Shown here one piece after another: positions 1 through 62,501 of a stretch of DNA of 62,501 nt. Positions within the stretch are counted from its first letter, which is position 1. The number at the start of each line of letters is the position of its first letter. The stretch is from an uncultured Candidatus Saccharibacteria bacterium. GTDB lineage: Bacteria; Patescibacteriota; Doudnabacteria; UBA920. The notes beneath the pieces are model-generated. The model was not told the DNA's origin and made no database searches. It was given only the letters and a program-made list of their open reading frames with translations. The stretch spans positions 99,548 through 162,048 of the forward strand of contig CAZTCH010000002.1 of the NCBI GenBank assembly GCA_964612745.1, read 5' to 3'. A program made the position numbers and the translations under genes.

Positions 1-850
1 CTTGATTCACGTTAACAGTCTGGTTTACTGGAGTACATACCAACGCTGGGGTTGGAGTAGGTGTAGGAGTAGGTGTAGGGGTCGGTGTTGGAGTAGGAGT
101 AGGTGTAGGGGTCGGTGTTGGAGTAGGAGTAGGGTTTACTCCAATAAAACAGTTCACCTTAGCACCACCGGAAGACACAGAAACGGACTTAGCTCCAGCA
201 GTGGCGTAGGTTACGGTCACACCACGGTTTGCATTTACCAACTGTGCAGTAGTTGCATCAGGAGTGGTAAACACATATGCACCGTTCCCACCAGTCGCAG
301 ACACTGTTGCAGCTTGATTCACGTTAACAGTCTGGTTTACTGGAGTACATACCAACGCTGGGGTTGGTGTTGGGGTTGGCGTAGGAGTAGGTGTAGGGGT
401 TGGCGTTGGGGTAGGAGTTGGCTCTGGTACGTTAAAGTTACAGGTTACCAAACTACCAGCATACCCAGGTTGCTGAAAAGTTTCAGCACTTGCGGTCCAA
501 TTTGCTGGAGGGGTTGTTCCGGTGAACATGTACATAGAAGTTGTACCTGTTCCAGGCCCTTCGACTGCATATGGAGGCCATGGCACGTGCAATTTTACTT
601 GCGTTGCAGGACCAGCTTGCTGTGTACCGGTTACGCTAAAGGACCAGCCATAAACTTCTCCAAAGGAGTTAGTTTTAGGCTCTGCGTTACAGAGAATACT
701 CACACCAATAATACTGCCGGTGGAACCGGTAGATTTTGATGTAGTTCCTGCGTGTGTCAGGGTGTTTGTTGGACCCAGCAATGCGCTGAGCACCAAAACC
801 AAGGCTAGTGCAAGCACTTGGACAACCCGAGTTCGAGAAAATACTGTCAT
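1..850 (-). CDS. Secreted PT-linker repeat protein (C-terminus lies beyond window start)
   Basis: ATG at 850-848. Signal-peptide-like MTVFSRTRVVQVLALALVLVLSALLG. Frame is open down to base 2. (PT)n linkers separate a repeated ~85-aa module (ALVCTPVNQTVNVNQAATVS...). Absent from the ORF track because there is no stop in the window. The listed + ORF 2..739 is its antisense shadow. Confidence 0.6.
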   Translation of the reverse strand, partial: MTVFSRTRVVQVLALALVLVLSALLGPTNTLTHAGTTSKSTGSTGSIIGVSILCNAEPKTNSFGEVYGWSFSVTGTQQAGPATQVKLHVPWPPYAVEGPGTGTTSMYMFTGTTPPANWTASAETFQQPGYAGSLVTCNFNVPEPTPTPTPTPTPTPTPTPTPTPALVCTPVNQTVNVNQAATVSATGGNGAYVFTTPDATTAQLVNANRGVTVTYATAGAKSVSVSSGGAKVNCFIGVNPTPTPTPTPTPTPTPTPTPTPTPTPTPTPALVCTPVNQTVNVNQ

Positions 851-1134
851 ACGAGTAATTACTTACTTAATTAGTTACATTTAGCTACTTATGTCATTTT
901 GCTAAGAAAATCTCACATTCCGAAAAGATGGAAAACCTTTTAAATAAGCGATTTTCATAGCAAATGACAATTTATTGTACAGTATTATCACATAAAAGTC
1001 AATATATCTTACACAGAGAAGGTTGCGAAACACTGTCTGAATATACTCCAAAAAAGTCTCCCCTACCGAAGGTAAGGAAGACTCATACACACTACATGAA
1101 CACTTGTTTTTAATTATAGACGCCTACAAAGTCA

Positions 1135-1953
1135 TTACTGCTCAGGATTTAGCCGAGAAGGTACAATCGTAAACAGAAAAGTGCGCTCTACGGTTTGAGT
1201 TCTATCGCTCAAAGCCGCACGAACCTTATATGTACCAGAGTACGGCATGGTCGGTGCAAGCAAACACCCTGCAAATGCCCCTGTCCGACTTAAACGCATA
1301 CAATCCAGTGCAGGATATGTTGGATTTGGCTGTAACTCTTTAGAAAACTTCCATGCATATGGCCCAGCACCACCGGTAAAGGTAAGCTGATGGTAATATG
1401 ATTCCCCTACCCTACCGGAAGGCAGCGTATCTGAACCAGTAATTACCAAGCGCCCACCAACATTCTCTGGATTGATTGTATACGCGTGTAAAGCCGTCGC
1501 GCTTTGCCCAGCAGCATCAGTCACTTTTACTCCCACCTGAAATGTGCCCGCAATATTCAGTGGTGTACCAGAAATAGATGTGAACTGACCGTTGGGCAAC
1601 AGTGCGACTGAACAACAGGGGTACCAATCAGCACTAGCTGCCGAGTCTACCTCCCAAGTATACGGAGCAGTTCCTCCGACAGCAGCAAATGTGTACGCAT
1701 ACGCCTTACCAATCTTACCATCTGGCAAGACGCGAGGGGATGAAATTGCTAGTTTTTGTGCAGTTCCGCAATTAACTTGTCCCCGCTTAGGGAGACATAC
1801 TACTGGACTTTTCGAATTTATTTCAGCCGCATGCGAAGCCATGAAAGCCGGCTTTTTACCAAAGAGTACAACGAGAACCAGAATGGTAACCAATATTCCA
1901 GCACCGTATGCGATTGCCACAAGAGCAATATCTGCGTGTTTATTTTTTTTCAT
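1135..1953 (-). CDS. Membrane-anchored protein with two putative-Ig (He_PIG-like) domains
   Basis: Internal ATG at 1953 gives MKKNKHADIALVAIAYGAGILVTILVLVVLF (TM anchor). Two LP.G..G..Y.....GG..PY.W modules follow. The longer track ORF (to 2217) would overlap the divergent PBP gene. Confidence 0.6.
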   Translation of the reverse strand: MKKNKHADIALVAIAYGAGILVTILVLVVLFGKKPAFMASHAAEINSKSPVVCLPKRGQVNCGTAQKLAISSPRVLPDGKIGKAYAYTFAAVGGTAPYTWEVDSAASADWYPCCSVALLPNGQFTSISGTPLNIAGTFQVGVKVTDAAGQSATALHAYTINPENVGGRLVITGSDTLPSGRVGESYYHQLTFTGGAGPYAWKFSKELQPNPTYPALDCMRLSRTGAFAGCLLAPTMPYSGTYKVRAALSDRTQTVERTFLFTIVPSRLNPEQ

Positions 1954-2059
1954 TTTTTTTCGTAAACAATTATTATTAGTATACCACGACCAACCCACAA
2001 CCCATACGCAATCCACCCCCGTACCAATTTTGTGCAAAATACGATACACTGTACTATAA

Positions 2060-4513
2060 GTGGCCAAAGGCATGAGAAGTACGATACACAAAACAACAGT
2101 AAAACACCACAAAGCAAAAAGATACAACTCCAGCATTTTTCGCTGGTTACTTTTTGGCATTACTACTGGAGCTGCTTGCGTCGTGTTCGTTGTACTGACA
2201 ATAGTGCTCATATACACATTTATATATGCAGCAGTCGCCCCCGATATCCAAAACTTTCTAGAAAATCGATCAGCCGATTCTACAAAAATTTATGCAAGTG
2301 ACGGTTCGCTACTCTACGAAATATACAGAGACGAAAAACGGACATCCGTCCCCCTTTCCGAAGTATCGGAACACTTTCAACATGCCATATTAGCAGCAGA
2401 AGACCGCGATTTCTATGAGCACCCAGGGGTATCTTTCACCTCCATACTTCGTGCAGGCCTTTTAAATATCGTCGCACCTGAACAACTTTCGGGTGGAAGT
2501 ACTATCACGCAGCAACTAGTAAAAAATAGCATCCTCACACCCGAAAAATCGGTATATCGCAAAATTGCAGAAGCCATATGGGCACGAGAGATAGAGAAGA
2601 ACCTCACCAAGGACCAAATCCTGGAAGCGTACATAAACGATATTTCTTTTGGCAGAAACACAGCAGGAGTAGAAGCAGCCAGCCGCGCGTATTTTAACAA
2701 ACCAGCACTCGCACTGACCACTGCCGAAAGCGCCTACTTAGCAGCAATTCCCAACGCCCCGAGTCTCCTCCGACCGGACAAGTCCAACACAGACGCTTTA
2801 GAAGAACGGAAGCGCTATGTCCTCGAAGGTATGTACCAAAGTGGTCACCTTACAGAAGAACAAATGCTAACCGCAAACGAAGCTGTGGTGATTTTTTCAG
2901 AGATTTCCGACACGCTCAAAGCGCCCTATTTTGTCCTCTGGTTAAAGCAAGAGCTGCTCAAAATGTATGGCGAAACAAAAGTATACGATGAAGGACTCTC
3001 GGTATACACAACACTCGACCCAAAACTGCAAACGGTAGCAGAGCAGACCGTAGCAACGTACGCAGCGAAAAATGCAAAAGCGTACAGGTCACACAATGCT
3101 GCACTTGTTGCAATTGACCCAAAAACTGGTGGCATTCTTGCAATGGTCGGTGGAAAGAATTTTAACGGCTCCTTAGAGCCTGAGGGGTGTATTGCAGGAA
3201 AAAATTGCGTGTTCGAACCAAACACCAACGTCGCAACCGCACTCAGACAAGTTGGCAGCAGCTTTAAACCGTATGTCTATGTCACTGCGTTTGGAGAAGA
3301 GTTTAAATATACTCCTGCAACTATTATCTCTGACCGGTCTCGCAATTTCAGCGCCCCTGGGGCACCAGCATACGTACCACAAAATTATACAGGTCAACAA
3401 TTTGGCAACGTCCCCATCCGCAAGGCTCTTGCAGGAAGCTTGAATATTGCCGCTGTAAACACACTCTCACAAATTGGCCCAGAAGCAGTCATACAAAATT
3501 TGCGTGCACTCGGGGTTACCGCACCGCTCGAAAATTGCGGATTAGCTTTAGCGCTCGGAAGCTGTGAAATGTCACTACTAGAACACACGTCTGGTTTTGC
3601 CACCATAGCCAATATGGGCAAACGCAATCAAGTTACTGGCATAGAACGCATACTCGGTCGAAACGGCAAGATTATTGCGCAAAGCTCTCCAGAGAACGCA
3701 CAAGTACTCAACGCTCAAGCGAGCTATGAGCTTATCGACATACTCACCGACAACCAAGCTCGTTCTTATATTTTCGGTAAAAACAATCCACTCACTTTAT
3801 CGGACCGACTTGTTGCAGCAAAAACAGGAACCACCCAAAACTGGAAAGATGGCTGGACTGTTGGCTTCACCCCATCACTTGCAGTGGGCGTCTGGACTGG
3901 TAACAACGATGGGAAACTACCAAAAGCAGGCAGTGACGCCGTTGTAACTGCAGCACCACTCTGGCATGCATTCATGGAAGCGGCACTTGCCGGCACACCA
4001 CCAGAGCAGTTTGCAGAGCCTGACGGCATTACCCGTTTAACAGTGAATCCCAGCACAGGCAAAGTACTTACAGCAAAAAATGCAAAAGGCAAACAAGAAG
4101 TGTTTGCCAGCTATGCTATCCCCTATGAAAGTTTCCAATTGCCGGCACGCAAAATAAAAAAGCCGGTAGTGGTAAAAAAACCAAACTACAACGACTTGCT
4201 CGAAAGTGGCGAAGAATCAACGGTAATTCTTGAGCCATGGGAAAACGACACAGTAACCACCACACCATTTAGTGTCAAAGTATACACTGGTACCAGCACT
4301 GCCGAAACAACCGTAGAATTGCTTCTCGATGGCAAAGTTATTGCCAAAAGCACCGAAGCACCATTTTTGTTTACTATTTCGGACCTGCTTACCAACGGTA
4401 CTCATACTTTAACCGCAAAAGCAGTGCATTTTGGCCTGCTCGAAAGCAGCCAAACAATACAATTTAAAACCTTGTTTAACCCTGCGCCTGTCTCACCCAG
4501 AGGGAGTAAATAG
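2060..4513 (+). CDS. Penicillin-binding protein 1A family (GT51 transglycosylase + transpeptidase)
   Basis: 817 aa with an N-terminal TM. GT51 motifs EDRDFYEHPG and GGSTITQQL. Transpeptidase motifs SSFKP (SxxK) and KTGTT. Extra beta-rich C-terminal domain. Confidence 0.9.
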   Translation: MAKGMRSTIHKTTVKHHKAKRYNSSIFRWLLFGITTGAACVVFVVLTIVLIYTFIYAAVAPDIQNFLENRSADSTKIYASDGSLLYEIYRDEKRTSVPLSEVSEHFQHAILAAEDRDFYEHPGVSFTSILRAGLLNIVAPEQLSGGSTITQQLVKNSILTPEKSVYRKIAEAIWAREIEKNLTKDQILEAYINDISFGRNTAGVEAASRAYFNKPALALTTAESAYLAAIPNAPSLLRPDKSNTDALEERKRYVLEGMYQSGHLTEEQMLTANEAVVIFSEISDTLKAPYFVLWLKQELLKMYGETKVYDEGLSVYTTLDPKLQTVAEQTVATYAAKNAKAYRSHNAALVAIDPKTGGILAMVGGKNFNGSLEPEGCIAGKNCVFEPNTNVATALRQVGSSFKPYVYVTAFGEEFKYTPATIISDRSRNFSAPGAPAYVPQNYTGQQFGNVPIRKALAGSLNIAAVNTLSQIGPEAVIQNLRALGVTAPLENCGLALALGSCEMSLLEHTSGFATIANMGKRNQVTGIERILGRNGKIIAQSSPENAQVLNAQASYELIDILTDNQARSYIFGKNNPLTLSDRLVAAKTGTTQNWKDGWTVGFTPSLAVGVWTGNNDGKLPKAGSDAVVTAAPLWHAFMEAALAGTPPEQFAEPDGITRLTVNPSTGKVLTAKNAKGKQEVFASYAIPYESFQLPARKIKKPVVVKKPNYNDLLESGEESTVILEPWENDTVTTTPFSVKVYTGTSTAETTVELLLDGKVIAKSTEAPFLFTISDLLTNGTHTLTAKAVHFGLLESSQTIQFKTLFNPAPVSPRGSK

Positions 4514-4567
4514 AGGGAATAAATAGAAGTAGTAAGCAGAGAAAACACCCTTCAAAATAGTACGTAG

Positions 4568-5611
4568 TTATTTTTGAACGGGTACCCACTTCACTGCATT
4601 CAGTTTATCCGCGGATACCGCAGAGATCCACACCTGTCCAGGTTGCAACACTACTGGTTTCCCACTAGCATCTGCATACTGCGCTACCTCGCCAGCCTTA
4701 CGTGTCCAAGTGCCTTGGGTAACCATACCACTTTGAAAAATATATGCTTCTCCCGTACCAGTAACTTGTATGTCTACTCGGCCTTTATCATCCCCCACCA
4801 CCTCTGTTACATCCACTTCTTCCACAATAACGGTGCGTGGCGAAACTATTTTTTGAGTTAGTGCATCAATATCTTTTTTCCCTGCAATATACCTGTCGTA
4901 AGAATTCGTTTGCGCATTATACACAAACGTAACGGCAAAAGCAGGTAAGGAAAAATCAATCCGCACTTCGCGAGTAGGTTCTCCTGTAGTTACTACCTGA
5001 TCTGAAAAAGTAAACGCATTAGCTACATACGCACCCTTTGCTTTGCTTTCTCGTATGCTTGATAATTTTGCATACGCATTGTGCGGAGCAGTCCGAGTGG
5101 TGACACGAGTAAATAAATCGGCAGAGTAAAACTCATTCACATCCACCAATTTTTTATATTTTCCTGCACTCAGTTGGTCGAGCACTTCAGGACTTCCACC
5201 AACGTGCGCATATACCCCACCAAAACCATTGGCTATGGTAGCAAAATAGTCTCGAGCTGATCGCACAGGACCTACGAGCGCACCATCTTCTTGGAAGAAC
5301 GCTACATACCGAGTTATTCCACCTTCCGCTTCTGCTTCCCAAACCACCTCTGCACTTCCTAAACCGCTCTGCGGACGCGCATCTGGGTGATTCTCTATCA
5401 TTACCGCAATCGGTGCTCGCTCAGCGATTTCTGGTGTCACCATACGACCTGACAACGTTGCTTTTGTCGTAGCCTGCTTTACCTCTTCAGTTTTACTGAC
5501 ACCTCCGTTATTTACTGCGGGAACCCGCAATACCCGAAACGCAACCAAACCAGCGCTACCAAGGACGATAATTCCACAAATTACATAAATGCGCGTAGAA
5601 GATATATTCAT
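4568..5611 (-). CDS. DUF3048 (YerB-like) exported protein
   Basis: N-terminal TM/signal anchor. PIAVMIENHPDARPQSGLGSAEVVWEAEAEGGITRYVAFF is typical of DUF3048. Confidence 0.75.
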   Translation of the reverse strand: MNISSTRIYVICGIIVLGSAGLVAFRVLRVPAVNNGGVSKTEEVKQATTKATLSGRMVTPEIAERAPIAVMIENHPDARPQSGLGSAEVVWEAEAEGGITRYVAFFQEDGALVGPVRSARDYFATIANGFGGVYAHVGGSPEVLDQLSAGKYKKLVDVNEFYSADLFTRVTTRTAPHNAYAKLSSIRESKAKGAYVANAFTFSDQVVTTGEPTREVRIDFSLPAFAVTFVYNAQTNSYDRYIAGKKDIDALTQKIVSPRTVIVEEVDVTEVVGDDKGRVDIQVTGTGEAYIFQSGMVTQGTWTRKAGEVAQYADASGKPVVLQPGQVWISAVSADKLNAVKWVPVQK

Positions 5612-5616
5612 AAAGT

Positions 5617-6657
5617 TTATGGAATCAATAACATACCATCGCCAAAAGAAAACAGTCTCATTTTTTGGCGAATAGCTTCTGTATATAAAGTAAATAATTC
5701 TTGTTTGCTCGTGAATGCTGCCACAAGCATAAGCAGACTTGATTCAGGAACATGAAAATTAGTCACCATGCCACTCACAAATTGGAACTGAAATGGTGGA
5801 TAAATAAAGAGCGTTGTATCCCCTTGCAACTCTTGTAGTTGCCCACCCTTCGCAGCAGACTCCAAAGTTCGCACGACGGTAGTCCCTACAGCAATTATCG
5901 GTCTACCTGCCTGCTTATACGCCATAAGCCTTTCTGCTACGTCTGGAGCAATTTCGTAGTGTTCAGCATGGAGTGAACCTGTTTCCAACTGTGCTGCACC
6001 CACAGGAGCGAACGTGCCCAATCCGACATGCAATGTCACCTTTTCTACCCCAAACCCTCTTTGCTCTAATTGATTTATAAGCGGCTCGCTAAAGTGCAAG
6101 CTCGCAGTAGGCGCCGCCACTGAACCCACGTGCTTTGCTAAAACGCTCTGGTACTCCGTCCGAAGCTCTGCCTCAGACAAGCGCGTCTGCTTAATATAGG
6201 GTGGAATAGGGGTTGTCCCATGGGAATATAAAAATTGTTCAAGTTCGGTCAAAGGGAAACTTGGCACTACCAGATACCCCTTGTCGAGACGCTCTGCAAT
6301 CTGGAATGTTTCTGCCGTGGAAACCAATGTTACCACTTCCCCTACGCGCAAAGGTCGATTCGCTAATACGCGCGCACCAGCAGCAGTTTTCCCTACGTAC
6401 AATAATTCAACCAAACCACCCGTGCTCTTCTGGGCCATAAACCGAGCTGGAAGAACTTTTGTTTCATTAAACACCAAGACAGCCCCCGCTGGTAAAAAAT
6501 CTGCGATATGCGCAAATGTAGAAAACTGTGTTTGCTGGATACTCTTTGAATACACCAGCAACCGAGCACTTTCACGCGGCGAAACAGGCTCTGTTGCCAA
6601 AAGCTCAGGAGGATACGTATATGCGTATTCACTTGGGTATGGTGGCAGATTTTGCAT
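5617..6657 (-). CDS. queA: S-adenosylmethionine:tRNA ribosyltransferase-isomerase
   Basis: QueA-like over its full length (YPPELLATEP..., C-terminal FSFGDGMLL). ATG at 6657 is preferred over the GTG at 6681 used in the track. Confidence 0.9.
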   Translation of the reverse strand: MQNLPPYPSEYAYTYPPELLATEPVSPRESARLLVYSKSIQQTQFSTFAHIADFLPAGAVLVFNETKVLPARFMAQKSTGGLVELLYVGKTAAGARVLANRPLRVGEVVTLVSTAETFQIAERLDKGYLVVPSFPLTELEQFLYSHGTTPIPPYIKQTRLSEAELRTEYQSVLAKHVGSVAAPTASLHFSEPLINQLEQRGFGVEKVTLHVGLGTFAPVGAAQLETGSLHAEHYEIAPDVAERLMAYKQAGRPIIAVGTTVVRTLESAAKGGQLQELQGDTTLFIYPPFQFQFVSGMVTNFHVPESSLLMLVAAFTSKQELFTLYTEAIRQKMRLFSFGDGMLLIP

Positions 6658-6662
6658 ACGTG

Positions 6663-7490
6663 TTATTGTGCAGCAGACCACGCAACTGGATAAATAACCG
6701 CAATATGTGTCCCGCGTACTAAGATAACTGCACGGAGCGCAGCAACTTCACCTTGCACTCGAGCACTCAGCTTGTAGGAGTCGGCGTACATATCTTTTGC
6801 CAAAAACTCTGCCGCAGCAGCAGCACGTGTTCGCATTCCTTCTAAAGCAATGGAAAACGACAGCCGCTGTACGTCTGGAAGCTGGGCAGATACCGCTGCG
6901 TATTCTGCTGTCACAGCTGCTACATCAGCGCGCATAGCCGCCAGCTGTTCGTCTACCCCTTTTACTAAGTTTTGTTTATCTGTTCCACCACGCAACACGG
7001 TACCAAGTCGAGCCAGTTCAGCATCCAGCTCTTGCGCTCGTTTTGCAAACACAGTCAGGCTAGGCACGTTTGCAGCAGTAGCTTGTTGCTGCAAGAGTGC
7101 AGAAAATGCTTGCGTGTACCCCCGCACCAAACCAAGACTTTTCGCTGCTAAAACATATGCGGGTTTTGCCTCGCTCTCATTTGAAGCACCCGTAAGCGAA
7201 TCTTGCACCCTCGCATATGTGGCAGCTTCTGCTTTCAGTGCTCCTGCTAACTGCCAATCTTCCCCGCTATCGTACGCTTGTACAATCTCTTTGTACCGAC
7301 TTTCTAACTGCTGCGCCAACTGCTCACTTTTACCCGCGCGAGTCAGTCTGATCCATGTTTGCGCTGGTTCTGTGACAAAAACTTTAACACTATATACCAA
7401 GCTCCCCGGTCGAGCCTTTTTAGATAAAGGTATAGTAACCGCCCACAAAAGAATAACCACCACCAATACAATACGAATGATTTTTAACAT
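6663..7490 (-). CDS. Hypothetical membrane-anchored helical protein (possibly DUF5667-like)
   Basis: 275-aa ORF with an N-terminal TM (IVLVVVILLWAVTIPL) and an Ala-rich helical body. No motif recognised with certainty. Confidence 0.5.
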   Translation of the reverse strand: MLKIIRIVLVVVILLWAVTIPLSKKARPGSLVYSVKVFVTEPAQTWIRLTRAGKSEQLAQQLESRYKEIVQAYDSGEDWQLAGALKAEAATYARVQDSLTGASNESEAKPAYVLAAKSLGLVRGYTQAFSALLQQQATAANVPSLTVFAKRAQELDAELARLGTVLRGGTDKQNLVKGVDEQLAAMRADVAAVTAEYAAVSAQLPDVQRLSFSIALEGMRTRAAAAAEFLAKDMYADSYKLSARVQGEVAALRAVILVRGTHIAVIYPVAWSAAQ

Positions 7491-7546
7491 GGTTTATTTC
7501 AAACACTACTCCTTAGATATATCATACCACCCAATACCCCGTACCA

Positions 7547-8092
7547 CTATTCAGCGTACAACTCTTTATTTCGTAGACGCACCAGCGCCATATGCACTGC
7601 CTGCTCAGAATAGTGTATACGAGTAACTACCCCTTGTGTTAAGAAACCAATCATGCCCAAATCTTTGCGGAAACTTTCGTCTGCTGCATAGCCCAGTTCA
7701 ACCGCTGCGACAGCAACTTCCTTACCTTCTTGCAAAAGCTTTCGTGTGAGCTGCTGTGGGTACTCAAAACTACTAGACAGGCCAACATAAAAATCAGCAC
7801 CGTCAAAGATAGCACATGCAGTTGTATCAAAATAGCTCTCCCTACCAGCCGGCACCGTAAAAATACCCGTCTCTAGGCCCACGCCAAAATCAGCACCTAC
7901 AGCTTGCATTGCACCCTGCGCTCTATTCTTCGCCCCTAAAATTATTTCTTCCAGTGACTTTGGCTGTGCGGCCACCCCAGACTCCACGGCACAAGACTCT
8001 ACAAGCACATGCTCATATTCAGGGTATCGCGCAAGACAATTCTTAACTGCTAGAATTTTCCCTTCGTTTGTAGTCCCGATGGCAACACGCAT
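7547..8092 (-). CDS. Inosine/xanthosine triphosphatase (YjjX / DUF84 NTPase family)
   Basis: MRVAIGTTNEGKILAVKN...VESGVAAQP resembles the YjjX N-terminus and core. Confidence 0.7.
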   Translation of the reverse strand: MRVAIGTTNEGKILAVKNCLARYPEYEHVLVESCAVESGVAAQPKSLEEIILGAKNRAQGAMQAVGADFGVGLETGIFTVPAGRESYFDTTACAIFDGADFYVGLSSSFEYPQQLTRKLLQEGKEVAVAAVELGYAADESFRKDLGMIGFLTQGVVTRIHYSEQAVHMALVRLRNKELYAE

Positions 8093-8153
8093 ATATAGTC
8101 ACAATCCCCATGGCTGCACAAAGCCATACACTTTATAATCCTACAGCAACCTT

Positions 8154-8391
8154 TGGTCGGGATACTGGGAATTGAACCCAGTCTAGCCTCTTCGGCTAGC
8201 ATGCTACGCCCACCCCACTTGTCCGCCGTAGTTGTAACGGAGGCGGATGGACGGTATCCCACATTAACTTTTGGTCGGAGTACCCGGAATCGAACCGGGA
8301 CTACACACACCCCATGCGTGCGTACTACCACTATACTATACTCCGTAACCAAAAGTTAATGTGGGACGTACTACCGGTATACGATATCCCG
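8154..8391 (-). other. Interrupted tRNA-like gene enclosing tRNA-Pro (outer acceptor, D and T arms intact)
   Basis: 5' CGGGATA-TC-GTATACCGGTAGTAC-G (8391..8367). 3' CTGGG-TTCAATT-CCCAG-TATCCCG-A-CCA (8181..8154). The 7/7 acceptor pairing spans 238 nt. See findings. Confidence 0.5.
8272..8345 (-). tRNA. tRNA-Pro (anticodon GGG)
   Basis: Manual cloverleaf: CGGAGTA/TACTCCG acceptor, D arm GTAT-AGTGGTA-GTAC, anticodon arm CACGC-ATGGGGT-GTGTG, T arm CCCGG-TTCGATT-CCGGG, A73, encoded CCA. 74 nt. Confidence 0.9.
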
Positions 8392-8557
8392 ATACCCAAA
8401 GGACACTGTAAGAAAACCAAAACCCTAAGCTCACCCCTGTCATAAACTCCCGCTTGCAAAACTGCCTCTTCTACTTCTTCTGTTTCTTCTAACTCTTCTA
8501 TTTCTTTATTCTTTCTCGGAACTAGTTACTCGTTACTAGCCACTAGCTACTGCTTCC

Positions 8558-9586
8558 CTACACCACAAAATACGGACCATCAGGATTGCTCGCCTGAAGC
8601 TTTGCCTGCTTTTGCTCTGCCATTTTATCAATAATATCTTGCAGGTCTTCGTCGCTAAAAAACTCAATGGTGATTTTACCACCACGACCTTGGCGTTGTA
8701 CTTTTACTTGCGCCCCCAAACGACTTCGCAATTCTGTTTCTATTGCCATGAGCTTTGGATCTGGTGCCGCTGCATCCACCGAACGTTTCTGGGAAAATTC
8801 TCGGGCCTTTGCTTCTACTTGTCGGACATTCAAATTCTGATCCAAGATAGCACGGAACAAAGCAAGTAATTTTTCTGGCTCTGCAACACTCAACAGCGCT
8901 CGGGCGTGTCCTTCGGTAATCCTATTTTCAATAACTGCTCGTTGCACTTCTACAGGCAAATTCAACAAGCGCAGCGTATTCGCCACCGTTGGTCTGGACT
9001 TTCCAACTTTTTGCGCAACTTGCTCTTGAGTGAGACTAAACGTCTTAATAAGTCGGTCGTATGCCCGTGCCTCTTCGATAGCGTTCAGCTCACGACGTTG
9101 AATATTTTCAATTAACGCAACTTCTAACTTGGTCTGGTCTTCGAGTTGTTTTTTTACAATTGCAGGGATAGTCACCATGCCTGCTAAAATAGATGCGCGA
9201 AAACGACGTTCACCCACGACAATTTCATACCCCGAAGGCGACTCGGTAACTACCAGTGGTTGGATTACCCCATGCTCGCGGATAGATTTTGCTAACTCTT
9301 TTAGCCCCTCTGGATCAAAGATTTTTCGGGGCTGGTACGGGTTCGGAACAATTTTAGAAAGTTCAATTTCTTGTATCTGTGCGTCTGCATACGAAACACG
9401 CTCAGGAGCTGTCTCTACAACACGTGGTGACTCCGCATACAATTCTTCAATAGGCAACGCAGCAACGGTCGGGATGGGCGCCATATACCCCACAATAGAC
9501 GCAAATACAGCATCGTCCAAAACAGGCTCTGTATAAGCAGGCGGGTTTACACTATGCGCTGGTTGGCCAATTATCGCATCGAGCAT
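8558..9586 (-). CDS. parB: Chromosome partitioning protein ParB/Spo0J
   Basis: ParB boxes IVPNPYQPRK, HGVIQPLVV, GERRFRA, plus an HTH. ATG at 9586 was chosen because the longer track ORF overlaps tRNA-Leu. Confidence 0.9.
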   Translation of the reverse strand: MLDAIIGQPAHSVNPPAYTEPVLDDAVFASIVGYMAPIPTVAALPIEELYAESPRVVETAPERVSYADAQIQEIELSKIVPNPYQPRKIFDPEGLKELAKSIREHGVIQPLVVTESPSGYEIVVGERRFRASILAGMVTIPAIVKKQLEDQTKLEVALIENIQRRELNAIEEARAYDRLIKTFSLTQEQVAQKVGKSRPTVANTLRLLNLPVEVQRAVIENRITEGHARALLSVAEPEKLLALFRAILDQNLNVRQVEAKAREFSQKRSVDAAAPDPKLMAIETELRSRLGAQVKVQRQGRGGKITIEFFSDEDLQDIIDKMAEQKQAKLQASNPDGPYFVV

Positions 9587-9660
9587 ATTTGAAAAGTGCT
9601 GGGACCAAAGGTCCAGCAGGTAAAGTAAGACAAAAAGAGTACACTGTACTCCCATACATA

Positions 9661-9744
9661 TGGTGGCCGAGGAGGGAGTCGAACCCTCATGGGTTTCCCC
9701 GCGCGATTTTGAGTCGCGTGCGTCTGCCATTCCGCCACTCGGCC
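9661..9744 (-). tRNA. tRNA-Leu (anticodon CAA), class II
   Basis: GGCCGAG/CTCGGCC acceptor, anticodon arm CGCGA-CTCAAAA-TCGCG, long variable arm, T arm GAGGG-TTCGACT-CCCTC, encoded CCA. 84 nt. A hairpin plus T-run follows. Confidence 0.9.
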
Positions 9745-9858
9745 ATCATATATACAGGGTGTTTTGGGGAGCTAGGAAGCTCGCCAATAACTTCCCTATT
9801 TTAGCAGAGGTCAATATTCGTCGCAACTACCTCACCCCGCACAAAAACCAGCTACCAC

Positions 9859-10389
9859 CTAGAGCAAAACCATGTGAACAAAGCCGCTATACTGCAAAAC
9901 CAACATAACCGCACTACTCAATACTAGTGCCGCAACCACGTCTTGGACATAGTGATACCCTAAGAAAACACGCGCTCCAGCAGTACACAACGTTATAACC
10001 AAGCTGACTAAAGCCAAAGCCGGAGAAAACCACAGCGCAGCCACAGTCAACACCCCCAGTGCTGTTGTATGCCCAGAGGGAAACGAGTCATACTGTTCGT
10101 CTACGTGGGAAAATAAGCCTTTTCCTGCACTAGGTACAAAACCATATGCTTGGTACGGACGACGTACTGGAAGCACCAGCCCAATAAGCTGTACTACAAT
10201 CCCCCATGCTACCAACAACCCCACACCGGCAAGCGTAATATACTCCCTCCCTGTCACAAACCACACCAACACAAAAGGTATGCAAACGTACAAAAACACT
10301 ATTCGAGTGGCAAAAAAATCAAGCAGTGTGTGCACAGTTTTGTGATTCCTCAGCCACTGGTTTATTTGTACATAGTGCTTTTTTTGCAT
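9859..10389 (-). CDS. PAP2-family phosphatase (membrane)
   Basis: PAP2 motifs SFPSGHT and GYHYVQDV. Multi-TM. Confidence 0.8.
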   Translation of the reverse strand: MQKKHYVQINQWLRNHKTVHTLLDFFATRIVFLYVCIPFVLVWFVTGREYITLAGVGLLVAWGIVVQLIGLVLPVRRPYQAYGFVPSAGKGLFSHVDEQYDSFPSGHTTALGVLTVAALWFSPALALVSLVITLCTAGARVFLGYHYVQDVVAALVLSSAVMLVLQYSGFVHMVLL

Positions 10390-10395
10390 ACGAGT

Positions 10396-11196
10396 TTAGC
10401 GAATGAAGTAGACAGTAAAAATAATAAGCGCAAAAGCAATTCGGTACCACACAAAAATACTAAAATCCCGTTTGGCGAGAAGGGTCAATAAAAATTGAAT
10501 TGCCAAAAAACCAACCGCAGCAGCAGTCACAAACCCGATCCCAAGCGCCCACCAATCCGCCCCTGCGTCTAAATCACCCACTTTAAGCAACCCTGCCCCA
10601 AACGTAATCGGTATGGACATAAGGAAGCTAAAACGTGCGACATCTGCTCGTTTAAAACCCAATGCCAGCCCAGTGGTCATTGTACTACCACTCCGCGATA
10701 CCCCAGGGATAAGCGCGAGTGCTTGGCTCAAGCCTATAAGTACTGCATGGACTGGTCGTATCTGGTTGAGTGTCTGCACCTTTTTCCCTAAGGCATCTGC
10801 CAACGCTAAAATAATGCCAAACCCAAGCATGGTAAAACCAATTAAGAGCGGATTACGAAACGCAGACTCTGCTTGGCTTTCCAAAAGCTTACCAATAATT
10901 GCCGCTGGAATACTTGCCAACACAATAAGCCACGACAACTTTTGGTACACATCTCCAGTAAAATTTCTGGTCGAAGGAGCTATCGAATGTAAGAATCCTT
11001 TGGCGAGCAGTACAATATCTCGGCGAAAATAAACCACCACTGCGAGGAGTGTCCCCCAGTGCAAAGCGACATCGAAAGCCAGCCCTTGGTCTTCCCAGCC
11101 AAACAGCCACGGCGTCACAATTAAATGCGCGGAACTAGATATTGGTAAAAATTCCCCCAGCCCTTGAACGATGCCAAGTATAAAAGCTTCAAACAT
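10396..11196 (-). CDS. uppP: Undecaprenyl-diphosphate phosphatase
   Basis: GLGEFLPISSSAHL N-terminal motif and PGVSRSGSTMT motif of the BacA/UppP family. Confidence 0.9.
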   Translation of the reverse strand: MFEAFILGIVQGLGEFLPISSSAHLIVTPWLFGWEDQGLAFDVALHWGTLLAVVVYFRRDIVLLAKGFLHSIAPSTRNFTGDVYQKLSWLIVLASIPAAIIGKLLESQAESAFRNPLLIGFTMLGFGIILALADALGKKVQTLNQIRPVHAVLIGLSQALALIPGVSRSGSTMTTGLALGFKRADVARFSFLMSIPITFGAGLLKVGDLDAGADWWALGIGFVTAAAVGFLAIQFLLTLLAKRDFSIFVWYRIAFALIIFTVYFIR

Positions 11197-11203
11197 AAAT
11201 AAT

Positions 11204-11866
11204 TTATCTAATTACTGGGAACTGTTTTTGCTTCTTCCAAAAGAACCAAACAGTACCTGTATAGAACAAAGATTGCACGCAAAGCGTATACACAATCCCA
11301 TTCGGAACATAAAATAGAAGCATGCAAAATAGCAAAGCACCCAAGATCGATGCTACAGTATAATACCATGCAAAGAAACGACGCAAGAATACGAGCAAGG
11401 GCAAGTGCAAAACTGAAAATACAACCGTCACAACTAAGGTAGTCAAAACTACGTTAGAAAAATATAGCTTTTGGACTAACAACCAAAGCGTGAGGAAAGA
11501 AACTTGTTGGAATACTATTTCCCATTGTTTTGACCACAGGCCAAAATAAGCTCGCTTCAACTCCTGTGCAGACTGCTGCAAGAATACCTCTGAATACCAT
11601 CTTTGAAAGAAAGCGTACGCGGCTACATTTAAACCTAGTAAAACCACAAATGCGATCAAAAAATACAAGCCAAAATCTACACCTTCCAAATACGAAATGA
11701 GCAGATCAGCAAACAACACAAAATGCGCAATACAAGATATCCCGAAAAATATCGTCGTTAAGAGAGGAGATTCCTCATAGGTAATACCCTTACTGTACAC
11801 AAGCAGCCACAGCGCCCATGTGCCAGTGAAAAGTAAAAGCCAGAAAAATAGATCTAGTGCACCCAT
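11204..11866 (-). CDS. Hypothetical polytopic membrane protein (weak CPBP-like features)
   Basis: 220-aa ORF with about 6 hydrophobic segments. Has an FSVLH motif but no complete CPBP signature. Confidence 0.45.
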   Translation of the reverse strand: MGALDLFFWLLLFTGTWALWLLVYSKGITYEESPLLTTIFFGISCIAHFVLFADLLISYLEGVDFGLYFLIAFVVLLGLNVAAYAFFQRWYSEVFLQQSAQELKRAYFGLWSKQWEIVFQQVSFLTLWLLVQKLYFSNVVLTTLVVTVVFSVLHLPLLVFLRRFFAWYYTVASILGALLFCMLLFYVPNGIVYTLCVQSLFYTGTVWFFWKKQKQFPVIR

Positions 11867-11875
11867 ATAACCAAA

Positions 11876-13192
11876 TTATGTAGTAGGATACTGTGCGCAG
11901 AGGTCAGCAACAAGATTGCGAATGACGGCAAGACGGGCATCAGTAGCCATGCGAGTTCTAAAGTCAGCCAAGTAGCTCGCCCGCTCTTCTTTTATCTCTG
12001 GCAATCTTTCGTCTTTTATAATTTCTACAACCTCGGCAATCCACTCTGCAATTTTTTGCATCTCATGTGCACCCATACCACGCGTCGTAACTGCAGGGGT
12101 ACCAATGCGCACCCCAGAGGGGTAAAATGGGCTGGGGTCTTGTGGCACGGTGTTGCGGTTTGTCACAATGCCAGCTGCTGCAAGTGCAGCGGCCACAAGC
12201 GTACCCTTGCCTACTGAATCTGCAGAAAAATCTAGCACCATCAAATGATTCTCTGTACCACCGCCTACCAGCTGGATGCCAGCAGACTGAAGAGCACTGG
12301 CAAGCTCTTGTGCATTTTGCACCACTTGTTTGCCGTAGTCTTTGAACTCAGGTTGCGTTGCTTCAAACAGCGCTGTCGCTATCGCAGCTGTTGTCGCATT
12401 GTGTGGTCCGCCCTGCATACCAGGCATAACAGCAGCGTCTATCTTCTTCGCAAGATCTGGATCTTTTTCAAGACCTGCAGTAGTCACCAAAATCATAGCC
12501 CCGCGAGGACCACGAAGTGTTTTGTGCGTCGTCGTCATGACCACATGCGCATATGGTACTGGTGAAGGGTGCGCGCCAGCGATTACTAAACCTGTAATAT
12601 GGGAAATATCTGCAACTAAATACGCACCGACTGAATCTGCTATCTCTCGTGCTTTTTGCCAATCTAGTGCAAATGGGTATGCAGTAGTACCGAAGAAAAT
12701 AACTTTTGGTTTGTGCTGCTCTGCTAACTGCTGCATTTCTGCGTAGTCTATCCGAGCTTGCGCATCGAGTCCAAATTGCACAGATTTGTAGAACCTACCA
12801 GAAAATGTCACAGTTGGATGCCCATGGGTTAAATGCCCACCAGAAGATAAAGACAAACCCATCACAACAGAGCCAGGCTCTGCCAGCGCAAATAAGATTT
12901 CACTGTTTGCTGGACTACCAGAGTATGGCTGCACATTTGCGTGTGGTATAGCAAATAACTGTTTCGCCCGTTCGATTGCGAGCAGCTCAACAGCATCTAC
13001 AACGGCGTTCCCTTCGTAGTACCGCTTACCGGCATATCCTTCGGAGTATTTATTGGCCAAGCTACTAGAAAGCAGGTCACGCACAGCGTGACTCGCATAG
13101 TTCTCGGAAGGAATAAGGGTAATTTCTTCTTGCTGACGTACATCTTCTTGCTTTACCAAGTCCAACAATTCAATGTCGTTATGTTCTGTCAT
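11876..13192 (-). CDS. glyA: Serine hydroxymethyltransferase
   Basis: SHMT-like over its full length (LIPSENY, TTTHKTLRGPRG with the PLP lysine). Confidence 0.95.
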   Translation of the reverse strand: MTEHNDIELLDLVKQEDVRQQEEITLIPSENYASHAVRDLLSSSLANKYSEGYAGKRYYEGNAVVDAVELLAIERAKQLFAIPHANVQPYSGSPANSEILFALAEPGSVVMGLSLSSGGHLTHGHPTVTFSGRFYKSVQFGLDAQARIDYAEMQQLAEQHKPKVIFFGTTAYPFALDWQKAREIADSVGAYLVADISHITGLVIAGAHPSPVPYAHVVMTTTHKTLRGPRGAMILVTTAGLEKDPDLAKKIDAAVMPGMQGGPHNATTAAIATALFEATQPEFKDYGKQVVQNAQELASALQSAGIQLVGGGTENHLMVLDFSADSVGKGTLVAAALAAAGIVTNRNTVPQDPSPFYPSGVRIGTPAVTTRGMGAHEMQKIAEWIAEVVEIIKDERLPEIKEERASYLADFRTRMATDARLAVIRNLVADLCAQYPTT

Positions 13193-13209
13193 ACGGTATT
13201 TGAACTAAA

Positions 13210-14358
13210 TTACAATAAGAAATAAAACAAACTAAACGCTCCAGCTAGTACAAACAGTAACCCAAACCCACCAAACAGCGCAAAGAGCCCAGCGGCCAAC
13301 AGCGCAATCGCCAATTTGCCAAATGACAAGCTTTGCTCAAAAAATACAATGTACGGCACAATATCTTCTGATTCTGCTCGTTCGTAGGTAATGGTAGAAA
13401 GCGGGATAAAGTACAAATTCTTTCCAACTCGTGCCGTTGTGTCCGAAGCGATAGCACCAACAGAACCGGACAAGAACGGTCGCACAAACCAGCCAGCCGC
13501 AGTTATCCAAGTACCTAATTTTAACAAAGAAAGCTTTGCGTGACCATCTGTCAGTTTTCCAACATATAAGCTAATAACAGTAGAGATAACTGAGGCGGCA
13601 GTAATCATTAAGCCTGTATCTTGGTACCCAGACACCACTAAATAAATAAAGATTGGCCAAATAGTCAGAGCCAACAGCTCCTCCCCAAAACCCCAATACC
13701 CAAAACTAAACAAAGGATATTTTTTAAACAAACGCCACACTCGCCTATACTCAAACGTGCGTTCTTGGAACTGTTCTTTGTGCAAAAGGAGTGGCACAAT
13801 AGACAGCAGATACACCCCACACGCAACAAGCAACAACATCTTCCCCCCGCTCGCTTGCGCAATAATCCCACCAAAGAGTGGACCTAAAATATGCGCCCCT
13901 TGGATAATAGCAGTCAGCATGCTAAATTCTCTACCCACCTGCCCTTGGTTTGCAAACCGCGCCACAATCGCATGAAACCCTGGCCAATAAAATGATTTTT
14001 CCAGCGCGTAGAATATCGGCGCGAGCCAGAGCAACACCGGATACTGCGCGGCAAATAACAAACTCCCCCAATATAAGATTTGAAATGGAATGCTAACCAC
14101 CATTGCTTTACGGTAGCCAAACCGTGCCGTAATTTTCCCTCCAAGAGGAATAAGCACAATATACCAAGCATACACCGCTGCGAAAAACAGTAAGATCTGT
14201 ACAATAGAAAGCTGTAATGCTTCATACATGTAAATTGGTTCAAACACCAACATTGCTGCAAGCGCAATATCTGCGATGCCCGCAGACACGTACAAATCTT
14301 TTACTTCTTGCTGTAATCGAAAAGAAAAATATTGGGGAAGCCGTAACTTGAACGTCAT
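13210..14358 (-). CDS. MFS-type transporter
   Basis: About 12 TM segments. ATG at 14358 is preferred to the longer alternative-start ORF. Confidence 0.7.
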   Translation of the reverse strand: MTFKLRLPQYFSFRLQQEVKDLYVSAGIADIALAAMLVFEPIYMYEALQLSIVQILLFFAAVYAWYIVLIPLGGKITARFGYRKAMVVSIPFQILYWGSLLFAAQYPVLLWLAPIFYALEKSFYWPGFHAIVARFANQGQVGREFSMLTAIIQGAHILGPLFGGIIAQASGGKMLLLVACGVYLLSIVPLLLHKEQFQERTFEYRRVWRLFKKYPLFSFGYWGFGEELLALTIWPIFIYLVVSGYQDTGLMITAASVISTVISLYVGKLTDGHAKLSLLKLGTWITAAGWFVRPFLSGSVGAIASDTTARVGKNLYFIPLSTITYERAESEDIVPYIVFFEQSLSFGKLAIALLAAGLFALFGGFGLLFVLAGAFSLFYFLL

Positions 14359-14486
14359 GAATAGTCTTTGTTTAACTTTGCAAACTCTTAGTAGTAGTAT
14401 ATCAGGTTTAGCCCTAACCAATCGAAGACATTTTGGCATCTCCAATACCATGTTACAGTGTAGCTATAGGAAAGGAGGGTTGCACT

Positions 14487-14771
14487 ATGCAACAGTTTGA
14501 CTCAGAACTCTGGGACGAGGAACTATGGCAAGCGCCACAAGTTCGCCTCTCTCAACATGCGTACACTCATGCGTGGACGGAGTTTGGTGGGCACCAAAAC
14601 TCCGACTCACAAAAAGAAACAATCCTGCACGCGCTCCTGCGTGCGTGCAGAAACGAAGACATCACACGAGCAACAGTACTCGTGAAATTACTGGAGGTGG
14701 GATATGGTGTGGTCAGATCAAAAATGCCGAAGCTACTTTTGGAACTGCAAACAAAAGTGGTGGTGCAGTAA
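14487..14771 (+). CDS. Hypothetical small protein
   Basis: ATG is preceded by AGGAAAGGAGGG (14468-14479). 94 aa. Ends just before a bidirectional terminator. Confidence 0.4.
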   Translation: MQQFDSELWDEELWQAPQVRLSQHAYTHAWTEFGGHQNSDSQKETILHALLRACRNEDITRATVLVKLLEVGYGVVRSKMPKLLLELQTKVVVQ

Positions 14772-14780
14772 ACACCCGCA

Positions 14781-14814
14781 AAAAAAGCGTTGGAATTTCT
14801 TCCAACGCTTTTTT
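14781..14814. terminator. Bidirectional rho-independent terminator
   Basis: AAAAAAGCGTTGGAA-TTTC-TTCCAACGCTTTTTT lies between convergent genes. Confidence 0.75.
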
Positions 14815-14825
14815 ACATACCCTGA

Positions 14826-17666
14826 TTACACCACAAAGTTAATCAGTCTGTTCGGAACAAAGATTGTTTTGCGCACTGCCACACCAGCCAATGCCTTACT
14901 CACTTTTTCTGAGGCAAACACCAACTCAGTTGTTTCTGCTTCAGAAAGACCGACAGGAAGAGACAACTTTTCTTTTAATTTACCATTTACCTGCACAATA
15001 AATTCGATGGTTGCTTCGGTAATTTTCTTGGCGTCAAATTTTGGCCATGGCTCGTGTTGCAACGATTTATTTCCACCAATATGCGCGTACAACTCTTCGG
15101 CAATATGTGGTGCAAATGGGTACAACACTGTCAAAAATGCTTTAATGGTTTTCACACTTACCTGCTCTTCTTTCACTTCATTGTGAAATTCCATCAGCGC
15201 AGAAATACATGTATTAAACCGCTGTGCTTCTATGTCTTCTCCAACTTTTTTAATCAGTTTGTTAATCGCCCGCTCTGCACGTTCCGAATCTTTACCCTTT
15301 GCCTGCAACACTCCTTGGGTCTGCACCCAACCCCATGCACGCTCCAAGAACCTGCGCACGCCAACTGCGCCTTTATCATTCCACGCAACCTGCGCTTCAT
15401 GTGGCCCCAAGAATAACTCGTACATACGTGCGGTATCTGCCCCAAACTGTTTTACAATTTCGTCTGGGTTAACCACATTGCCACGAGACTTGGACATCTT
15501 CTCTCCGTCCGCAGCTAAAATAATCCCGTGAGGTACACGCTTGGTATATGGTTCTTTTGTTGTTACTAATTTTTTGTCGTACAAAAACAAATTCCAGAAC
15601 CGTGAGTACAACAAATGCAGAGTAGTATGCTCCATGCCACCAAAGTAAATATCTACAGGCGTCCAACGTTTCAGCTTTGCTTTATCTGCAAATGCTTTCT
15701 TATTTTTTGGGTCTGCATAGCGAAGCCAGTACCAAGAACTCCCTGCCCACTGTGGCATGGTGTTCGTTTCGCGCTTGGCAGGCCCCTTACACGTTGGACA
15801 CTTTGTGTTCACCCATGCACTAATTGCGGCCAAAGGAGATTCACCTGTTCCCGTTGGTTCGTACTTTTTGACTGGTGGAAGTGTGAGCGGTAACTCTTTT
15901 TCTGGTACAGGCACAATACCACATGCTGCACAGTGCACAATTGGGATTGGCTCACCCCAATATCGCTGCCGACTAAACAACCAGTCCCGAAGTTTATATT
16001 GCACGGTGCTCTTTCCGTATTGTGCCGCCATCTGAGGAAGAGCATCTTCACTATAGCTACCGGTGTGCTCCCCAGAATTTACAAGTAGCCCAGACCCACT
16101 ATAAACAGAGTTATTTAGCAAATCTAATGCTTGCTGATGAGAAGCTGCAGTTAAAAAGGATTTTAGCTCCTCTTTAGAAAGCCAAAGTAATTCATGCTTG
16201 TTTTGTTCTTCAGCCGATACGTCTACCCGCTCAGAATTCTGTAACTCCACATAATACGTAGGAGCATGACCAAAACGATTAACTTTTTTGGGTTCGTGAT
16301 AATACTTACTATGTATAACACCCAAGCTACTTATAATCTTTGCATTCTTAAAACCCGTTTCTTCTAGTATTTCTTTGTAAACAGTTTCCTCAGGAGTCAT
16401 GCCGTCTTCAATCCCCCCCGTAAGAAAAGTGCCCCACCCAGCGCTCGGCCAGCGCAGAGCCATATAAATGTCTTTTTCCCAATGCTTAATAATAGCAATG
16501 ATTCCATTACTATCTTGAACAGGCTCATGCTCTCTAAATGTTGCCGAGCCAGTGGTTTGAACAAGCAGCGGCTCTATGACTTGTTTGATTGGCAAATGAA
16601 ACTTTAATGCAAACACAAAGTCACGCTCATCGTGTGCTGGCACAGCCATGATGGCGCCGGTACCATACCCACCTAATACATAGTCAGCCACCCAAACAGG
16701 TACCTGTTCTCCTGTCGCAGGGTTGATTGCTTTAATGCCTTGTAACTCTACGCCCGTTTTTTCTTTAGTGGCATCCGTACGCTTCATTTCATCTTTCGCT
16801 TTTGCCTGCTCCACATACATCTGCACCTGGTCCCAATTTGCAATCTGCAATTTGCAATCAGCAATTATCTTGTGCTCTGGAGCAACCACTAAATACGTCG
16901 CCCCAAAAATAGTATCTGGACGAGTGGTAAATACTGTAATAGATGATTTTGAATTGTGAATTGAAAATACAATTTCTGCCCCCACAGACTTCCCAATCCA
17001 GTTCTCCTGCTGCAGCTTAACCATTTCCGGCCACTCGGGTAATTCTTTTAAGCCAGCCAAAAGTTTTTCGGCATATTCAGTGATTTTTAAATACCACTGG
17101 CGCATCTCACGTTTTTCTACCAAGGTACCACAGCGCTCACACGCACCGTTAATGACTTCTTCGTTTGCCAATCCAGTTTTGTCTTTCGGACACCAATTAA
17201 TTGGCGCAGTCGCTTCGTAGGCAAGACCTGCTTTGTAGAGTTGCAAAAATATCCACTGTGTCCATTTGTAGTACTCGGGATCTGTGGTGTCTACCACACG
17301 ATTCCAGTCAAAGCTATACCCAAGAGAATTAATTTGTTTTACAAAGTTACTAATGTTTTTTGCAGTGGATTTTTTTGGCTGTACTCCAGTTTTAATTGCG
17401 TAGTTTTCTGCAGGTAACCCAAAAGCGTCCCAACCAATTGGGAACAATACTTCTTTGCCTTGTAGGCGCCAATATCTACTGGTCACGTCACCAGCGGTAT
17501 ATCCACGCATGTGCCCCATGTGAAGTCCCGCACCAGAAGGGTATGGAAATTCAACCAAAATAAACTTTTTTGGTTTTCTAGATTTATCGGATGCTGCAAA
17601 AGTTTTCTTTGCTTGCCAATACTTTTGCCACTTCGCTTCTATTGCTTTGGGGTTGTATCGTTTCAT
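14826..17666 (-). CDS. leuS: Leucyl-tRNA synthetase with an inserted Nudix-like domain
   Basis: HMGH and KMSKS motifs. CP1 editing motifs TTRPDTIFGATY and GTGAIMAVPAHDERD. An extra ~150 aa carries a Nudix-box-like sequence at residues 417-439. Confidence 0.95.
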   Translation of the reverse strand: MKRYNPKAIEAKWQKYWQAKKTFAASDKSRKPKKFILVEFPYPSGAGLHMGHMRGYTAGDVTSRYWRLQGKEVLFPIGWDAFGLPAENYAIKTGVQPKKSTAKNISNFVKQINSLGYSFDWNRVVDTTDPEYYKWTQWIFLQLYKAGLAYEATAPINWCPKDKTGLANEEVINGACERCGTLVEKREMRQWYLKITEYAEKLLAGLKELPEWPEMVKLQQENWIGKSVGAEIVFSIHNSKSSITVFTTRPDTIFGATYLVVAPEHKIIADCKLQIANWDQVQMYVEQAKAKDEMKRTDATKEKTGVELQGIKAINPATGEQVPVWVADYVLGGYGTGAIMAVPAHDERDFVFALKFHLPIKQVIEPLLVQTTGSATFREHEPVQDSNGIIAIIKHWEKDIYMALRWPSAGWGTFLTGGIEDGMTPEETVYKEILEETGFKNAKIISSLGVIHSKYYHEPKKVNRFGHAPTYYVELQNSERVDVSAEEQNKHELLWLSKEELKSFLTAASHQQALDLLNNSVYSGSGLLVNSGEHTGSYSEDALPQMAAQYGKSTVQYKLRDWLFSRQRYWGEPIPIVHCAACGIVPVPEKELPLTLPPVKKYEPTGTGESPLAAISAWVNTKCPTCKGPAKRETNTMPQWAGSSWYWLRYADPKNKKAFADKAKLKRWTPVDIYFGGMEHTTLHLLYSRFWNLFLYDKKLVTTKEPYTKRVPHGIILAADGEKMSKSRGNVVNPDEIVKQFGADTARMYELFLGPHEAQVAWNDKGAVGVRRFLERAWGWVQTQGVLQAKGKDSERAERAINKLIKKVGEDIEAQRFNTCISALMEFHNEVKEEQVSVKTIKAFLTVLYPFAPHIAEELYAHIGGNKSLQHEPWPKFDAKKITEATIEFIVQVNGKLKEKLSLPVGLSEAETTELVFASEKVSKALAGVAVRKTIFVPNRLINFVV

Positions 17667-17692
17667 GGTATTTAAATCCTAATGTCTCAATC

Positions 17693-18031
17693 CTACTTGC
17701 TTTCTGCTCTACCGAGTAGCTCGTCTATCTCTCCTTGTAAACTTTGTAAGTACTCAACCGAATCAACAGTCTTCTGCTGCTCTCTTGCAGCTGCCACCGC
17801 TGCGCGGAACTCCGCCACCCGCTGTTCAATAGCTAGAATATCATCCTCGCTCACAACCCGCTTCGCCCGCAAATAGCTAATTCGGCGTTCTAGTTGGTCC
17901 AGCTGGTTCCCAAAACGCTCTACGGTAGTACGCAACTGGGTTGCATCAAATTGTCCAAATCGTGATTCTATAGGTCTTTCAACACATACTATAGTGGCAA
18001 TACACTTGGCTGTACAGCAAGAGTACGACAT
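17693..18031 (-). CDS. Hypothetical coiled-coil protein
   Basis: ATG at 18031. Heptad-like helical C-terminal part. Overlaps the upstream gene end by ~50 nt, so the start is uncertain. Confidence 0.35.
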   Translation of the reverse strand: MSYSCCTAKCIATIVCVERPIESRFGQFDATQLRTTVERFGNQLDQLERRISYLRAKRVVSEDDILAIEQRVAEFRAAVAAAREQQKTVDSVEYLQSLQGEIDELLGRAESK

Positions 18032-18632
18032 ATGCTGCAAACAAACACGCCCAGAACACCACCAATACCCAGTATAATATCTGAGAAAAGCGTTCTTGCG
18101 CAAATTCACACAGCTCCTCCGGAACCCCCTCTATACACATGTCCAAGCGCAGCATAGCAGCATAATGCAAAGGTAAAAATACCCCCACAATTACCAAAGC
18201 CAAAGCTCCCAAAGACGCCACGACATCTACATGTCCACTCGCTTGCAGTAACACAAACCGGTGCAGCCCAACCCCAAACAATAAGATATCACCGGCAATA
18301 ACATATGCAAACAAACGGCGAATATCCCCCGCCCGTTCGTAACCAGCGGGTAATAATTGTGATAGCGAAGGCGCTTTCGGTGCGTGCTTATCGCTCACTG
18401 CCACCACTGGCTTTTGCGCAAAATACATAACCATCAAAATAATGCATATGCCCGCAGACACCAGCAGTAATCTACCATCTGCACCAGACCCAATCTTCAC
18501 ATAGTACGCCATGCCATGCACCATACTATGCACGACCCCCAAACACAACAACAGTGTTGCACCAGCAAACACAGAAAGCGCAAACCTCTGAAACCCTATC
18601 TCCTGTTTTTTATTAAATATAATTAACGCCAT
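17979..18632 (-). CDS. Hypothetical polytopic membrane protein
   Basis: 217-aa ORF with about 6 hydrophobic segments. Confidence 0.5.
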   Translation of the reverse strand: MALIIFNKKQEIGFQRFALSVFAGATLLLCLGVVHSMVHGMAYYVKIGSGADGRLLLVSAGICIILMVMYFAQKPVVAVSDKHAPKAPSLSQLLPAGYERAGDIRRLFAYVIAGDILLFGVGLHRFVLLQASGHVDVVASLGALALVIVGVFLPLHYAAMLRLDMCIEGVPEELCEFAQERFSQILYWVLVVFWACLFAAYVVLLLYSQVYCHYSMC

Positions 18633-18680
18633 GAACGTAGCTTCTAGCTGCGAAACAATAGTAAGAACGTTTCCATTAAA

Positions 18681-18730
18681 TGTCTAGATGGGCATCTTCT
18701 AGACACTTCTAGAAGATGCCCATCTAGACA
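18681..18730. repeat. REP doublet hairpin at the 3' end of RAYT-1
   Basis: Perfect 23-bp stem TGTCTAGATGGGCATCTTCTAGA / TCTAGAAGATGCCCATCTAGACA with loop CACT. Overlaps the stop codon. Confidence 0.85.
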
Positions 18731-19377
18731 TCGCCATCCAACAATAGATGCTTGATGTCTTTATACTCTCTTGTTAGCTCTGAAGCGCGTAGCACAAATT
18801 GAGTATATCTACTTTTACTATTTGCGACTGTCGGCAAACCCAAAATTAATCTAGAGTTTACCAGCGTACCACTTCGCTTTCCGGCATATTCCAAATAACT
18901 ACTCCACGCCCACTTGTCTAAATCATCAGTCAAGCCAGCGGCAAGAGGATTTTGATGAATGTAAGCCGAAACCCATTGTAACTGCGCATCGGTTTCGATA
19001 GCCACTGCCTTGTACTGATCTTGAAACAACGCCCCAACCCTATCATGTTTAGCATTAAATACTTTACTATACCCCGTCATAACTCTACGAAATAAATCCG
19101 AGACGGGAACTTCCGTTACTTGTTTAATAAGAAAATGAAAGTGATTGGGCATTAAACAATACGCATATATTTCAAATAGCCCAGGAGGTAGTATCTTTCT
19201 GCGGTAGGAGTTTCGTCTCGCAACAGGTAACGGCTGACTCAATACCTGTTCTTTAAACCGACGCAGAAATAAAATATAATCTTCGGGGCAAGTAAAAATA
19301 TCTTCCTTATTAACCCCACGGTTAAAGAAATGGTACACACCACCAGCAGCCAAGGTTTTATAATCTCGATAGTTCAT
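18724..19377 (-). mobile_element. REP-associated tyrosine transposase (RAYT, IS200-like Y1 family), copy 1
   Basis: YHFFNRGVNKEDIF, HUH motif CLMPNHFHFLI, catalytic-Tyr region YIHQNP. Flanked by the same 25-nt palindromic unit on both sides. Confidence 0.8.
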
Positions 19378-19388
19378 ACAAAACCACA

Positions 19389-19413
19389 TGTCTAGATGGG
19401 CATCTTCTAGACA
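19389..19413. repeat. Single REP unit upstream of RAYT-1
   Basis: TGTCTAGATGGGCATCTTCTAGACA is identical to one arm of the 18681-18730 doublet. Confidence 0.8.
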
Positions 19414-19419
19414 TGATTA

Positions 19420-20310
19420 TTATAGCTTAAAAAGCTTACACGCATTTTGGGTTGTGGCTGAAGTGACCTCTTCCAGCGATATACTTTTCCACTCTGCAAT
19501 CTTTTTTGCAACTTCAACAATATATGCCGGTTCGTTTCGCTTGCCACGAAAAGGCACCGGAGCCAAATAGGGTGAATCTGTTTCAAGCACAATCTGTTCC
19601 AGCGGCACACCTTTGACCACCTCTTCCATATTTCCTGTTTTGTCGAAGGAAATAATACCATTCAAGCCAATATAAGCGCCAAGCTCTAAGAACTTTTGCG
19701 CAACTTCAAGAGAACCAGTAAAAGAATGCACTTCAAATCTGAGTATTTTATTTCCTTCGCTAGAAATTGGAAATTGGAAATTGGAAATTATGCCGAGTAC
19801 GTCATCATAGGCATCGTCACTACCCTTGCTTGGCCGACAGTGAATAACCAACGCTTTATCCAATTCCACTGCAAGTGCTATTTGCTTCCCGAAAGCTTCT
19901 TTCTGCTGTGCTTTGATTACATCTGTAGTCCTCTGTAAATCTGCATGCATCTGTATATCAGCATCACTTAGTCGGTAATAATCCAATCCACACTCACCTA
20001 TACCAACAACGCGCTCGTGTTGCGCCAAGAGACGATATGCGCCCACGTCAAATTCTTGCCGACCGACCACGTGTGCTGTTTCATTTTCGTCTAAATAGGG
20101 ATTGTCGTATGTATGACTAGGGTGCAAACCAACAACGGCATACACCCCACGTGGATACTGCGCCAGCATATCCACTGCCTGCTTGCTTGTAGGATACTCT
20201 GTTCCTATATTCACCACAGTAATACCATTATCAAATGCCCGCTGCAGCACTGCTTCTGCATCGTCCTGAAAAGCATGTAGATTTATATGTGCGTGTGTAT
20301 CAATTATCAT
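19420..20310 (-). CDS. TatD-family metal-dependent hydrolase/DNase
   Basis: MIIDTHAHINLH start (ATG 20310), GECGLDY, and HCR/HSFTGS motifs. Confidence 0.85.
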   Translation of the reverse strand: MIIDTHAHINLHAFQDDAEAVLQRAFDNGITVVNIGTEYPTSKQAVDMLAQYPRGVYAVVGLHPSHTYDNPYLDENETAHVVGRQEFDVGAYRLLAQHERVVGIGECGLDYYRLSDADIQMHADLQRTTDVIKAQQKEAFGKQIALAVELDKALVIHCRPSKGSDDAYDDVLGIISNFQFPISSEGNKILRFEVHSFTGSLEVAQKFLELGAYIGLNGIISFDKTGNMEEVVKGVPLEQIVLETDSPYLAPVPFRGKRNEPAYIVEVAKKIAEWKSISLEEVTSATTQNACKLFKL

Positions 20311-20326
20311 CTGTGAACAAATACAA

Positions 20327-21097
20327 TTAATCTGCAAAATGAATTCCATCTAAAACATTCTTGCCTTGCCAATAAATTTGTGCTGGCACTGGTTCTAAAA
20401 TTGGCTCGTTAGTACTTCGAGCCCTCACTATCTTATAGTATGCATCGAAATCAGGAAGTTTAATCACAACCGGCTTCCCAACCAAATTATTCTGTAACCT
20501 AAGCCAAGCCTGTTCATCTCCCGAAGAAAGAAAGCGCAAATCCTGCGTGGGTGACAAATCATAAAAAGGTGTTACTGCTATGGTATCTGCAATGTATTTA
20601 CCAACCAATTGAAATCCATTATGAGTCCCAAAATAAACATAGGAAGGCTCAGAAAATTCATTCTGTAAATCCTTATACTGCTTATGTAGGTCTCTCTCTT
20701 CCTTATTCAAGTTCAACCAAGCGTACTCGTTAGTAGCAGTAATAAAGCCGTGAGTAGCATTAAAAACCGAAGCCACAAATCGGATTTCATACAAGACCGG
20801 ATAGACAAGGAGTGCATTTAAACCCAACAATATCGTCGCAATAGCAACAGCCTTATGCCAACCGTTCGATGCTTTCTTATACAGCGTTACCCCGGTGACA
20901 TATAGAACCAAACCAAAACCAACACCATACGTGAACAAAACTCCCAATAAGATAATTGCTTCTATACCCTGCCCAGGGAAGCCAAGCCCGAAGACCGTAA
21001 TCATCGCCAACTCCAGCACTACTAGCGCCATACAAATATACACAAGCACTGGAGTTGGCACGGGCTTAATTTGGTTTTCAATCATAGTATTTGCCAT
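20327..21097 (-). CDS. Hypothetical membrane protein (4 TM + soluble C-terminal domain)
   Basis: 256-aa ORF. No motif recognised. Confidence 0.5.
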   Translation of the reverse strand: MANTMIENQIKPVPTPVLVYICMALVVLELAMITVFGLGFPGQGIEAIILLGVLFTYGVGFGLVLYVTGVTLYKKASNGWHKAVAIATILLGLNALLVYPVLYEIRFVASVFNATHGFITATNEYAWLNLNKEERDLHKQYKDLQNEFSEPSYVYFGTHNGFQLVGKYIADTIAVTPFYDLSPTQDLRFLSSGDEQAWLRLQNNLVGKPVVIKLPDFDAYYKIVRARSTNEPILEPVPAQIYWQGKNVLDGIHFAD

Positions 21098-21109
21098 CTT
21101 TTGAGCTAA

Positions 21110-22633
21110 CTACTCAATTCTCGGAAATAGTCGTGGTATGTCACCACCTCGAAGCGCTGTAGTAATCTGTCCTGCAGTATCAGGCAAAATAACTTGCAGG
21201 TGAAAAGCGATTACTGCTAACTCTTGCAGTAAATATGCAATATCCTTTTGCCCTGCGGCTGCATCTACCTTAATCTTTTTGAATGGCTCTTCTTTGGCAA
21301 TAAATTCATCCGCCGCCTTTATCTTCTCCCAAATCCAATCTGCAGCTTTCTGTATTTCATACGCCTCTAAACAACGAGAGAACTCTGAATCAAACCTGTC
21401 CACTGTCCACTGCTCACTCTCCACTATCCCTGCATTTGCCGCCATCTTTAAAATGCGACTAGTTAGATTACCCAATCCGTTTGCAAGGTTTGCGTTATAA
21501 CTTTCCACAAATTTTTCCCATGTAAAATCACCATCTTCAAATGTAGACATCTCACGGGCAAACCAATACCGTAGTGCATCAATTGCTTGCGCTTCCACCA
21601 CACCTTGTGCAACCAACTTGTCTATAATTTCAAATGGATCAACAACGTTCCCAATAGTCTTGGACATTTTTTGCCCACCACTAGTAATAAACCCATGAAT
21701 CAAAATTTGCTTAGATGTAGGCAATCCCGCAGAGAGGAGCATTGCTTGCCACATTGCAGACTGCTGACGCAAATTGTCCTTCCCCGCAATCTGCACCCCA
21801 GGCCAAAAATCTGTAAATTCAGAGTGTTGAGTGCTGAGTGCTGAGTTTTCAGAATCTGTATTCAACTTAGCATTTGGCACTTTCAATTCTGCATTTTCCT
21901 CTGGCCATCCTAACGTAGAAATATAGTTAATCAGCGCGTCAAACCAAACGTACATCACCTGGGTGTCGTCATTTGGCACCGGAATACCCCATGGCATTTT
22001 TTCTCGAACTCGAGAGATGCTGAAATCTTTTAAGCCTGCGGAAACAAACTCTCGGATTTCATGCAGCCTGGTTTTTGGCACAACAAAATCATGACCCGCT
22101 GCGTCATATAAAGCTAACAGCTGCGTCTGGTATTTCGAAAACTTAAAGAAGTAATTTTCCTCTGCAATTTGTTCCAGTGCTTTTCCAGGATGCAATGGGC
22201 AAAATCCATCTACCAGTTCTGAATCTGTTTTCTCCAGTTCACACCCAACACAGTAATTCACGCTGTAAGACTTTTTGTAAATGTCCCCTGCTTCCACGCA
22301 ACGAAGCCAAAAAGCTTGCGCTGCAGCTTTGTGAGTAGGGTTAGTTGTTCGAATAAAATGTATCTCTTCCAATATTCCCAGTCGTGGTAATAACCCTTTA
22401 AATTTTGCTGCGTACTCATCTACATACCCCTGTGGCTCCATGCCAGCCGCTAATGCATTCTGATAGATCTTTTGCCCATGTTCGTCCGTGCCAGTGTTAA
22501 AAAAAACTTCATCACCAATTAACTTATGATACCGTGCCAAAATATCTGCATAGACAAATTCAAGAGCATGCCCCATATGTGGCTTTGCATTTACGTAAGG
22601 TAACGTTGTGGTAATATAAAAGTTTTTTGACAT
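21110..22633 (-). CDS. metG: Methionyl-tRNA synthetase (short form)
   Basis: LPYVNAKPHMGH (HIGH), KMSKT (KMSKS), and a Cys-containing knuckle CVGCE...CPLH. Confidence 0.95.
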   Translation of the reverse strand: MSKNFYITTTLPYVNAKPHMGHALEFVYADILARYHKLIGDEVFFNTGTDEHGQKIYQNALAAGMEPQGYVDEYAAKFKGLLPRLGILEEIHFIRTTNPTHKAAAQAFWLRCVEAGDIYKKSYSVNYCVGCELEKTDSELVDGFCPLHPGKALEQIAEENYFFKFSKYQTQLLALYDAAGHDFVVPKTRLHEIREFVSAGLKDFSISRVREKMPWGIPVPNDDTQVMYVWFDALINYISTLGWPEENAELKVPNAKLNTDSENSALSTQHSEFTDFWPGVQIAGKDNLRQQSAMWQAMLLSAGLPTSKQILIHGFITSGGQKMSKTIGNVVDPFEIIDKLVAQGVVEAQAIDALRYWFAREMSTFEDGDFTWEKFVESYNANLANGLGNLTSRILKMAANAGIVESEQWTVDRFDSEFSRCLEAYEIQKAADWIWEKIKAADEFIAKEEPFKKIKVDAAAGQKDIAYLLQELAVIAFHLQVILPDTAGQITTALRGGDIPRLFPRIE

Positions 22634-22696
22634 ACGAAAATTACTTACTGGTATTTCTTTTCTCCTGCGTACAACAAACCGCTGCCAACCTCGTTC

Positions 22697-23719
22697 TTAC
22701 GCTACTTTCTGATCCCCTTGTTCACTCGAAAACTCTTCTATAAGCACTAACACTGCCCCTGCAAGAGGTACAGCCAAAAGCAACCCAATTACTCCAGCAA
22801 GTTTTAAACCAATAAGCAAAGAGAGTAACACCACGAGCGGCGAAGTGCCAACTGTCTTTTGCATAATCTTTGGCACGAGCACATACCCTTCAGTTTTTTG
22901 AATAATTATGTACAAAATTATTACCCCCACTGCCAAAGCGGGACTTTGCACAAGTGCAAACATAAACGCAGGAATAGCAGAAATAATCGGCCCCATATAC
23001 GGCACCACTTCTAGTAATCCCGCCATAAGTGCCAACACTAAAGCGTACTTTACCCCGAGCAACGTCAATCCGACATACGTCATTACAAAAATAGAGATAC
23101 TCAACAAGAGTTGCCCAAGTATCCAAAGCCCCATCTTTTTCTGAATCTTGTTCGTCAGACTCATAACCAAGTCTCGCTTTGCTGGTGGAACCAAAGGTCG
23201 AATAAGCTCCTTCATACCATTCTGATCTGCAACCACCAAATAAAAAGAGACGACCAAAACCGTAAAGAAACCGAGTACGCCGTTAAAGATACCAAGTGTA
23301 TGGCTAAACACAGACTGTCCATCGCCAGTTCCAACAAACCCTTGCAAAATTTGCGCTGCGTTTACATTGCCAAAAACCGCATGCACACCAGGGTACTTTA
23401 CTTGGAACTCAGCCCAGAAGTCCGGAAAGTTCTGCGCCAACAATTTAAACTGATTCAGTACTTCAGGCGCAATCAATCCAACTACCACACCAACCAAACC
23501 AAGCACAATCACGTACAGCGCAAGCACAGAAACACCACGAGGGATTTTTCGTTTTTGGTGCAAGTAATCAGCTAGTGGGTCCATGGCAGAAGCAAACACT
23601 ACTGCTAAAAGAAACAAGGTAATAATTTCTCGAATAACCCACAAAAAAGCAAGCGAAAGCACAACAAACACTACTTTCAAAATTACTTGGGTCGAATTTT
23701 CTAGCTCACGAAATTTCAT
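22697..23719 (-). CDS. AI-2E family transporter (PerM/UPF0118)
   Basis: 8 TM-like segments with the typical EVVPYMGPIISAIPA region. Confidence 0.85.
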   Translation of the reverse strand: MKFRELENSTQVILKVVFVVLSLAFLWVIREIITLFLLAVVFASAMDPLADYLHQKRKIPRGVSVLALYVIVLGLVGVVVGLIAPEVLNQFKLLAQNFPDFWAEFQVKYPGVHAVFGNVNAAQILQGFVGTGDGQSVFSHTLGIFNGVLGFFTVLVVSFYLVVADQNGMKELIRPLVPPAKRDLVMSLTNKIQKKMGLWILGQLLLSISIFVMTYVGLTLLGVKYALVLALMAGLLEVVPYMGPIISAIPAFMFALVQSPALAVGVIILYIIIQKTEGYVLVPKIMQKTVGTSPLVVLLSLLIGLKLAGVIGLLLAVPLAGAVLVLIEEFSSEQGDQKVA

Positions 23720-23750
23720 AAGGAAAGTATATACTGCCTAACCTAAAAAC

Positions 23751-23800
23751 AAAAGAGCTGCCTAAGGCTACTCGTATGTAGCCTCAAACAGCTCTAAAAA
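23751..23800. terminator. Hairpin terminator between perM-like gene and small ORF
   Basis: AGAGCTG...AGGCTAC-TCGTAT-GTAGCCT...CAGCTCT flanked by A/T runs. Confidence 0.5.
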
Positions 23801-23805
23801 GTACA

Positions 23806-24018
23806 TTATTCAGCAGGGGTTTCTTCTAACACAAGCCGCGCTGCATCTGTGCGTTCGTCTGGATTTTGTATACCATCGAGACAATACGCTTTAATTTGCT
23901 CACGAATATAGTCAGTAAGTCCTTCTGAGAGCAACGTCTGAATAAGCACGCCTTTAACTGTCTCATCCAAGTCAGAAACGTGGATAAGATATATGATTTT
24001 TTCTACTTTTTCATCCAT
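23806..24018 (-). CDS. Hypothetical small acidic protein
   Basis: 70-aa ORF only. Confidence 0.35.
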   Translation of the reverse strand: MDEKVEKIIYLIHVSDLDETVKGVLIQTLLSEGLTDYIREQIKAYCLDGIQNPDERTDAARLVLEETPAE

Positions 24019-24035
24019 ATAATTAGTATAGCACC

Positions 24036-24203
24036 CTATACGGATGGGTTTTCCCCAACGCTAATTTCTTCAAGAAGGGCCTGCTTTATAGCAGGAATAT
24101 CCATCTCCCCAAACCTCTCTCTACCTCTTTGAATTATTCCCTGCACAGTAGGATTTTCTTGGTACAAAGCAGCGAGCATTTCTGGACTTTTTCTAGTTTC
24201 CAT
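24036..24203 (-). CDS. Hypothetical small protein (55 aa, below track cutoff)
   Basis: Hand translation: METRKSPEMLAALYQENPTVQGIIQRGRERFGEMDIPAIKQALLEEISVGENPSV, then stop. Confidence 0.25.
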   Translation of the reverse strand: METRKSPEMLAALYQENPTVQGIIQRGRERFGEMDIPAIKQALLEEISVGENPSV

Positions 24204-24293
24204 GTTCAAAATCGATTTGTTTCTTAAGTGTTTTCCCTAACGTACTCTGACAATATCACCTCCACTCTAACTGGTCAAGTTTGGTGAAAAATT

Positions 24294-25166
24294 TTATGCA
24301 CCTTCTCGAATTTTTTTCAAGAGGGCGATATCTTGCACCACTTTTTCGTGCTCTGTTTCCAAAATCAGAGGGAAATAATCACTCTCTGTAGTGTACTTTT
24401 TTACTTGCTCCATGAACGCGACAAATCCAGACTTTCCAATATGGCCTTCGTCTAAATGTTCATGCCTATCTTTGTGGCTCCCAAATTCTACTTTACTATC
24501 GTTCACATGACTCATGCGCAAATATTGCTTTCCTACAACTTCGTCAAAGCGCGCAAATGTTTCCACAGCTGCTTTTTTGGTACGGATGTCATACCCAGAC
24601 GCAAATGCATGCTGTGTGTCGTAGCAAATCCCACCGAACCCGTGCATGTCTTTTAACGCTGACACCATTTCTGCTAATTCTTCAAACGTATCTCCGGCAA
24701 CACTCCCTGCACCAGCAGAAATTTCTATGAGCAATTCTGTTTTTCCTTCGTACCCTTGCAACACTTCGGTAAGCCCAGCTTTCAGCTGCACCATCCCTGC
24801 TTCTTCACCTAAATCCTTAAAACTGCCAGGGTGGAACATCACATACCGCGCGCCGAGTAAGCTCCCTCGCTCTAACTCTCCTCGCACAATAGCAATAGAG
24901 CCATTAAACGTTTTTGGCGTGGCAGACCCAAAGTTAATAATATAGGGAGCATGTATCACAAAATCGCGAATCCCCGCTTCTTGCATAGCAGCCATAAATT
25001 TTTCTTGCACCTCAGCAGTTATCGCGGAGACTGGACCGCCTTGTGGACTACGCGAAAACATTTGAAATGTTTCGCACCCAAGCAGCCCAGCATTCTTTGG
25101 TGCATTCCACAACCCCCCAGCACTGCTCACATGACAGCCAATTTGTATACTATTCGTTTTTTTCAT
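24294..25166 (-). CDS. nfo: Endonuclease IV
   Basis: AP endonuclease family 2 motifs HAPYIINFGS, HPGS, DTQHAFASGYD, HVNDSK...DRHEHL. Confidence 0.9.
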   Translation of the reverse strand: MKKTNSIQIGCHVSSAGGLWNAPKNAGLLGCETFQMFSRSPQGGPVSAITAEVQEKFMAAMQEAGIRDFVIHAPYIINFGSATPKTFNGSIAIVRGELERGSLLGARYVMFHPGSFKDLGEEAGMVQLKAGLTEVLQGYEGKTELLIEISAGAGSVAGDTFEELAEMVSALKDMHGFGGICYDTQHAFASGYDIRTKKAAVETFARFDEVVGKQYLRMSHVNDSKVEFGSHKDRHEHLDEGHIGKSGFVAFMEQVKKYTTESDYFPLILETEHEKVVQDIALLKKIREGA

Positions 25167-25202
25167 AAAAATGTAAATAATTGTACCCTCATAAAAGCAA
25201 GC

Positions 25203-26141
25203 TTACACGGAGAGTGTTGTTATCCACTCAGGATGCAATACACTCTGCCCACGCTGGAGAGCTTGATACTGCTCGTGGAGCTGTTTCGTTACTGGCCCCA
25301 TGACACCACTACCCACTACCCGCCTGTCTACCGAAAGTATTGGCGCTATGCGAGCACTCGAACCACAGAAAAAGAGCTCATCAGCTATATACAGTTCACT
25401 GCGATCTACAGGACGAACAGCCACTGGAATGTGTAAATGCTGTGCCAATGCCAAAACCGTATCGCGAGTAATACCTTCTAAAATATCGGTGGATACTTCC
25501 GGAGTCACCAAATACCCTTGCCGAACCATAAAAATGTTTGCAACCGTCCCTTCGGTAACATGCCCGTCACGATCTAAACAAATTGCTTCGTCGTACCCAT
25601 TGAGGAGCGCTTCGTTTTTCATTAAGCTGTTGCTCACATACAGACCGTTCACTTTTGCGCGAGCTGGGATAGCATCGTCTTCCACGTGCCTCCACGTGCT
25701 CACGCACACCGCCACCCCTTGCTCAGGGTAAAATTGCCCCATCGGGTAGACATACGCAGACAAGCTATTGCGAAGTCCGGAAATCTTTGTGCCAGCTACA
25801 AGCTCATCTACAAAAATAGTAACGCGTACCAAAACATTTTCCCGCACGTCATTTTGGCGCAGTAGTTCGTGCATGAGCTCTGTAAAACGATCGAACGGGT
25901 GCGACTGTGCAAAGTCAGCAAAACCCATTATCCGCGCTGAATTGCACAGCCGCTTCCAATGGTCGTGCAAACGAAACAAGCGCACCTCTTGAGAGGCTTC
26001 ATCCCATACCACGTTAAACACGGTGTACACTGCCAAGCCATACAATACCGGCGAAGAGGCTATGCTCACCGTTGCTTGTTCAAAAGGCACAAAGTTATCT
26101 CGGAACAATGTGATGCTGTTTTGAAGATTAAATCCAGCCAT
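25203..26141 (-). CDS. Class IV aminotransferase (branched-chain/D-amino-acid aminotransferase family)
   Basis: Fold-type IV features including EGTVANIFMV. Confidence 0.8.
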   Translation of the reverse strand: MAGFNLQNSITLFRDNFVPFEQATVSIASSPVLYGLAVYTVFNVVWDEASQEVRLFRLHDHWKRLCNSARIMGFADFAQSHPFDRFTELMHELLRQNDVRENVLVRVTIFVDELVAGTKISGLRNSLSAYVYPMGQFYPEQGVAVCVSTWRHVEDDAIPARAKVNGLYVSNSLMKNEALLNGYDEAICLDRDGHVTEGTVANIFMVRQGYLVTPEVSTDILEGITRDTVLALAQHLHIPVAVRPVDRSELYIADELFFCGSSARIAPILSVDRRVVGSGVMGPVTKQLHEQYQALQRGQSVLHPEWITTLSV

Positions 26142-26182
26142 ATGTTTTATTTCTCACTACTACCCCAGCTCTGTGCGCAAAG

Positions 26183-27460
26183 TTAAAATTTTAGCGTTTT
26201 CTCTAACCGCTTCTGCAGCTCCACGCCTTTAAATGGTCCAATAACGGCTAAAGACGCATGCGCCGAACGAAAGAGCTCTGCTGCAACTGCTTGCACTTCT
26301 TTTCGTGTTACTTTATCTATTCTATCGTACGCGTCTTGCGGAGTTAAGATTCGCTTTTTAAATGCTACTTGGTCCAAATACCAATCAAGCTTTACCTGAT
26401 TATTTTCTAGCGCCAATGCAGTTTTGCCTTTCAGATACTCTTTTGCTTTTACGAGCTCCTTTTCATCTACGAGCGTATCTGCCGTACGTTTCAGCTGAGA
26501 CAAAATAACTGCTACCGCTTCGGTGACATTCGCTATTTGCACACCGGCATTAACCACAAATTGTCCCACGTCTTGGTACGATCCAGACCCACAATTGACG
26601 TAGTACGCCAACCCACGCTTTTCGCGAATTTCATCCCACAAACGACTGCTCATACCACCACCCAAAATTGTCGAAAGCGCGGTCACCGCAGGATTGCGCT
26701 TGTCGTTATTCGGAAAACCTTTAAAGCCAAGTGCTATATGCGCCTGTTCGGTTTCTTTGTGAATCACTTGTAAGCGAGGCTTGGTTTGCACATCTGTTGC
26801 TTTTTTCCAACCAGCAACTTTTGCTTTTTTCTGCCGCCCCCAGTGCTGCCTGATCAAAGTCATGAGCTGTGCATGGTTAAACTTGCCAGACACCCCAATT
26901 AGCATATTGTTCGGCTGGTAATGCGCCTGCATATAACTCCGGAATGTCGCTGGAGTAAATTTCGTGATTGTTTCTTTACGTCCAATAATAGGTTGGCCCA
27001 ACACATCGTGGGGCCACATAAGTACGTCCAAAGCCTCTTCCACGACACTCTGTGGACTGTCTGCATACATGTTCATTTCTTCCACTATAACCCCTTTTTC
27101 TTTTTCCAGTTCTGCAGGGTCAAATAGCGGCTGCTGCACCATGTCGGTTAAGATATCCAAAATCAGCGGCAAATATTTGCTTCGTGCTTTAATGCAATAC
27201 TGGGTGGTTTCTTTTCCCGTAAAGGCATTCATGTCACCTCCAATGCCATCAACAATTTCATTGATCGCCATGGAAGTTGGAAATTTTTTTGTTCCTTTAA
27301 ACAGGAAGTGCTCTAAGAAATGTGACACACCAGCATTCACCGGAGCTTCCGAACGTGAGCCAGTTTTCACGAACACATCTACCACCACGCTTTCCGCATC
27401 GTTACTTGGTACCGCAACAACCGTGAGACCGTTGGGTAATACTGTTTTTGTATATTTCAT
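26183..27460 (-). CDS. M16-family zinc peptidase (insulinase-like)
   Basis: HFLEHFLFKGT (HxxEH zinc motif). ATG at 27460. Confidence 0.85.
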   Translation of the reverse strand: MKYTKTVLPNGLTVVAVPSNDAESVVVDVFVKTGSRSEAPVNAGVSHFLEHFLFKGTKKFPTSMAINEIVDGIGGDMNAFTGKETTQYCIKARSKYLPLILDILTDMVQQPLFDPAELEKEKGVIVEEMNMYADSPQSVVEEALDVLMWPHDVLGQPIIGRKETITKFTPATFRSYMQAHYQPNNMLIGVSGKFNHAQLMTLIRQHWGRQKKAKVAGWKKATDVQTKPRLQVIHKETEQAHIALGFKGFPNNDKRNPAVTALSTILGGGMSSRLWDEIREKRGLAYYVNCGSGSYQDVGQFVVNAGVQIANVTEAVAVILSQLKRTADTLVDEKELVKAKEYLKGKTALALENNQVKLDWYLDQVAFKKRILTPQDAYDRIDKVTRKEVQAVAAELFRSAHASLAVIGPFKGVELQKRLEKTLKF

Positions 27461-27493
27461 AATTACTTCTCCAACGTCTATCTGCAAGTGCAA

Positions 27494-28888
27494 TTAATGT
27501 ATGCGAGTCATAATATATTCTACCAAGTCAGCCACTGCCACGCGGTCCTGTTGAGCCGTGTCTCTATTCCGCACGGTAACGGTGTCGTTCTCGAGCGTGT
27601 CAAAATCTACCGTAATACAGAACGGTGTACCTATTTCATCTTGTGAGTAGTATCGCTTCCCTACATTTCCACGGTCATCCCACGCAACTGGCAATAGTGC
27701 GTCATTACCTGTGAGCAACGCAAATACTTCTTTTGCCTTAGCTACCAACTCAGGCTTGTTTTTGAGTAGTGGAAATACTGCAGCTTTGTAAGGGGCAAGG
27801 CGCGCTGGTAACTGCAACCACACCCGCTTCTTATCTTCTTCTCCTTCTTCTCGGTAGTGTTCGGTAAGCACTGCCAAAACGGTTCTATCTACTCCCCACG
27901 TCGGTTCTATGACGTGTGGCACTGTCTTCTCGCCTGTTTCAGGGTCAGTGTACTTCAGCTCTTGTCCGCTGGCACGTTCATGGTTAGACAAGTCAAAATC
28001 GGTACGATATGCCAAACCGTACAGTTCTTTTTTACCAAATGGAAATTCGTATTCAAAGTCTATCGTGCGCTTGCTGTAGTGTGCCAAATCTTCTTTCGGG
28101 ACTTCCAACTCGTGCACGTGCGCCATATCCAGCCCAAGGTCATTCTGCATCCAAGAAATCATCGCTGCGCGCCACGATTCAAAGTAGGCGCTCCATTCAG
28201 CATCCGTGGTTGGTACAGGAATAAAGTATTCTATTTCCATCTGCTCAAACTCGCGGGTGCGGAAAATAAAATTCCCCGGAGTGATTTCGTTCCGAAATGC
28301 TTTACCTTGTTGCGCAATACCAAATGGCAAACGCTTTCTGGCAGTATCTAAGACATTTTTAAACTGCACAAACATTGCCTGTGCCGTCTCTGGTCTAAAG
28401 TACGCTACATTGGTTTGCTCTTCTGCAGGACCAATAAACGTTTTAAACATTAAATTAAATCGCTTTGGCTCAGAAAGCGCGTGTCCAGAAGGACTCTTGA
28501 GTTTTCGCTCTTCTGCTGCTTCCCACATTTGTTCAAGCGACATACCAACAGGGCTCACTCCTGCGTCTTCCAGCAAGTGGTCAAGACGAAACCGTTCGTG
28601 TGTTTCTTTGTCTTCCACAAGCGGGTCGGAAAATGTTGCTACGTGACCACTGGCTTCCCACACGCGCGGGTTCATAATAAGAGCTGCATCTAAACCAACC
28701 ACATCCTCGCGTTGGTGCACAAATCGTTTCCACCACAACCGCTTAATGTTGTTTTTAAGCTCTACCCCAAGTGGGCCGTAGTCCCAAGAGTTAGAAAGCC
28801 CACCATATATCTCACTCCCAGGGAACACAAACCCTCGACGCTTACAGAGCGATACTATCTTTTCCATCAGTTCGTTGTTGTTTGGCAT
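27494..28888 (-). CDS. glyQS: Glycyl-tRNA synthetase (alpha2 dimeric type)
   Basis: Class II GlyRS-like over its full length (FRNEITPGNFIFRTREFEQMEIEYF). Preceded by a T-box leader. Confidence 0.95.
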   Translation of the reverse strand: MPNNNELMEKIVSLCKRRGFVFPGSEIYGGLSNSWDYGPLGVELKNNIKRLWWKRFVHQREDVVGLDAALIMNPRVWEASGHVATFSDPLVEDKETHERFRLDHLLEDAGVSPVGMSLEQMWEAAEERKLKSPSGHALSEPKRFNLMFKTFIGPAEEQTNVAYFRPETAQAMFVQFKNVLDTARKRLPFGIAQQGKAFRNEITPGNFIFRTREFEQMEIEYFIPVPTTDAEWSAYFESWRAAMISWMQNDLGLDMAHVHELEVPKEDLAHYSKRTIDFEYEFPFGKKELYGLAYRTDFDLSNHERASGQELKYTDPETGEKTVPHVIEPTWGVDRTVLAVLTEHYREEGEEDKKRVWLQLPARLAPYKAAVFPLLKNKPELVAKAKEVFALLTGNDALLPVAWDDRGNVGKRYYSQDEIGTPFCITVDFDTLENDTVTVRNRDTAQQDRVAVADLVEYIMTRIH

Positions 28889-28910
28889 AACTTTATAAAT
28901 TACAAATTAC

Positions 28911-29024
28911 AAGCATCAAAGAACAAATAAATTCGAAGTTATAAATTCCAAACCAAAAATTTTGGTCATTGATATTTTGGACGTTGGAATTTATTTGATA
29001 TTTGTTATTTGGGATTTGGTGCTT
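28911..29024. repeat. Long AT-rich imperfect palindrome built from degenerate heptamers
   Basis: Left arm AAGCATCAAAGAACAAATAAATTC... faces right arm ...GAATTTATTTGATATTTGTTATTTGGGATTTGGTGCTT. Lies between the T-box terminator and the glyQS start. Confidence 0.7.
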
Positions 29025-29044
29025 ATATCAACCTGGTACTTAAT

Positions 29045-29300
29045 AAAAAAGGCTCGTCTCTAAATATAAAATATATTACATTTAGGGACGAGCTTTCTAC
29101 AATATAGACAGACCCGCGGTTCCACCCTAGTTGTCCCGCTGTAGCGGGACCGACTTTATTCACTTGTATAGCTCCAGCCAGCCACGGCCTTCACAGCTAC
29201 AGCTAGTATACACCAGCAAAACCCCCACCGTCAAAACTGCATTATCCGTTACCATGCACGCCTAGTAACGGTTGCAAAGGTGACCATGGTAACGGCATGG
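29045..29300 (-). promoter_or_regulatory. T-box leader, glycine-type, controlling glyQS
   Basis: Minus-strand AACTAGGGTGGAACCGCGGG (29132..29113) matches the T-box consensus AANNNGGGTGGNACCGCG. N=A is complementary to discriminator U73 of tRNA-Gly. A terminator hairpin plus U-run lies downstream. A GGC triplet is present in the upstream stem region. Confidence 0.75.
29051..29093 (-). terminator. T-box terminator hairpin
   Basis: GCTCGTCCCTAAAT...ATTTAGAGACGAGCC followed by TTTTTTA on the minus strand. Confidence 0.7.
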
Positions 29301-29314
29301 TAACCAGTAAGGTA

Positions 29315-30481
29315 CTATTCTCGAGCGGGGGTGTAGTCTTTGAATTCTTCCAACATACGGTCAAAGTAGTCGTTCTCCAGTGCGGTACGAATTTTCTCCA
29401 TAAAGGTAAGGTAAAAGCGAAGGTTGTGCATAGTTGCCAAGCGCTCACCTAGAGGCTCTCCTGTCTGGAACAGGTGTCGCACATAAGCACGAGTATGGTG
29501 CAAGCATGCATAGCAGCTACACGAGCTATCTATAGGTACAAAATCTTCTTTATGCTTTTCTAAACGAATATCTATGGTCTGGTACCCCTCTGCACCACTT
29601 TCACTACGTGCGGAAATATACAAACGTCCGTGACGTGCTTCACGAGTTGGGATAACGCAATCAAAAGTATCACACCCTCGTGCAACTCCTTGAATAATAT
29701 CAAAAGGCGTACCCACGCCAAGCAAATGCTTTGGACTATTTTCTGGCAAAAATGGTATAGAAAAATCTATTGCCCGCATCATTTCTACATGTGGTTCCCC
29801 CACTGCCACACCACCAATAGCAAAACCAGGAAAGCCCAGCTCGGCCATTTCTTGTGCGGACTGTTTGCGCAAGTCTTCAAAATTCGCCCCTTGCACAATA
29901 CCCCACAATTTTTGCCCAGGGTTTACTGGGTCACCATCGGTAATAATTTTTTTGTACTCAGCCAAAGCACGTTCGGCCCAACGTCGTGTAAGCGCAATAG
30001 ACTCACGACTTCGTTCGTAGTCAAACGGGTACCCAGGAAAATCATCCAAAATCAAAGCCACATCACTTCCTAAGTTCGCTTGAATGTCTACTGACTTTTC
30101 TGGGCTTAACACTTCGTGTTTGCCATCCATGTCGAACTGAAACATGACTCCAACTTCCATAACCTTTCGCATCTTGGCCAGTGAATACACTTGGAACCCA
30201 CCCGAGTCAGTAAAGATTGGGCCTTTCCAATTCATAAAGCCATGCAAGCCACCTGCTTTGTACACCAAGCCGTCCCCAGGGCGCTGCCACAAGTGATAGG
30301 TGTTTGCCAGAACCATGGACGCACCCCAGAACTTGAGTTCTTCACTGGTTACTGTTTTTACCGTGCCACGAGTTCCTATTGGTAAAAATTGTGGTGTTTG
30401 TACATCGCCATGCGCAGTATGAATAACCCCGAGACGTGCTCTGGTCGTTTCATCTTTTTTGAGTATTTCAAAATAGTCCAT
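29315..30481 (-). CDS. tgt: Queuine tRNA-ribosyltransferase
   Basis: Tgt-like over its full length (FTDSGGFQV, Zn site CSCYAC...H). Confidence 0.95.
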   Translation of the reverse strand: MDYFEILKKDETTRARLGVIHTAHGDVQTPQFLPIGTRGTVKTVTSEELKFWGASMVLANTYHLWQRPGDGLVYKAGGLHGFMNWKGPIFTDSGGFQVYSLAKMRKVMEVGVMFQFDMDGKHEVLSPEKSVDIQANLGSDVALILDDFPGYPFDYERSRESIALTRRWAERALAEYKKIITDGDPVNPGQKLWGIVQGANFEDLRKQSAQEMAELGFPGFAIGGVAVGEPHVEMMRAIDFSIPFLPENSPKHLLGVGTPFDIIQGVARGCDTFDCVIPTREARHGRLYISARSESGAEGYQTIDIRLEKHKEDFVPIDSSCSCYACLHHTRAYVRHLFQTGEPLGERLATMHNLRFYLTFMEKIRTALENDYFDRMLEEFKDYTPARE

Positions 30482-30531
30482 ATACGCATAAAGAGTGGGT
30501 ACTGGAAAACTCCAGCACCCACACGTTACTA

Positions 30532-32796
30532 CTATTTCCCACCAAAGCGTCGTGCCCCATTTGGGCGACCACCGCTTGGACGATCCCCTCGTCCGCTTGG
30601 TCTTGAGTCAAACCCTCGCCCACCACGGTCAGACTGCGCTGCTGCCAGTTGTTCTGGCGTTGGCGCTGGCGCAAATGGTTTGTGCGTTAAGTTAACCCTA
30701 CCTTGGTCATCTATTTCACTCACTTGTACTTTAAGCACATCGCCCACTTTTACCACATCTTCTACTCTGTTCACGCGGTAATTTGCAAGCTGAGAAATGT
30801 GCACCAAGCCTTCTTTACCAGGAAGCACTTCTACAAACGCACCGAAGTCCATAAGTCTGGTAACGGTACCGTCGTACACTTCACCAGCTTCAATTTCTTT
30901 TACTATATTCTGAATCCACTGTACTGCTTTTTCTGCAGCTGCTGCATCGGTAGAAACAACCATTACTTGTCCGCTATCTTCTATATCTATCTTTACACCT
31001 GTCGCAGCAATGATTGCGTTAATCACCTTACCACCAGTACCAATTACTTCTCGAATCTTATCTGGTTTAATAAAGAAGCTGGTAATACGTGGAGCATATT
31101 GGGAAAGTTCGGCACGAGGTGTAGGAAGCACTTCTTTCATCTTCCCAATAATAAACATGCGTCCAGGTTTTGCCTGCAAGATAGCTTTCGCCAAAATCTC
31201 TGGGGTTAACCCTTTCACTTTAATGTCCATTTGCATGGCGCTCACACCTTTTTCGTTTCCGGTTACTTTAAAGTCCATGTGACCGTTAAAGTCTTCTATA
31301 CCAGCAATGTCAGTCAGAACTTTAAAGTTGCTTGGGTTAGATTCGTCCATGACCAAACCCATAGCCACACCACCAATCACATCTGCAATTGGCACACCAG
31401 CATCCATAAGGGCAAGACTAGACCCGCAGGTAGATGCCATGGAAGTGGAACCGTTGGAAGCAATAGCTTCACTCACCAAACGCATGGTATATGGAAAATC
31501 TTCTTGCTTTGGCAAAACGCCAGAAGCTTCGATTGCTTTTTCTGCTAAAGCACCGTGACCAATTTCGCGTCTCCCCGGACCACGCAAAGGAGAGACTTCA
31601 CCCACGCTATACCCTGGCATATTGTAGTGGTGAATGTAACGCTTTGCAGTACCATCAACTGGATCTTCTATACCGTCCAAAATTTGTTCGTCGCTCTTAC
31701 TTCCCAAGGTCACCACAGATAACACCTGAGTTTCTCCACGGGTAAATAGTGCGGAACCGTGCGTACGAGGGAGCACACCAACTTCACAAGTTATTTCACG
31801 AGTTTCATCGAGACGTCGTCCGTCTACCCGTCTTTCGTGTTCCAAAATCTGCTTTTGCTGGTACTTCTTGAGAACTTTATCTATACATTCATTTACTTCA
31901 CGCTCCAGATTGGCTACACCTTCCACGCCATCTGGAAAAGTGGCTTTCACTTCTGTGAGTACTTCGGCAATGAGTGCGTTAATGCGCGTCTCACGTTCTT
32001 CTTTACTTTGGACGTAGACTGCATGTTCAATACGCTCGGATGTCAAAAGCTCTTTCACTTTGCCCATGACTTGTTCGTTTGGCAGCATGTATAGACCAGT
32101 TCTGGCTGGTTTGCCTACCTGTGCCTTAAAGTCATGCTGTACTTTTGTGAGCACTTTCAAATACTGCTGGGCAAAATCTATCCCACCAATAATGTCTTCT
32201 TCAGAAACAAGCGCAGCGCCTGCTTCTATCATCATCACATATTCACCGGTACCAGATACCACCAACTCCATAGAGCTTAATGCACGCTGCTCGTGTGTAG
32301 GGTTAATCACATATGCGCCATCTACTTTCCCTACGCGCACTGCAGCGACTGGACCATCGAAAGGAATACCAGACAACATCAAAGCCATACTTGCAGCGGT
32401 TACTGCGAGCATGTCTGGGTCATTTTTACCGTCGACGCTCAGCACGGTGACTACCACCTGCACGTCGTTACGCATCCCATCTGGGAACAATGGGCGGAGT
32501 GTTCGGTCAATAACACGTCCAGTTAAAATAGCATCGTCGGTCGCTCTGCCTTCGCGCTTTATCCAACGGCTCCCTTTAATCTTTCCGGCGGCGTATAGTC
32601 TTTCTTCGTAATCCACTAAGAGTGGAAAATAATTCATGCCTTCACGAGCCTTATTGCTCATGACTGCGGTTGCGAGCACCACTGTTTCGCCTTGTTGAGC
32701 CAAAACCGCAGCGTCTGCTTGGCGCGCCATGCGACCAGTTTCGAAACTGATCGGCTGACTCCCCACATCACACTGTATTACTTTTTTATCTAACAT
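30532..32796 (-). CDS. pnp: Polyribonucleotide nucleotidyltransferase (PNPase)
   Basis: Two RNase PH domains plus KH and S1 domains. Extra RG-rich C-terminal tail. Confidence 0.95.
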   Translation of the reverse strand: MLDKKVIQCDVGSQPISFETGRMARQADAAVLAQQGETVVLATAVMSNKAREGMNYFPLLVDYEERLYAAGKIKGSRWIKREGRATDDAILTGRVIDRTLRPLFPDGMRNDVQVVVTVLSVDGKNDPDMLAVTAASMALMLSGIPFDGPVAAVRVGKVDGAYVINPTHEQRALSSMELVVSGTGEYVMMIEAGAALVSEEDIIGGIDFAQQYLKVLTKVQHDFKAQVGKPARTGLYMLPNEQVMGKVKELLTSERIEHAVYVQSKEERETRINALIAEVLTEVKATFPDGVEGVANLEREVNECIDKVLKKYQQKQILEHERRVDGRRLDETREITCEVGVLPRTHGSALFTRGETQVLSVVTLGSKSDEQILDGIEDPVDGTAKRYIHHYNMPGYSVGEVSPLRGPGRREIGHGALAEKAIEASGVLPKQEDFPYTMRLVSEAIASNGSTSMASTCGSSLALMDAGVPIADVIGGVAMGLVMDESNPSNFKVLTDIAGIEDFNGHMDFKVTGNEKGVSAMQMDIKVKGLTPEILAKAILQAKPGRMFIIGKMKEVLPTPRAELSQYAPRITSFFIKPDKIREVIGTGGKVINAIIAATGVKIDIEDSGQVMVVSTDAAAAEKAVQWIQNIVKEIEAGEVYDGTVTRLMDFGAFVEVLPGKEGLVHISQLANYRVNRVEDVVKVGDVLKVQVSEIDDQGRVNLTHKPFAPAPTPEQLAAAQSDRGGRGFDSRPSGRGDRPSGGRPNGARRFGGK

Positions 32797-32934
32797 ACCT
32801 TAAATACTTTCCTGCGGGAGTGCTGTATAAGTAGACGACGACTAAACGTTAGTCTTCGCGTTATTTATACACCACTCACCACATTTACTTTATAAATACA
32901 CACTGCTGCGTATGCACACAAGTGAGACGCCCAC

Positions 32935-33333
32935 CTACGAGGACGCCTCACTTGTTGTGTGTTCTAAATTCGAAAAAAATTCTTCTGCATCTGGAGTGCT
33001 GCTGTACACAATGTGCTCTTCGTTCGTAAGCCTGCGCAAACCTTGGTTTGTGCTGGTCACCCCTTTATTGTCGTACCAATTACGCCAGCGCTCCTTAAAC
33101 TCTTCGAATTCCGGAGTCGCTTCTGCTCCATAGACCTCATGCATTACCGCAGCTTTCACTTTGTTGGCGATAGACACAAACTGACTTCGTTGTTCAAACG
33201 TCAGTGTGTGGGTTTCGGCAAAGCTTGCACGCATTTCCATTATTTCAGGATCTGCAGCAATTTGACTCACAATTTTCTTTGCAAGATCAAACCACTCTGC
33301 TTCAAATGCATTTGTTTTTGGATCAGAAGTCAT
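32935..33333 (-). CDS. Hypothetical protein between rpsO and pnp
   Basis: 132-aa ORF only. Confidence 0.45.
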   Translation of the reverse strand: MTSDPKTNAFEAEWFDLAKKIVSQIAADPEIMEMRASFAETHTLTFEQRSQFVSIANKVKAAVMHEVYGAEATPEFEEFKERWRNWYDNKGVTSTNQGLRRLTNEEHIVYSSTPDAEEFFSNLEHTTSEASS

Positions 33334-33357
33334 GCGGGTGTGTTTATACGCCTACTC

Positions 33358-33690
33358 TTATTCTACAACTGCTTCTGGCTCTGGCTCAGATTTTGCAGCT
33401 GCTTTCGTTGGCGCAGCAGTCATTACGACTTTAATTTTTAGTTTATCAACAATCTTTTCGAAACGCTTTGCGTCTTCTTGGCGCAAGTAACGAAGCAAAC
33501 GACGGCGGTTTCCTACCATCTTCAACAATCCACGACGAGAGTGGTTATCTTTCTTATGTACCTTTAAGTGCTCGCTCACTTGCTCAATTTCTTTGGTCAA
33601 AATAGCAATTTGCACTTCTGGGCTCCCTGTGTCGTCTTTGTGGGTGCGGAACTTCTTAATTAACGCATCTTTCTCTTGTTTGCTAAGCAT
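33358..33690 (-). CDS. rpsO: 30S ribosomal protein S15 (with ~22-aa C-terminal extension)
   Basis: [12 protein letters not shown]...[28 protein letters not shown] at 33690. Confidence 0.9.
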
Positions 33691-33924
33691 AGAATGTCCT
33701 TTCTGCACGAAATTGGCTGCTTTAGGTCCAACCCGTGGTTTAAATAAATCTTAGGCACATTATACCAATTTATTGCTCTTTTTGGCAAATCCTACATAGC
33801 TAAGAGCAATTGGCTTATACCAGTTGGGGAAATCAGAGGAAAGTAGCAACCCGTAATTAGTGTCATTGCGAGGAGCGACGCCTTGGGAGCGACAAAGCAA
33901 TCTCAAACATTCAGAAAGAAGACA

Positions 33925-34130
33925 GAGGGCAAAGAAAAACTAGGAACTCAAAAGTCAAAATGCAAAACTGCAACTCTGAACTCAAAACTGAATTGCATTG
34001 TAGTTTACAGTTTTGACCTGAATTTTTGACTTTTGGGTTTTGACTTTTGAGTTAAAAATGTATTTATTTGGATTTTGCATATTGGAATTTATTTGATATT
34101 TCGTGCTTGTGATTTGGAATTTTACCCTTG
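33925..34130. repeat. Degenerate heptamer arrays forming an imperfect long palindrome
   Basis: TCAAAAG TCAAAAT GCAAAAC TGCAACT... opposed by ...TTTTGAC TTTTGGG TTTTGAC TTTTGAG, followed by TTGGAAT TTATTTG ATATTTC GTGCTTG TGATTTG GAATTTT. Confidence 0.75.
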
Positions 34131-34228
34131 CTACCCCCTGCCCTTCGGCCGTGAGCTCAGGCTCGAACGACAACCTAGCTCCTAGCTCCTAGCTCCTAAC
34201 TCCTCCTTTCCTACGCTATACTATATAT

Positions 34229-35218
34229 ATGAGCCCTACCCCGCGTGTTGAATCACCTCTCGCCAGATACGTCCGAGACTTTCTTGAGTACTGCGAAATA
34301 GAGAAAAATAAAAGCCGCAAGACCACAGAGAACTACGAACATTACCTTGGTCGTTTTTTATCCTTCGCAAAAACTGAAGCAGTCACCACCCCAGAAGATA
34401 TCAACTCCAATCTCGTAAAAAAATATCGCCTCCACTTAAACCGCCTAGTCGACGACAGGGGTAAAAATTTAAAAGTTATTACGCAAAGTTTTCACGTTAT
34501 AGCCCTCCGAGCTTTTCTAAAGTACTTGGCCAAACAAGACGTCACCACAATGGCTCCAGAAAAAATAGAGCTGGCGAAAAACCCCAGCCGCGAGGTACAC
34601 GCACTCGACACAGATGAACTAGACCGAATTCTGAAAGCTACAGAGCAAGAGGAAGACGATCTCATTCGCCTCCGCGACATCGCAATTCTTCACACGCTCT
34701 TTTCTTCTGGTGTGCGTATTTCCGAGCTTGTACAGCTCACAGAAAAAACAGTAAACTTGGACCGTGCAGAGTTTACCGTTCGTGGCAAAGGTGACAAGCT
34801 CAGGCTGGTATTCTTGTCTCCCGAAGCAACTACTGCGCTCAAGGCATACCTCGCCAAACGCACTGACAACCACCCTGCGTTGTTTATCGCTCATACAAAA
34901 ATCGGGCAAAGTGTCACTGCCCAAATGAACGCTCAAGGGAAAGTAAAAGTTATTAGCCAGCACGAAGCAGTGGGGTTATCTGCCCGCTCGGTGCAACGGA
35001 TAATTCACAAGTACGCTATGCTTGCAGGTGTTACTAAAAAAGTTACCCCGCACACATTCAGACACAGCTTTGCTACAGACCTGTTACGAAATGGCGCCGA
35101 TATCCGTTCAGTGCAAACCATGCTGGGTCACGCGAGCATTACCACAACACAAATCTACACCCATGTGACGAACGAAGGCTTGCGAGAGATTCACAAGAAA
35201 TTCCACGATAAAAAATAG
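34229..35218 (+). CDS. Tyrosine recombinase XerC/XerD family
   Basis: SAM-like N-terminal domain. Catalytic region HTFRHSFATDLLRNGADIRSVQTMLGHASITTTQIYTHV. Confidence 0.85.
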   Translation: MSPTPRVESPLARYVRDFLEYCEIEKNKSRKTTENYEHYLGRFLSFAKTEAVTTPEDINSNLVKKYRLHLNRLVDDRGKNLKVITQSFHVIALRAFLKYLAKQDVTTMAPEKIELAKNPSREVHALDTDELDRILKATEQEEDDLIRLRDIAILHTLFSSGVRISELVQLTEKTVNLDRAEFTVRGKGDKLRLVFLSPEATTALKAYLAKRTDNHPALFIAHTKIGQSVTAQMNAQGKVKVISQHEAVGLSARSVQRIIHKYAMLAGVTKKVTPHTFRHSFATDLLRNGADIRSVQTMLGHASITTTQIYTHVTNEGLREIHKKFHDKK

Positions 35219-35224
35219 GCAGTA

Positions 35225-35265
35225 AAAAAGGGTAACCCTTTCGCAACGAAAGGGTTACCCTTTTT
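35225..35265. repeat. REP hairpin (also a likely xer terminator), 3' side of RAYT-2
   Basis: AAAAAGGGTAACCCTTTCG-CAA-CGAAAGGGTTACCCTTTTT, a 19-bp stem. Confidence 0.85.
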
Positions 35266-35274
35266 ACATGCGCT

Positions 35275-35874
35275 CTAGCCCCAAAATGGAACCTTGCCCA
35301 CATCTTTCTTCCTCCAACCTTCTACGAAGAATTTATATTTTTCTACACTGTTAGAAAACTGAGACATGATGAGTGCTGGTTTGCACAAACGGCTTTTACG
35401 CGAGCCGAGATAGTCTTGATAACTTGAGTATACATACGTATCCGGATTGGCAGGATTATTATGAATGTATGCAGACAGCGTAAGTAGGTATGGGTCATCG
35501 GTCACGTCCTTTGCCTTAAACGTATCTTGCCACAACGGACCCAATCGATTGTACTTTCTATTAAAATACATGGCGTAACTTGTGCATAATTTATGCAAAA
35601 GCTCACTTGTTGGAACATCGCCTAATTGCTGAATTTGCAGATGAAAATGATTTGGCATCAGACAATAACCGAGCACATCAAAATCACTTGGTAAAAATGC
35701 GTGCAAGCTAAGATTCGAATAACTTGGTTTTGGTAAACCTATTAATATCCCTAATCGAAGTAGAAAAGCTACATAATCACTTGCCTCCAAAAAAATATTC
35801 TCTTTATTCACTCCGCGATTATAAGCATGGTGGATACCTCCAGGATAAAACTGCTTGTTATCTCTATATCTCAT
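35275..35874 (-). mobile_element. REP-associated tyrosine transposase (RAYT, IS200-like Y1 family), copy 2
   Basis: HHAYNRGVNKENIF, CLMPNHFHLQI (HUH), YIHNNP. Paralogous to copy 1 and flanked by the same hairpin on both sides. Confidence 0.8.
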
Positions 35875-35895
35875 ACGTATTTAAATTAAAAACGA

Positions 35896-35935
35896 AAAGG
35901 GTAACCCTTTCACAGCGAAAGGGTTACCCTTTTTT
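35896..35935. repeat. REP hairpin, 5' side of RAYT-2 (overlaps photolyase stop)
   Basis: AAAAGGGTAACCCTTTC-ACAGC-GAAAGGGTTACCCTTTT. Confidence 0.85.
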
Positions 35936-37324
35936 ATAGGTATCTATATATTTTTGTACATCAAACTTAGTCTTTGCGCCACCGTAAGACATGTAACGAA
36001 TCTTTCCAAAAATAGGTTTCGTAAACCACGCCCTGTCATGCACTCCGCCAATGCTCCACGCAATGCCGACATATCCATTCGGGTCTCTGCCATCAAGCGA
36101 GTACCTGTCGTTCAAATATATTGCAACGCGCATAGCTGCAGAAACGGTCTTCGTCCACTCTAAAATCTTTTTAGCCCAATACATGCGCATATACCCATGC
36201 ATTTTCCCAGTCTGTACGAGTTGTAATTGCGCGGCGTTCCATAACTCATCGTGCGTCGCGCCCTGCTCAAATTGCGCCCGTGTGTAAACATGTTCGCGCG
36301 CATCTCCCGCATGCTCCTGCATATTTTTTTTCGCCCACTCAGGAAAGCCAGCTGGTGTATCGTAGTGAGCGTTGTAAAAGCAAAAATTATCAGACAACTC
36401 GCGCCGCACCACCAGCTCTTCCACAAACGCCGCTACAGATGCACGCAAACCGAGTTCATCCGGATACTTCCGCAGCGCTGCTTCCAAAGACATACCCGTT
36501 GCTTCTAACACTTCACGTACCACAGTCGCTGCCGAAATGTGACCAAAGTGCAGATAAGGCGACAAGCCTGACTGCGCATCTTTAGTTGGGTCATTGCGGT
36601 CACTCGCGTATGTCTCGAGCCTTTGTGCAATAAATGTTTTCAAGTGCTGTCGGGCAGCCTTCTCCCCTGCACGCGCCCAATCCACAGCCGGTACCGAAGT
36701 GTCCAAAGTTAAGCGTGCACGTACTTTTTTCCAATCCACTGGAGCGGTAGCTACTAACATATCTTTGTGCTGTGCCCGCAATGGAGGTACACTTTCCTCC
36801 AAAAACTTTGGCAATACACGATGCAATTTCGGTCGTAACGTATATGCACCAAACTCCTGCTTCTGACTTGCGCACCACACAGGCACAATATTGTGCGCAT
36901 CTACTTCATGCACAGGAACACTCACCTTTTCTAGAATAGCTTCTTCCCAAGAACGGAACACACGAAGTGGGTTCTGCTCAAGAACCAATGCAGATGCGTC
37001 CACCTTGTGCACAAACTGTGGTATTTCTTCCTCTGGACTACCGACAAGAAAATGAAATCCAATATGGTGTAGTCGCAGCACGGCTTCTACCTCCAATAAC
37101 CCCGCAAGCATAAAATCAACTACACGCTCTGTTCCGTGAAGGAATTTTGGGCGCAAACAAAATACAACACAGACCGCTACACCAAGCCGGCGTGCTTCTG
37201 CAATGGCATGTGCTAGTGCCCAGTTGTCATGTGCACGCTGGTCACGACTCATCCAGTACACAACCGGGCCAGCACTATCCCCAACTTCTACGGTATTCAG
37301 TTGTCGTACACGTTCGGCAAGCAT
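35924..37324 (-). CDS. Deoxyribodipyrimidine photolyase, class II-like
   Basis: 466 aa. Photolyase/FAD-binding features (SPYLHFGHIS, WAKKILEW, DPNGY). Confidence 0.8.
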   Translation of the reverse strand: MLAERVRQLNTVEVGDSAGPVVYWMSRDQRAHDNWALAHAIAEARRLGVAVCVVFCLRPKFLHGTERVVDFMLAGLLEVEAVLRLHHIGFHFLVGSPEEEIPQFVHKVDASALVLEQNPLRVFRSWEEAILEKVSVPVHEVDAHNIVPVWCASQKQEFGAYTLRPKLHRVLPKFLEESVPPLRAQHKDMLVATAPVDWKKVRARLTLDTSVPAVDWARAGEKAARQHLKTFIAQRLETYASDRNDPTKDAQSGLSPYLHFGHISAATVVREVLEATGMSLEAALRKYPDELGLRASVAAFVEELVVRRELSDNFCFYNAHYDTPAGFPEWAKKNMQEHAGDAREHVYTRAQFEQGATHDELWNAAQLQLVQTGKMHGYMRMYWAKKILEWTKTVSAAMRVAIYLNDRYSLDGRDPNGYVGIAWSIGGVHDRAWFTKPIFGKIRYMSYGGAKTKFDVQKYIDTYKKG

Positions 37325-37344
37325 AGAAAATGTTTTTCCTTACT

Positions 37345-37968
37345 CTACTTTTTTTTAAAAAAACTAACTAAAGCAGCTCGACTTTTTGCATCTTTTAACA
37401 CATGGTAAATCCCTGGACTCACCGAAAGTAAAATAATCAGCAGTATTCCTGGGATAATATACAGTTCAATATTTGGTACCACTTGACCCAACCAGTACCC
37501 AAGCAATGTTAAGCCTACTGACCACAAGAGTGCGCCAACAAGACTAAACAATAAAAATTTTGCATAGCGCATATGTGCCAAACCAGACGCCACCGGACTA
37601 AAGGTACGTACCACGGGAACAAATCGCGCAATAATTACCGCCTTACCTCCATGTCGCTCATAGAACGCGTGGCTCCTCTGCAAGTGGTCTGGGTTAAACA
37701 GGAGTGATTTTGGTCTCGTAAATAATTTTGGCCCGACATGTCGCCCAATAAAATAGCCAGTATTGTCACCAAGCAAAGTCACCACAAATAAACCGAGGCA
37801 TAACCAAACAATACTCAAATACCCTTGGGAAGCTAATATCCCCGCTGTGAAAAGCAAACTATCCCCAGGCAAAAAGAAACCCACAAAAAGACCTGTTTCT
37901 GCAAACACAATAGCAAAGATTCCTGCATAGCCTGCAGTATGGACTAACTTTGGAACATCTATAAACAT
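37345..37968 (-). CDS. DedA-family membrane protein
   Basis: FLPGDSLLFTAGILA and the RFVPVVRTF motif. Confidence 0.85.
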   Translation of the reverse strand: MFIDVPKLVHTAGYAGIFAIVFAETGLFVGFFLPGDSLLFTAGILASQGYLSIVWLCLGLFVVTLLGDNTGYFIGRHVGPKLFTRPKSLLFNPDHLQRSHAFYERHGGKAVIIARFVPVVRTFSPVASGLAHMRYAKFLLFSLVGALLWSVGLTLLGYWLGQVVPNIELYIIPGILLIILLSVSPGIYHVLKDAKSRAALVSFFKKK

Positions 37969-37999
37969 ACGGTAGTATCAAACCAACTCAATGTGCGAC

Positions 38000-38614
38000 T
38001 CATTTCCGCTTAAGTATATCAAACACCTTCTGCATATCTTCCTGCTCCACCACTCGAAGCGAAGAGTTGTACAGTGCCGCTGCAGGATGATACAACGGCA
38101 TGACCGTAAACTCTCCCCACGCTGCCTGCACGTGAATCGGCACTCCATGCAAACCAGAAATTGTCTGCCCAGCTTCCGGCGCTCCAAATTGACTTAAGAT
38201 GTACTGCAAAGAAAATCGACCAAGAGTCGCCACCACTGTAGGTCGTATCACTTCAAGTTGCTGCAACAGAAACGGACCATAGAGGGCAATTTCTTCTGGC
38301 AGTGGATCACGATTCTGTGGTGGTCTATCTTTTACAAGGTTAGCAATATAGACATCTTCACGAGATACACCCACCCCTTCCAATAAACCGGTGAGTACTT
38401 TTCCTGCAGCGCCAACGAAAGGTCGCCCCGATTTCGCTTCCTTCTCCCCTGGTGCTTCACCCACAAATACCACTTGCGCGGTATGACTCCCTTCACCAAG
38501 CACAGGGAGGTATCCGTTTGATACTCGGTATTCGTACAAAGGCGAAGCAGTCAAAGTAAGTACTGCATCACGAATGTTTTTTAGCCTTTCTGTTGTGGTA
38601 AGCTCCGAACTCAT
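38000..38614 (-). CDS. Uracil-DNA glycosylase, family 4
   Basis: GEAPGEKEAKSGRPFVGAAG (motif A) and LYHPAAAL (motif B). ATG at 38614 overlaps the GT2 gene end. Confidence 0.85.
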   Translation of the reverse strand: MSSELTTTERLKNIRDAVLTLTASPLYEYRVSNGYLPVLGEGSHTAQVVFVGEAPGEKEAKSGRPFVGAAGKVLTGLLEGVGVSREDVYIANLVKDRPPQNRDPLPEEIALYGPFLLQQLEVIRPTVVATLGRFSLQYILSQFGAPEAGQTISGLHGVPIHVQAAWGEFTVMPLYHPAAALYNSSLRVVEQEDMQKVFDILKRK

Positions 38615-39305
38615 AGTGGATAAGATTTGCTGCACGAAAAGCGCCAACAGCAAAAAATAAACTTAATACAAAATATACAACCGTCATCTTCACTACCCCA
38701 TAGGTACGAAATCGTCTATCGGACACTCGCACGGGTACATGCAACATACCAAATCGATACCGCCACGATAAATGCCGTATCAGCTCAATATCATCAAAAG
38801 TGACCGCAGTGGAAAATCCTCTACTATTCCAAAAAACTGACCGCCGCACCACAATACAGCTCCCCGCGCCGCTTGCCAGTATTTTTTGTAGTACATAAAA
38901 CAAAGCATTGAACAGTATGTACACCGCATGAATAGGTACTGTTGACCGATGTGGGACGTACCAAGGGCACGCCACATCGAGTCGCCTTCGTTCGAATTCG
39001 CGCACTACTCGCTCAACAAATTTTGGCCCGATGCGAGTGTCTGCGTCTAAAAAAATAAGCACGTCACCCACCGCCATATAGCCACCCATATTTCTTTGCT
39101 TTGCCACATGCGGGCCATGGTTCACTACTCGAACACCACCAAATCCTGCAGCCAACGACGCAGTGCCGTCTGGAGAAAACCCATCAACGACAACTACCTC
39201 AAGCGGCTTACAAGTCTGAGCCCTTAAATCACTAAGAAGATCCGCTATATTCGGAGCTTCATTCAAAGTGGGTATTATAACGGAAACAGTTGGGGTAACT
39301 TCCAT
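38568..39305 (-). CDS. Family 2 glycosyltransferase with C-terminal TM segments
   Basis: VSVIIPTLNE, VVDGFSPDGT, FLDADT (DxD). Confidence 0.8.
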   Translation of the reverse strand: MEVTPTVSVIIPTLNEAPNIADLLSDLRAQTCKPLEVVVVDGFSPDGTASLAAGFGGVRVVNHGPHVAKQRNMGGYMAVGDVLIFLDADTRIGPKFVERVVREFERRRLDVACPWYVPHRSTVPIHAVYILFNALFYVLQKILASGAGSCIVVRRSVFWNSRGFSTAVTFDDIELIRHLSWRYRFGMLHVPVRVSDRRFRTYGVVKMTVVYFVLSLFFAVGAFRAANLIHYEFGAYHNRKAKKHS

Positions 39306-39343
39306 AGTGTAAGTGTATCATTTAAAACTGGTATACTACCATT

Positions 39344-40198
39344 ATGCAAAGCAGTGAACTACTCAAAATTAGCCGTCCTCGGTTTTGGCTCTATTTGGCA
39401 GGACCGTACCTCATTGGACTCATCGCAGCCAACACCAGCACAAGTGCACTATACGGATTTTGGCCGTTACTTTTCCTACTCTATTTTTTATTTCCTGCAA
39501 ATTTACTCATCTACGGCGTAAATGATATTTTCGATTTTGAAACAGACCGCCACAATCCAAAAAAGAATGCGTACGAAACACTCGTCGCGCCCAACCAAAG
39601 AGCAAAAATCTGGAGTGCTATTATTGCTGCAAACATCCCCTTCCTCGCATTACTCATTGTATACTGCGTGCAGAACCACACTGCCACACCAGCACTCGCT
39701 GCGGTAGGCTTCTTGTTTTTTGGCATCTTTTATTCCGCTCCGCCCATTAGAGCCAAAACCAAACCACTCTTCGACAGCTTCTTCAATATTCTCTATTTAT
39801 TCCCAGGGTTTGTAGGGTACGCACTACTCAGCGGCGCACACTTTGACTGGAAAGTATTTTTTGCTGGAACCTTGTGGGTCATGGCCATGCACGCGTACTC
39901 TGCAATACCAGACATTGACGCAGATAAGACTGCAAAGCTCAACACTATAGCCACCGTACTGGGAGCTACGCGTACACTCGTCTTTTGTGCTTTTTGCTAT
40001 CTTGGCGCAGCAGCGCTCAGCTACCAGCACCTTGGTATATTTGGGATTGTACTTGGTAGTATGTACGTTGGCATGATCTATCTGAGCTTGCTATCCACAA
40101 ACCGCCAGTGGATATTTCGGGTATACCAGTGGTTTCCTTTTGTAAACGGCATTCTGGGCTTTTCGATTTTTCTGTTTCTGTTTTTTACCCGACACTAA
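39344..40198 (+). CDS. UbiA-family prenyltransferase (lycopene-elongase-like by context)
   Basis: NDIFDFETDRHNPKK (NDxxDxxxD), a second Asp-rich motif IPDIDADK, and 8-9 TM segments. Adjacent to crtI/crtB. Confidence 0.75.
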   Translation: MQSSELLKISRPRFWLYLAGPYLIGLIAANTSTSALYGFWPLLFLLYFLFPANLLIYGVNDIFDFETDRHNPKKNAYETLVAPNQRAKIWSAIIAANIPFLALLIVYCVQNHTATPALAAVGFLFFGIFYSAPPIRAKTKPLFDSFFNILYLFPGFVGYALLSGAHFDWKVFFAGTLWVMAMHAYSAIPDIDADKTAKLNTIATVLGATRTLVFCAFCYLGAAALSYQHLGIFGIVLGSMYVGMIYLSLLSTNRQWIFRVYQWFPFVNGILGFSIFLFLFFTRH

Positions 40199-40213
40199 AT
40201 ATATTTCAAAGCG

Positions 40214-41716
40214 CTACAAATGTTCCAGCGGCTCTGCTTGGTTTGTGCCAAGCAAGCGTTTTGCAAGTAACTCTGCAGAGATTAAACAGATAGGCATACC
40301 AATCCCTGGGTTTGTCCCTGCTCCTACATAGTACAAATTCGCCACTTTTTTGCTCACGTTATTTGGCCGAAGGAATACACTTTGTCTCAATGTGTGCGCC
40401 AACCCCAATGCCGTGCCTTTGTAGCTGTTATAATCTGCTGCAAAATCTTTTACACAGTAATCTTTTCGGTATTCCACTCGCGAGCGCAAATTGGAAATGC
40501 CCATTTCAGCACCTGCCCAGTCAAGCAGTTTGTTACCATATTCGGTGAGAAATTCTGGCGTATACTCAAGCCCTGAAGCAATTGGCGCAAGCACAAATAA
40601 ATTTTCTTTGCCTGCAGGAGCCACTGTTGGGTCCGTAACACTTGGCGCACATATATAGAGCGAGGGCTTCTCAGGAAACTTTGGTGAGTCAAAAATATCT
40701 CCGAAGTTTGCTTTCCAGTCACGAGCAAAAATAAGGTTGTGGTGGGTAAGTTCAGGTACACGATCGCGCACGCCAAGATACATAATAAATGCAGAAGGAG
40801 CAAGAGTGCGCTTGTCCCAATACCGAGGGCTTCGCTCTCGCTCTGAGGTTTGCAATAACTTGCTTTCGGTATGCTCCATGTCGGCGTTAGACACAACTAT
40901 ATCGGCAAAGAGTTCTTCGCCACTTGCCAAACGAACTCCAGTAGCAACGCCATTGGTCGTTAAGATTTTTTCGACAGGAACGCTGGTACGATGGGCCACC
41001 CCAAACTCAGCACCAATTTTTACGAGGGCTTTAATCACTTCGTAAATACCTCCATCGGGGTAGAAGACTCCCATATTAAAATCTATATGGTTCATAATAG
41101 AGTACAGCGCAGGGGTGTTATACGGTGATCCACCCAAGAACACTAACTGATACTGCAAGATTTTCTGGATTCGCTCATCTTTAAAATGCCCACGGACAAA
41201 CCGGTCCATAGACAACAACAGTTTTGGACTCAACCTTGCTTTTGTTGCCCTAACATCTACTAAATCCCACGCAGAATCGTAGTTGCGGTACATGAACAAC
41301 TCTTTGGCGACATCGTACGCTTCTTCTGCCTTCGCAAGATACTCTATAAATTTTTTTCCAGCGCCGACCTCAAAGCTTTCAAACAACGCCGCCACCTTTT
41401 CGGGGTCCGCCGACAAATCTACATGCTCCCCTGTTCCTTCAAAAAAAATACGATAGCTCACCGGCAAAGGCACCAAGTGAATGTAGTCAGATACCTTTTT
41501 CCCAAGCAAACTAAAATAGTGCTCGAACACATCTGGCATTAAATACCACGATGGCCCTTTATCGAACGTGTATCCAGCCTCTTGAATGAGTCCTGCGCGT
41601 CCACCTAAATAATCGTTTTTTTCTAACACCGTTACGCTGTAACCCATTTTCGCAAGCAGGTTAGCAGCGCCCAAACCACCAATTCCTGAACCAATAATAA
41701 TTGCTTTTTTATTCAT
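40214..41716 (-). CDS. crtI: Phytoene desaturase family
   Basis: KAIIIGSGIGGLGAANLLAKMGYSVTVLEKNDYLGGRAG dinucleotide fold. CrtI-like C-terminal YYVGAGTNPGIGMP. Confidence 0.85.
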   Translation of the reverse strand: MNKKAIIIGSGIGGLGAANLLAKMGYSVTVLEKNDYLGGRAGLIQEAGYTFDKGPSWYLMPDVFEHYFSLLGKKVSDYIHLVPLPVSYRIFFEGTGEHVDLSADPEKVAALFESFEVGAGKKFIEYLAKAEEAYDVAKELFMYRNYDSAWDLVDVRATKARLSPKLLLSMDRFVRGHFKDERIQKILQYQLVFLGGSPYNTPALYSIMNHIDFNMGVFYPDGGIYEVIKALVKIGAEFGVAHRTSVPVEKILTTNGVATGVRLASGEELFADIVVSNADMEHTESKLLQTSERERSPRYWDKRTLAPSAFIMYLGVRDRVPELTHHNLIFARDWKANFGDIFDSPKFPEKPSLYICAPSVTDPTVAPAGKENLFVLAPIASGLEYTPEFLTEYGNKLLDWAGAEMGISNLRSRVEYRKDYCVKDFAADYNSYKGTALGLAHTLRQSVFLRPNNVSKKVANLYYVGAGTNPGIGMPICLISAELLAKRLLGTNQAEPLEHL

Positions 41717-41746
41717 AGTACACACACTACTGCATAAGACTAAAAT

Positions 41747-42613
41747 CTACACCGTCCCAAACCGTACCCGAACTAACAGCCAGAGTTTTTCTAAAAACGA
41801 AGTAGAAACTCGACCCGCAAACGGATTACAATCTTGTTGCTCTAACTTTGTAAGAATACGCGCATACAACACACTTGCCATCTGGTACGCAAATCTCCCT
41901 CGAGCATCAAGCAATGGCAAACACTTGTTTCCTTCATCGTATAACTGCCATGCTCGGGCAATTTGAAATTGCATAAACTTACGAAATTGTGGAGACCAAC
42001 GCGCTTGTGCAATATCTTCTACCGACAACCCAAATTGCGCAAGCTCATCCTGTGGTACATATATCCGACCTCGTTCGGTGTAATCTTTTTCAATGTCTCG
42101 TAAAAAATTAGTCAGCTGCATGGCATACCCGAGGACCTTTGCGTATTCCAGAGCGCGCGCATCCTGAAAACCAATTACCAATGCCATCATGTACCCCACC
42201 ACTCCAGCGGAGCCATACATATACCCCTCTAAATCTGCGTAGGTTGCGTATTGCTTCGTATCAATGTCCATCGCCATCGACGCGAGGAATGCGTCACCGT
42301 AGGCAACTGGAACCTGCACCCGAGCAAAAGTATCTGCAATCGCCATCATGACTGGCTTTGTACTTTCCCCCGCAAGTGCTTGTTTCCACTCTGTGGTATA
42401 CGCATCCAACTGCTTCCTGAGCTCTTCAGAACTCGCCTCGGGCTGCTCATCGACAATATCATCTGGGATTCGGAAAAAAGCATACAAGGCCCATGTGGAG
42501 CGTTTTTTCCAGACCTCACCAAAAAAACTCGTGGCAAAATAGTAGCTTTTCCCATGGTGCTGCATTATTTTTCTACACGCCTCATACCCTTCCTGCAATT
42601 GTGTGCTTATCAT
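41747..42613 (-). CDS. crtB: Phytoene synthase
   Basis: Squalene/phytoene synthase signatures: YMYGSAGVVGYMM, the Asp-rich RIPDDIVD region, and QLTNFLRDIEKD. Confidence 0.85.
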   Translation of the reverse strand: MISTQLQEGYEACRKIMQHHGKSYYFATSFFGEVWKKRSTWALYAFFRIPDDIVDEQPEASSEELRKQLDAYTTEWKQALAGESTKPVMMAIADTFARVQVPVAYGDAFLASMAMDIDTKQYATYADLEGYMYGSAGVVGYMMALVIGFQDARALEYAKVLGYAMQLTNFLRDIEKDYTERGRIYVPQDELAQFGLSVEDIAQARWSPQFRKFMQFQIARAWQLYDEGNKCLPLLDARGRFAYQMASVLYARILTKLEQQDCNPFAGRVSTSFLEKLWLLVRVRFGTV

Positions 42614-42625
42614 ATATAAAAATAA

Positions 42626-43678
42626 TTACGAGGACCGATGTTCAATGGTGTCAATAAAAGACAACCAGACACCTTGCAAATTTTTTGCAACTGAACTTGC
42701 CTGCAACAGCGTTCTACTTTTTGCAAATAGTTTTCCTGCGGTCTCGTGCGCATAGGCAAGTGCGCCAGACTCTGCAAATAGTTGCGTAATCTGTTCGGCA
42801 GCCGCAAGCGCTTCTGGTTTGCCAAAATACTGGCGAAGTTGTTTTGCATAGACTGGCTTCGCTTGCGTAAAAACAAAATTGGACAAATACGTATGTTGAC
42901 CTTCTTGTACGTCGACACAAGCAGTTTTACCCGTACCCGCTACCACATCGAGCATATCGTCTTGAATTTGAAACGCAAGCCCCAACGCCTCACCAAACTC
43001 TTTAGCAAAGGCATCGTGTGTCACGCGCCCAACTGCCAACCGAGCACCAACGGCTATTGGCCCCGAAAAACTATACCGTGCTGTTTTTAAAATATGTTTC
43101 CGTTTGACCATCTCCAGTGGCACAACGCGCTGTGTGGTAAGATCTATGTCCAGCATTTCTCCGACTATAACTTCGTCTACCATACGTCTGTACGCTTCAC
43201 ACGCCCGCCTACGCCCTACCGACTGTACGCCAGAACCCTGCATCATTTCTTGTGACCACGCAAACAATAAGTCGCCCACCAACAGCGCTTGTCCGTTGCT
43301 AATGTGTGACAGGTCACCAATCCGTTTGTGGGAACGGAGAATTGTCTCTGTGTAGATCTGCGTAGTAGGTTTTCCGTGCCGAAGCATGCCTCTATCTACT
43401 ATGTCGTCATGCGCCAACGCAAACAGATGCAGCAACTCTAACCCAACGCCTATCTCTTGGATGTCTTGTCGTTTTTTTCCGCCAAATGACTCGTACGCAA
43501 GCTGCGCAATATATGGCCTGACCCGCTTTCCACCCGCAAGCGCAATGGTCTGTGCATGGGTAATAATCTGCGGTAATACTGTTTCTGTGCCTAACTCGGA
43601 ATATACTTTTAAACGCGAAGCGAAAAAACCACTCAAACGAGTATTGAATTGTTTCTGAAATTGTTGCAATGAAATCAT
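42626..43678 (-). CDS. Polyprenyl diphosphate synthase (GGPP synthase-like)
   Basis: FARM LAHDDIVD and SARM FQIQDDMLD. Confidence 0.85.
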   Translation of the reverse strand: MISLQQFQKQFNTRLSGFFASRLKVYSELGTETVLPQIITHAQTIALAGGKRVRPYIAQLAYESFGGKKRQDIQEIGVGLELLHLFALAHDDIVDRGMLRHGKPTTQIYTETILRSHKRIGDLSHISNGQALLVGDLLFAWSQEMMQGSGVQSVGRRRACEAYRRMVDEVIVGEMLDIDLTTQRVVPLEMVKRKHILKTARYSFSGPIAVGARLAVGRVTHDAFAKEFGEALGLAFQIQDDMLDVVAGTGKTACVDVQEGQHTYLSNFVFTQAKPVYAKQLRQYFGKPEALAAAEQITQLFAESGALAYAHETAGKLFAKSRTLLQASSVAKNLQGVWLSFIDTIEHRSS

Positions 43679-43870
43679 GGCTGTGTTTTAAACTACCCTA
43701 CTTCTTCCTACAGATTTTCATGTAGTCGTTTCCTTACAGGGAACCTTCACAAGGATTCCGTGCGGAACATAGAGTTCAGATGCCGGCAACTCCAATCCAA
43801 GAGCTTTTTACGCTTTTTAGACGACACAACCGAGCTATTTATATATGTAATCATAACACGCAAAGAATAC

Positions 43871-43899
43871 TTGATAAAACTACCGAAAGATGGTAGACT
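43871..43899 (+). promoter_or_regulatory. Candidate sigma70-type promoter of the tRNA cluster
   Basis: TTGATA-N17-TAGACT lies about 40 nt upstream of the first tRNA-like 5' end. Confidence 0.4.
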
Positions 43900-43938
43900 G
43901 GGTTAGCTTCCAAAAACCAGAATAGCCCGTATCTGCAT

Positions 43939-44135
43939 GGTCTCGTAGCTCAATAACTAAATGTAACTCGCTTGATGGCTCCGTAGCTCAGCTGGATAGA
44001 GCGTCAGCTTGCGGAGCTGAAGGTCGCAGGTTCAAATCCTGCCGGAGTCACCAGACGAGTAACATTTAGTTTTACGATAGAGCGGTCCGATGCACATCGG
44101 ACAGGTCGCAGGTTCAAATCCTGCCGAGATCACCA
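43939..44135 (+). other. Interrupted tRNA-like gene enclosing tRNA-Arg(GCG)
   Basis: 5' GGTCTCG-TA-GCTC-AAT. 3' TTACGATA-GAGC-G-GTCCG-ATGCACAT-CGGAC-AGGTC-GCAGG-TTCAAAT-CCTGC-CGAGATC-A-CCA. Acceptor pairs 7/7 (one G-U). The anticodon loop is 8 nt. See findings. Confidence 0.5.
43977..44053 (+). tRNA. tRNA-Arg (anticodon GCG)
   Basis: GGCTCCG/CGGAGTC acceptor, D arm GCTC-AGCTGGATA-GAGC, anticodon arm TCAGC-TTGCGGA-GCTGA, T arm GCAGG-TTCAAAT-CCTGC, encoded CCA. 77 nt. Confidence 0.9.
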
Positions 44136-44199
44136 GATACGGGTTATTGTTATTTTAGTAGCGCCTACCTCACGGCTAGCCAAAACAAGATGCATATGC

Positions 44200-44274
44200 G
44201 CCCTTGTAGTTCAATGGATAGAACACTGGACTTCTAAGCCAGCTATCAAGGTTCGATTCCTTGCGAGGGCACCA
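44200..44274 (+). tRNA. tRNA-Arg (anticodon TCT)
   Basis: GCCCTTG/CGAGGGC acceptor, anticodon loop CTTCTAA, T arm CAAGG-TTCGATT-CCTTG, encoded CCA. One A-G mismatch closes the anticodon stem. Confidence 0.85.
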
Positions 44275-44289
44275 GAATACACTCTTGCT

Positions 44290-44330
44290 CACAAAGGTCA
44301 CCTTCGTTCAGTACGAAGGTGACCTTTGTG
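44290..44330. terminator. 18-bp hairpin after the tRNA cluster (terminator or REP-like)
   Basis: CACAAAGGTCACCTTCGT-TCAGT-ACGAAGGTGACCTTTGTG. No clear U-run. Confidence 0.5.
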
Positions 44331-44387
44331 AATCAGATTGGCAACAGAAGATAAAACACGATACACTATTTATAAGTATCAAAACAC

Positions 44388-45074
44388 ATGGAACCAATAC
44401 GCGTCCAAAAATATTTAAGTGAAAACGGCATCGCTTCACGGCGCAAAGCAGAAGAGTTTATTGTCAGCGGACAAGTCAGCGTAAACGGTAAGCGTGCCAA
44501 ATTGGGAGACAAAGTAGACCCCGAGCATGACACAGTCACCGTCTACGGCAAACGAGTAAAGCCACAAGAGAAAAAAATCTACTTAGCACTCTACAAGCCA
44601 AAAGAATACATGGTCAGCAAAAGTGACCCTGAACATAGACGAACGGTGTTCAAACTACTGCCCAAAGAACTTCAAAACAAAGTCTGGAATGTGGGAAGAC
44701 TGGACTACCACACCGAGGGCTTACTGATTCTAACGAACGATGGAGAGCTCACCCAGCAACTGGCTCACCCAAGTTTTGAACATGAAAAAGAATACGAAGT
44801 CATGGTAAATATTCCACCAACCAGCGAGCAAATCCAAGCATTGCGGGATGGTGTAGAAATTGCAACAGGCACCACGTACCCAGCTGGCGTAAAGTCTAAA
44901 GGTACGCTTATTACTATTACCATACACGAAGGAAAAAAGCGTCAGGTCAGACGAATGGTAGAAGCAGTTGGCTTGAAAGTAAAAAACTTAAAGCGTATCC
45001 GGATTAACAAACTAAAACTTCCCGAAATTCCGGTTGGTCAGTTTGTGGAAGTGCAAAAATCAGACATTCTCTAA
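44388..45074 (+). CDS. Pseudouridine synthase, RsuA/RluB family
   Basis: S4 domain (IRVQKYLSENGIASRRKAEE) and catalytic GRLDYHTEGLLILTNDG. Confidence 0.85.
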   Translation: MEPIRVQKYLSENGIASRRKAEEFIVSGQVSVNGKRAKLGDKVDPEHDTVTVYGKRVKPQEKKIYLALYKPKEYMVSKSDPEHRRTVFKLLPKELQNKVWNVGRLDYHTEGLLILTNDGELTQQLAHPSFEHEKEYEVMVNIPPTSEQIQALRDGVEIATGTTYPAGVKSKGTLITITIHEGKKRQVRRMVEAVGLKVKNLKRIRINKLKLPEIPVGQFVEVQKSDIL

Positions 45075-45087
45075 AACACACTTCAGT

Positions 45088-45291
45088 ATGAATTTGAATC
45101 GTGATATCCCACCAAAAAAAATTGCGCTCATGGCTGGTGTACTCATAGTCCTTGCACTCATTGCTGGCTACATATTTGGCCCGAAACTCGCGCCAGACAT
45201 CCTCTTTGAAGACACCATACAAGCCGGACCAACGCAAACCACGAACAGATACGAAACCCGCGAAGTAAACCCGCCCCCGCCAAAAAGGTAA
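45088..45291 (+). CDS. Hypothetical small single-TM protein
   Basis: ATG at 45088. MNLNRDIPPKKIALMAGVLIVLALIAGYIF. Confidence 0.4.
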   Translation: MNLNRDIPPKKIALMAGVLIVLALIAGYIFGPKLAPDILFEDTIQAGPTQTTNRYETREVNPPPPKR

Positions 45292-45324
45292 AGCAGCCTC
45301 TAAGCTACAACTTACGAAATGCAC

Positions 45325-45366
45325 GTGCTAAGTGCTAAGTGCTAAGTGCTAAGTGCTAAGTGCTAA
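45325..45366. repeat. Perfect heptamer tandem repeat (GTGCTAA)x6
   Basis: Counted directly. Followed by degenerate heptamer arrays up to 45545. Confidence 0.95.
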
Positions 45367-45548
45367 GAAAAAGCATAATTACTAATTTTTAATTTTCAAT
45401 TCTTAATTTTTCCAACTCCTACTGTATTTTTAAGTTAAATCTGTATTTATTTGGGATTTTGGATATTGGAATTTATTTGATATTTCGTGCTTGTAATTTG
45501 GAATTTCGCCTTTGCTAATTCCTAACACCTAACTCCTAACAGCTATTT

Positions 45549-47327
45549 ATGAAATTACTCTGGACCTACTTAAAAAACTACCGTGGTTTGCTTGCCGGCG
45601 CTTTAGTACTGGCTACCATAAACCAGCTCTTTAGTTTACTCGACCCACAGATATTTCGAATTCTGATAGACAAATACGCCAACCACGCGGGTGAACTCAC
45701 TCGTGCAGATTTTTTTAATGGCGTGTTGCTGCTGTTGGGCGCATCCATGCTCACTGCTTTTATTTCGCGAGTTGCCAAAAACTTTCAAGACTACTACGTC
45801 AACGTCATTGTCCAACGCCTCGGTGCTCGGATGTATAACCACTCTGTGGACCACTCATTTTCATTGCCGTTTGCAGTGTTCGAAGACCAACGCAGTGGTG
45901 AATTTTTAAGTAAACTGCAAAAAGCACGTGACGATAGCCAAAAACTTATTCAAGTTTCGATTAACTCACTCTTTTTGTCACTCATTGGCATTGTATTAGT
46001 CTTGGGTTACGCCTTTTACGCGCACTGGCTTATTGGCCTTGTGTACTTTCTAATGATTCCCGCCTTAGGTAGCGTCACGTACTGGATTTCTCGGAAAATT
46101 AAAGACACGCAACAGCGCATTATCAAAGAAACTGCAGCGCTTGCAGGTAGCACTACAGAAACACTACGCAATGTAGAACTTGTGAAGTCTCTTGGATTAG
46201 AACAACAAGAAATTACACGTTTAAATGACGTGAACCAAAAGATCCTCAGTCTTGAACTGGAAAAAGTTCGTTTAGTACGCAAATTTGCTTTTTTACAAGG
46301 AACGTTAATAAACGCACTTCGCATTGCATTGTTGTTCATGATGATGTGGCTGTTGTACACCAAGGCAATTTCACTTGGTGAGTTTTTCTCGCTCTATATT
46401 TACTCCTTCTTCATTTTTGCCCCACTTGGAGAACTCGGAAATGTAGCGACAAGCTTCCAAGAAACCAAAGCGAGCATGGAACGTCTAGACGGTATTCTCA
46501 AAACGCCAAAGGAAGTAAAACCCGACAACGCAGTACAAGTTCAGTCTGTGAAAAATATTGCGTTCAATGATGTCGCTTTCCAGTACGCATCCGCCACACA
46601 ACCGGCTCTTGCTGGCGTTTCATTTCAGATTCAAAAAGGCAACACTGTTGCATTTGTAGGACCATCTGGTTCTGGTAAAACCACCATTATCAAACTGATT
46701 GTTGGTTTGTACCCACCAACCTCTGGTGCAATTCAAATTAACGAGCACTCCATACAGACACTGGATGCTGCTTTTTACAGAAATAGGATTGGCTTTGTCT
46801 CACAAGACACGCAACTCTTTGCAGGCACTATTCGCGAAAACTTGCTCTTTGTACGTCCAGAAGCAACAGATGCAGAGTGTATTGCAGCGCTGAAGTCTGC
46901 TGCCGCTCTTCCAATCATAGAACGGCCAAGTGCGCCTTCAGAAGAGGGAGTAAAACCTGCAGACACGGGGCTAAACACAGTAATCGGCGAAGGTGGATTA
47001 AAACTCTCGGGTGGAGAAAAACAGCGTCTATCTATTGCCAGAGCGCTACTGCGCAACCCTGACTTAATTATTTTTGACGAAGCCACCAGTGCGCTGGACT
47101 CACTGACCGAAGAAGAGATTACCCACACCATAAAACAAATTAAACAAGAACGACCAGATCTTATTACCGTACTCGTTGCACACCGCCTTTCTACCATTGT
47201 GCACAGCGACACAATTTTCGTGTTAGAAAAAGGACAAATTGCTGAGTCTGGTAACCACCAACAACTGCTTGAACAACACGGTCTGTACTCTGCCCTCTGG
47301 CGCCAGCAAATCGCCGCCCGAGAATAG
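45549..47327 (+). CDS. ABC exporter, fused permease/ATPase (MsbA-like)
   Basis: 6-TM domain, Walker A GPSGSGKTT, signature LSGGEKQR, Walker B LIIFDEATS. Confidence 0.9.
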   Translation: MKLLWTYLKNYRGLLAGALVLATINQLFSLLDPQIFRILIDKYANHAGELTRADFFNGVLLLLGASMLTAFISRVAKNFQDYYVNVIVQRLGARMYNHSVDHSFSLPFAVFEDQRSGEFLSKLQKARDDSQKLIQVSINSLFLSLIGIVLVLGYAFYAHWLIGLVYFLMIPALGSVTYWISRKIKDTQQRIIKETAALAGSTTETLRNVELVKSLGLEQQEITRLNDVNQKILSLELEKVRLVRKFAFLQGTLINALRIALLFMMMWLLYTKAISLGEFFSLYIYSFFIFAPLGELGNVATSFQETKASMERLDGILKTPKEVKPDNAVQVQSVKNIAFNDVAFQYASATQPALAGVSFQIQKGNTVAFVGPSGSGKTTIIKLIVGLYPPTSGAIQINEHSIQTLDAAFYRNRIGFVSQDTQLFAGTIRENLLFVRPEATDAECIAALKSAAALPIIERPSAPSEEGVKPADTGLNTVIGEGGLKLSGGEKQRLSIARALLRNPDLIIFDEATSALDSLTEEEITHTIKQIKQERPDLITVLVAHRLSTIVHSDTIFVLEKGQIAESGNHQQLLEQHGLYSALWRQQIAARE

Positions 47328-47362
47328 GTAAATAGGAGTTAGGAATCAGGAGCTAGCAAAAC

Positions 47363-47386
47363 AAAAAACCGCAAAAGCGGTTTTTT
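47363..47386. terminator. Bidirectional terminator
   Basis: AAAAAACCGC-AAAA-GCGGTTTTTT lies between convergent genes. Confidence 0.7.
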
Positions 47387-47428
47387 GTTTTATCTACTCT
47401 CTATCCTCTACTCTCTACTCTCTATTGC

Positions 47429-47989
47429 CTACTTCTTATTCTTCAACTGTTCTATCTCTTCTGTCAGCTTTGCGAGTGTCGCCACTACCTTGTCTAAGGT
47501 TTCTTTGGCTGTTCTATCTGCCAATTCTTCTGCTGTTTCTTCTTCGGTAATTTCTTCCACGTCTTCTTGGATTTCGTCTACATCTTTCTGAACTTCGTCG
47601 ATATCTTTTTGTACCTCGTCAATATCTGCTTGGATTTCGTCTACATCTTTTTCAATACCTTCTACATCTTCTGCAATTTCACCAACATCTTCTTGTACTT
47701 CGTCAATGTCTTTTTGGATTTCTTCAATATCTTCTTCTACTTCTTCCAAGCTTTGCGTGTTGCGGTTCACAGTCATTTGAATAAACAAAGACAGATAGAT
47801 TGCTTCAAGCGACACAATAGTGGTGAGCAGAAGCAAAATAGAGTCAAAAGCGACCCCAAAAAACCACAAAGAAAAACTAGCTGCGAACAAACACGTATGC
47901 ACTATAATAGACTGAATTGATCCCATCCACTGGGTGAATACAATTGCAGCGCGCTCCAAAACAGACTCTGGTATATGCTTTTTTACCAT
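47429..47989 (-). CDS. DUF1003-family membrane protein with acidic repeat tail
   Basis: Two TM segments plus the SLEAIYLSLFIQMTVNR region typical of DUF1003. C-terminal (D/E)(I/V)(D/E)E(I/V)Q(K/E)D repeats. Confidence 0.65.
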   Translation of the reverse strand: MVKKHIPESVLERAAIVFTQWMGSIQSIIVHTCLFAASFSLWFFGVAFDSILLLLTTIVSLEAIYLSLFIQMTVNRNTQSLEEVEEDIEEIQKDIDEVQEDVGEIAEDVEGIEKDVDEIQADIDEVQKDIDEVQKDVDEIQEDVEEITEEETAEELADRTAKETLDKVVATLAKLTEEIEQLKNKK

Positions 47990-48503
47990 GTAAATCCTTT
48001 CTCAAAACACACACGAAAACACCGGCACGGCGTTTTGCATGCATGTTTTATATATATCCTGAACGTCAGCGAAGCATCTGTGTCTAGAGTCAGTCAAAAA
48101 GCTTCAAGATTTCTCACTCCGTCCAGCATATGATTAATTTATTGCATTATAATACATTTTTACACTTTTGTAAAGTCAAATTTTCCTAAGTTCAACAAGT
48201 AAGTGCAACACTCCTCAGGCTTAAACCCAGCATCTATCATTTCTCCTCTTTTCCAAAGAGGGTAACACCCTCCTATTCCCCTCTTTTCCAAAGAGGGGTT
48301 AGGGGAGTTCTACTGAATATACAGACTAACTGAAAAGTCAAAAATCAAAAGTCAAAACTTCAATTCAAAACTGTAAACTTCAACACATTATAGTTTTGAG
48401 TTCACAGTTGCAGTTTTGCATTTTGACTTTTGAGTTTTTAGTTACTTGTATTTGTTTGCTATTTCGTGTTTCTAATTTCGGATTTCTTGTAAGGTGGGCC
48501 GTC

Positions 48504-48600
48504 CTTGATGGGCACCATCTAACACAGTCTATAGATTAGTATGTAGCCAACTATGCATCTTTGAAAAACAGCAGGCTATTGTTAGATGGTGCCCATCAAG
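48504..48600. repeat. REPIN-like element A (21-bp inverted repeats + 55-bp core)
   Basis: CTTGATGGGCACCATCTAACA (48504-48524) pairs with TGTTAGATGGTGCCCATCAAG (48580-48600). Confidence 0.9.
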
Positions 48601-48703
48601 TCCGTACGAGCATTGCTACACCCTACCTACTACAACCTGATTCCTACCCCCTAGCTCCTAACTCCTCTCTGCTATACTATATATAAGTAAATATAAAAAC
48701 ATT

Positions 48704-49012
48704 ATGAAGTTATTTTTCACCCTTGCAGCTATTGGCGTTGTCGCAGCAGGCTTTGGCTTGTACGCGCTCAACGGGCAAAAGCCAACAAGGCAAGAAAACA
48801 CACAAGCAGTAGCCCCAACACCAACCGCTATGGTCACGCCCATAGCCAGCAACCAATCTCTGGAAGCAATCTTGGGCGCGTCTGATTCAATACTTACCAC
48901 AGAGCAAGCTGCTGCAAATACAGCAGACAGCACGAGTACCGACACAGCGCTCTCTGCTGAAGACCAAGCACTTACTAATTTAGATAAAGAAGCTGGACTC
49001 TATGCAAACTAA
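48704..49012 (+). CDS. Hypothetical small exported/anchored protein
   Basis: MKLFFTLAAIGVVAAGFGLYAL signal/anchor. 102 aa. Confidence 0.45.
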   Translation: MKLFFTLAAIGVVAAGFGLYALNGQKPTRQENTQAVAPTPTAMVTPIASNQSLEAILGASDSILTTEQAAANTADSTSTDTALSAEDQALTNLDKEAGLYAN

Positions 49013-49763
49013 AACTACAAATTTCGCACTCGTATTATTCGTTACTTTTTTGGTAGGTAGCTCTGCAACCCCTACCCTTGCAGCAGCGCCTGCCCGTAGG
49101 ACCACCCCTACCCCAACAACTACAACTTTCTGTGCAAACTTCGATACGCAAACAACGAAGCTCCAAACCAAAGCAGCAGAAAAGGAAATAGAGCTGGGCA
49201 AAACCCGTGAAGAACGCAGCGGCAAGCTCGCTAAATCTCGTGAGAACAGAGACAACAAACTGGAAGAAGCCCGAGAAAAAGGTTCAACCGCTCGTACCGA
49301 GCAGTATGCCAAGTTGTTAGGCAAAGCAACCTCAGACGCACAAAAGCAAGCAGTTGCTACTTACCAAGCAACTATTACCGCAGCAATCGCAACCCGCCAA
49401 GCAGCGGTCAATGCAGCCATTGCTTCATTCCAATCTGGAGTAGATGGGCTTTTGGCAAAGCGCAAAACAGATACAGATAGCGCTCTGAAAAAGTTTAAAG
49501 ACGCTGTCTACGCTGCAGAGGCAAAAGCCAAAGCAGACTGTGCCGCTGGTGTAGACGAAAAGACTATCCGAGAAACTCTGAGAACTGCAGTTGCAGCAGC
49601 AAGAACACAGCTGCAAGCAGACAGAAAAGCTCTAACACCTATGAGCACAGAGATTGCGACTCTTACCAAAACCCGAAGAGCAACAGTAGACAAAGCATTT
49701 GCAGATTTTAAAGCAACTGCCGAAACTGCCAAAACAACTTTGAAAGCAGCATTCCCAAAATAA
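49002..49763 (+). CDS. Hypothetical secreted Ala/Lys-rich helical protein
   Basis: Signal peptide MQTKTTNFALVLFVTFLVGSSATPTLAAAPA, a PT stretch, then a long amphipathic-helix-like region. Confidence 0.5.
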   Translation: MQTKTTNFALVLFVTFLVGSSATPTLAAAPARRTTPTPTTTTFCANFDTQTTKLQTKAAEKEIELGKTREERSGKLAKSRENRDNKLEEAREKGSTARTEQYAKLLGKATSDAQKQAVATYQATITAAIATRQAAVNAAIASFQSGVDGLLAKRKTDTDSALKKFKDAVYAAEAKAKADCAAGVDEKTIRETLRTAVAAARTQLQADRKALTPMSTEIATLTKTRRATVDKAFADFKATAETAKTTLKAAFPK

Positions 49764-50039
49764 GCACCGCACTTTGATTACAAGCATCGCTCATAGCGAT
49801 GCTTTTTGCTTCCACATTTAGATGGGCACCATCCAACTCTTCAACCTTGCCTTGTCACCACTTTGTTGTTTTAAATTCCAAATAGCAATCTTCAAATTAC
49901 AAACAAGCTCCAATATACAATATTAAAATTTAAAACCTGTTCTTGTTTGGAATTTTGTCCGCTAATTTGGTAATTGTAATTTATTTGTTATTTGATGCTT
50001 GTGATTTCGGATTTCTTGTAGTGTGGATTGTCCTTGATG

Positions 50040-50136
50040 GGCACCATCTAACAATAGCCTGCTGTTGTTTAAAGATGCATAGCTGGCTACATGCTAATCA
50101 ATAGACCATGTTAGATGGTGCCCATCAAGCCCATAC
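50040..50136. repeat. REPIN-like element B (same inverted repeats, core inverted relative to A)
   Basis: The same 21-bp repeats lie at 50040-50060 and 50116-50136. The 55-bp core is ~87% identical to the reverse complement of the core of A. Confidence 0.9.
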
Positions 50137-50287
50137 GAGCGTTGCTACTACCTACCCTTCGGCCGTGAGCTCAGGGTCGAACGACAGTCTCATCCCTACC
50201 TCCTATCTTTCTATTCTCTACTCTCTAACCTCTACCCTCTATAATACCCCCTAGCCTTCACCTCTCCTATTCTGCTATTCTATACAC

Positions 50288-51256
50288 ATGAATTACGGTT
50301 TTTGGGCGAAATTGCCCAAGCCATTTTTTGTTCTTGCCCCCATGTACGACGTCACAGACGTCGCTTTTCGACATGTCGTGAGCAGTGCTGGAGCCCCAGA
50401 TGTGTATTTTACTGAGTTCGTTTCCACAGACGGTCTCATGAGTCACGGCAAAGAGAAGCTCATGCACCACTTACAGAGAGAAGACTCCCCCACACCGGTT
50501 GTCGCCCAGCTGTTTGGAGCCAATCCAGAGAAGTATACCGGTACTGCACAACTCGTTGCAGAACTAGGGTTTCAGGGTGTAGACATTAACATGGGTTGTC
50601 CAGATAAAAATATTATTAAAGGTGGGTCATGTGCAGCACTGTTTCGCACACCAGAATTGGCACGCGATATCGTCTTAGCTGCAAAAGCAGGTGCGGGCAA
50701 CTTACCCGTGTCCGTAAAAATTCGCATTGGCGATACGAAAATAGATTGGGAACACTGGATAGCTACACTTTTGGAAGCACAGCCTGCTGCGATTTCTATT
50801 CACTTGCGCACACGAAAAGAAATGTCGAAAGTCCCCGCGCATTGGGAACTTATGCCAGAGATTGTACAGTTCATTCACAGTCACACAACAGCCGAAACTC
50901 GCCCACTCATAGTTGGCAACGGAGATGTGCTTACCACCCAAGAAGGTAGAACGAAAGTAGAGACTACAGGCTGTGACGGCGTCATGATTGGGAGAGGTAT
51001 TTTCCAAAACCCATGGGTATTTGCCAAAGACGCAGATACACCACGAAGCATCAAAGAAAAAGCAACACTACTGTTACTCCACGCTCAAAAATATGAACAA
51101 TACTTTCAAGGAGTAAAACTTCTCGAACCTCTAAAACGGTTTTATAAAATATACATCAACGGCTTCGAAGGTGCAGCAGAAATCCGCGAAGAACTGTATA
51201 AAACTCAATCCGTGGCTGAAATATCACACGTGCTCGAATCACGCAATATTTTGTAA
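50288..51256 (+). CDS. tRNA-dihydrouridine synthase
   Basis: LAPMYDVTDVAFR, GVDINMGCP, and a TIM-barrel Dus pattern. Confidence 0.9.
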   Translation: MNYGFWAKLPKPFFVLAPMYDVTDVAFRHVVSSAGAPDVYFTEFVSTDGLMSHGKEKLMHHLQREDSPTPVVAQLFGANPEKYTGTAQLVAELGFQGVDINMGCPDKNIIKGGSCAALFRTPELARDIVLAAKAGAGNLPVSVKIRIGDTKIDWEHWIATLLEAQPAAISIHLRTRKEMSKVPAHWELMPEIVQFIHSHTTAETRPLIVGNGDVLTTQEGRTKVETTGCDGVMIGRGIFQNPWVFAKDADTPRSIKEKATLLLLHAQKYEQYFQGVKLLEPLKRFYKIYINGFEGAAEIREELYKTQSVAEISHVLESRNIL

Positions 51257-51293
51257 GCACAGAACATAAGATCTACCAAGTAATCACCCCACT

Positions 51294-53072
51294 ATGCCCC
51301 GATTAGCAAAGCCAGAAGAATTAAAAACCCAGTACTCCACTCGAGAACTTATTCGCGATGCTTGGAAATATATAAAGCCCGCGAAAGGTAAGCTTTTGTT
51401 TGTGTCACTATTGGCCATATCACGAGAGCTAGTTGCGCTCTACCCTGCTTTTGCGTTTTCACAAATAGTTACCCTACTAAGCAGTGGAGACCGCGCTGCA
51501 CACTTGAGTGAACTGCAGTTTATTTTTGCACTCTATGCAGCTGCTACGCTTTGGCAGATCGCCTCTCACTATTTCTACAAAGTAGCCAGTACTAACCTCG
51601 TGCAAAAACTAGGTTTTGACATCGAAAGAAAATCCATTCAACACCTGCTTGGTGTTCACATAGCTTGGCACGAAAAGGAAAACTCCGGTAACAAGATGAA
51701 ACGGATGAACAACGGCATTGGTGGAATACAGCAAGTTGTCCAATTATGGCTCAATAGCATAATCCCAATTTTAGTTGGATCTGCTGGTGCCGTGTTCATT
51801 TTGTCGCGTATTGATCCGTTCACAGGAATAGCTTTTGCAATTTATATAGTAGTCTACTACGCCATCTCACACGCCATGGCACCTACCGCTGCGGCGGCAG
51901 TCGATAAAACCAATATTCAAGGTGAAAAAGTAAACGGTTTGGAGTTTCAAGCGGTTCACAATATCCGCACTGTGAAAGTTATGGGCATGCGTACCTCACT
52001 GCTCACTAAGCTACAAGAAGAATTCAACACCCTATACGTATACATTCAGAGGAGAACCATACTTTTTCAAAAGCGCAACACCCTCCTCGTTCTCTGGACA
52101 CAAAGTATGCGCATCACTTTACTAGCGTATATTTTATACTGGACTGTGCAAGGTAAATATGAAGTTGGCTTCTTTATTCTCTTTGCTGACTACTTTTCAA
52201 AAATTCGGGAGATCGCCACTAACCTCTCTGATCTTGGTCAAGAGTTGTTAATCTCGCGATATTCAGTCGGCAGGCTTCAAGAAATGCACTCACTACCAAT
52301 AGTAGAAAATGCAGACAATGAAAGGCAATCCCTTTCTACAGATTGGCACCAATTATCACTTGATGCTGTAAGCTTCACCTACGAAAAGGAACAAGTACTC
52401 AACAATATTTCTCTGGAAATAAAACGAGGAGAGAAAATCGGTATTGTGGGACTTTCTGGTGCAGGTAAATCAACCTTGTTTAAGTTGTTACTCAAAGAGT
52501 ACGAAAATTTTTCTGGGAGCATTCAGTTCGACAGCGCGGACATCAAACAGATTAAAACATCTGACTACTTCAAGCATGTCGCGGTAGTCTTGCAAGACAC
52601 CGAAGTGTTTAACTTTTCGGTAAAGGAAAACATTACACTGGCAAACGATGCAGAAAAAGACAATCCAGAGCTCCTTGCACGAGCGCTGCATATTTCTCAT
52701 GTAGAAGATTTCTTGCACAAACTCCCCGAAGGAGTAGACTCACTCATTGGTGAAAAGGGGGTCAAACTTTCTGGCGGAGAACGCCAACGACTGGGCATTG
52801 CCCGAGCAGTGTTCAAACAACCACAGCTCTTGCTACTGGACGAAGCAACATCACACCTCGATGTAGAGTCGGAAGAGAAAATCAAAGACTCTCTACACCA
52901 ATTCTTCGAAGACGTCACCGCCATTGTTATTGCCCACAGACTAACCACAGTAAAAGCCATGGACAGGATTTATGTGCTGGAAGATGGTACTATTAAGGAA
53001 AGCGGTACGTTCGACGAGCTTTACAAAGCCAAAGGCCGCTTCTACGAACTGTGGGAAAAGCAAAAGCTTTAG
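51294..53072 (+). CDS. ABC exporter, fused permease/ATPase
   Basis: Walker A GLSGAGKST, signature LSGGERQR, Walker B LLLLDEATS. Confidence 0.9.
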   Translation: MPRLAKPEELKTQYSTRELIRDAWKYIKPAKGKLLFVSLLAISRELVALYPAFAFSQIVTLLSSGDRAAHLSELQFIFALYAAATLWQIASHYFYKVASTNLVQKLGFDIERKSIQHLLGVHIAWHEKENSGNKMKRMNNGIGGIQQVVQLWLNSIIPILVGSAGAVFILSRIDPFTGIAFAIYIVVYYAISHAMAPTAAAAVDKTNIQGEKVNGLEFQAVHNIRTVKVMGMRTSLLTKLQEEFNTLYVYIQRRTILFQKRNTLLVLWTQSMRITLLAYILYWTVQGKYEVGFFILFADYFSKIREIATNLSDLGQELLISRYSVGRLQEMHSLPIVENADNERQSLSTDWHQLSLDAVSFTYEKEQVLNNISLEIKRGEKIGIVGLSGAGKSTLFKLLLKEYENFSGSIQFDSADIKQIKTSDYFKHVAVVLQDTEVFNFSVKENITLANDAEKDNPELLARALHISHVEDFLHKLPEGVDSLIGEKGVKLSGGERQRLGIARAVFKQPQLLLLDEATSHLDVESEEKIKDSLHQFFEDVTAIVIAHRLTTVKAMDRIYVLEDGTIKESGTFDELYKAKGRFYELWEKQKL

Positions 53073-53308
53073 ACATACAGGACAAGAGTCATCACGTCTT
53101 AAAGTCATAATGTCTTCACGCCAGAGGAAACGCGTCATCACGTCTTAAAGTCTTCACGTCAAAGAAAGCAGCAACGAGCCAGAAAATTAAAAACTGAAAA
53201 TTAAAAATTACCCCCTTTCCTATTCCCCTCTTTTCCAAAGAGGGGTTAGGGGAGTTACCCTATCCTCCACCCTCTATTCTCTATTCTCTATTCTCTAACC
53301 CCTACCCC

Positions 53309-53878
53309 ATGCCCTTCAAATCCACCCAATTCATCAAAAGCCTTGTCGACGAGGACCCAATCTTAGCAGATGGTCGCACGCAAGTCGCCTTTATTGGCCG
53401 TTCTAACGTTGGCAAGTCTAGCGTTATTAACTCCCTTGCTGGTAACGGCAAGTTGGCTTTTGCCAGCCCCACCCCTGGAAGAACACAGACGGTAAACATC
53501 TTCTTGGTCAACAAATCGTTTTACTTAGTAGACCTCCCAGGTTACGGCTTTGCCAAAGGCTCGCACGACAAACGGGATGCAATCTCTACAATCGTGCACT
53601 GGTACTTACAACGCCCCGAACAAGCAGAACAACTGGTTGTGCTTATTGTTGACGCTAAAGTAGGCCCACAAGAAAACGACCTCAAAATGGCGCAGCTCCT
53701 GCAAGTTGCCCGCCGTAGAGTAGTAGTGGTCGCAAATAAAATAGATAAGCTCAAACCCAACGAACGCCAAAAAAGCATAAGCGCCATAACCAAAACCTTC
53801 CCGAACGCAGAAGCAATCATCCCCTACTCTGCCACAGAAAAAATTGGCGTCGGCGAACTCATTAAATTTATCTCCTAA
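53309..53878 (+). CDS. engB: Ribosome biogenesis GTPase EngB/YihA
   Basis: G1 GRSNVGKSS, G3 DLPGYG, G4 NKIDK. Confidence 0.9.
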   Translation: MPFKSTQFIKSLVDEDPILADGRTQVAFIGRSNVGKSSVINSLAGNGKLAFASPTPGRTQTVNIFLVNKSFYLVDLPGYGFAKGSHDKRDAISTIVHWYLQRPEQAEQLVVLIVDAKVGPQENDLKMAQLLQVARRRVVVVANKIDKLKPNERQKSISAITKTFPNAEAIIPYSATEKIGVGELIKFIS

Positions 53879-53930
53879 CGCCCGCGTCTACAGGATCCCA
53901 AGACTGCAGTGGAGCCACCCTCCGCCCTAA

Positions 53931-54028
53931 TTCTTCTGTTTCTTCTAACTCTTCTATTCCTTCTCTCCATTCTCTATTCTCTACTCTCTACTCTCTGCTC
54001 TCTATTCTCTACTCTCTATTCTCTATTA
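53931..54028. repeat. Pyrimidine-rich degenerate heptamer array (CTCTATT/CTCTACT units)
   Basis: TTCTTCT GTTTCTT CTAACTC TTCTATT ... CTCTATT CTCTACT CTCTACT CTCTGCT CTCTATT runs directly upstream of the ATG at 54031. Its first part also occurs at 8478-8505. Confidence 0.85.
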
Positions 54029-54030
54029 AA

Positions 54031-55281
54031 ATGTTCGACATCATAGTAATTGGCGGTGGCCCAGCAGGCATGATGGCAGCAGGCAGAGCAGCAGAGCTCG
54101 GTGCCTCTGTTTTGTTGTTAGAAAAAAATGCCAAGCTGGGAAAAAAATTGCTCATTACTGGCGGTGGTAGGTGCAATATTACCAATGCCGAACCGGACGT
54201 GCGAAAAATGGTGGCAAAATACGGGCCAAAAGGCAAAGCACTTTTTGGTGCGTTTAGTCGTTTTGGCGTTGCCGAAACTTTAGAATTTTTCCACGCCCAT
54301 GGTCTGCCCACCAAAGTAGAAGCAGAAAAGCGAGCATTCCCACAGAGCAACAAAGCAGAAGACGTTTGGAAAACTTTGGTCGCCTATATGAATGCTGGAA
54401 AAGTAACTATACAACTTGGCTCTGCAGTCTCTGAAGTCTTAACACAAGAAGGCAAAATTACTGGAGTCCGTGTTGGGAAAAAGCTACTTGAAGCTAAATC
54501 GTACATTGTGGCTACCGGTGGCAAATCCCGTCCAGAGACTGGCTCCACTGGAGAGGGGTTCAATTGGATGCAGCAACTTGGGCATACCATTAGCGAATCG
54601 AACGCGGCGCTTGTACCTGTAACCACCGCCGAACAATGGCAAAAGGAATTGTCTGGACTGAGCTTTCCAGAAGCGAAGCTCACCATTTGGCAAGATGGCA
54701 AAAAAGTAGAAAGCAAAACAGGCAAACTACTCTTCACCCATTTTGGGCTCAGTGGTCCGCTCGTGCTAAACATGAGTAAAAATATTCGTGATTTATACAC
54801 ATACGCCCCTGTAGTTCTTGGGCTCGACTTGTACCCAGAGCTAGAGGCGGTTGCATTAGACAAGAAAGTGCTAGAAGTATTCAATCTCGGCAGCAACAAA
54901 AAGATTCGGAACAATCTTGGGAGCATCGTACCTCCAAAAATGATACCGGCGCTCTTACAACTGTGCGGTATTGATCCAGAAAAAGAGTGCAACGTTGTTA
55001 CAAAAACAGAGCGAACCACACTCGTAAAGCAGCTCAAAAACTTCCAGCTTACCGTGACCGGCTTTTTAGGTGTAGAGAAAGCCATTACCACTTCTGGCGG
55101 AGTAAGCTTAAAAGAAATAGACTTTAAAACTTCTCAGTCAAAACTATTCCCCAACCTCTACCTTGTGGGAGACATGTTGGATTTCGACAGACCCAGCGGT
55201 GGCTTCTCTTTGCAAATTTGTTGGACCACTGGCTATCTCGCTGGCGAGGCGGCTGCACAATCTACAGCCCACCCTTCGTAA
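54031..55281 (+). CDS. HI0933/BaiN-like FAD flavoprotein
   Basis: DIIVIGGGPAGMMAAGRAAELG...LLITGGGRCNITN. Confidence 0.85.
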   Translation: MFDIIVIGGGPAGMMAAGRAAELGASVLLLEKNAKLGKKLLITGGGRCNITNAEPDVRKMVAKYGPKGKALFGAFSRFGVAETLEFFHAHGLPTKVEAEKRAFPQSNKAEDVWKTLVAYMNAGKVTIQLGSAVSEVLTQEGKITGVRVGKKLLEAKSYIVATGGKSRPETGSTGEGFNWMQQLGHTISESNAALVPVTTAEQWQKELSGLSFPEAKLTIWQDGKKVESKTGKLLFTHFGLSGPLVLNMSKNIRDLYTYAPVVLGLDLYPELEAVALDKKVLEVFNLGSNKKIRNNLGSIVPPKMIPALLQLCGIDPEKECNVVTKTERTTLVKQLKNFQLTVTGFLGVEKAITTSGGVSLKEIDFKTSQSKLFPNLYLVGDMLDFDRPSGGFSLQICWTTGYLAGEAAAQSTAHPS

Positions 55282-55312
55282 GCAAATCTCTTGCGTTGTA
55301 CAATATACGTAT

Positions 55313-55630
55313 ATGGACATACACGTAGACGCCACAGTGGAGAAATTTATTACTTCTTTACAAGCACACTCTATTGCTAAAGTGTTACGAACTATTGACC
55401 TGCTAGAAAGATTTGGCAACCAGCTCAGTATGCCCCATAGTAAAAAATTAAATGCGCACCTTTTTGAACTTCGCATTCGCGGACAACAAGAAGTGCGCAT
55501 TCTCTATTGCTTTCACAAAGGAAAAGCACACTTATTGCTTGGTTTTATAAAAAAGACCCAGCGCACCCCGATACACGAGCTACGACTAGCCAAAGATAAA
55601 TTCAAGCGTTTGACAGAATATAACTTATAA
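55313..55630 (+). CDS. Type II toxin, Gp49/HigB (RelE/ParE superfamily)-like
   Basis: ATG at 55313. 105 aa with ...LFELRIRGQQEVRILYCF...LLLGFIKKTQRTP, typical of DUF891/Gp49. Followed 15 nt later by an XRE gene. Confidence 0.65.
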   Translation: MDIHVDATVEKFITSLQAHSIAKVLRTIDLLERFGNQLSMPHSKKLNAHLFELRIRGQQEVRILYCFHKGKAHLLLGFIKKTQRTPIHELRLAKDKFKRLTEYNL

Positions 55631-55644
55631 ATTATATTAGATTT

Positions 55645-55917
55645 ATGACAAACTACAAAACTCTTAAGGCAAAGCTACTCAAAGACAAGGTCATAAAAGC
55701 TGCCTACAAAGACTTAGGTCCCGAATTTTCTTTAGTAGAAATGATAATAGAAAAGCGGCTCAAACAAGGACTTACCCAAGAACAACTTGCAAAGAAAATT
55801 GGGAGCAAGCAACCAGTCATTTCCCGTCTCGAGCAAGGCACCTACAACCCTTCGCTCAAATTTCTGAGCAGAGTTGCAGCAGCGCTAGAAGCAAAACTCA
55901 CCGTCACCCTTTCTTAA
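55645..55917 (+). CDS. XRE-family HTH antitoxin (HigA-like)
   Basis: LTQEQLAKKIGSKQPVISRLEQG helix-turn-helix. Confidence 0.7.
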   Translation: MTNYKTLKAKLLKDKVIKAAYKDLGPEFSLVEMIIEKRLKQGLTQEQLAKKIGSKQPVISRLEQGTYNPSLKFLSRVAAALEAKLTVTLS

Positions 55918-56119
55918 TCTTTGGCTTAGCAGCCCAACAGAGCTATTGACCCAACACTAGAGTTGCGCTAAAATACGAGTACTTTCTGCGTGGCACAGCG
56001 CGCACAAAGCCAGCAAATCTACCCTGTGTAGATTTTTCTTTTTTTCGGATTTCGATATTGGAGTTTGTTATTTCTTGCTTGGTTCTTGCGCTTAGCACGA
56101 GCATATCCACGCAAAGCAT

Positions 56120-56194
56120 GGTGCCCGTAGCTCAATGGTAGAGCACCGCTCTGTGGCAGCGGCTACGCGGGTCCGATTCCCGTCGGGCACCCCA
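56120..56194 (+). tRNA. tRNA-His (anticodon GTG) with encoded G-1
   Basis: G-1 pairs with C73. Acceptor GTGCCCG/CGGGCAC, anticodon loop CTGTGGC, T arm GCGGG-TCCGATT-CCCGT, encoded CCA. Confidence 0.9.
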
Positions 56195-56196
56195 TC

Positions 56197-56228
56197 AAAA
56201 ACACACTGGTTTTAACCAGTGTGTTTTT
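56197..56228 (+). terminator. Terminator after tRNA-His
   Basis: AAAAACACACTGGTT-TTA-AACCAGTGTGTTTTT. Confidence 0.8.
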
Positions 56229-56321
56229 GTTATCTCTAGCAACTAACGAAGGAGTCCTCCGTATTCGTAGTAACAAAAGGTACCTGACACCTTTTCTTTA
56301 CTCCTAGTTACTAAAAATTAT

Positions 56322-57245
56322 TTATAAGTTTGGACGCAATTGTCCAGACTGGCGAGCCGAAAGCACTCCAAATGGAACAAGAGCTGCATCTGCATCGTTC
56401 GCTGGTACCACATCTTCAAAAGAAAAACCCCAAGAATAAAACACCTCAGGAGACGGGAAAGATACATACCCACCAGCCAAAACATATAGCACCGTACCGC
56501 CTTGATTGATTAACGTTCCCGATCGATGCTGGGAACGAGGGTCATCGATATGAGCACCTGACTGCTGCAAAAATGACACATCTCCTGTAAGCGCTCGATT
56601 AAATTTGTATCCTAAGCCCTTAAACGCACGTTCCGATGTAAACCCAACTTTCCCACCGTCGGTTATTAAATAGCATGTGTTACGATCTACACCGCGATCT
56701 GAGCATAGCACCTTTCCATCGGCTGGTGGGGTAAACTGTATTTGCATCAGTAGCAAATCTGCACTGTTTGCCTCTACCACATTTGAAAAACTATTAAATC
56801 CGTAAGATAAAAAAGCACCTGCGGAAGTGTACGCACTTCTTTGATACTGATTATTAATAAACCAAATAGTACCATCTGGTGTACGGACATTTGTCCCAGG
56901 GGCATGAGGCAGCTCCCCCACAGACAAATACACGGTTATGTTGCTATTATCTATACTGCTCACGGACATGTACGCCGTGCTATAATTTCTCGTCTGTCCG
57001 TTTGTGTAAATGGCAGTGTAAGTCCCAAAGGGGTGGTGGTATACAATATATGCCCTATCAACTTCTACCGCCTGATATTCAATATAAATAGGATAATCCC
57101 CTACTTGCACAGTTTCATGCAGCGCGATTTCAAATGACTGGTTAATAGAAACCTGTCTGCGCCCATTGAACGCTGCAAGCTCATGTACACTCGTGGCGAC
57201 ATACACAAACGCCACAACCATCAATACTGCTAAATATTTTTTCAC
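56322..57245 (-). CDS. Secreted protein with C-terminal ~55-aa repeats shared with the giant FN3 protein
   Basis: Signal peptide MKKYLAVLMVVAFVYVATS. Modules such as GTLINQGGTVLYVLAGGYVSFPSPEVFYSWGFSFEDVVPANDADAALVP. Confidence 0.6.
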   Translation of the reverse strand: MKKYLAVLMVVAFVYVATSVHELAAFNGRRQVSINQSFEIALHETVQVGDYPIYIEYQAVEVDRAYIVYHHPFGTYTAIYTNGQTRNYSTAYMSVSSIDNSNITVYLSVGELPHAPGTNVRTPDGTIWFINNQYQRSAYTSAGAFLSYGFNSFSNVVEANSADLLLMQIQFTPPADGKVLCSDRGVDRNTCYLITDGGKVGFTSERAFKGLGYKFNRALTGDVSFLQQSGAHIDDPRSQHRSGTLINQGGTVLYVLAGGYVSFPSPEVFYSWGFSFEDVVPANDADAALVPFGVLSARQSGQLRPNL

Positions 57246-57321
57246 GGATTTTCTCTCTTTAATTACCCTTATAATACCACACAGACACGAAAAGGTGTTA
57301 GATGTATTTCTTTGGATTGCA

Positions 57322-57365
57322 CTGTAGCAGAGTAATCACGGGTTCGATCCCCGTTAGGCACCCCA
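57322..57365 (+). pseudogene. 3' fragment of a tRNA-His-like gene
   Basis: CTGTAGCAG..TAATC-ACGGG-TTCGATC-CCCGT-TAGGCAC-C-CCA aligns to the anticodon-loop-to-CCA part of tRNA-His. No 5' half. Followed by a copy of the terminator (57368-57398). Confidence 0.6.
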
Positions 57366-57671
57366 TCAAAAACACACTGGTTTGAACCAGTGTGTTTTAT
57401 TATCTCTAGCAACTACCGAAGGAGTCTGCCGTATTCGTAGTTATAATAAGGTACCTGACACTTTTTCTTTACAATTTGGAGCCTTTAAGCCCACCAATAT
57501 TTTGCACCGAGTATCTTCTTGTTGAAGATTACTAAAAAATACTCTGCCGGAAAGAATACCAACCAGCACTCTGATTTTAGAGTAACGCGGGACGAACCAC
57601 CTAGTAAAGAAAAGGTGTCAGGTAAAGAAAAGGTGTCAGGTACCTTTTCTATTCAAAACAAATAGGCGCAA

Positions 57672-57702
57672 AAATAAACACCAGCAGTGCTGGTGTTTAT
57701 TT
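57672..57702 (-). terminator. Terminator of the giant surface protein gene
   Basis: AAATAAACACCAGC-AGTG-CTGGTGTTTATTT, with a U-run on the minus strand. Confidence 0.75.
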
Positions 57703-57703
57703 G

Positions 57704-60700
57704 TTAGCGAAGGAGTCCGCCGTATTCGTAGTTGGCGAGGCTGGTGGTGACGACGTTGGAAAGTTTGTAGCCAGAAGCAATCAATTCGGCTTGGCTACCA
57801 AATGCCCATTTCTTTCCTTTGGAAATTACGTAGTACGTTCCTGCGTCAGAGACCAATGTTCCGTCGCGTAGTTTTACGAGAGGACCTTGTGGTAAGGCCA
57901 AGTCTGCAGCGTTTGCTTTTACTACACGACTCAGGCTAAAGCCGTACGTATTAAACACTACCATGCTTTCAAACCCTGTCTTTTTCCCACCGCGTATCCA
58001 CCAAATAGTCTTTTTATCAATCACGAGTGAGCCATCTGGATGTGGGAGTGATGCATCACCTATTGGTGTACCTGTTGGGTAGTCGCTCAAGTTAATCCGT
58101 GGCAAGTTTGCAAAGCTGTACCCAAGCCCTTGGAATACTTTGCTCGAAGTAAACCCGCGTTTCGTATTGTTAGAACCAATCATGTACACCGTGCGACCGT
58201 CAGAAGAGTCTATAACGAGTGTCCCTTCCATTGCTCGACCAATACTCTTCATTGGGAGCGCTTTATCTGCAGCAGAAGCAGGCACTGCTTGCGCAAAAGT
58301 ATATCCGTACGATTTGTATTCTTGCTCGTCTCTAAACCCAACACGTTCCCCATTCATGACTAAGTAAAAAGTGTTACCGTCTTGGATCAGTGTACCATCG
58401 GTGTGCGATCCTACTGTAGGAGTAGCCGTTGGCGTAGCTGGCGCAGAGAAGCCACCACCGCCCCCACCACCGCCTCCGCCTCCACCAGATGTAGGAGGAG
58501 TCGAAGCAGCTGTCACAGTAAACGTTTGGGTAGAAGTAGAAACTTCAGAACCGAAGTAGGCGTTTAAGTGGAACCAATACGTCCCTGGAGTAGAAACTGT
58601 AGAGCTCAAAACAGTATCGAAGTTTTCAAGTGGTTGTACGAGCTTTGCAGCAGATGCAGCAAAGATGTCATCTCCACCACCACACACATTCAATTCTGAT
58701 CCTGTCACACACCAAGAGTATTGATATTCGTATGCAGTAGAACCTTCGTTCGTAATCCGCACAGAAGTTCCAATGGTTGGAGCAGTTACATCGGTAAAGC
58801 TACGAATAAGTACTTGTGCAGGTGCACCAGGAGTCGCACTGACTGTGGAAGAAGCAGTGCTTGTACCAACTGCATTTTTTGCAGACACTCTAAAGTCATA
58901 TGAGTTATCATTCGACAAACCAGTCACGGTTGTCGACGTGCCGGTACTCACACCATCAGCAAAAGTTGCCCATGTTCCACCAACAGTGAGTTGGTATTCA
59001 ATCACATAGTCAGTTAGCGCAGACCCGCCGTTCGATGCAGGGGCCGACCACGACAAATCAACACTACTATCTCCGATCACCGCAGCGAGGTTTGTTGGCG
59101 CTCCAGGAGTACTTGCGGGAGTCACAGAGTTACTGGTTCCGGAAGCAATACTATCACCAATTGCGTTTGTTGCAATAACGGTAAAGGTATATGTTGTGCC
59201 GTTCGTTAATCCAGTCACCGTAGCCGTAGTCCCTGCAACAGTCACAGAGTGGCCACCAATGTTTGAGGTAACGGTGTACGAAGTAATAGCACTACCACCG
59301 TTCGAGGCAGGAGCAGACCACGACAAAGTTACTTGGGTATTCCCAATAGTTGCAGCCAAGTTCGTTGGCGCGTCCGGTACAGTCGCAGGGGTAATTGCGC
59401 TACTCGCAGAAGAGGCACTACCCGTACCCACTGCGTTTGTGGCAGTCACCGTGAATGTGTATGCAACACCATTTGTTAAGCCTGTAATAGTAATTGGTGC
59501 AGACCCACCAGTAGCGGTTTGTCCCCCGCTGGAAGTTACCGTGTACGAAGTAATCGCAGCACCACCGTTCGATGCTGGTGCAGTAAAGGTTACTGTTGCT
59601 TCACCGTCCCCCGCTACTGCAGACACACTCGTTGGCGCTCCTGGGGTTGTGGCAGGAACTACTGAGTTACTCGTACCAGAGGCTACACTCGTACCATTTG
59701 AGTTTGTAGCAGTCACCGTGAAAGTATATGTCGTGCCGTTGGTAAGACCAGTAATAATAATTGGCGAAGAACCACCAGTTGCAGTTTGACCACCACTGGA
59801 AGTTACCGTGTAAGAAGTAATTACAGAGCCACCGTTATTTACGGGTGGAGTAAACGAAACAGTTGCTTGGCCATTTCCGCGTACTGCAGTAACTCCAGTT
59901 GGCGCATCTGGCGAGCTTGTTGGAACAACTGAATTACTGGTAGCCGATGCAGAGCTTGTCCCCACTGCGTTTGTTGCAGTTACGGTAAACGTATATGTCG
60001 TGCCGTTCGTTAAGCCTGTCACCGTAATTGGTGAGCTACCACCAGTTGCAGTTTGTCCCCCACTGGAAGTAACCGTGTAGGAAGTTATCGCAGCGCCACC
60101 GTTTGAAACAGGTGCGGTAAAGGTCACCGTTGCTTCACCGTTGCCTTGGGTCGCTGTGCCGATTACTGGCGCAGATGGCACAGTCGCAGGAGTGACTGCA
60201 CTACTTGCGGAAGATGCAGTGCTTGTCCCTATTGCATTTGTTGCAGTCACTGTGAATGTATATGCAACACCGTTTGTTAAACCTGTAATCGTGATTGGAG
60301 AGCTACCACCAGTAGCGGTTTGTCCCCCACTGGAAGTAACGGTGTACGAAGTTATCGCAGAACCACCGTTCGATGCCGGTGCAGTAAAGGTTACTGTTGC
60401 TTCACCATTACCCCGTACTGCAGACACACTCGTTGGCGCTCCTGGGGTTGTCGCTGGCACTACAGAGCTGCTTGTCGCAGAAGCAAAGCTCGTCCCAGTT
60501 GCATTCGTTGCAGTCACTGTGAACGTATAGGCATCACCGTTGGTAAGCCCTGTTACGATAATTGGCGAACTACCACCAGTTGCAGTTTGCCCCCCGCTGG
60601 AAGTGACCGTGTATGAAATAATGCTACTACCACCATTGCTTACTGGTGCAGTAAATGAAATAGTTGCTTGTGTATTCCCTGCTACCGCAGACACACTCGT

Positions 60701-62501
60701 TGGCGCTCCTGGTACAGCCGACGGAGTAACTGCGCTGCTTGCAGAAGATGCAGTGCTCGTACCGACTGCGTTGGTTGCTGTCACGGTAAAGGTATATGCA
60801 ACGCCATTGGTAAGTCCTGTCACCGTAATTGGAGAACTACCACCAGTAGCGGTTTGGCCGCCACTGGAAGTAACGGTGTAAGAAGTAATCGCAGACCCAC
60901 CGTTGGATGCGGGCGCGGTAAAGGTTACCGTTGCTTCACCATTCCCCGCTACCGCAGACACACTCGTTGGCGCTCCTGGGGTTGTGGCAGGGATTATAGA
61001 AGTACTTGGGGCAGAAGCAATCCCCGTACCAATTGCGTTGGTTGCAGTCACGGTAAAGGTGTAGACTGTGCCATTGGTCAGTCCGGTAATAGTAATTGGA
61101 GAACTACCACCAGTTGCTGTTTGGCCGCTGCTGGAAGTAACCGTGTAAGAAGTAATCGCAGAACCACCACTCGATCCAGGTGCAGTAAAGGTCACCACCG
61201 CTTGGCCATTCCCCGCTACTGCAGACACACTCGTTGGTGCCCCTGGTACAGCCGCTGGTGTCACGGCACTACTTGCAGAAGACGCTGCGCCTTCCCCTAC
61301 TCCGTTGGTTGCAGTCACGGTAAAGGTATACGAAACACCATTGGTAAGCCCTGTCACCGTTATTGGAGAACTACCCCCAGTAGCAGTTTGTCCGCCGCTG
61401 GAAGTAACGGTGTAAGAAGTAATTGCAGAGCCACCGTTAGAAGCTGGTGCAGTAAATGTTATGACTGCTTCACCATTCCCCCGTACTGCAGACACACTGG
61501 TTGGCGCTCCGGGGGTTGTGGCAGGAACTACTGAGCCACTTGGAGAAGACGCCGAACTTTCCCCTACTGCGTTGGTTGCAGTCACGGTAAATGTATATGT
61601 TGTGCCGTTCGTTAAGCCAGTCACCGTAATTGGTGAGGTGCTGCCTGTTGCGGTTTGACCACCGCTGGAAGTTACTGTATAGGAAGTAATTACAGAGCCA
61701 CCGTTAGAAGCTGGTGCAGTGAAGGTTACAACTGCTTCACCATTTCCCCGTACTGCAGAAACACTGGTTGGTGCCCCTGGGGTTGTCGCTGGCGTTACTG
61801 CACTACTTGCGGAAGATGCAGTGCTTGTCCCTATTGCATTTGTTGCAGTCACTGTGAACGTATATGCAACACCGTTTGTTAAACCTGTAATAGTAATTGG
61901 AGAAGAACCACCGGTAGCGGTTTGCCCCCCGCTAGAAGTGACTGTGTAGGAAGTAATTGCAGAACCGCCGTTCGATGCCGGTGCAGTAAAGGTCACCGTT
62001 GCTTCACCATTGCCGCGTACTGCAGACACACTGGTTGGCGCTCCGGGGGTTGTCGCTGGTACCACAGAGTTACTCGTCGACGAAGCAGCACCTGTACCCG
62101 CTGCATTTGTAGCTGTAACGGTAAATGTATATGTCACACCGTTGGTAAGCCCTGTCACCGTAATTGGTGAAGAACCACCAGTTGCGGTTTGGCCGCCGCT
62201 GGAAGTAACGGTATAAGAAATAATACTACTACCACCGTTCGATGCCGGCGCGGTAAATGTTATAACCGCTTCACCATTCCCCCGTACTGCAGACACACTG
62301 GTAGGAGCACCTGGCACGGTAATTGGGGTTACTGCGCTGCTTGCAGAAGATGCAGCACTTGTACCCACACCGTTTGTTGCAGTCACGGTAAAGGTGTACG
62401 CAACACCATTGGTCAGACCTGTCACCGTAATTGGAGAAGAACCACCGGTAGCGGTTTGTCCGCCACTAGAAGTGACGGTGTAGGAAGTAATTGCAGAGCC
62501 A
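57704..62501 (-). CDS. Giant surface protein: at least 14 tandem FN3-like modules, an Ig-like domain, a poly-Gly linker and 4 C-terminal repeats (N-terminus beyond window end)
   Basis: Frame is open to base 62501; the track start at 62425 is an internal GTG. Repeated ~90-aa unit PGAPTSVSAVRGNGEA.VTFTAPASNGGS.ITSYTVTSSGGQTATGGSSPIT.TGLTNG..YTFTVTATN. G12 run, then 4 repeats ending NYEYGGLLR. Confidence 0.85.
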   Translation of the reverse strand, partial: GSAITSYTVTSSGGQTATGGSSPITVTGLTNGVAYTFTVTATNGVGTSAASSASSAVTPITVPGAPTSVSAVRGNGEAVITFTAPASNGGSSIISYTVTSSGGQTATGGSSPITVTGLTNGVTYTFTVTATNAAGTGAASSTSNSVVPATTPGAPTSVSAVRGNGEATVTFTAPASNGGSAITSYTVTSSGGQTATGGSSPITITGLTNGVAYTFTVTATNAIGTSTASSASSAVTPATTPGAPTSVSAVRGNGEAVVTFTAPASNGGSVITSYTVTSSGGQTATGSTSPITVTGLTNGTTYTFTVTATNAVGESSASSPSGSVVPATTPGAPTSVSAVRGNGEAVITFTAPASNGGSAITSYTVTSSGGQTATGGSSPITVTGLTNGVSYTFTVTATNGVGEGAASSASSAVTPAAVPGAPTSVSAVAGNGQAVVTFTAPGSSGGSAITSYTVTSSSGQTATGGSSPITITGLTNGTVYTFTVTATNAIGTGIASAPSTSIIPATTPGAPTSVSAVAGNGEATVTFTAPASNGGSAITSYTVTSSGGQTATGGSSPITVTGLTNGVAYTFTVTATNAVGTSTASSASSAVTPSAVPGAPTSVSAVAGNTQATISFTAPVSNGGSSIISYTVTSSGGQTATGGSSPIIVTGLTNGDAYTFTVTATNATGTSFASATSSSVVPATTPGAPTSVSAVRGNGEATVTFTAPASNGGSAITSYTVTSSGGQTATGGSSPITITGLTNGVAYTFTVTATNAIGTSTASSASSAVTPATVPSAPVIGTATQGNGEATVTFTAPVSNGGAAITSYTVTSSGGQTATGGSSPITVTGLTNGTTYTFTVTATNAVGTSSASATSNSVVPTSSPDAPTGVTAVRGNGQATVSFTPPVNNGGSVITSYTVTSSGGQTATGGSSPIIITGLTNGTTYTFTVTATNSNGTSVASGTSNSVVPATTPGAPTSVSAVAGDGEATVTFTAPASNGGAAITSYTVTSSGGQTATGGSAPITITGLTNGVAYTFTVTATNAVGTGSASSASSAITPATVPDAPTNLAATIGNTQVTLSWSAPASNGGSAITSYTVTSNIGGHSVTVAGTTATVTGLTNGTTYTFTVIATNAIGDSIASGTSNSVTPASTPGAPTNLAAVIGDSSVDLSWSAPASNGGSALTDYVIEYQLTVGGTWATFADGVSTGTSTTVTGLSNDNSYDFRVSAKNAVGTSTASSTVSATPGAPAQVLIRSFTDVTAPTIGTSVRITNEGSTAYEYQYSWCVTGSELNVCGGGDDIFAASAAKLVQPLENFDTVLSSTVSTPGTYWFHLNAYFGSEVSTSTQTFTVTAASTPPTSGGGGGGGGGGGGFSAPATPTATPTVGSHTDGTLIQDGNTFYLVMNGERVGFRDEQEYKSYGYTFAQAVPASAADKALPMKSIGRAMEGTLVIDSSDGRTVYMIGSNNTKRGFTSSKVFQGLGYSFANLPRINLSDYPTGTPIGDASLPHPDGSLVIDKKTIWWIRGGKKTGFESMVVFNTYGFSLSRVVKANAADLALPQGPLVKLRDGTLVSDAGTYYVISKGKKWAFGSQAELIASGYKLSNVVTTSLANYEYGGLLR

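Follow-up and report, generated by a model that had tools for sequence, protein, structure and literature searches.

A tRNA-Pro gene was found nested inside the remains of a second tRNA-Pro gene in a 62.5-kb stretch of DNA (the window, by which we mean the whole stretch analysed), and we consider it most probable, at about 0.6, that this arrangement is the scar of a selfish element that left a replacement tRNA behind. The canonical tRNA-Pro(GGG) at 8345..8272 on the minus strand is enclosed by a perfect 19-bp stem, outside which lie two parts of the second tRNA. The window encodes ParB, QueA, LeuRS, MetRS, PNPase, SHMT, PBP1 and UppP and is thus cellular chromosome; a phage origin was rejected, with no meaningful match among 50,697 phage records. 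The elements of the locus, all on the minus strand, are listed below in the direction of reading.

8396..8402 (-), leader arm CCTTTGG of the outer gene, which pairs with the trailer CCAAAGG (direct reading)
8367..8391 (-), outer tRNA-Pro(GGG) positions 1-25/26: acceptor 5' strand, D arm and G26
8254..8366 (-), insertion 1, 113 nt, between G26 and C27, with no counterpart at the L004 site; its order is 5' arm 8366..8348 (19 nt), TA, inner tRNA, 3' arm 8275..8257, TAC
8272..8345 (-), inner tRNA-Pro(GGG), canonical (ARAGORN and Rfam RF00005)
8248..8253 (-), outer anticodon-stem 5' strand CGTCC and A32, with a C-to-T change relative to L004 that gives a G.U pair
8218..8247 (-), insertion 2, 30 nt, in the outer anticodon loop after A32: hairpin TCCGCC-14 nt-GGCGGA and CAAG
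8204..8217 (-), outer U33, GGG anticodon, G37, U38, stem 3' strand GGGCG and variable-loop start TAG
8183..8203 (-), insertion 3, 21 nt, in the outer variable loop: CATG and hairpin CTAGCC-GAAGA-GGCTAG
8154..8182 (-), outer variable-loop end, T arm, acceptor 3' strand, A73 and CCA

An inverted-repeat search showed that the stem arms (8257-8275 / 8348-8366) are complementary at 19/19 positions; the flanking repeat described in an earlier, sequence-only reading of this DNA is therefore perfect as claimed, with a length of 19 bp and not 17. The 3' arm starts at, and overlaps, the A73-CCA of the inner tRNA, in agreement with that reading, and insertion 1 ends in a 3-nt 3' extension (TAC) to the 19-bp duplex. 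The sequence-only reading had also taken TCCCA/TGGGA for the outer anticodon stem and the inner tRNA for its anticodon loop, which was wrong: the insertion lies between G26 and C27, and the outer anticodon arm is kept downstream, GGG anticodon included, as CGTCC-A, the 30-nt insertion and TGGGGT-GGGCG (8253..8204). The outer variable loop is present as TAG, the 21-nt hairpin and AC, and the 75 nt formerly considered unassignable are fully assigned to this anticodon arm and variable loop, with one hairpin in each. The 7-bp leader/trailer stem CCTTTGG/CCAAAGG is present as described, surrounded by an imperfect, longer inverted repeat (8139-8156/8396-8413), and the same leader and trailer flank the intact gene of the relative L004. 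The hairpin pattern of insertion 2 occurs once in the window, against 0.02 occurrences expected by chance. Folding of the locus, which had been proposed as a check, gave a 266-nt structure that retains all of these helices (-123.5 kcal/mol, z = -7.1). In an independent sample (L081, SRR12762304) the 3' part (8154..8182) is identical, which argues against a one-off assembly artefact; this contig contains the two hairpin insertions together with their junction to the 3' stem arm, at which it ends exactly. A metagenome pattern scan for the resident-type 3' half returned 6 loci only, and the variable-loop hairpin of the window was seen in 0/6.

Sequence comparisons show that the outer molecule is the genus's resident tRNA-Pro(GGG) gene with three insertions, and not the undescribed RNA architecture for which it had been taken. 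An uninterrupted tRNA-Pro(GGG) occupies the same site in L004, L001 and L007, which supports the last of the four possibilities in the earlier reading, a host tRNA killed by an insertion with a tRNA in it. Synteny with L004 extends to both flanks, with ParB upstream and a DUF84 NTPase downstream, its alignment stops exactly at 8367 and restarts at ~8188, and both L004 and L007 carry a plain gene between ParB and the downstream genes. In-silico deletion of the 113-, 30- and 21-nt insertions leaves 74 nt that match the genes of L004, L001 and L007 at 73/74 positions, the sole mismatch to the L004 tRNA being C28T. The parts outside the insertions, which had been read as tRNA halves, are 100% identical to the ends of the intact tRNA-Pro(GGG) of these relatives: 8391..8367 corresponds to positions 1-25 (L004, L001 and L007), and 8182..8154 to the 3' part (positions ~43/46-74). 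The internal part 8204..8217 likewise matches positions 32-45 at 100%. ARAGORN called the insertion-free gene as tRNA-Pro(GGG), and neither ARAGORN nor Rfam called the outer gene as a contiguous tRNA unless all three insertions were deleted. Deletion of insertion 1 alone led ARAGORN, in intron mode, to a spurious 'tRNA-Arg(ccg) with 30-nt intron', so that a hairpin-bearing remnant can pass for an intron-containing tRNA. Against a divergence of ~11% in the flanks, the outer exons show a single difference from L004 in 74 positions (P = 0.002).

The inner tRNA was confirmed by ARAGORN as tRNA-Pro(GGG) and by Rfam at 57.3 bits, against a gathering threshold of 29 for RF00005; read from its letters, all four helices are paired, with C1-G72 and A73. 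It is presumably a functional gene, and we infer that it is the only functional copy. The two copies have the same anticodon (GGG) and are identical at 56/74 positions, and the nearest relative of the inner copy (L016) matches it at 65/74; the acceptor-stem differences of the inner copy are compensatory and all helices are kept. An identical native piece next to an apparently foreign inserted piece is thus the signature seen at the Pro locus of the window.

Outer copies among the relatives are intact, decaying or partly deleted. The decay of outer halves, which the sequence-only reading had named as a refutation of its own view, was seen in L017, L027, L010 and L020: the outer T stem is broken in L017, the outer 3' part is gone in its sister L027, and the outer copy of L010 has no anticodon arm. 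Essential parts are missing from the outer copies of L003, L010, L017, L020, L027 and L089. In L029, the outer 3' part has 100% identity, over 57 nt, with the functional tRNA of L020, L026 and L028, the inner copy is divergent and has a long flanking inverted repeat, and three successive 3' fragments are found. Nested copies with long flanking inverted repeats were observed in the window, L001, L017 and L029, and most plain tRNA-Pro genes of the relatives have no long stem. That leader/trailer stems are a trait of all tRNA genes of the clade is partly true, as short ones occur at the Pro gene of L004 and the Leu gene of the window; the long ones accompany nested copies. The 19-bp stems of the window and L001 differ by one compensatory change; in L001 the stem also flanks a different tRNA body, and no simple single-insertion history fits. 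Insertion positions vary among loci (D-loop, 26/27, anticodon loop and T-loop), and nearly all of them, in the window and in relatives, are loops or junctions of the cloverleaf; those of L029 and L101 follow G10.

The nesting recurs at 43.9 kb, as had been noticed before, where a tRNA-Arg(GCG) is placed in the D-loop of an outer copy. This locus is the same kind of scar as that at 8.2 kb, and its elements are as follows.

43939..44135 (+), dead outer tRNA-Arg-like copy: GGTCTCG TA GCTC AATAA, the insert, TTTTACGATA GAGC G, then the hairpin
43977..44053 (+), inner tRNA-Arg(GCG), canonical (ARAGORN; Rfam 71 bits)
44085-44102 (+), hairpin GTCCGAT-GCAC-ATCGGAC replacing the outer Arg anticodon arm

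The stem around the inner tRNA-Arg has 14 bp with one mismatch (43957-43970 / 44056-44069). The outer copy has no anticodon, its anticodon arm being replaced by an unrelated hairpin, 3' of which follow a T arm that is the same as the inner one and then CGAGATC-A-CCA; ARAGORN found no tRNA in the outer copy minus the insert. The 3' portion of an uninterrupted tRNA-Arg(GCG), with the same 3' acceptor strand and trailer as the outer copy, was identified in L082, a low-coverage contig that starts in the D-loop, with the insertion site itself outside its coverage. In more distant relatives the synteny with the tRNA-Arg pair is lost, and an exact-protein look-up of the neighbour of this locus gave no record, so the case for the second locus leans mainly on L082. 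Altogether, 2/5 tRNA genes of the window (Pro and Arg) contain a nested copy, and a displaced 3' fragment lies at a third (His).

To which element such scars might belong is indicated by small GIY-YIG ORFs at the tRNA genes of relatives. These ORFs encode 85-90 aa, comprise the catalytic domain only and are of the UPF0213 type (Pfam PF01541, E = 7e-15; among solved structures, the UPF0213 proteins 1zg2 and 1ywl come nearest); PHROGs and NCBIfam gave no informative name. They were found with an intact tRNA on one side and its dead fragments on the other for Pro in L010, L003 (frameshifted), L020 and L089, for Leu in L008, L016 and L041, for Gln in L096 and L097, and for Val in L105 and L106. 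L101 (Pro) is a weaker case, with a 10-nt tRNA-like start and a double hairpin read by eye, and in L087 the ORF adjoins a tRNA-Arg at which no tRNA fragment was identified. When homologues were picked blind to their context, 4/4 adjoined a tRNA gene. In the dead tRNA-Gln copy beside the GIY-YIG ORFs of L096, a hairpin replaces the anticodon arm, as in the outer Arg copy of the window.

No GIY-YIG ORF was found in the 62.5-kb window, and its link to the ORF-bearing loci comes from the hairpins. Hairpin 2 is common to the window and the GIY-YIG-associated remnant of L003, at the same tRNA position, and between the two the stems and the adjacent tRNA part are conserved far above the loop (Fisher P = 0.002). 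The conservation of these stems and of the outer exons fits recent invasion or refreshing by homing, and fits continued selection on the outer copy as well. The loop of hairpin 3, GARGA, is typical of hairpins beside GIY-YIG ORFs, with the same class in L003, L010 and L101; in a search with six loop pentamers and their reverse complements, so that both strands were covered, the hairpin of insertion 3 was the sole member of this class in the window. Similar double hairpins are also free-standing in intergenic DNA of L010. The ORF-bearing cases have no long repeats and the nested cases with long repeats (window, L001, L017 and L029) have no ORF; the two classes are linked by L003 and by the shared hairpins.

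Several other identities were rejected. The covariance-model search that had been proposed for this locus gave, on 8050-8500, no Rfam match beyond the inner tRNA, even at E = 10. An archaeal-type intron or split tRNA does not fit, as no two 3-nt bulges separated by 4 bp are present by inspection or in the MFE fold. None of the 36 ORFs scanned in this 62.5-kb part of the genome encodes a splicing endonuclease or RNA ligase. For a group I intron, a search up to E = 10 matched no intron family, and the anticodon-loop insertion has 30 nt where 200 nt or more are required. ARAGORN found no tmRNA, and the best Rfam tmRNA score was 6.6 bits against a threshold of 84. An inverted-repeat transposon or MITE was rejected because the arms differ between cassettes, those of the window Pro, window Arg, L017 and L029 being unrelated at their outer ends, and because the junctions show no consistent target duplication. 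An integrase island would not match an insert of 113 nt without ORF, in which the whole tRNA and not one end of it is duplicated.

We therefore propose, as the most likely reading, that the resident single-copy tRNA-Pro(GGG) of this CPR bacterium, which resembles Doudnabacteria, was inactivated by three insertions at unpaired positions of the cloverleaf: one follows G26, one follows A32 within the anticodon loop, and one lies in the variable loop. The inner tRNA-Pro, which brings a 19-bp leader/trailer stem, was probably gained by horizontal transfer and would now supply the function. The cause would most likely be the selfish-element family seen in the relatives, with a small GIY-YIG ORF of the UPF0213 type as the putative agent of the insertions, GC-rich hairpin modules and a spare copy, partial or complete, of the target tRNA; the window would carry ORF-less derivatives of it at two loci (Pro at 8.2 kb and Arg at 43.9 kb). 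Because its leader has only ~21 nt, transcription of the inner cassette presumably starts at the resident promoter and runs through the outer 5' part. A promoter scan gave one consensus match, inside the cassette and at chance level. The long stem probably insulates the folding of the inner tRNA and may permit RNase III, RNase P and 3' trimming to free it, with the outer pieces as by-products; the RNase III-type processing stem raised in the sequence-only reading is thus a reasonable, though putative, account of this release. Retro-insertion of a precursor cut by RNase III was considered as the origin of insertion 1.

Neutral accidents could also have produced such a locus: a duplicate tRNA-Pro arises by ordinary recombination or duplication, the resident gene dies, and unrelated hairpin repeats land in it, with no dedicated element or nuclease. 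The window itself has no nuclease ORF, similar double hairpins stand free in intergenic DNA of L010, and the inverted repeats of separate cassettes are unrelated in sequence, all of which speak for this scenario. We regard it as possible but doubtful, since the same architecture is seen in at least 4, possibly 5, tRNA species of several CPR lineages, mostly with a GIY-YIG ORF inside, and since two of the five tRNA genes of the window have a nested copy and a third has a displaced 3' fragment. Three insertions relative to L004 with one exon difference also point to one acquired block and not to slow accumulation. An assembly or binning artefact, in which two tRNA-Pro alleles from co-assembled strains were joined as a chimera, is extremely unlikely. 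The source is a metagenome assembly, the L081 contig breaks exactly at the 3' arm, and L082, with the intact Arg allele, is truncated; nevertheless, no stretch of identity between the inner and outer copies is long enough to mislead an assembler, neither the perfect 19-bp repeat nor the hairpins are tRNA sequence, L081 reproduces the hairpin insertions and the 3'-arm junction from another sample, and analogous structures are found in many independent assemblies.

Two further readings give the outer molecule a function. If the insertions, inner tRNA included, were removed from the RNA and the exons rejoined, one transcript would yield two tRNA-Pro(GGG): the inner tRNA would be freed by RNase P and 3' processing and the two hairpins excised, which would imply a so far unknown protein-dependent tRNA splicing pathway in CPR bacteria and would make the hairpin modules of CPR tRNA genes mobile bacterial tRNA introns. 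Such intron-like removal would agree with the perfect tRNA, anticodon intact, that deletion restores, with insertion sites that nearly all lie at loops or junctions (in the window, all of them), with outer exons conserved far above the flanks, and with hairpin-2 stems conserved between the window and L003 around a diverged loop. It is nonetheless unlikely. No protein-dependent machinery that splices tRNAs is known from bacteria. Sequence and fold show plain hairpins at the junctions and no bulge-helix-bulge geometry, and models of group I/II introns and of ribozymes gave no match even at E = 10. A second product with the same anticodon would bring no obvious gain, the outer copies of six relatives lack essential parts, and that of the Arg locus has no anticodon; on these grounds, the intron or functional split tRNA envisaged in the sequence-only reading received no positive support. 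Alternatively, the outer halves might stay paired after release of the inner tRNA and act as a stable regulatory or decoy RNA, in keeping with the very stable predicted fold (z = -7.1), the single compensatory stem change that separates the window from L001, and the intact outer acceptor stem and T arm. This two-piece RNA is very unlikely, because the architecture is not conserved (the gene is plain in same-genus L004 and L007), other lineages have other insertion positions or incomplete outer copies, and no Rfam family matches; as the outer parts are those of the resident gene, no further function is required to account for their integrity.

A scar with a spare part would explain the 'tRNA inside a tRNA' and remove a false lead on split or intron-bearing bacterial tRNAs. 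It would indicate an apparently undescribed family of selfish elements, widespread among the CPR lineages sampled, which occupies single-copy tRNA genes of very small genomes and spares the host through the replacement it carries; full-text literature searches found no description of such a tRNA-targeting GIY-YIG/hairpin family. For the large uncharacterised UPF0213-type family, the association suggests a function as a nuclease acting on tRNA-gene DNA. The elements would also offer a mechanism for the horizontal turnover of tRNA genes, which may explain the high diversity of compensatory stem variants among the tRNAs of close CPR relatives. Standard tRNA finders report the inner gene only, so that nested loci are invisible in current annotations, and such loci can break assemblies, as at the end of the L081 contig.

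Among known systems, integrative elements encode an integrase, span kilobases and duplicate a 3' (or 5') segment of a tRNA gene at a fixed crossover site. As in the window, tRNA genes are the targets, the copy on the element preserves function and remnants accumulate; the insert of the window, by contrast, has 113 nt and no recombinase, and insertion positions vary. RNase III cuts leader/trailer stems around rRNA and some tRNA precursors, which likewise form a long perfect duplex just 5' and 3' of the mature RNA. The duplex of the window includes A73-CCA, its cleavage is putative, and the long stem is lacking from most plain tRNA-Pro genes of the relatives. The disrupted tRNAs of archaea include multi-intron, split and tri-split forms, with transposing introns in Thermoproteales (PMC4390854; PMC10714607), and share with the window several short hairpin-like insertions at non-canonical loop positions, a normal tRNA after in-silico removal and long complementary leaders. 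They need a bulge-helix-bulge and a splicing endonuclease, and no copy exists besides the interrupted gene, whereas the window is from a bacterium, has no such motif and contains an intact inner copy with the same anticodon, and outer copies decay in its relatives.

Closer parallels are found among homing endonucleases. SegB of phage T4 is a free-standing GIY-YIG homing endonuclease in a tRNA gene cluster, and its homing moves the nuclease gene together with flanking tRNA sequence (PMC2330249). The CPR ORFs resemble it as GIY-YIG nuclease genes among tRNA genes; SegB is larger, phage-encoded and located between tRNA genes, while the CPR ORFs have 85-90 aa with the catalytic domain only, and nested or fragmented tRNA copies, as at the CPR loci, are not described for it. 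In the mORF gene hybrids of fungal mitochondria (Allomyces macrogynus atp6; Glomus atp6, atp9, cox2 and nad3), an endonuclease element enters an essential gene and brings a foreign part-copy that preserves function, the native part staying adjacent (PMC3630166). There the native part is identical or nearly so to the closest relative and the inserted copy is divergent, which points to horizontal transfer (PMC3630166). The window shows the same identity pattern (outer 73/74, inner 56/74), as does L029, and empty-site alleles occur in the close relatives L004 and L007. An endonuclease ORF in or adjacent to the gene is absent from the window and present in L010, L003 (frameshifted), L020, L089, L101, L008, L016, L041, L096, L097 and L105. 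The differences are that the target is a bacterial chromosomal tRNA gene and not a mitochondrial protein gene, that the old gene of the window encloses a complete gene copy instead of a C-terminal duplicate, that the window has no ORF, that GC-rich hairpin modules accompany the element and that cleavage is putative here. The elements of the window and of other CPR genomes are thus best read as a variant of the homing-endonuclease elements that form gene hybrids.

Five tRNAs were called in the window by ARAGORN and Rfam, and one of them, a tRNA-Pro(GGG), lies inside a second tRNA gene. The following features make up this locus and a second nested locus, locus 2.

Features of the two nested tRNA loci
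8272-8345, minus strand: inner tRNA-Pro(GGG), ARAGORN and Rfam (57.3 bits)
8257-8275 / 8348-8366: perfect 19-bp inverted repeat, 3' arm starting at A73-CCA of the inner tRNA
Insertion 1, 113 nt, after G26 of the outer tRNA: stem arms and inner tRNA
Insertion 2, 30 nt, anticodon loop, after A32: hairpin TCCGCC-14 nt-GGCGGA plus CAAG
Insertion 3, 21 nt, variable loop: CATG plus hairpin CTAGCC-GAAGA-GGCTAG
43939-44135, plus strand: nested tRNA-Arg (locus 2), canonical inner tRNA-Arg(GCG) in the outer D-loop
43977-44053, plus strand: inner tRNA-Arg(GCG), 71 bits, flanking 14-bp stem with one mismatch

The canonical inner tRNA-Pro at 8345..8272, first recognized by a sequence-only reading, was borne out by both programs, and the inverted repeat around it pairs perfectly as that reading had it, the length being 19 bp and not 17 nt. 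The 266-nt region folds with every proposed helix (-123.5 kcal/mol, z = -7.1 against shuffles). Beyond the inner tRNA, no tmRNA, intron, ribozyme or further Rfam family matched the region even at E = 10. The outer halves are genuine tRNA parts. When the three insertions were removed in silico, the outer sequence was called as tRNA-Pro(GGG) by ARAGORN and equalled the tRNA of three loci from relatives (L004, L001 and L007) save for a single C-to-T substitution, by which a G-C pair becomes G.U. Because the outer tRNA is an L004-type gene with three insertions, the anatomy first proposed changes in two respects: the inner tRNA entered after G26 and does not replace the outer anticodon loop, and the 75 nt considered unassignable comprise the anticodon arm of the outer tRNA, which still has its GGG anticodon, and the variable loop, each carrying one hairpin. 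Judged by this comparison, the outer tRNA is the resident gene, intact in L004, plus three insertions. The inner tRNA is identical to the outer copy at 56 of 74 positions and to its nearest relative (L016) at 65 of 74, and all its helices are kept through compensatory changes (acceptor stem CGGAGTA/TACTCCG versus the outer CGGGATA/TATCCCG); rather than a duplicate in decay, it looks like a functional gene that belongs to another lineage. In a second sample (SRR12762304), assembled independently, contig L081 carries an identical 3' part with both hairpins and stops at the 3' arm of the stem. The nested arrangement is real and well beyond chance.

The 62.5-kb window is cellular chromosome and not phage; it encodes ParB, QueA, LeuRS, MetRS, PNPase, SHMT, a class A PBP, UppP and carotenoid enzymes, and a phage database search with it returned nothing relevant. 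The closest relatives of the ParB adjoining the nested locus (56-99% amino-acid identity) are in MAGs labelled Candidatus Doudnabacteria, Patescibacteria or 'Saccharibacteria', which places the source organism in the Candidate Phyla Radiation (CPR). The longest ParB ORF (8558-9730) overlaps tRNA-Leu(CAA) (9661-9744, minus strand), so the true start must lie further downstream; this tRNA itself has ~12 bp of leader/trailer complementarity, including G.U pairs, overlapping its CCA. The LeuRS (14826-17666, minus strand) carries a NUDIX hydrolase domain at residues ~400-512, directly past the editing domain. A photolyase and carotenoid-type set (phytoene desaturase-like oxidase, squalene/phytoene synthase and polyprenyl synthetase; 35924-37324 and 40214-43678, minus strand) is unexpected in a reduced CPR genome. 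Genes are mostly on the minus strand, and GC skew is uniformly and strongly negative (about -0.1 to -0.2) across ~58 kb, fading only in the final few kb, near the gene for a protein of 1573 aa with many fibronectin type III repeats (57704-62425).

For comparison we retrieved 34 Doudnabacteria-like ParB loci, of which 24 had a tRNA-Pro(GGG) that could be located. The ParB of L004 is 99% identical to that of the window as protein while the DNA is only about 88-91% identical, indicating a sister species and not the same strain. At its orthologous site, with leader CCTTTGGgtat and trailer aaggttgctg as in the window, a 74-nt tRNA-Pro(GGG) is uninterrupted, and the pairwise alignment stops at 8367 and restarts at ~8188. 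A second 'fresh' nest was found in L029, with a divergent inner tRNA-Pro and a 15-18-bp flanking inverted repeat in the outer D-arm region; over its 57-nt 3' part this outer copy matches the functional gene of L020, L026 and L028 at 100%, and two more 3' fragments follow. Elsewhere the outer copy has a broken T stem (L017), has lost its 3' part (L027, sister of L017) or is without an anticodon arm (L010), and intact genes are followed by a 3' fragment (L020 and L092) or preceded by a 5' fragment (L089). Such a series from fresh to decaying to partly deleted argues against a functional outer molecule and is the outcome that the sequence-only reading had itself named as evidence for a disrupted pseudogene. 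The nesting is not a conserved architecture. Across L001-L034 and L090-L092, close genomes carry many tRNA-Pro(GGG) variants whose anticodon, T and acceptor stems differ in a compensatory way, with at least six anticodon-stem versions, an unusual diversity for one isoacceptor; horizontal replacement turnover, or escape from a sequence-specific nuclease, would fit this diversity.

The same nesting had also been claimed at 43.9 kb, and there the tRNA-Arg(GCG) indeed sits inside an outer copy. The T arm of this copy is identical to that of the inner tRNA, the acceptor stem differs by compensatory changes, the anticodon arm is replaced by a hairpin (GTCCGAT-GCAC-ATCGGAC), and an 8-bp leader/trailer pairing (CCCGTATC/GATACGGG) closes the outer copy; with the insert removed, ARAGORN called no tRNA. 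L082, a short, low-coverage, 5'-truncated contig that begins inside the D-loop of tRNA-Arg(GCG) and has a neighbour gene 97% identical, carries this gene uninterrupted from D-loop to 3' end; its acceptor strand and trailer are of the outer type. A separate repeat involves tRNA-His(GTG), whose 3' part from anticodon loop to CCA, together with its terminator hairpin and ~75 nt further, occurs at 56148-56301 and 57319-57472 (plus strand, ~1.17 kb apart, 84-96% identity), with a 307-aa ORF of no confident Pfam family between (56322-57245, minus strand). Here too, a tRNA gene seems to have taken up an insertion, with the displaced part duplicated. Of the five tRNA genes of the window, three (Pro, Arg and His) have a nested copy or displaced-part repeat.

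In L010, the inner tRNA is separated from the outer 3' remnant by an 88-aa ORF that encodes a GIY-YIG catalytic domain (Pfam E = 7e-15); among solved structures, those of the UPF0213 proteins BH0048 and EF2693 come nearest to it. A frameshifted copy lies immediately upstream of the inner tRNA in L003, and L020 has a degenerate one.

GIY-YIG/tRNA loci in relatives
L010, 12300-12840
L003, 11124-11621
L089, ~500-1000
L008, 9250-9900
L016, 9240-9650
L041, 950-1500
L096
L097, 1360-2000
L101, 1440-1830
L105/L106

Double-hairpin modules
L010, 17269-17305 and 20072-20100
L003, 11506-11538
L101, 1451-1484
L097, 1441-1457

A profile search of all fetched loci found GIY-YIG ORFs solely beside tRNA genes, namely Pro (L010, L003, L020, L089), Leu(CAA) (L008, L016, L041) and Arg(TCT) (L087, L088), and none in the window. 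In L008, L016, L041 and L089 the order is a tRNA 5' fragment with a GC-rich hairpin at its broken end, the ORF, and an intact tRNA. Four further homologues from other CPR lineages, picked blind to genomic context, all directly adjoin a tRNA gene (Gln(TTG), Gln(CTG), Pro(GGG) and Val(CAC)). In three of the four contexts (L096, L097 and L105/L106) the initial 19-25 nt of the adjoining tRNA recur nearby as an exact copy, and L101 has only a 10-nt tRNA-like start, read by eye. Overall, these tRNA-side ORFs are 85-91 aa, catalytic-domain-only and of UPF0213 type, and they occur beside Pro, Leu, Gln, Val and Arg tRNAs in several CPR lineages. Most of these loci, counted outside L087/L088 and L095, also hold GC-rich hairpins and dead pieces of the tRNA in question, with hairpins also present in L097 and L101; in the dead tRNA-Gln copy of L096, a hairpin very similar to that of locus 2 (TCCCGAT-TGCT-ATCGGGA) replaces the anticodon arm.

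A double hairpin, (T/C)nGCC-TCnTC-GGCnn followed by CCCGCC-GARGA-GGCGGG, recurs in L003, L010, L097 and L101, and it behaves as a dispersed module, since similar ones stand free in L010. Hairpin 3 of the window (insertion 3) has the GAAGA loop of this module on a different stem and is the sole hairpin of its class in 62.5 kb, and hairpin 2 (insertion 2) has the same position and identical stems in the GIY-YIG-associated remnant of L003. Double hairpins such as GTCGCC-TCATC-GGCGAC then CCGCC-AGAGAA-GGCGG, with conserved loop classes (TCATC/GATGA, GARGA/TCYTC) and varying stems, were seen within tRNA remnants and also on their own between genes, and they behave as a small structured repeat that is dispersed in the genome. 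Taking all cases together, nearly all insertion points fall where the cloverleaf is unpaired (D-loop, 26/27 junction, anticodon loop, variable loop and T-loop); L029 and L101 are instead broken after G10, where the D stem begins.

The best explanation of the nested tRNA-Pro is that the resident tRNA gene was disrupted and carries its own replacement. It would be one case of a family of tRNA-targeting selfish elements in CPR bacteria that is apparently undescribed, and the window loci would be ORF-less derivatives of this family; exotic interpretations are not supported. A resident single-copy tRNA gene would be broken, and the spare copy on the incoming DNA would keep the cell alive. With a leader of only ~21 nt, the inner cassette probably depends on the resident promoter for its expression. 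The 19-bp stem, which differs from that of L001 by one compensatory pair and one G-C to G.U change, plausibly insulates folding of the inner tRNA from the homologous outer halves and may offer an RNase III entry point. The history involves more than one simple insertion, because in L001 the same stem encloses a resident-type tRNA instead of a divergent one and in L029 one trailer arm stands behind two different tRNA bodies; perhaps the tRNA body undergoes gene conversion within a persistent stem. Two further points fit this reading less neatly: the window has no nuclease ORF, and long-inverted-repeat cassettes and ORF-bearing elements overlap only through L003 and the common hairpins.

Two conservation patterns bear on whether the insertions are instead removed from the outer tRNA at the RNA level. 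The outer exons differ from L004 at 1 of 74 positions while the adjoining flanks are ~11% diverged (P = 0.002), and between the window and L003 the hairpin-2 stems with the adjacent tRNA part differ at 2 of 55 nt, compared with 6 of 18 nt for loop and linker (P = 0.002). Recent invasion explains the former, and for the latter we tentatively suggest that every homing event copies the exons anew. Both patterns would also be expected if the outer copy were under selection, and for this reason we keep a small share of probability for removal at the RNA level. We consider it very improbable, as the nested tRNA-Pro locus has no splicing motif or ribozyme, inner and outer tRNA-Pro share one anticodon, outer copies are incomplete in most relatives, and that of locus 2 has no anticodon. 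The disrupted gene with its own replacement thus remains our reading, and its main interest is the element family that the locus exposes.

Full-text searches on nested or disrupted bacterial tRNA genes, and on CPR/Patescibacteria tRNA with intron, homing endonuclease or GIY-YIG, turned up no account of such an arrangement or of GIY-YIG ORFs beside CPR tRNA genes. Disrupted tRNA genes have been described in archaea (PMC4390854), and CPR rRNA introns with homing endonucleases are known (summarized in PMC10714607). T4 SegB, a GIY-YIG homing endonuclease within a tRNA cluster (PMC2330249), is one likeness. The other is the mORF 'gene hybrids' of fungal mitochondria, in which an endonuclease element enters atp6, cox2 and other genes with a foreign copy of the displaced part (PMC3630166). 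With these hybrids the tRNA loci share a native part nearly identical to that of near relatives, a foreign inserted copy, empty sites in close relatives and an endonuclease ORF in some copies, and it is this match that leads us to read the window loci as probable ORF-less derivatives of a CPR family of elements that target tRNA genes.

Follow-up and report, generated by a model that had tools for sequence, protein, structure and literature searches.

A complete tRNA-Arg gene nested in the D loop of a decayed tRNA-Arg gene: probable splitting of resident tRNA genes by hairpin-flanked cassettes in a Doudnabacteria-like genome

Near 44 kb in the window (the whole 62.5-kb stretch of DNA analyzed here, to which any count of Arg(GCG) or Pro(GGG) genes applies), the plus strand holds a complete tRNA-Arg(GCG) gene lodged in the D loop of a second tRNA-like gene, with one helix wrapped around the inner gene and another around the outer (Table 1). 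The insert is 117 nt long and has no open reading frame. Its helix pairs 43955-43970 with 44056-44071 over 16 bp with one A.A mismatch, and the leader/trailer helix of the outer gene can be extended to 43913-35/44134-56. A preliminary description of this DNA had placed all of these stems, the inner gene, and the outer shell, and each was found where it had been put. The minimum free energy fold of 43915-44155, at -109 kcal/mol, reproduces all the layers; shuffled sequences average -66.3 kcal/mol (z = -9.45), and none of 200 shuffles folds as well. The inner gene is called Arg(gcg) by ARAGORN and scores 71 bits with the Rfam RF00005 model, whose threshold is 29 (E = 1.6e-13). The T arms of the two genes are identical, and the direct repeat between the layers, first described as 24 nt, extends over 35 nt that are 91% identical, 24 nt of them without a difference; the proposed kinship of the two layers stands. 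Without the insert, the sequence of the outer D loop is AAT+TTACGATA, which, as had been pointed out, lacks G18G19; the outer anticodon arm is GTCCG-ATGCACAT-CGGAC, a hairpin of 7-8 bp with a loop of 2-4 nt. The match for the single sigma-70-like promoter proposed upstream is also present, and it is kept in the closest relative (L001), with similar ones in L132 and L139. It would be expected to drive the whole nested unit plus the downstream tRNA-Arg(TCT), and the Arg(GCG)-Arg(TCT) gene order is kept in many relatives. No intrinsic terminator was called at the hairpin at 44280-44340.

Table 1. Features of the two nested tRNA loci in the window.
Feature	Position	Strand	Remarks
Putative resident-operon promoter, sigma-70-like, TTGATA-17-TAGACT, upstream TG	43871-43899	+	Consensus scan
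Leader/trailer helix of resident Arg gene, 5' arm	43921-43935	+	Pairs with 44134-44148
Leader/trailer helix, 3' arm	44134-44148	+	Starts within outer CCA
Outer tRNA-like shell	43939-44135	+	Acceptor GGTCTCG/CGAGATC, D stem GCTC/GAGC
Resident tRNA-Arg(GCG), 5' fragment	43939-43954	+	Acceptor 5' strand, U8-A9, D-stem 5' strand, start of D loop
Cassette helix 5' arm, AACTAAATGTA-ACTCG	43955-43970	+	Last 5 nt are the family motif ACTCG
Cassette leader CTTGAT, single-stranded	43971-43976	+	Directly 5' of inner tRNA; presumed RNase P substrate leader
Inner tRNA-Arg(GCG), complete, CCA encoded	43977-44053	+	ARAGORN and Rfam RF00005; presumed working gene
Cassette trailer GA and helix 3' arm CGAGT-AACATTTAGTT	44054-44071	+	
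Outer gene, 3' fragment	44072-44135	+	Rest of D loop, D-stem 3' strand, replaced anticodon arm, variable loop, T arm, acceptor 3' strand, CCA
Near-palindromic hairpin GTCCGATG-CA-CATCGGAC	44085-44102	+	Replaces outer anticodon arm
Plain tRNA-Arg(TCT)	44200-44274	+	ARAGORN, Rfam; downstream, same presumed transcript
Long hairpin after the tRNA pair	44280-44340	+	Inverted repeat I2/I6; possible transcript end
Resident tRNA-Pro(GGG), interrupted by three inserts	8154-8391	-	
Pro cassette	8254-8366	-	After outer-gene position 26; 18-bp helix, spacer TTA, inner tRNA, TAC
Inner tRNA-Pro(GGG)	8272-8345	-	Rfam 57 bits
30-nt hairpin insert TCCGCC...GGCGGA-CAAG	8218-8247	-	Outer Pro anticodon loop, between positions 32 and 33
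Hairpin insert of ~21 nt, CAT-GCTAGCC-GAAGA-GGCTAG	8183-8203	-	Outer Pro variable loop; boundary ambiguous by 3 nt (TAG repeat)
Resident Pro leader/trailer helix, 5' arm	8396-8412	-	Pairs with 8140-8156

A second locus, at 8.2 kb, has the same architecture around tRNA-Pro(GGG) (fold z = -8.77), which bears out the earlier remark that the layout recurs in this DNA. There the cassette helix pairs 8349-8366 with 8257-8274, the latter including the inner CCA, over 18 bp, and ARAGORN calls the outer gene as tRNA-Pro(GGG) only after all three inserts are removed. The arm sequences of the Arg and Pro cassettes are unrelated, and within the 62.5-kb window there are no further copies of either cassette helix or of the hairpins.

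The state of these loci before insertion can be read from the closest relative, a metagenome-assembled genome (MAG) whose Arg and Pro loci (L001 and L081) provided the identities given here by block comparison. L001 carries an uninterrupted tRNA-Arg(GCG) at the same locus, with the same outer acceptor stem and the same leader/trailer helix. Window 43866-43952 is 97.7% identical to L001 55-141, beyond which L001 runs on as an intact tRNA, and window 44103-44400 is 99.3% identical to L001 172-469; across the two uninterrupted loci, flank identity is 92-99%. The Pro orthologue, also uninterrupted, lies at L081 924-997, and its leader/trailer helix is likewise present around the intact gene, with differences that keep the pairing (U-G to C-G, U-A to U-G). 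Since plain genes are found not only in the closest relative but also in more distant ones (L139, L128/L006, L004, and L005), the insertion is the derived state. As the orthologue of that plain gene, the outer shell is the host's own resident tRNA-Arg(GCG), into whose D loop the 117-nt cassette has been inserted, and both window loci became nested after the host genome separated from that of L001 and L081. Two elements of the preliminary description have to be given up in consequence of the comparison with L001. The outermost stem, there taken as a layer of the nesting, flanks the uninterrupted gene as well, and leader/trailer-like stems flank about 15% of the tRNAs in related genomes. The outer gene, there offered as a possible Cys reader, has as its orthologue a tRNA-Arg(GCG) that shares its acceptor stem and its flanks.

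The further suggestion that the outer gene is an independent or quadruplet-reading tRNA does not hold up, the spliced outer sequence (insert removed) yielding no genes with ARAGORN at default settings. A Cys or quadruplet decoder is rejected on the orthology and this result taken together. The 3' fragment gives a partial tRNA match of 21.8 bits, under the Rfam gathering threshold of 29. The replaced outer anticodon arm is a hairpin that cannot decode; in all likelihood, therefore, it is the inner gene that works, and the outer halves are relics. Hairpins homologous to 44085-44102 sit at the same position in the relics L132, L212, and L214; because the window shares its hairpin with L132, the history must involve more than a single insertion into a gene like that of L001. 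Outer shells at related loci are seen at every stage of decay: anticodon loops have expanded, halves have been lost, and hairpins have been added. The existence of an intact outer tRNA elsewhere, together with decay of the outer sequence in relatives, had been named beforehand as the observation that would count against a functional outer molecule, and this is essentially what is found, the inner gene being the intact copy.

These observations bear directly on the idea of a functional three-layer RNA, in which the outer halves would stay paired after excision of the inner tRNA and serve as a split tRNA or tRNA-like molecule, maybe reading Cys or, with an 8-nt loop, a quadruplet. We regard this as very unlikely. 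It would account for the outer helices being all intact in the window fold, for the one tRNA with a 4-nt anticodon (gcac) that relaxed ARAGORN settings return from the spliced outer gene, and for the presence of the anticodon-arm hairpin in four relics, which argues against random decay. It would also fit the outer shells that are fully intact in the metagenome cases L208, L210, L229, and L242, in which the outer gene may be functional. But the outer gene is orthologous to a plain tRNA-Arg(GCG) and was interrupted recently, so that intact helices are uninformative; the missing G18G19, the hairpin in place of an anticodon arm, and the losses and expansions among relatives all speak against a function; and a single anticodon common to inner and outer genes makes the outer one redundant. 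Moreover, among copies that bear only a hairpin insert, none of 31 is an otherwise intact tRNA, and an intact tRNA-Arg lies just downstream in 23 of the 31.

The preliminary description had proposed a search of relatives for tRNA-in-tRNA nesting, and complete like-in-like cases do occur, in Arg loci (L018/L098, L047, L086, L097, L101, and L152) and in Ser-TGA loci (L103 and L117). For the nested Arg family we used two criteria, the leader ACTCG-CYTGAY with the trailer (GA)CGAGT, and a complete tRNA-Arg whose enclosing tRNA-Arg gene has the matching anticodon. The window cassette, ACTCG-CTTGAT[tRNA]GA-CGAGT, shows both features and fits the consensus of 10 other nested tRNA-Arg cassettes; the family leader consensus is CCTGAY, and the CTTGAT form is also found in L242. 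In 1.2 Mb from 163 sources, CCAGACGAGT occurs only at nested cassettes (the window, L018, L041, and L097). One nested locus is split over two contigs, L091 and L041. The window cassette stands apart from the main family in its arms, AACTAAATGTA/AACATTTAGTT as against CCCGCCCG/CGGGCGGG, and in its site, which lies earlier in the D loop, after GCTCAAT (A14-A-U), where the main family inserts after position 21, between the D loop (..GGATA) and GAGC. Cassette-family Arg nestings are found in many candidate-phyla-radiation genomes and metagenomes, always with the same anticodon: inner and outer genes match in all five cases readable by ARAGORN, plus two by eye, over four Arg anticodons, and in these matched cases the anticodon stems differ between inner and outer. 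Helix lengths in relatives reach 20-22 bp. Long inserts contain an intact inner tRNA in 8 of 8 cases, with the outer gene intact in 4-5 of the 8, and 29 of 212 non-redundant tRNAs have relic fragments of themselves within 350 nt. A scan of metagenomes with a locus-specific 25-mer leader gave 0 matches.

Recurrence on this scale leaves a negligible chance that the nesting is an assembly artefact or a chimeric contig joined through repeated tRNA sequence. MAG assemblies can mis-join at repeats, and the L091/L041 locus is itself broken over two contigs; but the repeats here are short (24-35 nt), the junctions form precise 15-20-bp helices, and nested architectures are present in over 20 assemblies made independently in different studies. 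A purely local rearrangement, with partial self-duplication by replication slippage or template switching at the gene's own hairpins followed by drift, has more in its favor and is still unlikely. The difference from L001 can be expressed as two insertions bounded by direct repeats CGTAGCTCA and AGGTCGCAGGTTCAA.., and the inner Arg core is 98% identical to the resident gene. Against this, the inner Arg acceptor differs from the resident one by three compensatory pairs (one T-loop base differs as well), and the inner Pro is unlike the resident Pro in every arm, with differences in acceptor stem, D loop, anticodon stem, variable loop, and T stem. Moreover, the leader/trailer motifs are common to cassettes in unrelated genomes with other Arg anticodons, two loci of one genome were affected after its split from the L001/L081 genome, and the same hairpin insert occupies an identical nucleotide position in genes for Arg-TCT, Arg-GCG, and Ile from different lineages. 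Judging from the compensatory acceptor changes in Arg and the differences throughout Pro, both inner genes are foreign.

No nuclease, integrase, or transposase gene lies in or beside either window locus, and tblastn of a GIY-YIG protein against the window gave no match. At related loci, GIY-YIG open reading frames lie between a hairpin-bearing relic and an intact tRNA in at least nine cases (Pfam E = 1e-12 to 1e-19), and minimal GIY-YIG genes with the same hairpin family are wedged into tRNA-Arg and tRNA-Ile genes. The window cassette would be tied to GIY-YIG nucleases indirectly, by a chain, from shared leader and trailer to shared hairpin arms to a hairpin that accompanies an endonuclease gene. 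The window loci resemble homing elements in being present or absent at the same nucleotide between close relatives (window versus L001 and L081), with no endonuclease gene within or beside the insert in the window. They resemble MITEs in their terminal inverted repeats of 16 bp (Arg) and 18 bp (Pro), with no multiple copies of the same termini in the 62.5-kb window and an ambiguous target-site duplication. The hallmarks of integrase islands (a recombinase gene, att direct repeats, a large element) are absent, and the inner gene is whole and lies within the outer one. As a possible mobilizer, the Y1 (REP-associated-like) transposase encoded at 35275-35874 was rejected: the palindromes that flank it have no other copy in the window and bear no relation to the tRNA inserts. 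A phage origin was likewise set aside, as viral scans for GGATACCCGCCCGAC and CCAGACGAGTCAGGCGG gave unrelated coding matches only; the inner Pro core and the window Arg trailer had 0 matches in viral scans. An exact-protein look-up of the neighboring pseudouridine synthase returned no record.

The predicted helices, 16 bp at the Arg locus and 18 bp at the Pro locus, are also of the kind expected of intervening sequences cut out by RNase III. A tRNA splicing endonuclease is not known from bacteria. An intron-like reading would have the whole insert excised and the outer exons rejoined, as with archaeal tRNA introns, so that both tRNAs are made, and it carries very little probability in our judgment. 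The inserts do occupy loops or the ends of helices and have helices at their borders, and excised insertions are known in candidate-phyla-radiation rRNA genes (PMC11270868). But the 16-bp helix enclosed by the junctions, 43954/55 and 44071/72, is continuous apart from one mismatch and lacks bulge-helix-bulge geometry, which calls for two 3-nt bulges with a 4-bp helix between them; Rfam scans of both window loci and six related loci matched only tRNA, with no group I or II intron signal by E-value; the window outer genes would still be without an anticodon after excision; and hairpin-only inserts never occur in otherwise intact genes.

The explanation that we consider likely is that resident tRNA genes were split by hairpin-flanked tRNA-Arg and tRNA-Pro cassettes from a tRNA-targeting insertion family. 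In a host chromosome of the Patescibacteria, Doudnabacteria-like, an inner tRNA-Arg(GCG) of different origin would sit in the apical loop of the cassette helix, with the whole unit transcribed from the resident promoter. Because the helix would insulate it from the outer halves, the inner tRNA could fold alone; RNase P would release it at G43977, with 3' trimming down to the encoded CCA, perhaps aided by cleavage of the flanking helix. The outer halves would be by-products with no decoding role. The Pro locus would be the same event in tRNA-Pro(GGG), where the dead outer copy has also taken up two further hairpin inserts. In this scheme the cassette belongs to a set of insertion elements aimed at tRNA genes in candidate-phyla-radiation bacteria, and selection would act as a filter: an insert in a single-copy tRNA gene should survive only with a replacement of the same identity, which would be why only like-in-like nestings are seen, and cargo-free inserts should persist only in copies already redundant. 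Spread would most likely be by homing-type gene conversion or homologous recombination, the conserved tRNA "exons" serving as homology arms and the nuclease being supplied in trans or lost. Processing, filter, and homing route are all inferred. We extend the argument only tentatively, with slightly less than even confidence, to the proposal that nested cassettes, hairpin relics, and minimal GIY-YIG genes fused to tRNA 5' ends form one undescribed class of selfish element specialized for tRNA genes. In a more radical variant, some of the intact outer shells, in cases such as L208, L229, and L242, might work as two-piece tRNAs.

The literature searched in full text holds no account of tRNA-in-tRNA nesting in bacteria, which is apparently a recurrent and undescribed route by which selfish DNA invades tRNA genes while its host survives. 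Standard tRNA finders report the inner gene only and miss relic shells. On the wider, tentative proposal, an element that breaks a single-copy gene and supplies its replacement could not be lost and would inherit the resident promoter; tRNA alleles would be carried horizontally across candidate-phyla-radiation lineages in a continuous turnover of tRNA genes, leaving split, multi-insert relics like those long debated in archaea. The preferred explanation, if correct, would constitute a bacterial route to broken tRNA genes, in which mobile DNA does the breaking and the spare that it carries keeps translation alive, and would bear on the origin of intron-containing, split, and fragmented tRNA genes, argued mainly from archaea. 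Relic shells would then mark recent gene replacement and offer a tracer for horizontal flow of tRNA alleles in unculturable bacteria. A GIY-YIG nuclease consisting of the catalytic domain only and a conserved hairpin at one exact tRNA-Arg nucleotide would both be directly testable.

The nearest familiar case is that of integrative elements such as phages and islands, which, according to what Williams reportedly set out in NAR in 2002, enter tRNA genes and rebuild the displaced part. As here, the target is a tRNA gene, a substitute is carried, a displaced fragment is left behind, and sites cluster at loop/stem junctions. Integrative elements, however, carry a 3' portion, whereas this cassette carries a complete tRNA and nests it inside the old gene; they are large and bounded by attL/attR direct repeats, whereas the cassette is about 117 nt, has an inverted repeat, and has no integrase. 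Disruption of tRNA genes by a mobile element has been modeled for archaea (Sugahara et al. 2012, PMC3293823), where disrupted tRNA genes include those with non-canonical or multiple introns and split and permuted forms, with bulge-helix-bulge processing (PMC4090602, PMC3978253). The likenesses are interruptions in the D loop, at 26/27, and in the anticodon, variable, and T loops, long helices that join pieces, and several inserts per gene; here, unlike there, the host is bacterial, bulge-helix-bulge motifs are absent, the pieces would not be rejoined, and the insert itself holds the presumed functional tRNA. Phage T4 offers SegB, a free-standing GIY-YIG homing endonuclease in a tRNA gene cluster (PMC2330249). 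Like the related loci here, it places a GIY-YIG gene in or among tRNA genes, and it spreads with flanking tRNA sequence by break repair. SegB is a full-size phage enzyme and splits no tRNA gene, whereas the related loci encode catalytic-domain-only GIY-YIG proteins of 81-89 aa (84 aa in L219 and 81 aa in L082), with the stop codon inside the restored tRNA, and their displaced copy keeps a conserved hairpin in the D arm; a nuclease gene is absent from the window loci. Insertions in rRNA genes of candidate-phyla-radiation bacteria were, as is said of Brown et al. in 2015, reported earlier. Intervening sequences in the rRNA genes of this radiation have since been surveyed by Tsurumaki et al. 2024 (PMC11270868), in whose main text the word "tRNA" has zero occurrences. 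The parallel is close: the same radiation, structured-RNA genes, sites at helix tips or bases, short helices without intron features, GIY-YIG or LAGLIDADG endonuclease genes in some, and presence/absence differences among relatives. The rRNA inserts, however, are taken out of the transcript, leaving a host RNA that works, whereas here the host tRNA would be replaced by the copy that the insert carries.

The nested tRNA-Arg feature on the plus strand of the window is real, and every element of the concentric anatomy proposed in the preliminary description was recovered at its place by sequence reading, ARAGORN, Rfam and folding (table), including a promoter-like match where a sigma70-like promoter had been suggested. 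All of the layers appear in the minimum-free-energy fold of 43915-44155 (z = -9.45; none of 200 shuffles folds as well), and the inverted and direct repeats were also recovered by an independent repeat search. The claim that this architecture recurs held as well, since the same plan is found on the minus strand (8154-8391) around a tRNA-Pro(GGG) at 8272-8345 (z = -8.77). The gene neighborhood is that of an ordinary chromosome, with polyprenyl and phytoene synthases, ParB and a pseudouridine synthase whose relatives come from Patescibacteria MAGs that for the most part bear the label Candidatus Doudnabacteria.

Features of the window and of comparison loci (L numbers; candidate-phyla-radiation genomes, L001-L162, or metagenomes, e.g. 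L212-L242)
Feature	Locus	Position	Remarks
Leader/trailer helix	Window, Arg	43921-35 pairs 44134-48	15 bp
Outer tRNA-like shell	Window, Arg	43939-44135	
Inner helix	Window, Arg	43955-70 pairs 44056-71	16 bp, one A.A mismatch
Inner canonical tRNA-Arg(GCG)	Window, Arg	43977-44053	ARAGORN; Rfam 71 bits
Promoter-like site	Window, Arg	43871-99	TTGATA-17-TAGACT
Arg-GCG in T loop of Arg-GCG	L018/L098		
Arg-GCG within multi-insert relics	L101, L047		
Arg-TCT in T loop	L086, L152		Flanking helix: one compensatory change, C-G to U-A
Arg-TCT in D loop	L097, L092, L041/L091		
Ser-TGA in anticodon loop of Ser-TGA relic	L103, L117	rc 5905-6250 (L103)	Two Parcubacteria/Patescibacteria MAGs; flanking helix CACCGCACC(G/T)GG
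Partial relics beside intact copy	L126, L132		
Minimal GIY-YIG ORF	L219	911-1165	
Minimal GIY-YIG ORF	L082	654-899(-)	
Minimal GIY-YIG ORF	L231, L233, L241, L215		
97-nt units	Window	48504-48600, 50033-50129	ORFs downstream: 49002-49763, 50288-51256
Y1 transposase region	Window	35225-35933	ORF 35275-35874(-)
tRNA-His region	Window	56121-57470	tRNA-His 56121-56194; ORF 56322-57245(-); orphan 3' piece 57338-57365
A/T-rich imperfect palindromes	Window	28894-29027, 33945-34053, 48328-48436	

In the window the insert occupies a conserved site that is empty in the nearest relative. This MAG (synthase 97% identical) has at the same place (L001) a plain 77-nt tRNA-Arg(GCG) with the acceptor stem GGTCTCG/CGAGATC and the leader/trailer helix of the window, and block comparison gives identities of 97.7% over 43866-43952 and 99.3% over 44103-44400. 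In the same MAG the counterpart of the Pro locus (L081) is likewise uninterrupted: its tRNA-Pro(GGG) has both the outer acceptor CGGGATA/TATCCCG and the leader/trailer helix. Because these loci and those of more distant relatives carry plain genes, the outer shells are resident tRNA genes whose interruption arose in the lineage of the window. The outermost stem had been counted as a layer of the nesting; that reading fails, since the same helix flanks the uninterrupted genes and is a property of the resident gene. Leader/trailer helices are a lineage-wide pre-tRNA feature in L001-L162: helices of at least 10 bp flank 29 of the 197 non-redundant tRNAs, with the 3' strand starting at the encoded CCA or no more than a few nucleotides away and a 5' spacer of typically 2-4 nt, and shuffled trailers give a per-tRNA average best helix of 2-9 bp.

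The inner gene, canonical in form, is of foreign origin; the outer one is defective. The inner and resident Arg genes differ at one T-loop base and at three acceptor pairs, all compensatory, and the Pro pair differs in every arm; neither inner gene is a fresh local copy. Purely local duplication is disfavored both by this divergence and by cassette motifs common to unrelated genomes. The outer Arg gene has lost G18G19, its anticodon arm has gone from TCAGC-TTGCGGA-GCTGA (L001) to the near-palindrome GTCCGATG-CA-CATCGGAC, and with the insert removed no tRNA is called by ARAGORN at default settings. In the outer Pro gene the anticodon loop holds a further hairpin insert of 30 nt and the variable loop another of about 21 nt, and the gene reads as tRNA-Pro(GGG) only once all three inserts are removed. 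Across related loci every stage of decay is seen in the outer shells: T54C together with 6 extra nt in the anticodon loop (L097), CCA changed to CTA (L041), loss of the acceptor strand (L132), and loss of the 3' half (L018 Arg-TCT, L092 and L126). Hence the notion of the outer layer as a functional split or quadruplet-reading tRNA finds no support, given its orthology to the plain resident gene, the missing elbow residues, its redundancy with the inner gene and the decay in relatives.

Other nestings were sought with tRNA-Arg(GCG) and Arg(TCT) cores in one genome per species, plus synteny loci. Since tRNA-Ser(TGA) is nested in two of the loci found, nesting extends beyond tRNA-Arg and tRNA-Pro, and it is always like-in-like. 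Recurrence in many independent assemblies speaks against assembly error. More broadly, 29 of 212 non-redundant tRNAs have same-strand self-fragments within 350 nt. In the window itself, a lone 3' piece from another tRNA-His allele lies 1.1 kb downstream of the tRNA-His. About 110 nt of homologous sequence, with the same hairpin, come after each of them, and between them is an ORF lacking a convincing family match; the arrangement resembles a further scar of tRNA replacement or insertion.

The window cassette belongs to a recognizable family. Its leader ACTCG-CTTGAT and trailer GA-CGAGT also bracket the inner tRNA-Arg genes of L018, L041 and L097, and in 1.2 Mb of loci CCAGACGAGT occurs only at these four cassettes. 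The latter three have CCCGCCCG/CGGGCGGG as outer arms, and their insertion point is precisely the boundary of the D loop (..GGATA) with GAGC. Scanning metagenomes for that junction returned 40 loci of three kinds. The first are nested cassettes with Arg-CCG, CCT, TCG or TCT as cargo, in which inner and outer anticodons are identical in all five ARAGORN-readable cases and in two more by inspection; this is not conversion of the whole anticodon arm, because the inner and outer anticodon stems differ. In the second, a hairpin-bearing 5' relic precedes a GIY-YIG ORF of 81-89 aa limited to the catalytic domain (Pfam E = 1e-12 to 1e-19), and the third is the same arrangement without the ORF. The stop codon usually falls within the following intact tRNA: in the ORFs of the table the last codons and the stop (TAG of CGTAG or GGATAG) lie inside its 5' part, so RNase P cleavage would strip the stop from the message. 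Among the genomes, an Uhrbacteria tRNA-Ile (L082) has the hairpin, the ORF and what starts out as a second tRNA-Ile copy, with Ns masking the rest of that copy (about 484-650), and free-standing GIY-YIG homologues adjoin tRNAs in six more loci. Neither window locus encodes a nuclease gene by ORF inspection and GIY-YIG protein search, and an Rfam scan of the inserts of the window and related loci found no family beyond tRNA.

Over all three kinds, none of 31 hairpin-only inserts lies in an otherwise intact tRNA and 23 have an intact tRNA-Arg just downstream; cargo-less hairpins are confined to redundant copies. Long inserts hold an intact inner tRNA in 8/8 cases, with only 4-5 of the 8 outers still intact. 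The zero in 31 also argues against intron-like removal of the insert, as does the lack of bulge-helix-bulge or ribozyme features.

The likely scheme is that the resident promoter would yield one transcript of the whole unit, in which the helix would let the inner tRNA fold independently, to be released by RNase P and 3' trimming, perhaps aided by cleavage of the 16-bp helix, and the outer halves would be discarded. The like-in-like rule is probably best explained by selection, since in genomes this small tRNA genes are presumably single-copy and an insert would survive only if it restored the same decoding capacity; for an element targeting the Arg-specific D arm this filter would be a mild one (about one in five). 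Homing-type gene conversion as the mode of spread fits the empty/filled polymorphism, the association with GIY-YIG genes, the outer Arg T loop, which matches the inner gene rather than L001 and suggests co-conversion, and the homology of the outer anticodon hairpin to one in the relic of an 83%-identity relative (L132). Such hairpins (YCCGAYG..CRYCGG; 5-bp stem, 8-9-nt loop) stand directly after GAGCG, in place of the anticodon arm, in four unrelated tRNA-Arg relics, those of the window (44085-44102), L132, L212 and L214, and are too similar for independent decay. Because the window and L132 share this hairpin, the filled allele, along with a piece of an older relic, seems to have moved between lineages.

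The window holds other repeats. In each 97-nt unit a 55-nt core, which lies in opposite orientations in the two, is bounded by perfect 21-bp inverted repeats, CTTGATGGGCACCATCTAACA / TGTTAGATGGTGCCCATCAAG, and the units look like invertible switches upstream of ORFs. A Y1 transposase ORF (best model REP-associated tyrosine transposase, a weak match of 36 bits) lies between two copies of a perfect palindrome, AAAAGGGTAACCCTTTCG/CGAAAGGGTTACCCTTTT, which has no further copies in the window, and the long A/T-rich palindromes are intergenic and made of AAAGTCAAAA-like repeats.

Integrative elements that enter a tRNA gene restore its 3' part. Such an element was proposed as the cause of tRNA disruption in an archaeal population study (PMC3293823), inserts abound in rRNA genes of the candidate phyla radiation, some of them with GIY-YIG genes, in a comprehensive survey whose main text nowhere has the word "tRNA" (PMC11270868), and phage T4 has a GIY-YIG homing enzyme, SegB, in a tRNA cluster (PMC2330249). 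The literature searched, in which few subscription journals were covered, held no description of bacterial tRNA-in-tRNA nesting, and this absence is not proof. None of these systems is a complete tRNA nested in one of the same identity, and the Arg locus is best seen as a new form of tRNA-gene invasion, one in which mobile DNA brings along a whole replacement tRNA gene.
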